Of a stretch of 16,000 bases of DNA, positions 1 to 16,000 are shown piece after piece. The notes beneath the pieces were generated by a model. It made no database searches and was not told the DNA's origin. It was given only the letters and a program-made list of their open reading frames with translations. Source of the DNA: a bacterium (lineage in GTDB: Bacteria; Planctomycetota; UBA1135; GCA-002686595); contig JAUHYB010000029.1 of NCBI GenBank assembly GCA_030426745.1, forward strand, positions 3,950-19,949, given 5' to 3'. The position numbers and the translations under genes are program-made. Positions within the stretch are counted from its first letter, which is position 1, and each line of letters opens with the position of its first letter.

Positions 1-702
1 GATGTACGCCAGGAACCCGCCGCCCGCCGTGACGTGGCAGTCGGGCAGCGCTTCCTTGACCATGCGGCCCAGCGTCAGCGCGGGGATCAGCTGGCTGCCG
101 TAGATCACGGACATGCCCAGCGCGCGGGGCTTGCGCGCGACGAGGTCCGGCAGGACGCGTTCGCGGAAGAACGCGATGAAGGGGTTCTGGTCCTCGTCCA
201 ACGTCGCGGCCAGCACTTCCTCCGAGCGGTCGTTCGCGTACCCCATCGTGAAGTTGTGCGGCGTCCACGTGGTGGGGAAGTGCGCCGCGCTGACCAGGCG
301 CAGGCCGTGGTACAGCGTGCGCACCGCCGGGACGTAGGCGTCCATGTCGAACGCGTCGTCCGAACGCACGACGCGCTTGGCGTCCTCCACGCGGTCGATC
401 ACGGCGCGCGCGCTGACCGCGCTCTCGGCGGCGGCGCGGAACGCGTCCATGCGCTCGAACGGCAACGCGTCGCCGGTGTCGAACGCGTCGAGCGGCAAGC
501 GTTCCTCCACGCGCCGCGCGCAGCGCTCGAGCTGCTCGCGCGACAGGTAGTGGTCGTACGCCTCGATCGACAGGTCGCGCAGCTCGACGTCGGCGAAGCC
601 CTGCTGCTTCAACCACGCCTGGATGCACGGCAGCGCGAGGTAGGGCTGGGTGAAGTGCCCTTGCGGCGGGAAGACGAGCGTGATGGGGAAGGAGTCGGTC
701 AT
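1..702 (-). CDS. B12-binding-domain protein, probable class B radical SAM enzyme; N-terminal 234 aa only, 3' end beyond the left window edge
   Basis: Not in the supplied ORF track because there is no stop in the window. Hand translation of the reverse strand from ATG 702..700 gives 234 codons with no stop down to position 1: MTDSFPITLVFPPQGHFTQPYLALPCIQAWLKQQGFADVELRDLSIEAYDHYLS...KPRALGMSVIYGSQLIPALTLGRMVKEALPDCHVTAGGGFLAYI. LVFPP...P.LALP...L...G..V.L.D and GMSV....Q...A..L.R.VK...P...V.AGGG match the strand/helix pattern of the cobalamin-binding Rossmann-like domain that precedes B12-dependent radical SAM cores. The ATG overlaps the TGA of the upstream radical SAM gene (ATGA at 699..702). 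The CxxxCxxC core lies outside the window, so the radical SAM call is inferred. Confidence 0.7.
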   Translation of the reverse strand, partial: MTDSFPITLVFPPQGHFTQPYLALPCIQAWLKQQGFADVELRDLSIEAYDHYLSREQLERCARRVEERLPLDAFDTGDALPFERMDAFRAAAESAVSARAVIDRVEDAKRVVRSDDAFDMDAYVPAVRTLYHGLRLVSAAHFPTTWTPHNFTMGYANDRSEEVLAATLDEDQNPFIAFFRERVLPDLVARKPRALGMSVIYGSQLIPALTLGRMVKEALPDCHVTAGGGFLAYI

Positions 703-2648
703 GTCGTGGAGGTCCCGTGCAGCGCACCGGGTGCGCCGCGGTGTTCCGGATCGCCCGGGAGGCCGACCAGGCCGGCTTGCTCGAGCGCGGTGAGCGCGGC
801 GCCGATGCCCGGCGCGCGCGCTTCGAGGTCCGCGAGCGACGGCGCGCCGCGGAGCAGGTCGAGGACGCGCGCGACGTCGCCGCCGACGCGTTGCGTGCGC
901 ACGCCGGTCGCGGTCGCGCGCACGAAGAGGAAGGTCTCGCGCTCGATGGCGCGCGGCGCGTCGCGCCCCGCCTCGATCATCGCCGGCACGTCGTGGCGCA
1001 GCGCGACGACTTCGCCGAGGGCGACGGGCGCGTCCTTCGCGGTGACGACGCCGCGCGCGGCCGCTCGCACGAGCGCCTGTTCCCAGCGCAGCGCGTCGGC
1101 GACGATCGCCGATTCGTCCGCCGCGCCGCCGGCGCGCGCGACGTCCCTCGCGGCATTCCCCGCGAAGCCCGCGAACCCGCGCCCGCTCGCCCGCCACGCG
1201 CGCGCCAGCTGCAGGGAATCGTCGCCGGTCGCGCGCCGCAAGAGCGACCACGTGCGCGGGTAGCGCTGCAACAACTCCGGCAAGTGGTCGCGGTACCACG
1301 CGAGCTCGTCCAGGCGCGCGCCGTCCATCGGCAACAGCGCCCAGCTGGAGAACAGGTCGGGGTGGGCGTCGACGAGCGCGCGCTCGGCCGCCGTGTGTCC
1401 CGCGCCGAGCGCCATGTCCGGCGCGATGCCCGCGCGCGGCCGCGAGTCCGCGCCGAACTCCTCGCCCAGGCCGCAGCCGGGCTGCGGGTTCACCAGGTGG
1501 AAGGACAGGTTCAGCCCCGCGCGCAACGCGGCGTCCGCGGCGAGGTCCAGCGTCTGCGCGAGCTCCGCGTCGCCCTCACCGGGCAGGCCCATGATGAACG
1601 ACAGGATCGGCGTGATGCCGACGCGCGCGCAGGCGTCGACGACCTCCAGGACCGGCGCGTCCGCGGCCATGCGCTTCTCGCAGCGCGCGCGCACCTCCGG
1701 CGACGCGGACTCGACGCCGAGCAGCACCCGGTAACACCCCGCGGCGGCCATGCGGTCGAGCAGCGCGGCGTCCAGGTGGTCGACGCGCGCGCGACACTCC
1801 CACGGCACGCCGGCGCCGCGCGCGATCATCCCGTCGCAGAACGCCAGCGCGTGCGCGCGGTCGGCGCCGAAGATGTCGTGGCACAGGTAGACGTTGCGGG
1901 CGGCGGGCAGCGCGGCGGCCTCGTGCACCTCGTCGACCAGCCGCGCGGCCGGCACGACGCGCGACCGCCGGTTCCAGTAGCGGCCGATCGTGCAGAAGGA
2001 GCAGTCGTAGACGCACCCGCGGCCCGAGTCGACCGGCACCAGGCCGTCGGACTCGCCGGTGATGCGCTTGTACGCGGCGAGCGGGGGCAACAGGTGCCAC
2101 GCGGGGCGCGGCAGTTCCGCGAGGTCGCGGATCGGCGCGCGGTCGGGCTCGCGCACGACCGTTCCGTCCGCGGCGCGGCGCGTCACGCCGTCGACGCGCG
2201 CGTCGTCGCCGGCGGTCCAGCGCGCGAGCAGCTCGGGCAACGCGCGCTCCGCCTCGCCGCGCAGCACCAGGTCGACCGCGTCGAAGCGTTCCAGCAGCGC
2301 GACGTCGACCCCGGTCGTCCCCGGCCCGCCCAGGAGGTGCCGCGCCGTCGAGCCCAGCGCGCGCAGCTCCGCCAGGATCGCCAGCGCGACGGGCAGGGTC
2401 GCGCCCATCACCGACAGCCCGACGACGTCCGCGCCGCGCGCGAACAGGCGTTCCGCCGCGGCGCGCGCCAGGCCGTCTCCGGCGGGCAGCTCGCCGGCCG
2501 CCAGGGCGTACGCCAGGTCGTCCAGGGCGACCGCGTACCCCGCGCCCTCGACCGCCGCGCCGAGGCGCAACAAGCCCGGCGGCGGCATCGAGTACCCGAA
2601 GGTGTCCGCGTGGGGGGCGTAGGCGAGGAGCGTGCGCACGCGCGCCAT
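699..2648 (-). CDS. B12-binding-domain radical SAM protein (649 aa) with an extended C-terminal region
   Basis: This is part of track ORF 699..3137. I place the start at ATG 2648..2646 (MARVRTLLAYAPHADTFGYSMPPPGLLRLGAAVEGAGYAVALDD...). The 163 upstream codons are Ser/Pro/Arg-rich and overlap the divergent lipoprotein gene. The radical SAM cluster motif GRGCVYDCSFC (CxxxCxxC) follows an N-terminal B12-binding-like domain (VGLSVMGATLPVALAILAELRALG...LLGGPG). No C-terminal Cys cluster is present, so it is not SPASM/twitch type. Confidence 0.9.
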   Translation of the reverse strand: MARVRTLLAYAPHADTFGYSMPPPGLLRLGAAVEGAGYAVALDDLAYALAAGELPAGDGLARAAAERLFARGADVVGLSVMGATLPVALAILAELRALGSTARHLLGGPGTTGVDVALLERFDAVDLVLRGEAERALPELLARWTAGDDARVDGVTRRAADGTVVREPDRAPIRDLAELPRPAWHLLPPLAAYKRITGESDGLVPVDSGRGCVYDCSFCTIGRYWNRRSRVVPAARLVDEVHEAAALPAARNVYLCHDIFGADRAHALAFCDGMIARGAGVPWECRARVDHLDAALLDRMAAAGCYRVLLGVESASPEVRARCEKRMAADAPVLEVVDACARVGITPILSFIMGLPGEGDAELAQTLDLAADAALRAGLNLSFHLVNPQPGCGLGEEFGADSRPRAGIAPDMALGAGHTAAERALVDAHPDLFSSWALLPMDGARLDELAWYRDHLPELLQRYPRTWSLLRRATGDDSLQLARAWRASGRGFAGFAGNAARDVARAGGAADESAIVADALRWEQALVRAAARGVVTAKDAPVALGEVVALRHDVPAMIEAGRDAPRAIERETFLFVRATATGVRTQRVGGDVARVLDLLRGAPSLADLEARAPGIGAALTALEQAGLVGLPGDPEHRGAPGALHGTSTT

Positions 2649-2751
2649 GATCCGCGCGGGGGCGGGCCTTTTCCAGCCTCTGACGTCACCGCTTCGGCGG
2701 CTCGGGTAGAGTGTCCGCCCCATCGACCTTCCCGGCCCGTTCCTACAAGCG

Positions 2752-4665
2752 ATGACCCCTCTCTCCCGCCCCGCGCGCGCCGCGCGCATCGCCCCGCTGT
2801 TCCTGCTCCTCGCCGCGTGCGGCGGCTCCGACGACGACAGCGGCGAGAACAACCAGCTCACCGTTCGGATCTCCACGCTGTCCGTCGCCGGCGGCGTCCC
2901 GAGCGACTTCGGCGGCGTCTGGGCCGCCTTCCTCGCCGACGAGGCGACGTCCGGCGCCGGCGGCATGGACCTGAACGGCGACGGCGACGTGATCGACAGC
3001 GTCGCGCAGCAGCTGAACCTGCAGACGGGCGTCGAGGCGAACGTCGGCGTGGCCGCGCGCGACTTCCGCTGGCTGGGCGACCGCCTGTACCTGGTCGTCG
3101 ACGAGGCGGCGGACGGCGTCGACTGGGACGGCGACACGATGATGGACGACCGCGTGCTGCTCGAGCACGACCCGACGTCGATGGCGGTGCCGACCTACCT
3201 GGCGACGCTGCCCATGGACACGGGCGCGGACATCCTGCGCACCGACGAGTGGATCTTCGTGCGCCAGCGCGACCCCGCGGTGATGGCGAACACGAGCTGG
3301 GTCTGGGGCCTGCACGAGTCCCTGCCCACGACGCTGCACCAGGTGATGACGAACGACGCCGCGGGCGGGCTGCAGCCGCGCCTCCTGGCCGCGCACGACG
3401 ACCTGGTGTTCCTCGAGCTGGACGAGACCGTCGAGGGCCGCGACCTGAACGGCGACGCGGACTCGACCGACACGAGCGTGCTGGCGCTGCTCGACGGCCG
3501 CGGCATGGTCGTGATGGGCGGTTACGAGCTGCCGCTGCGCAACACCTCGCGCGCGATGCCCGCGAACGCCGTGGTCGCCGCGCTGTCGACCGGCATGCAC
3601 GACTGGCAGGTCGGCTTCCCCGTGGACGAGACGGGCCAGGGCGCGGTGAACCTGAACAACCCGCTCAGCGGCGCCGCGATGCTGCCGGGCTCCTGGGAGC
3701 CGACGCAGTGCACCGGCTTCACCGACAACGACACGGTCGACCAGGTGCTCAGCGTCATCGCCTTCCGCGCCTGGGACGACGACCCGGTGACGAATCCGCC
3801 GGTGAACACCGGCCTCGTCACGACGGACCGCATCGTCATGGTGCCGGGGTACGTCGGCGTGATCTCCGACGAGTCGGACCACGGTACCTGCGACCTGAAC
3901 GGCGACGGCGACACCGACGACGAGGTGTTCCGCTGGACGTCGGTCACCCAGCCGATCCTGCCGCCCAGCGCCGTGTCGTCGATGTTCGCGGTCTCGCGCT
4001 TGAGCGGCGGGTTGCAGGGCGTGGGAACGCTCGACGACGCCTTCGTGATGGCCGTCAGCGAGGCCGACGACCGCCGCGACCTGAACGACGACGGCTTCCA
4101 GGACCTGTCGGTCGTGCAGTGGCTCGACCCGTCGGCGGGCGTGACGTGGACGAACGACCACGGCGCGTCGCAGCCGTCGTACGCGGCGGCCAGCTGGATG
4201 GGGCCGTCGTCCGACGGCACGCGTCTGGGCGTCGCCTACGACGAGCTGTCGAACGGCGTCGACCTGAACAACGACGGCGACCAGCTGGACTCGATGCCGA
4301 CCTTCGCGCAGTTCACCGGCGCGCCGGTGCGCATGGCCTTCCCCGGCTACACGGCCGCGGTGCAGAAGACCAACGCCGGCATCGTCTTCCAGAACGGCTG
4401 GGCCTTCTACCGCATCAGCGAGGCCGAGGACGACCGCGATTGGAACGGCGACGGCGCCTCGAACGAGTTCGTGATGCTGCGCAGCCGCATCGCCGACGGC
4501 CTGTCGCAGTTCATCGTCACCCTGAACTCGCTGCCGATCCCGGCCGTGCGCCCGGACCTGATCACCGGCGCGGCCGGCGGCGTGTTCCTGGTCGACGAGA
4601 TGATGGCCGGCGACGTGAACGGCGACGGCGTGATCTCGTTCGCGCTGGTCTATTACGCGATCTAG
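2752..4665 (+). CDS. Secreted lipoprotein with repeated DxNGDG calcium-loop units (FG-GAP/integrin-like beta-propeller candidate), 637 aa
   Basis: ATG at 2752. The signal peptide has a lipobox: MTPLSRPARAARIAPLFLLLAAC(23)GGSDDD. Codon third positions are strongly G/C. There are eight clear DxNxDG motifs plus one degenerate copy (see the repeat feature). The antisense 676-aa ORF is Arg/Ala/Gly-rich and is rejected. Confidence 0.85.
   Translation: MTPLSRPARAARIAPLFLLLAACGGSDDDSGENNQLTVRISTLSVAGGVPSDFGGVWAAFLADEATSGAGGMDLNGDGDVIDSVAQQLNLQTGVEANVGVAARDFRWLGDRLYLVVDEAADGVDWDGDTMMDDRVLLEHDPTSMAVPTYLATLPMDTGADILRTDEWIFVRQRDPAVMANTSWVWGLHESLPTTLHQVMTNDAAGGLQPRLLAAHDDLVFLELDETVEGRDLNGDADSTDTSVLALLDGRGMVVMGGYELPLRNTSRAMPANAVVAALSTGMHDWQVGFPVDETGQGAVNLNNPLSGAAMLPGSWEPTQCTGFTDNDTVDQVLSVIAFRAWDDDPVTNPPVNTGLVTTDRIVMVPGYVGVISDESDHGTCDLNGDGDTDDEVFRWTSVTQPILPPSAVSSMFAVSRLSGGLQGVGTLDDAFVMAVSEADDRRDLNDDGFQDLSVVQWLDPSAGVTWTNDHGASQPSYAAASWMGPSSDGTRLGVAYDELSNGVDLNNDGDQLDSMPTFAQFTGAPVRMAFPGYTAAVQKTNAGIVFQNGWAFYRISEAEDDRDWNGDGASNEFVMLRSRIADGLSQFIVTLNSLPIPAVRPDLITGAAGGVFLVDEMMAGDVNGDGVISFALVYYAI
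2968..4641 (+). repeat. Intragenic coding repeat: units of hydrophobic strand, [D/S]E, 4-8 aa, D-[LWV]-N/D-x-D-G-x-x-x-[D/E]
   Basis: Motif D codons are at 2968 (DLNGDGD), 3121 (DWDGDTM), 3442 (DLNGDAD), 3892 (DLNGDGD), 4078 (DLNDDGF), 4261 (DLNNDGD), 4438 (DWNGDGA) and 4612 (DVNGDGV). A degenerate copy sits near aa 299 (VNLNNPLSG). Each is preceded by a DE/SE element: ADEATSGAGGMD, VDEAADGVD, LDETVEGRD, SDESDHGTCD, SEADDRRD, YDELSNGVD, SEAEDDRD, VDEMMAGD. At the DNA level the string gacctgaacggcgacggcgac recurs with variation. Confidence 0.8.
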
Positions 4666-4720
4666 CGCGACCTCGACCGGCGGAGTGCGACGGAACGCCG
4701 CACTTCGCCCGACGGTGCGA

Positions 4721-4761
4721 CACGAGCGCGCAGGTGAACGCCTGCGCGCTCGTGCCTTTCC
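4721..4761 (+). terminator. Intrinsic-terminator-like stem-loop downstream of the lipoprotein gene
   Basis: A perfect 14-bp GC-rich stem, CACGAGCGCGCAGG (4721..4734) pairing with CCTGCGCGCTCGTG (4741..4754), encloses the loop TGAACG and is followed by CCTTTCC. The U-tract is short (3 T). A weaker hairpin, AGTGCGAC/GCCGCACT (8 bp with 1 mismatch), lies upstream at 4684..4704. Confidence 0.5.
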
Positions 4762-4839
4762 GGACGAAGCCACGGAACGCGGCGGGGGAGCGGGCTAGGC
4801 TGCAGCGACCCGCGCGCCCCGCCCGGCGCGCCGACGCAA

Positions 4840-6204
4840 ATGGAAGCACTCGACGTCCACCGGCTGCAGTTCGCGTTCACGATCACGTACCACTACCTGT
4901 TCCCGCAGATCACGATGGGGCTGGCGCTGCTGCTCGTCGTGTTCAAGGCGCGGGAGCTGCGCGGCGACGAGGCGTCGGGACGCGCGCTGCGCTTCTGGGC
5001 GAAGGTCTTCGGCGTCTGCTTCGCGATGGGCGTCGTCACCGGCATCCCGATGGAGTTCCAGTTCGGCACGAACTGGGCGCGCTTCTCCGAGCGCACCGGC
5101 AACGTGATCGGCCAGACGCTCGCGATGGAGGGCGTCTTCGCCTTCTTCCTCGAGGCGAGCTTCCTGTACTTCCTGCTGTACGGCGAGAAGCTCGTCGGCC
5201 CGCGCGGCCACCTCGCGGCGGCGGTGCTGGTGTGGCTCGGCAGCTGGCTGTCGGGCTACTTCATCGTCTGCACGAACGCCTGGATGCAGCACCCGGTCGG
5301 CTACACGCTGGGCGACGACGGCGTGATCCAGCTCGAGTCGATCGGCGCGCTGCTCACGAACCCCTGGGCCGTACGGCAATACGTGCACACGATGATCGGA
5401 TCGGTGATCACCGCGTCCTTCGTGCTGGCGGGCGTCGGCGCGTTCTGGCTGCTGCGCGGCGTGCACCAGGCCGTCGCGCGCCGTTCGGTGGCGCTGGGCG
5501 TGCTCGTCGGCTTCGTCGCGTCGGTCGTCGCGGCCTTCCCGACGGGCTCGATGCAGGCGCACATGGTCAGCGAGCACCAGCCCGCGACTTTCGCCGCGAT
5601 GGAGGGCCACTTCCACACCGAGGACCGCGCCGCGATGGTGCTGATCGGCCAGCCGAACATGGAGACGCTGACGCTGGACAACCCGATCCGCATCCCCGGC
5701 ATGCTGTCGTTCCTGACCTTCCAGCGCTGGGACGCGGAGGTGCCGGGCCTCACCGAGTACCCGCGCGACGAGTGGCCGGACAACGTGCCGCTCCTGTACT
5801 TCAGCTACCACATCATGGCGGGGCTCGGGACGCTGTTCATCGCGCTCACCGCGCTCGCCGGGATCGCGTGGAAGCGCGGGCGCCTCTACGGCGCGCGGCC
5901 GATCCTGTGGGCGCTGCTGGTCGCCGTGCCGTTCCCCTTCATCGCGAACACCGCGGGCTGGATGACGGCCGAGCTCGGTCGGCAACCGTGGATCGTGCAC
6001 GGCCTGCTGCGCACCGAGGACGGGCACTCGCTGAACGTCTCGGCGGGCAACGTGTGGTTCAGCCTGCTGGGCTTCGCGGGTCTGTACAGCCTGCTGTCGG
6101 CGCTGTTCGTCGCGCTGATGCTGCGCCTCATCGGTCGCGGTCCGGCGCCGGATCCGCGCGAGGACGATGCGGCGGAGCTCGCCGCGCGGTCGGAGGTCGC
6201 CTGA
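4840..6204 (+). CDS. cydA: Cytochrome bd-type quinol oxidase subunit I (short Q-loop form, 454 aa)
   Basis: The N-terminus HRLQFAFTITYHYLFPQITMG matches the CydA heme b595 His region (E. coli RLQFALTAMYHFLF). The signature GWMTAELGRQPWIVHGLLRTEDG (GRQPW) is present, with multiple TM helices. The length of 454 aa fits short Q-loop CydA. Confidence 0.95.
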   Translation: MEALDVHRLQFAFTITYHYLFPQITMGLALLLVVFKARELRGDEASGRALRFWAKVFGVCFAMGVVTGIPMEFQFGTNWARFSERTGNVIGQTLAMEGVFAFFLEASFLYFLLYGEKLVGPRGHLAAAVLVWLGSWLSGYFIVCTNAWMQHPVGYTLGDDGVIQLESIGALLTNPWAVRQYVHTMIGSVITASFVLAGVGAFWLLRGVHQAVARRSVALGVLVGFVASVVAAFPTGSMQAHMVSEHQPATFAAMEGHFHTEDRAAMVLIGQPNMETLTLDNPIRIPGMLSFLTFQRWDAEVPGLTEYPRDEWPDNVPLLYFSYHIMAGLGTLFIALTALAGIAWKRGRLYGARPILWALLVAVPFPFIANTAGWMTAELGRQPWIVHGLLRTEDGHSLNVSAGNVWFSLLGFAGLYSLLSALFVALMLRLIGRGPAPDPREDDAAELAARSEVA

Positions 6205-7220
6205 TGCTCGCCGAGACCTGGTTCTGGCTGCTCGCGCTCTCGCTCGCGACCTACGTCGCGCTGGGCGGCGCGGACCTGGGCGTCGGCATGCTGCTGTCGC
6301 GCGTCGCGAAGACGCCCGACGAGCGCCGCGCCGTGATCGACACGATCCGCCCGCTGTGGAAGCCGAACGAGGTGTGGCTGGTCGCCGCCGGCGGCACGCT
6401 CTTCCTCGCGTTCCCGACGCTGCTCGCCGTCGCGTTCAGCGGCTTCTACCTGCCGCTGATGCTCGTGCTGTGGTTGATCGTCGGGCGCGGCCTGGCGATC
6501 GAGTTGCGGTACCAGATGGACGAGCCCCTGTGGAACGGCATGTGGGACGTCGTGCTCGGGCTGGCGAGCCTGGCGCTGGCCGTGTGCTTCGGCGCGGCGC
6601 TCGGCAACATCCTGCGCGGCGTCGCGCTGGACGAGACGGGCACCTTCTTCGCGCCGCTGTGGACCGACCTGACGATCGGCGACGAGCCCGGCATCCTCGA
6701 CTGGTACACGCTGCTCGTCGCGACGGTCGCCGCGCTCGCGCTGGCGCACCACGGCGCGCTCTACCTCTCCGGTCGCACGCAAGGCGACGTGCGCGAGCGC
6801 GCCGCCGGCTGGGCCGCGCGCCTCTTCCCGCCGCTCTTCATCGGCTGGATCGCGCTCGGCGGGCTCTCCTTCGAGGCGCGCCCCGCCGTCCTCGACAACC
6901 TCCGCGCGCACGCGTGGGGCATCGTCTTCCCCGCCCTCGCCGTCGCCGCCTTCGTCGCGAGCGCCCTCCTGCGCCGCCCGCACCCGCGCCGCGCCTTCCT
7001 CGCGAGCACCGCCGCCCTCTACGCCAGCGTCCTCACGGCCGCCGTCTCCACCTTCCCCGACGTCCTGCCCGCCCGCGACGCCGCGCACTCGCTGACCCTG
7101 GCCGAAGCGGCCGCCCCCGACGCGGGCCTGGCGACGGGGCTCACCTGGTGGCTGCCCGGGATGGCGCTCGTCGTCGCGTACTACGCGTGGATGCACCGGC
7201 GGATCGGCGGCGGACGGTAG
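6204..7220 (+). CDS. cydB: Cytochrome bd-type quinol oxidase subunit II (338 aa)
   Basis: This is the last 338 codons of the artefactual 2167-aa track ORF 717..7220. ATG 6204 overlaps the cydA TGA (TGATG), and GGAGG lies at 6192..6196. MLAETWFWLLALSLATYVALGGADLGVGMLL...TIRPLWKPNEVWLVAAGGTLFLAFP...AFSGFYLPLMLVL aligns by eye with E. coli CydB (DGFDMGVGML...[24 protein letters not shown]...AFSGFY). Confidence 0.93.
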   Translation: MLAETWFWLLALSLATYVALGGADLGVGMLLSRVAKTPDERRAVIDTIRPLWKPNEVWLVAAGGTLFLAFPTLLAVAFSGFYLPLMLVLWLIVGRGLAIELRYQMDEPLWNGMWDVVLGLASLALAVCFGAALGNILRGVALDETGTFFAPLWTDLTIGDEPGILDWYTLLVATVAALALAHHGALYLSGRTQGDVRERAAGWAARLFPPLFIGWIALGGLSFEARPAVLDNLRAHAWGIVFPALAVAAFVASALLRRPHPRRAFLASTAALYASVLTAAVSTFPDVLPARDAAHSLTLAEAAAPDAGLATGLTWWLPGMALVVAYYAWMHRRIGGGR

Positions 7221-7260
7221 GATCGCGTGACCGCCGGGCCCGCCGGGTCTAGCGGCCCGC

Positions 7261-9192
7261 ATGCTCGCGTTCCTCGTTCTCACCGCGCTCGGGATTCACG
7301 GGGCGCCTACGCGCCTCGCGCAGTCGTCGGCGATCGTCGACGCCGGGATCGAAGTCGAGACCGACGCCGACAGCAGCACGCCGACGGCGCTGCACGTCCG
7401 CATCCTGGAGAGTCCCGTGAACGCCGTCCCGATGGGCGGCGCGTTCGTCTGGTCGTACGCGAGCCTGCGCGGCGCGTCGGGCGGTTCGGCGCTCGCGGTC
7501 GACCTCGGCACGCACCGCGCGCAGGCGGACGGGACCGTGCGGATCGACCTCGCGCCGCTGTCGGACGTCCCGCCGCTCGACCGGGCGGTCTGTCAGGTGC
7601 GCGTCGCCGCCTACCGGGACGGAGTCTTCGCGGAGAAGTGGTTCACCTTCGACGAGTTGCTCGCGGAACCGCGCGCGCGCGGCAGCGCGGTCTTCGGCAG
7701 GACACCCGATCGCGGCGAGCCCTTCCGCGTCGGCCGCGTCGTCAACGAGTCCGGTCGGCCCGTGGAAGGTGTCGAAGTGGTGCGCGTCGGACGGGACGCG
7801 GCCACCGGTGCCTGGGACGAGCGCGACGGTTGTTGCGGAGGACGGAGCGATGCGCTCGGCTACTTCGTCGCGCGCGTTCCCGAGGGCGACGCTGAGTGCC
7901 TCGCGGTCGTCGATCCGGTCCACGGCACGGGGTGGGTCGCCGCCTCGCCGAACGTGTCGTCGTCGACGATCGTCTTGCGACGCACCGGCGCCGAGACCAC
8001 GGGGCGCATCGTCGACGCGGCGGGGGATGGCGTGCCGTTCGCGAGGTTCGTGATCGTTGGTGTCGCGGAAGAGTCGGACGGCGCCGACGCGTTCGGACGG
8101 CGATCGGTCGGCGACGGCGTCGCGCACTTCCTCGATGAATACGAGCTGATCGCCGACGAGCGCGGCGCGTTCCGCCTGTTCCTGCCCGCGGGCAGCAGCT
8201 GGTGGATTCTCTCTGAGGGGCACGAGGATGCGGGGAGCGCGGACCCGCTGATCGTCCGCGCGGGAACCGCCGACTCGACGGTGTCGTTCGGCGCGACGCG
8301 CGTGCGCGTCCGGCTGCGTGACGAAGCGGGGCGACACTTGAATGGAGTCACGCCGCGGCTCCACCGGTTGGGTCTCGACGCGCGCGCGCTGCCGGGCGAC
8401 GCGCGGGCCGTCGTCTCGCGGGGCATGGGGACCACGCCGACTTCCGATCCCGACGGCGGGTGGAGCCTGGTGCTCGAGGACGACGCGCCCCTGCAGATCG
8501 CCGTGTGGCGCGAGTCCGGCGACCGGTGGTTCGTCGGCAGCGTCGTCGTCCGCCCGCGCATCGGCCGCACGACCGACGCGACGGTCGTCGTGCGCGACGT
8601 CGCGCGCGCGCAACCGCTCGACCTCATGTTCGTCGACGCCGACGGTCGCGCCGTCTCGGACTGGACGGCCCGCCTGCTCGACGCGGAGACGGAGCGGATG
8701 CTGATCACCTTCGACGCGGACGGCGTGGTGCACGCGACGTGCTTCGGCCTGGTCGGCTACGGCGATCCGCGGCTGCCGGTCGGCGCGTACCGCGTCGCGA
8801 TCGAGGCGGAGCCGACCTCGTTCGTGTTGCCCGCGACGGCGGACGTCCACGCGAGCGCGACGGAACGGACGCTACGCTCGTTGCGCTCGCCCGGCTTCGG
8901 CGGTCGCCTGCTCGCGAGCGCGGACTCCGCCGGATGGGACGGCATCGCGGAGCCCGCGCCGATCCTGGAGCTCGTCCCCGGCGACGGCGTCGACGGCGGG
9001 GCGCGCGCCGTTCGCTGGACGAGGCGGGCGAACGGCGGCGGCACGTCGGCATCGATGATCGCCGACGCCCTCCTCGAACCCGGCACCTGGTCGTACACCC
9101 TCCGCGCGCCGGACGGCGCGGCGCTCGCGGCGGGCACGGTCGAGATCCGGGCGCGCGCGGAGACGGTCCTGGCGGTCGAGATCGAGCGGTAG
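7261..9192 (+). CDS. Secreted multi-domain protein with carboxypeptidase-regulatory-like (prealbumin-fold) repeats, 643 aa
   Basis: ATG 7261 is the first start after an in-frame TGA at 7228. The N-terminus is hydrophobic (MLAFLVLTALGIHGAPTRLAQSSA) but has no basic n-region, so the signal peptide call is tentative. Recurrent modules resemble CarboxypepD_reg-type beta-sandwiches: GRVVNESGRPVEGVEVV...SDALGYFVARVPEG; GRIVDAAGDGVPFARFVI...ADERGAFRLFLPAG; VRLRDEAGRHLNGV...SDPDGGWSLVLE; LMFVDADGRAVSDW...PVGAYRVAIEA. Amino-acid composition is balanced and GC3 is high, unlike the antisense ORFs. Confidence 0.75.
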   Translation: MLAFLVLTALGIHGAPTRLAQSSAIVDAGIEVETDADSSTPTALHVRILESPVNAVPMGGAFVWSYASLRGASGGSALAVDLGTHRAQADGTVRIDLAPLSDVPPLDRAVCQVRVAAYRDGVFAEKWFTFDELLAEPRARGSAVFGRTPDRGEPFRVGRVVNESGRPVEGVEVVRVGRDAATGAWDERDGCCGGRSDALGYFVARVPEGDAECLAVVDPVHGTGWVAASPNVSSSTIVLRRTGAETTGRIVDAAGDGVPFARFVIVGVAEESDGADAFGRRSVGDGVAHFLDEYELIADERGAFRLFLPAGSSWWILSEGHEDAGSADPLIVRAGTADSTVSFGATRVRVRLRDEAGRHLNGVTPRLHRLGLDARALPGDARAVVSRGMGTTPTSDPDGGWSLVLEDDAPLQIAVWRESGDRWFVGSVVVRPRIGRTTDATVVVRDVARAQPLDLMFVDADGRAVSDWTARLLDAETERMLITFDADGVVHATCFGLVGYGDPRLPVGAYRVAIEAEPTSFVLPATADVHASATERTLRSLRSPGFGGRLLASADSAGWDGIAEPAPILELVPGDGVDGGARAVRWTRRANGGGTSASMIADALLEPGTWSYTLRAPDGAALAAGTVEIRARAETVLAVEIER

Positions 9193-9219
9193 CGGGCGGG
9201 ACGCGGTAGGCTCGGCACC

Positions 9220-11361
9220 ATGAGTTTCCCGCTCTGTCTGCTCGCGTCGATCCTCGCCGTTCTCGGAGTCCCGCGCGGCCTCGCCTTCGCTTCCGTCGAG
9301 ACGTCGACGGCGCACGCTCAGGATGCCGCTGGGGACGAACGCTGTCCGGTCGGCGACGACGCGCCGCAGGACGCCGACGACACGCCGACCGTCGACGACA
9401 CGAACGCCGCCGTCGTGATCCGCGTGCGCGTCGTCGACGTGCGCGGCGGCGAGGTCCCCGGCGGCTGCTACGTGCAGCTGCGGTCGGGCGAGGAGCGCTA
9501 CGGCCGGCGCACGAACGACGCGGGCGAGGTCGCCTTCCCGTTCGCCGAGGCGCCGTACATGCCGCGCATCGAGGTCCTGCCGGGCGACGGCTGGCGCTGG
9601 TTCCGGCGCCCGCCCTACGGCGTCCTCACGCTCGACACGCCGTACGCGAAGGGCGAGGAGACGCTCACTGTCGAGGTCGCGCGGACCGAGACCGGCGTGG
9701 TGCACGGCCTCGTGCTCGACGACGCGACGGGCGAGCCGCTCGCGGGCTATCGCTTCCGGCTGAGTCGTCCGCCGTTCCCGAAGCCCGAGAGCGGCGCGCC
9801 CATGGAGCTCGAGACCGACGCGCTCGGCCGCTTCCACACGCCCCGCGCGATCCCCGGCGGCCGCTGGAACCTGCGCGCGAACAGCGGCGAATCGATGCCG
9901 ATCGACCTGCCCGGCGGCCAGTGGGACTGCCTGGTGCCGACCGAGGAACGCCCCGACCCCGTCGTGTTGCGCGTGCCCGTCGGCGCGACTTACGACCTCG
10001 AGCTCGAGGGGGCGGTGCCGGACGACCCGACGTCGCTGCGCGCGGTGATCGTCGCGGCGCACGGTCGCGACGCGGGTCCGCGTTGGGAGGCGCCGTTGCG
10101 TGTCACGGACGACCGCGTGTGGGTGCGCTTCGCGCCGGAGGCGTTCGCGACCGACGGCGCCGCCTTCCTCGCGGTGGTCGGGGACGGCGGCTTCCTCGCG
10201 GGCACCGCGTCGCTCGGCGTCGGCGCGCCGCGCCGCGACGGAACCGTGACGGTGACACTGGAGCGCACCGGGTCTTATCGGCTGCACGAGGCGCTCGTCG
10301 GGCCGGACGAGGGGCACGGGGACGACCGCGGGCACGGGCTCCGCTACACCGTCGAACCGCTCGATCCCGCGCTGCTGGACGAGACGACGAACTGGCGCAT
10401 CGGCGAGCGCGCGCACCTGCGGCCGGGTCGCTACCGCTGGACGGCGTGGTCGCGCGCGCACGAGCGGCGCACCGTCGAGTTCGAGGTCGTCGCAGGAGAG
10501 ACCTACGAGCCCGAAGAGCCCCTGACGAAGCTGCCGGAAGGTCGAGTCGTGCGCGGCACGATCGAGTGGGCCGACGAGTCCGTGACGTATCGTTGCTGCG
10601 AGCTGCACGTGCGCTGCTCGACGCTGCCGGTCCGCGACTTCGAGATCCAGTACGACAGCTTCGGCTCCTGCGTCAGGTACACCTCGGTCCATTACGCGTC
10701 GAGCCGGGACGCCGACGGGCGCGTCGCCGAGTTCGAGCTGTCGAGCGTTCCGGACGGTCCGCTCGAGGTGTTCGGCGCGGATCATGTGGGGCGCGTCGCG
10801 GTCGTCGAGCGCAGCACGGACGAGGACGGCGCGCTGCGCTTGCGCATCGTCATGACCGATCCCGCCGTCGGCGAGGGGTTCGGCTTCTCCTTCGAGCCCG
10901 ACGCGCTCGCGCCGCCCTACACGAACTGGCCGACCGTGCACACGCGCGATCTCGCGACCGGCGAGGTCCTGCCGACGCACCGCACGCGCGGCGGCGTCAT
11001 CGACCGTCGCCCGGCCGGGTCGCTGGGGCGCGAGTGGGCGCTCACCCGCGACGGCTGCGCGCCGCTCTACTTCACCGCCGCCGCGTTCGTCCCCGACGCC
11101 TCCGGCCGCGCGATCGTGCCCGCGGTCTTCCGGCCCGGCTGGGGCGCGCGCGTCCGCGTCGTCGACGAGGCGGGCACGCCGATCGCCGGCGCCGCGGTGC
11201 TGGTCGACGGTGTTCTTGCGGCGACCAGCGACGCGGAAGGGTGGTGCACGCTCGAGTCGCCTGTCGCGCCGCTGCGCGTCGTCGCGCGACACGGAGCCGT
11301 CGAACGAGGCGTCGCACCCGGCGGCCCGTGGACCGACGTCGTGCTCCCGCGAGGCGAGTGA
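9220..11361 (+). CDS. Secreted multi-domain protein with carboxypeptidase-regulatory-like repeats, 713 aa
   Basis: ATG 9220. The signal peptide is MSFPLCLLASILAVLGVPRGLAFASVETSTAHAQD. Modules include VRVVDVRGGEVPGGCYVQL...TNDAGEVAFPF; VHGLVLDDATGEPLAGYRFRL...TDALGRFHTPRAIPGGRWNLRA; and VRVVDEAGTPIAGAAVLVDG...SDAEGWCTLES. It starts 27 nt after the previous gene on the same strand. Confidence 0.75.
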   Translation: MSFPLCLLASILAVLGVPRGLAFASVETSTAHAQDAAGDERCPVGDDAPQDADDTPTVDDTNAAVVIRVRVVDVRGGEVPGGCYVQLRSGEERYGRRTNDAGEVAFPFAEAPYMPRIEVLPGDGWRWFRRPPYGVLTLDTPYAKGEETLTVEVARTETGVVHGLVLDDATGEPLAGYRFRLSRPPFPKPESGAPMELETDALGRFHTPRAIPGGRWNLRANSGESMPIDLPGGQWDCLVPTEERPDPVVLRVPVGATYDLELEGAVPDDPTSLRAVIVAAHGRDAGPRWEAPLRVTDDRVWVRFAPEAFATDGAAFLAVVGDGGFLAGTASLGVGAPRRDGTVTVTLERTGSYRLHEALVGPDEGHGDDRGHGLRYTVEPLDPALLDETTNWRIGERAHLRPGRYRWTAWSRAHERRTVEFEVVAGETYEPEEPLTKLPEGRVVRGTIEWADESVTYRCCELHVRCSTLPVRDFEIQYDSFGSCVRYTSVHYASSRDADGRVAEFELSSVPDGPLEVFGADHVGRVAVVERSTDEDGALRLRIVMTDPAVGEGFGFSFEPDALAPPYTNWPTVHTRDLATGEVLPTHRTRGGVIDRRPAGSLGREWALTRDGCAPLYFTAAAFVPDASGRAIVPAVFRPGWGARVRVVDEAGTPIAGAAVLVDGVLAATSDAEGWCTLESPVAPLRVVARHGAVERGVAPGGPWTDVVLPRGE

Positions 11362-11362
11362 G

Positions 11363-11382
11363 TCGCGCGGGGCCCCGGGCGA
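11363..11382. terminator. Short GC hairpin between convergent genes (possible bidirectional terminator)
   Basis: TCGCGCGGGGCCCCGGGCGA is a near-palindrome (10-nt arms, 1 mismatch, centre GGCC). It lies in the 31-nt gap between stop 11359..11361 (+) and stop 11393..11395 (-). There is no U-tract. Confidence 0.25.
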
Positions 11383-11392
11383 GTCGCTGTTC

Positions 11393-11995
11393 TCAGCGCT
11401 GCGGCTTGGACACGCGGATGTGCAGGTTCAGCGGGACGAAGTGGGGGGCGTAAGCGTCTCGCAGCAGCCCCTCCGCTTCTTCTCTGGTCATCCCGGCGAG
11501 GAACACGCGCCCGATCACAGGGAGCAGCACGGTGCCGTCACTCTCGACATAGGACATCTCGGCCTGCAACTCGTGGTTGTAGTCATCCAGTAGCACGATC
11601 GTGTCGTCCCGTTCGACGACGACCGGCTCCAGCGGCAACGCCTCCCGCGAGGACGTCTCGCTCGACTGCAGCGCCGCGACGACGCGCGCGTTCTCTTGAG
11701 CGCGATAGCCGAACCAGACGACGACGGCGGCGAGCAGGGCGGTCGTGGCGAGGTGGAGTCGTTGCAGCATGAGGGGTCCCTTCAGCTTCTGTCTTCGGCA
11801 GGCGCGCGCGGTGCGTTCGAAGTCGCCGAAGCGCAGGCGCGCGAGTTCGCGGGCGTGTCGCGGAGAGCAACCCTCCGCGATCAGGTGGTCCTCGCAGAGC
11901 GCGAGGTGCGACTCGAGTTCCGCGCGGATGTCGGCGTCGACGGCGCGCGCGTCGGTCTCGGTGGGGTACAGGGTGCTGGCGTCGTCCGTGGTCAT
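11393..11995 (-). CDS. PadR-associated membrane protein: ADOP-type 'permease prefix' helical domain, one TM helix, and a Poly_export-like periplasmic domain (200 aa)
   Basis: The start is placed at ATG 11995..11993, which overlaps the padR TGA (ATGA). The 48 upstream codons of track ORF 11393..12139 are Arg-rich and overlap padR. IRAELESHLALCEDHLIAEGCSPRHARELARLRFGDFERTARACRRQ resembles the N-terminal prefix of acidobacterial ADOP/MacB-like permeases (E.L..HL....D.LIA.G.SP.EAR..A...FG......CR). The TM helix is LQRLHLATTALLAAVVVWFGY. The C-terminus, DDTIVLLDDYNHELQAEMSYVESDGTVLLPVIGRVFLAGMTREEAEGLLRDAYAPHFVPLNLHIRV, resembles the Wza-type Poly_export motif (GD.l.i.v...el...v.v..dG.i.lP.iG.v.vaGlT..e.e..i...l). 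Confidence 0.8.
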   Translation of the reverse strand: MTTDDASTLYPTETDARAVDADIRAELESHLALCEDHLIAEGCSPRHARELARLRFGDFERTARACRRQKLKGPLMLQRLHLATTALLAAVVVWFGYRAQENARVVAALQSSETSSREALPLEPVVVERDDTIVLLDDYNHELQAEMSYVESDGTVLLPVIGRVFLAGMTREEAEGLLRDAYAPHFVPLNLHIRVSKPQR

Positions 11996-12342
11996 GCCTC
12001 GGCCGCCTTTCCTCCGAGCACGGCGCCGACGGCGCGCGTCATGCGCAACCACGACTTGCGCGCGTACGCGAGGCGAGTGCGGCCGTCGTCGGTCAGCGCG
12101 TAGAACTTCGCACGCCGGCCGGTGTCGGACAGGCCCCACTCACTGACGATCCAGCCATTGCGCTCCATGCGGTGCAGCGCCGGGTACAGCGATCCTTCCT
12201 CGACCGACAAGGCCTCGTCGCTGCGCTCGCGGATCGACTGCAGGATCGCGTAGCCGTGCTTGCTGCGACGGGAGAGCGTGCGCAGCACCAGCATCTCCAG
12301 CGCCCCGCGGGGCAGTTCGATGCGCTCGGGTTCGTTCGCCAT
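11992..12342 (-). CDS. padR: PadR family transcriptional regulator (116 aa)
   Basis: The start is placed at ATG 12342..12340. MANEPERIELPRGALEMLVLRTLSRRSKHGYAILQSIRERSDEALSVEEGSLYPALHRMERNGWIVSEWGLSDTGRRAKFYALTDDGR is a canonical PadR winged helix (LE.l.L..L......HGY.i...i.......l.v..GsLYPAL.rLE..G.i...W.......r.k.Y.lT..G). The 59 upstream codons of the track ORF are Arg/Pro/Cys-rich and lie past a promoter-like element. Confidence 0.92.
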   Translation of the reverse strand: MANEPERIELPRGALEMLVLRTLSRRSKHGYAILQSIRERSDEALSVEEGSLYPALHRMERNGWIVSEWGLSDTGRRAKFYALTDDGRTRLAYARKSWLRMTRAVGAVLGGKAAEA

Positions 12343-12349
12343 GCGGTCG

Positions 12350-12378
12350 AGTATAGCGCGCCGACCCCTAGCTGGAAA
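12350..12378 (-). promoter_or_regulatory. Sigma70-like promoter for padR, positioned for a leaderless or near-leaderless transcript
   Basis: The minus strand reads TTTCCA (12378..12373), then 17 nt, then TATACT (12355..12350), then CGACCGC, then ATG (12342). The -35 matches TTGACA at 4/6 and the -10 matches TATAAT at 5/6, with ideal 17-nt spacing. Only 7 nt separate the -10 from the start codon, and there is no Shine-Dalgarno sequence. AT-rich hexamers are rare in this GC-rich background. Confidence 0.4.
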
Positions 12379-12389
12379 AGGGGTAGGGG
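12365..12389. promoter_or_regulatory. Inverted repeat CCCCTA-N13-TAGGGG bracketing the padR -35 element (candidate PadR operator)
   Basis: CCCCTA (12365..12370) and TAGGGG (12384..12389) are perfect reverse complements. The putative -35 hexamer (12373..12378) lies between the arms. PadR regulators usually bind inverted repeats at their own promoters; the assignment to this site is inferred. Confidence 0.3.
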
Positions 12390-12596
12390 CGGCGAGCTGC
12401 CGCGGGGGCCGGCAGCACCGCGGATCGCGGCGCGGCACGCACGTCACGAATCCGTGACGCGAACTCCCGCGAGCGCATCCGCGCGGCGACTCGCGGCGGC
12501 TCCACTGTCTGCGAATCACCGTGCGGGCCGCGCGCGCGCCGCTAGAATCGCGGGCCGCCGTAACCCGGACGACCCCCGAGACCTCGAAGGAACGAC

Positions 12597-13064
12597 ATGA
12601 AGCTCTCCGTCACCCTGCCCGCCCTCGCCCTCCTCGCGCTGACCGCCGCCGCGCCGGCGTACGTCGCGAACACCGCGAACACCGCCGCGACCGTCGTCGA
12701 CGGTGACGACCACGAAGCGCTGGAGGAGGCGATGGAGACGCTGAAGGCCGGCCAGCGCGCGGTGAAGAAGGGGATGGACGATCCGGCCGCGAACGAGGCC
12801 GAGCTGATGAAGCACCTCGAGGCGATGGAGGCGGCGACGCTGACCGCGATCCCGCTGCACGCCGAGGCGCCCGAGGGGCTCGCCGGCAAGGACCTCGCCC
12901 GCTGGAAGGTCGGGTACCGCGCCGAGCTGACGAAGCTCCTGACGCAGATCCTGGCGATGCAGGACGCGACGCTCGCCGGCGACGCCGCGGCGCTGAAGAA
13001 GGGCTACGACGCGCTCGTCGAGGTCAAGAAGTCCGGGCACGAGGACTTCCGCGTCGACGATTGA
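12597..13064 (+). CDS. Secreted cytochrome b562-like four-helix-bundle protein (155 aa)
   Basis: AAGGA lies 6 nt upstream of ATG 12597. The signal peptide is MKLSVTLPALALLALTAAAPAYVA. The mature region aligns by eye with E. coli soluble cytochrome b562: LEEAMETLKAGQRAVKK vs LEDNMETLNDNLKVIEK (axial Met, here Met46), KDLARWKVGY vs KDFRHGFD, and VKKSGHEDFR vs TTRNAYHQKYR (axial His, here His148). The Met-His spacing is 102 aa, against 95 aa in E. coli. Confidence 0.8.
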   Translation: MKLSVTLPALALLALTAAAPAYVANTANTAATVVDGDDHEALEEAMETLKAGQRAVKKGMDDPAANEAELMKHLEAMEAATLTAIPLHAEAPEGLAGKDLARWKVGYRAELTKLLTQILAMQDATLAGDAAALKKGYDALVEVKKSGHEDFRVDD

Positions 13065-13990
13065 TGTCGGCGCTCTCGATCGCCGTCGCCCTCGTCGCGG
13101 CGAGCGTCGCTCCGGCGTCGCTCGCACCGACGAGCGCTGAGTACACGGTCGCCGACGCCGCGCCGAGCGCGGACCACGCCGCCGCCGCAACGAGCGCGGC
13201 CGTCGCGCCGCTCGTCCAGGACACGGCCGCCGACGCGCCGGACGTCGCCGCGCTGGCGGCCCTGCTCGACGCGCGCTGCGCGTCCTGCCACGCGCCGGGC
13301 GCGGACGAGCCGAAGGCGCTGAAGAAGTGGGCGGCGGCGCGCGACCTGGTCGCGACGGCGGCCGACCCCGAGCTCGTCGTGCCGGGCGACCCGGACGAGT
13401 CGGAGCTGTTCCTGTCCGTCGACTTCGACGACATGCCGCCGCCGGAGTCGGACGTCGAGCCGCTCTCGGACGACGAGAAGGCGCTGATCGCCGCGTGGAT
13501 CCGCGCGGGCGCGACGGTGCCCGAGGCGCAGCGTCCGGCGGAAGGCGAGGCGGCGCCGGCGAAGGCGGGCGCGCGCACGTCCTCGATCGGCGTCTGGATC
13601 GCGCGCTGGCACCCGCTGGTCGTGCACTTCCCGATCGGCCTGCTCGTCGCGGCCTTCGTCGCCGAGCTGCTGCGCCGCGCGCGCCCGGCGTGGCGCACGG
13701 AACACGCCGCCACCTTCTGCTTCGCGCTGGGCGCGCTCGCTACCGTGCCCGCCGCGGGCCTCGGGTGGTGGCTGGCCGAGCACACCGCGCACGACGCGGA
13801 GGCGCTCGACCTGCACCGCTGGCTGGGCGTGGGCCTCGCGGTCGCGTCGATCGTCGCGTGGGGGATCGCCGCGAAGAAGCCGAACTCGCGCCTCGCCTTG
13901 CTCGCGCTCCTCGCCGCGCTCGTCTCCGCGGCCGGCCACACCGGCGGCGTGCTGACCTACGGCGCGGACTGGCTGGCGCTGCCGTTCTGA
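13064..13990 (+). CDS. Membrane c-type cytochrome: signal/anchor, PSCyt1-like CxxCH heme domain, and DUF2231-like 4-TM domain (308 aa)
   Basis: ATG 13064 overlaps the upstream TGA (TGATG); the track starts 3 nt earlier at TTG 13061. CASCH lies at 13277..13291, within LLDARCASCHAPG...LVVPGDPDESELFLSV..DDMPPPESDVEPLSDDEKALIAAWIRAGA. This resembles the planctomycete cytochrome c (PSCyt1) consensus C..CH...vvpG.p..S.l...v....MP.....Ls..e...i..WI..GA. The C-terminal half has 4 predicted TM helices with WHPLVVHFPIGLL and AAGHTGGVLTYG, typical of DUF2231. Confidence 0.85.
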   Translation: MSALSIAVALVAASVAPASLAPTSAEYTVADAAPSADHAAAATSAAVAPLVQDTAADAPDVAALAALLDARCASCHAPGADEPKALKKWAAARDLVATAADPELVVPGDPDESELFLSVDFDDMPPPESDVEPLSDDEKALIAAWIRAGATVPEAQRPAEGEAAPAKAGARTSSIGVWIARWHPLVVHFPIGLLVAAFVAELLRRARPAWRTEHAATFCFALGALATVPAAGLGWWLAEHTAHDAEALDLHRWLGVGLAVASIVAWGIAAKKPNSRLALLALLAALVSAAGHTGGVLTYGADWLALPF

Positions 13991-14031
13991 GCGGTTGCCC
14001 GAAGGTACCCACGGGCAGGCGCGGCGCTCAG
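13987..14031. terminator. Two-tier hairpin between convergent genes whose outer stem includes both stop codons
   Basis: The outer stem pairs CTGAGCG (13987..13993, containing TGA 13988..13990) with CGCTCAG (14025..14031, containing tca 14028..14030). The inner stem pairs TGCCCG (13996..14001) with CGGGCA (14012..14017). There is no U-tract. Confidence 0.3.
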
Positions 14032-14999
14032 CTCACCGCCGCGAACACGAGCGCGCCGACGACGACGAACGCGAGCACGATCGCGACCACCAGCGCCACG
14101 CGCGACCACGAGAACGGGACCGTCCCGGTGATGCCTCGCGCGTCCGATCCGCACACGACGGCGCGGTACAGCTTGTCGTCGTAGCGGTACGCGAAGACCC
14201 ACGCGGGCAGCGCGACGCGGCGCGAGGTGAGTCCTTCTAGCAGGCTCGAGGTGTGCACGTTGCGGAAGCGCGAGCCGGGGATGTGCAGGTCCTCGACGCG
14301 GCGCCGGGTGGCGCGCTCGATCGCGCCGAGGATGACGCGGCGCGCGCCGGAGCGCTGCAGGTCGAAGGTCTCGTGCGCGACCGGCACGTCGCCGGGCGGC
14401 GGCGTCGGTTCGCGCTCGAGGTCCGCGACGGGGTAGAGGTCGCCGAGCGCCGCCACCTCGGACGCCGACAAGCCGCGCGACGCGCTGACGAGCAGGTCGT
14501 CGAAGTGCATGTGCGCCTCGCCCGAGTGCGGCGCCCAGTCCGAACGCCCGGCGCCGAGGTTCGAGTCCGCCGCCCACGTCACGAACGCGCGCGCGTCGCA
14601 GACCCACGCGACCCAGTAGATCGCCTTGATCGACTCGAGCTTCGCGCGGCGCTGCAGGTCGGCGGGGCGGAAGAAGCCCTGGTTGCCCAGCCAGTTCTTC
14701 ACGCGCGCGCGCGCCTCCTCGCGCGTGACGGCGAACGGCAGCCAGCGCTCGGTCTCCTCCGGCGGGTCCGCGCGGTCCTCCAGCCGCATCTCCGAGTCGC
14801 AGAAGCTGCACTTCGGCGCTCCGGCGCGCGCGTCGTACGACACGGCCGCGCCGCAGCTCGTGCAGCGCAGCACCTGCACGGCGACGACGTCGCGCGGGCG
14901 CTCGGTGACCGGCGCCTCGCGGCCGCACACGGCGCAGCGCAGGTCGCCGGCCTCCAGCGGGCTCTCGCAGCGCACGCAGCGCAGGGCGGTCGTCGTCAC
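14028..14999 (-). CDS. Double zinc-ribbon protein with extreme C-terminal TM anchor, unknown function (323 aa); paralog of the upstream gene
   Basis: The start is placed at GTG 14999..14997, overlapping the upstream TGA (GTGA). The other 249 upstream codons of track ORF 14028..15746 are Arg-rich and overlap the upstream gene in another frame. The sequence runs VTTTALRCVRCESPLEAGDLRCAVCG...VLRCTSCGAAVSYDARAGAPKCSFCDS, giving two CxxC...CxxC ribbons. The C-terminal TM helix is WSRVALVVAIVLAFVVVGALVFAAVS. It shares ordered motifs with the upstream protein. Confidence 0.8.
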   Translation of the reverse strand: MTTTALRCVRCESPLEAGDLRCAVCGREAPVTERPRDVVAVQVLRCTSCGAAVSYDARAGAPKCSFCDSEMRLEDRADPPEETERWLPFAVTREEARARVKNWLGNQGFFRPADLQRRAKLESIKAIYWVAWVCDARAFVTWAADSNLGAGRSDWAPHSGEAHMHFDDLLVSASRGLSASEVAALGDLYPVADLEREPTPPPGDVPVAHETFDLQRSGARRVILGAIERATRRRVEDLHIPGSRFRNVHTSSLLEGLTSRRVALPAWVFAYRYDDKLYRAVVCGSDARGITGTVPFSWSRVALVVAIVLAFVVVGALVFAAVS

Positions 15000-16000
15000 G
15001 CGATCACCCCCAGCATCGCGAGGGATCCGAACGCGCCCATGAGCGCGAGCAGGATCAGGCCGAAGACGACCAGGAGCAACCCGACGCCGATCGCGATCTT
15101 GATCGCGGACCGCGGCACCTCGCCCTGCACCTCGCCGGTCTGGCCGTTGATGAGGATGCGCAGCGGCCGGTGGTCCTTGCCGTAGCGCGCGGCGAACACC
15201 CAGATCGGCAGCAGCACCAGGTCGGTGTCCTCGTCGTGGAAGTCGACGTGCAGGCCGGTCAGCTTCGAGGAGTCGCCGGGCAGGAACGCGCGGACGCGGC
15301 GCTCGAGCCACGCGCGCGCTTCCGACTGCGCCGTCGCGTGGCCCTGTTCGCGGTCGAGCGTGGCCTCCTCCGCGACCCAGCCCGAGACGATCGCCGGGTC
15401 GTAGCGGCGCAACGCGCGCAGGTCGAAGGGCTCGATCGACTCCAGCTCCGCGTTGCCGAGGCCGCGCGACGCCGTGACGAGCACGTCGACGACGTAGGCG
15501 GCGTGCGTGCCCGACAGGTCGCGCCACTCGGTCTTCACGACGGTGCGCGTGCGGACGACGGTGCGGCCCTTCGAGTCGGTCGTCGTGTAGGTCTCGGTGA
15601 CCGTGTAGTTCTCGCCGATCCGCGCGTCGTACACCGAGCGCGCCGTCGCGCCGTACAGCCACGCGGGCAGGTAGATGCCCTCGACGCTGCGCACCTCGGC
15701 GTTCTTGAGCTCCGAGGGCGCGAACCACCGGCGCTTGCCGATCCACGCGCGCACGCGGCGGTTCGCCTCCTCGCGGTCGATCAGGAACCCCAGCGCGAAG
15801 TCGGGCGCGTCGCGGCGCGCGCTGTCCGCTCCCGCCGGCCGATCGACGACCGACGGCGACGCGCAGTAGGGGCAGAGCGTCGCGAAGCGGTGCGCCGGCA
15901 TCGTGACCGTCGCGCCGCAGTCCTTGCAGCGGATCTCCAGCGTCGCCTCTTCGGGAGGCGACGCGACGGCGGCGCCGGGGACTTCGCTCGGGGACTCCAT
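14996..16000 (-). CDS. Zinc-ribbon protein with C-terminal hydrophobic anchor, unknown function (at least 334 aa)
   Basis: ATG lies at 16000..15998, exactly at the window edge, so the true start could be further upstream. The zinc ribbon is LEIRCKDCGATVTMPAHRFATLCPYCASP. The soluble domain carries GIYLPAWLY, VLVTASRGL and LLPIWVFAARYG...ILINGQTGEVQGEVP. The C-terminal hydrophobic tail is AIKIAIGVGLLLVVFGLILLALMGAFGSLAMLGVIA. Confidence 0.8.
   Translation of the reverse strand: MESPSEVPGAAVASPPEEATLEIRCKDCGATVTMPAHRFATLCPYCASPSVVDRPAGADSARRDAPDFALGFLIDREEANRRVRAWIGKRRWFAPSELKNAEVRSVEGIYLPAWLYGATARSVYDARIGENYTVTETYTTTDSKGRTVVRTRTVVKTEWRDLSGTHAAYVVDVLVTASRGLGNAELESIEPFDLRALRRYDPAIVSGWVAEEATLDREQGHATAQSEARAWLERRVRAFLPGDSSKLTGLHVDFHDEDTDLVLLPIWVFAARYGKDHRPLRILINGQTGEVQGEVPRSAIKIAIGVGLLLVVFGLILLALMGAFGSLAMLGVIA

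Follow-up and report, generated by a model that had tools for sequence, protein, structure and literature searches.

The right end of the 16,000-nt window (the whole stretch of planctomycete DNA analyzed here) carries two adjoining minus-strand genes, designated A and B, whose features are collected in Table 1. Open reading frames and their translations bear out the overlap of the two genes proposed in an earlier, sequence-only reading of this DNA. Third-codon-position G+C (GC3) of gene A is 0.97. An exact-sequence look-up of protein A returned no match, and a scan of positions 13800-16000 found no promoters or terminators. The sequence-only reading had placed the operon start at or beyond the window edge, leaving room for further components. 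This does not fit a Logan contig carrying an identical gene B and the same adjoining gene A, in which the A start codon is preceded by 104 non-coding nucleotides that include a hairpin, nor the relatives of the pair, which have no conserved gene upstream. The operon seems not to continue past position 16000.

Table 1. Genes and protein features at the right end of the window (all positions in window coordinates).
Feature	Positions	Strand	Description
Gene A	14996..16000	minus	334 aa; ATG at 16000, TGA at 14996-14998; arm-bearing SamG/YdjG-family paralog; one Zn ribbon, alpha/beta core, C-terminal TM helix
A zinc ribbon	15863..15928	minus	Cys4 ribbon C25, C28, C43, C46 (CxxC-N14-CxxC); read from sequence; sub-threshold Pfam Zn-ribbon hits
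A central core	15107..15805	minus	alpha/beta, ~residues 66-298; AF2 secondary structure; hhalign to YdjG core; no Pfam/NCBIfam model covers the core
A beta-hairpin arm	15521..15619	minus	Thr-rich, residues 128-160, IGENYTVTETYTTTDSKGRTVVRTRTVVKTEWR; best-conserved stretch of A-type proteins
A tail anchor	14999..15106	minus	C-terminal, hydrophobic, residues 299-334; KD19 maximum, AF2 helix 299-333; preceded by conserved G-x-x-P-x-S motif
GTGA overlap	14996..14999	minus	B start codon GTG overlapping A stop codon TGA; from sequence
Gene B	14028..14999	minus	323 aa; GTG start at 14997-14999; arm-less SamG/YdjG-family paralog; two Zn ribbons, alpha/beta core, C-terminal TM helix
B first zinc ribbon	14925..14978	minus	short ribbon C8, C11, C22, C25 (CxxC-N10-CxxC); read from sequence; Pfam DZR sub-threshold, E 0.0011
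B second zinc ribbon	14799..14864	minus	C46, C49, C64, C67 (CxxC-N14-CxxC); aligns with A C25-C46 and YdjG C56-C77; equivalent of A's single ribbon
B central core	14109..14744	minus	alpha/beta, ~residues 86-297; AF2, B-type consensus, alignment
B tail anchor	14031..14108	minus	C-terminal, hydrophobic, residues 298-323; KD19 maximum, AF2 helix 298-322

The two products are paralogs, as had been claimed: BLASTP aligns them at 29% identity over 310 columns (E 3e-21, well above chance), and the shared motifs listed earlier do line up between them. All cysteines previously assigned to zinc ribbons are in place in A and B; the spacing of the first ribbon of B is N10, however, and not N14-15 as stated. 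This short ribbon is kept in the B-type consensus CxRCxxPLExGDLRCAICG. Kyte-Doolittle profiles (19-residue windows) contain exactly one hydrophobic segment per protein, at the extreme C-terminus where it was expected, with maxima of 3.05 at residue 302 of A and 3.26 at residue 301 of B and all other windows at or below 1.1; hydrophobicity analysis detects no signal peptide in either protein. The AF2 models are confident (pLDDT 92.5 and pTM 0.80 for A, 90.1 and 0.81 for B) and present the same order of secondary-structure elements. The core of A is modeled with a helix at 76-89, long strands at 102-141, 147-176, and 244-273, and a helix at 217-239, and that of B with strands at 120-146, 156-172, and 245-273 and a helix at 216-238.

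Searches of A and B against Pfam, NCBIfam, PADLOC, and PHROGs gave only weak, sub-threshold zinc-ribbon hits, and none to the central domain. PADLOC otherwise returned a single non-significant match, of B to LmuB (E 0.5); the weak PHROGs hits covered no more than short stretches at the N-terminus. Among PDB sequences, profile searching picked up RpoP-type ribbons only. Zinc-ribbon proteins of the TFIIB, RpoP, and PriA types were considered as relatives and set aside, since all scores fall below gathering thresholds (16 bits against 72 for RpoP) and the ribbon knuckles alone match. The resemblance to the PriA ribbon suggested earlier reduces to such a generic hit (Zn_ribbon_PriA, E 0.068, 13.6 bits against a cutoff of 26).

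Bacillus YdjG is matched by A with a BLASTP E-value of 1e-28 (25% identity over 317 aa) and by B with 5e-16 over 320 columns that include both ribbons, while hhalign of a joint A and B profile against YdjG gives a probability of 99.9% and an E-value of 3.8e-32 across 306 columns. By these alignments, A and B are full-length homologs of YdjG of the B. subtilis group, recently renamed SamG. The sequence-only reading had assigned no function to the pair and recognized no characterized member, a view that gives way to this homology with a family for which genetics and localization are published (PMC8581546; bioRxiv 10.64898/2026.02.06.704340). That reading had also named a confident match of both proteins to a family of known role as grounds for its rejection, and through YdjG/SamG such a match exists in part. 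The family comprises 9463 representatives at 50% identity (E <= 1e-3); more than 1000 homologs were found for A and 555 for B. Both proteins have a zinc ribbon directly ahead of the core and an alpha/beta core followed by a single C-terminal TM segment (AF2, hydrophobicity). Ten long family members owe their extra parts to low-complexity extensions containing no Pfam domains. The YdjG core has been described as YpeB-related and NTF2-like (PMC11237479); for an NTF2-like or PepSY assignment, Foldseek against the PDB gave no match, and weak PepSY hits came from just 2 of 39 relatives.

Conservation across the family alignment is limited to four Cys, F, A, W, three G, E, two P, and S. With one Glu besides the cysteines and structural G/P/W/F/A/S residues, this set upholds the earlier statement that no catalytic signature is present. 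The four ribbon cysteines (C25/28/43/46 of A, C46/49/64/67 of B, C56/59/74/77 of YdjG) are shared by A-type, B-type, and single-copy members, and the G-x-x-P-x-S motif ahead of the TM segment (G293, P296, and S298 in A) is conserved family-wide. Columns of the A beta-arm are invariant or nearly invariant among 55 A-type sequences; the hairpin sequence has one Thr face, one charged face, and no hydrophobic face. Alignment locates the arm in the single-copy consensus and in one further family member (L112) and finds it missing from B, where the B-specific motif W-x-ADSN-x-G-x-x-RS-x-WAPHSG takes its place. What had been described as an extra beta-rich insert in A is a segment present in most single-copy family members and deleted in B: on this alignment the beta-arm is ancestral, and B has lost it.

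Related pair loci were gathered with an A-only alignment, and those with enough downstream sequence were treated as informative. B lies directly downstream of A in 71 of the 72 informative loci, in line with the claim of divergent tandem paralogs. The same 4-nt NTGA overlap is found at 50 of these 71 junctions, most others falling between -1 and +12 nt, and the A-then-B order with start/stop overlap is kept across Planctomycetota, Myxococcota, and many metagenomes. One solo A-type gene was encountered (L095), and solo family members also exist. A more divergent pair (L109) has the same arm-bearing/arm-less organization and 4-nt overlap, and a single metagenomic instance (P0258) is a natural fusion of an A-core and a B-core with a TM segment in one polypeptide. 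On a neighbor-joining tree, the upstream member of L109 and the A-half of the fusion group with A, and the downstream member and the B-half with B; bootstraps joined the two L109 members to each other in 0/100 replicates and the fusion halves in 4/100. The A/B clade forms its own branch, separate from the SPFH-linked single-copy homologs described below. By this phylogeny, A and B diverged anciently, and as an ordered pair they make up an old branch of their own within the SamG family.

No other gene is a consistent neighbor of the pair. Local HMMs found Band_7_1 SPFH, TPM, and PspA genes at 0/84 pair loci, within up to 8-10 kb per side, and such genes are also absent from the window itself. 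In the Pfam annotation of 83 immediate neighbors, the commonest family reaches at most 5 of them, and BLAST clustering combined with Pfam on the 83 flanking proteins revealed only local synteny among close relatives. The neighborhood comparison proposed earlier as a check on co-occurrence has come out in favor of the pairing, with no other neighbor conserved. A scan of viral contigs with the single-copy alignment recovered no relatives.

Single-copy homologs occupy a different genomic setting. A Band_7_1 (PF13421) SPFH gene adjoins them upstream in Bacillus, Enterococcus, Paracoccus, Vibrio, Comamonas, Tsukamurella, and two metagenomic loci, and lies two genes upstream in a Planctomycetes MAG, making nine SPFH-linked loci spread over Bacillota, Pseudomonadota, Actinomycetota, Planctomycetota, and metagenomes. 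The partner SPFH proteins often end in a zinc ribbon. In Enterococcus a TPM gene lies downstream of the homolog, and linkage to PspA and TPM is seen, among single-copy members, in Bacillus and Enterococcus alone. This distribution suggests that SPFH (Band_7_1) and SamG make up a core module conserved across phyla, to which PspA and the TPM protein are lineage-specific additions. A literature search on Band_7_1 (PF13421) and SamG yielded irrelevant word matches only.

Foldseek found no significant match in the PDB for either model, and its hits to TldD, CheX, and MHC structures were dismissed as noise. The sole significant structural matches came from BFVD and are giant-virus proteins annotated “DnaJ-like subfamily C member 3”, from Yasminevirus (A0A5K0UBJ7) and Edafosvirus (A0A3G4ZSZ8), with E-values of 4e-12 and 1.4e-10, probability 1.00, and TM-scores of 0.50-0.55 over 252-271 columns. 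Identity to these proteins is 16-17%. The “DnaJ-like” label prompted a comparison with the tail-anchored J-domain co-chaperones DjlB and DjlC of E. coli, which were rejected: hhalign gave a probability of 0.5-0.7% and aligned nothing but the TM segment.

The comparative data give strong backing to the view that the pair is coupled and membrane-tethered and probably heteromeric. Because the overlap would couple their translation, A and B would be produced in about equal amounts. Both would enter the membrane as tail-anchored proteins, most of each chain staying in the cytoplasm, and their homologous cores may associate into a heteromer at the inner face of the cytoplasmic membrane. The extremely conserved, ancestral Thr-rich beta-arm retained by A is probably a docking surface, and B, having lost the arm and carrying an additional short zinc ribbon, is probably a modulatory or adaptor subunit. 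We lean, with a little more than even confidence, toward a non-enzymatic heteromer that serves as membrane anchor, scaffold, or sensor and recruits or restrains some soluble factor for membrane maintenance whose gene lies elsewhere in the genome. YdjI (SPFH) and PspA need both YdjG and YdjH to be brought to the membrane (PMC8581546; bioRxiv 10.64898/2026.02.06.704340); in B. subtilis two-hybrid assays SamH, not SamG, contacted PspA and YdjI (PMC8581546), and AlphaFold 3 predicts SamG as a monomer (bioRxiv 10.64898/2026.02.06.704340). Just as SamG and SamH together recruit the soluble SPFH protein SamI and, through SamI, PspA, the pair would act on its soluble factor. Since SPFH, TPM, and PspA genes are absent near the 84 pair loci, it is by analogy that we infer a SamG-like role.

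That same absence, set against the near-universal SPFH linkage of single-copy members, may also be read as a sign of autonomy from SPFH and PspA. Two SamG-like subunits would self-assemble after duplication, possibly into higher-order arrays via their long beta-hairpins, in a membrane-organizing or sensing role unrelated to the Bacillus SamGHI pathway. We consider this unlikely. The position of the A/B clade apart from the SPFH-linked singles agrees with it, as do the conserved beta-arm and the unusually long strands, both predicted with high confidence; moreover, Planctomycetota also carry a canonical SPFH-linked single-copy homolog, so the pair is an additional system and not a replacement. 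However, A retains the arm and juxtamembrane motifs of SPFH-linked members, which suggests the same partner surface, and unlinked partners are common in Planctomycetota genomes. More speculative again is a bolder form of the idea, to which we give slightly less credence: a previously undescribed, self-sufficient heteromeric SamG branch with no SPFH partner, acting as a tail-anchored scaffold or sensor in which the A arm mediates higher-order assembly or captures a new client, with a core fold that has no solved representative and is shared only with the giant-virus “DnaJ-like” proteins.

The zinc ribbons raise the further idea of a membrane-tethered regulator, related to transcription or otherwise binding nucleic acid, in which the ribbons contact DNA, RNA, or the machinery of transcription, an activity that the tail anchor sequesters at the membrane. 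Sub-threshold hits to TFIIB, RpoP/RPC12, PriA-CRR, and DZR models are consistent with this, Bacillus YdjG itself scores 47.1 bits with Pfam Zn_Ribbon_TF, above the cutoff of 29, and Popp et al. 2022 (PMC9239133) write of the ribbon in YdjG that it “is known to bind DNA”. Yet zinc ribbons are generic modules for protein or nucleic-acid binding, and the one that ends many partner SPFH proteins points to protein-protein use. A and B lack an HTH and any other DNA-binding domain, no basic residue is conserved away from the Cys ligands, and neither a sigma factor nor a regulator is a conserved neighbor; such a function is improbable. Far more doubtful is a pore-forming or lytic membrane protein whose long amphipathic beta-hairpins insert in the manner of beta-barrel pore-forming toxin stems. 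The PDB entries that Foldseek ranks highest for A are indeed pore forms of gamma- and alpha-hemolysin, lysenin, and aerolysin, but they are insignificant (E at least 0.017, probability at most 0.35, TM-score ~0.1) and vanish for B. The Thr-rich and charged hairpin faces, the helical tail anchor, the missing signal peptide, and the lack of meaningful PADLOC or PHROGs hits and of relatives on viral contigs also argue against it.

Few parts of the bacterial PspA/SPFH membrane-stress machinery are as poorly understood as SamG/YdjG, whose core has neither a Pfam/NCBIfam model nor a solved structure despite thousands of distinct members in the family. Although the family is already known, the paired A/B branch lacking SPFH linkage appears to be a new variant of it. 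The family would divide in two, with SPFH-linked singletons on one side and on the other an old clade that has lost this linkage and whose paralogs are obligately paired and coupled in translation, a natural experiment on the role of the core alone and with SPFH and PspA. The beta-arm, retained in A and deleted in B, is the surface of interest.

Among known systems, NfeD proteins, which have an OB-fold domain and N-terminal TM helices, offer an analogy of function only. In SPFH-NfeD systems (for example E. coli QmcA-YbbJ), a small membrane-anchored partner encoded beside the SPFH gene is thought to organize or anchor the SPFH assembly, as discussed in bioRxiv 10.64898/2026.02.06.704340, whereas the pair has no adjoining SPFH gene. 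The SPFH-linked singles share family and fold with A and B, and A in particular has their long Thr/Arg-rich beta-arm (consensus TETY...G...TRQV..TRW) and juxtamembrane motif; they differ in being ~350-430 aa long, with two N14 ribbons, and in forming an operon with an SPFH gene, a linkage never seen in the A/B clade. Compared with YdjG, which is one gene, the locus holds two diverged paralogs with coupled translation and only 22-25% identity to it. A has a single ribbon, B lacks the beta-arm and has a first ribbon of the short N10 type, and pspA, TPM (ydjH/samH), and SPFH (ydjI/samI) genes are not nearby. A and B nevertheless have in common with YdjG the succession of zinc ribbon(s), alpha/beta core, and one C-terminal TM segment, with B also repeating its two-ribbon layout, and all three carry the same motifs: PF-x-[IV]-x-x-x-E-A, a W in helix 1, G-[IV]-Y-x-P-x-W, LLP-x-W, and NGQTG-x-V-x-G-x-x-P-x-S.

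The proteins encoded by the overlapping genes A and B are almost certainly members of the YdjG family, renamed SamG in a 2026 preprint. Searches of A and B against Pfam, NCBIfam, PADLOC and PHROGs returned sub-threshold zinc ribbons only, and RpoP-type ribbons were the sole matches in a profile search against PDB sequences. The layout of both proteins fits a description in Ravi et al. 2024 (PMC11237479), and ydjG loci were retrieved from nine Bacillus species via a pattern based on a published primer. A matches Bacillus YdjG with E = 1e-28 (25% identity, 317 aa), B matches it with E = 5e-16 over 320 columns that include both ribbons, and hhalign aligns an A+B profile with YdjG at 99.9% probability (E = 3.8e-32, 306 aligned columns); these comparisons place both proteins in the family. 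A profile search (E <= 1e-3) gave a family size of 9463 representatives at 50% identity. No Pfam model exists for the SamG/YdjG core, and 39 diverse relatives match nothing but ribbon models, apart from two weak PepSY matches. The initial statement that the pair has no assignable function was therefore too strong, since both proteins belong to a known, if barely characterised, family.

Genes and open reading frames in the window
Feature	Position	Strand	Remarks
B12-binding radical SAM gene	699-3137	-	best NCBIfam match RiPP enzyme ApyD, far below cutoff
637-aa ORF	2752-4665	+	no family match
Cytochrome bd oxidase subunit I gene	4840-6204		Pfam E 5e-142
361-aa ORF	6167-7252		overlaps subunit I gene; no Pfam/NCBIfam match, subunit II (CydB) included
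Two adjacent large ORFs	7261-11361		643 and 713 aa; CarboxypepD_reg-like domain each, otherwise unrecognised
Poly_export-like gene	11393-12139		opposite strand to preceding large ORFs
Cytochrome b562-like gene	12597-13064		overlaps DUF2231 gene by 4 nt
DUF2231 + cytochrome c membrane protein gene	13061..13990	+	next downstream of B, convergent to it
Gene B	14999..14028	-	GTG to TGA, 323 aa
Gene A	16000..14996	-	ATG to TGA, 334 aa

The window has a G+C content of ~73%, and gene A has a third-codon-position G+C (GC3) of 0.97. As called, the radical SAM gene and the 637-aa ORF overlap by ~385 nt; the start of one or the other has probably been misplaced. The CarboxypepD_reg-like match of the 643-aa ORF is weak (E 8e-4, below the Pfam cutoff). 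The overlap of A and B reported in the sequence-only reading is present as GTGA at 14999..14996, four bases that include both the B start codon and the A stop codon, and the proposed paralogy is borne out by 29% identity over 310 columns (E 3e-21). The cysteine positions given there were right, but the first ribbon of B has the spacing CxxC-N10-CxxC instead of the N14-15 claimed for the ribbons. This N-terminal ribbon looks similar to the one at the C-terminus of YdjI, a soluble SPFH protein, a comparison limited by its short length. Each protein has exactly one hydrophobic segment, located at the extreme C-terminus as first noted, where the Kyte-Doolittle 19-residue maximum reaches 3.05 in A and 3.26 in B; all other 19-residue windows stay below 1.1, and no signal peptide was found in either protein. 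The straightforward reading of these features is that A and B would be tail-anchored with an intracellular N-terminus.

AlphaFold2 models of A (pLDDT 92.5, pTM 0.80) and B (pLDDT 90.1, pTM 0.81) predict a common topology of ribbon(s), a helix, a very long beta-hairpin and short helices, followed by a long helix, a long strand with two short strands, and the terminal TM helix. The predicted hairpin strands span residues 102-141 and 147-176 in A and are shorter in B (120-146 and 156-172). Conserved throughout A-type, B-type and single-copy members (homologues outside A/B pairs) are all four cysteines of the core-proximal ribbon, F72, A79 and W86 in helix 1, G164, E211, G242 and P265, and, just N-terminal to the TM segment, G293, P296 and S298 (A numbering). 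This residue set is structural and non-catalytic, in keeping with the earlier observation that no catalytic signature is present. A-type conservation peaks at the hairpin tip I128-R160, ENYTVTETYTTTDSKG...TRTRT...TEW, and this Thr-rich arm is also found in single-copy members (consensus TETY...G...TRQV..TRW), including that of a Planctomycetes MAG (L112). What had been described as an insert in A is in fact a deletion in B: the tip is ancestral, and in B its place is taken by W-x-ADSN-x-G-x-x-RS-x-WAPHSG. Nearly all residues on one face of the hairpin are Thr, along with Val and Trp, and those on the opposite face are charged or aromatic, a distribution that does not match a membrane-spanning hairpin. 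For the A model, significant structural similarity (Foldseek, BFVD) was limited to two giant-virus proteins annotated as "DnaJ-like subfamily C member 3" from Yasminevirus and Edafosvirus (E 4e-12 and 1.4e-10, TM-score 0.50-0.55), a hint that in Klosneuvirinae the same core may occur fused to a J domain.

Homologues of A (>1000 matches) and B (555 matches) come from Planctomycetota (Rhodopirellula, Stieleria, Roseiconus and many MAGs), Myxococcota (Cystobacter, Polyangiaceae) and metagenomes. We examined 84 related loci, sorting ORFs by separate A-type and B-type HMMs. Where more than ~130 nt was available downstream of A (n = 72), a B-type gene lies directly 3' of A on the same strand in 71, and the junction is a 4-nt NTGA overlap in 50 of these 71, most others ranging from -1 to +12 nt. 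The sole exception, L095, has a solo A-type gene with a degenerate ribbon (CPYF replacing CPYC), and may be a decaying copy; in that locus (L095:1895-2923, CPYFAS vs CPYCAS) a convergent 653-aa gene comes next. A more divergent pair, L109, retains an arm-bearing upstream gene and an arm-less downstream gene with a 4-nt overlap. The 487-aa metagenomic protein P0258 (L107:3545-5008) joins an A-core to a B-core and TM segment in one polypeptide, its A-type half having neither ribbon nor TM segment and no separate A or B gene adjoining; this single instance is possibly a natural, Rosetta-stone type fusion of both partners. In a neighbour-joining tree the L109 upstream and downstream members and the P0258 halves were placed with the A and B clades respectively (bootstrap support 89/100 and 58/100), and grouping within L109 and within P0258 occurred in 0/100 and 4/100 bootstraps. 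The divergent pair, the fusion and the tree placement all favour a single ancient duplication.

B is the last gene of the transcription unit, because the next gene downstream is convergent. At the other end, a Logan contig (L001) carries an identical gene B and the same adjoining gene A, and its 104 nt 5' of the A ATG contain no in-frame start and a hairpin, GAGCC-N-GGCTC, which argues that A is the first gene in the unit. This hairpin (L001:1-104, GAGCC-C-GGCTC) is bordered by AAAA and TTT-like runs and could serve as terminator for an adjacent gene; the scan of the window portion showed no sigma-70-like promoter. The b562-like gene is convergent to the pair in the closest relatives too (L001, L004/L005 and a matching gene in L018), as is the DUF2231 gene in the identical Logan contigs (L001-L002), and this proximity looks like local synteny only. 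HMMs for SPFH (of the type described below), TPM and PspA matched none of the 84 pair loci, no Pfam family was shared by more than five of the 83 immediate neighbours, and BLAST clustering of neighbours revealed local synteny only. A and B thus make up a self-contained cassette of two genes, and the further operon members that had been suspected did not materialise.

Single-copy homologues differ in being ~340-430 aa long, usually with two N14 ribbons. A Band_7_1-type SPFH gene (PF13421) lies directly 5' of the homologue in Bacillus, Enterococcus, Paracoccus, Vibrio, Comamonas, Tsukamurella and two metagenomic loci, with a TPM gene downstream as well in Enterococcus; solo members were found in one cyanobacterial and one deltaproteobacterial locus. 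The Planctomycetes MAG has the same SPFH and YdjG-homologue module (L112:5001-8027) with one small membrane protein between. This intervening protein is a 183-aa, multi-TM product with no Pfam match, and the module adjoins divergently oriented murG- and ftsW/rodA-like genes. Among the Band_7_1 genes compared (L102-L106, L097, L098 and L010, each 5' of a single-copy homologue), the C-terminal module is a Zn ribbon in Bacillus, Enterococcus and L097, an HTH in Comamonas, and GYF_2 with a Pro-rich tail in L098 and many homologues of the Paracoccus protein (precomputed Pfam); tail sequences suggest the GYF_2/Pro-rich module for Paracoccus, Vibrio and Tsukamurella.

On balance, we lean towards a mechanism in which a coupled, tail-anchored A/B complex, SamG-like in role, docks a soluble client. 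Translational coupling would supply A and B in matched amounts, and both would be inserted tail-anchored with ribbons and cores in the cytoplasm. The two probably form a heteromer, associating via their homologous cores, with the arm of A as a putative docking surface for a soluble client and the arm-less B, with its extra short ribbon, modulating the complex. If the analogy with SamG holds, this client may be a factor for membrane maintenance whose gene lies at another locus, for instance a Band_7_1 SPFH or a PspA-family protein; a SamG-like recruiter role is put forward only tentatively. The main alternative, in which the pair has become an autonomous complex working without SPFH, fits the total loss of SPFH linkage in pair loci and the fact that the phylum also has canonical SPFH-linked homologues; we consider it unlikely. 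Less likely again is a membrane-tethered nucleic-acid-binding regulator, and a pore former is highly improbable.

A SamG-like docking complex can be set beside the Bacillus subtilis system, in which deletion of ydjG or ydjH (encoding a TPM-domain protein) abolishes membrane foci of YdjI and PspA, YdjG and YdjH interact in a two-hybrid assay, and the mutants show cell-shape defects on alkaline shock (PMC8581546). The 2026 preprint proposes that SamG-SamH (YdjG-YdjH) is a membrane signalling module restrained by SamI (YdjI), with SamG a monomer per AlphaFold 3 prediction. No description of the A/B pair was found in the literature searched. What is new is the organisation: an ancient, widespread and translationally coupled pair of arm-bearing and arm-less paralogues that has no link to the SPFH, PspA and TPM genes by which the only studied system is defined.
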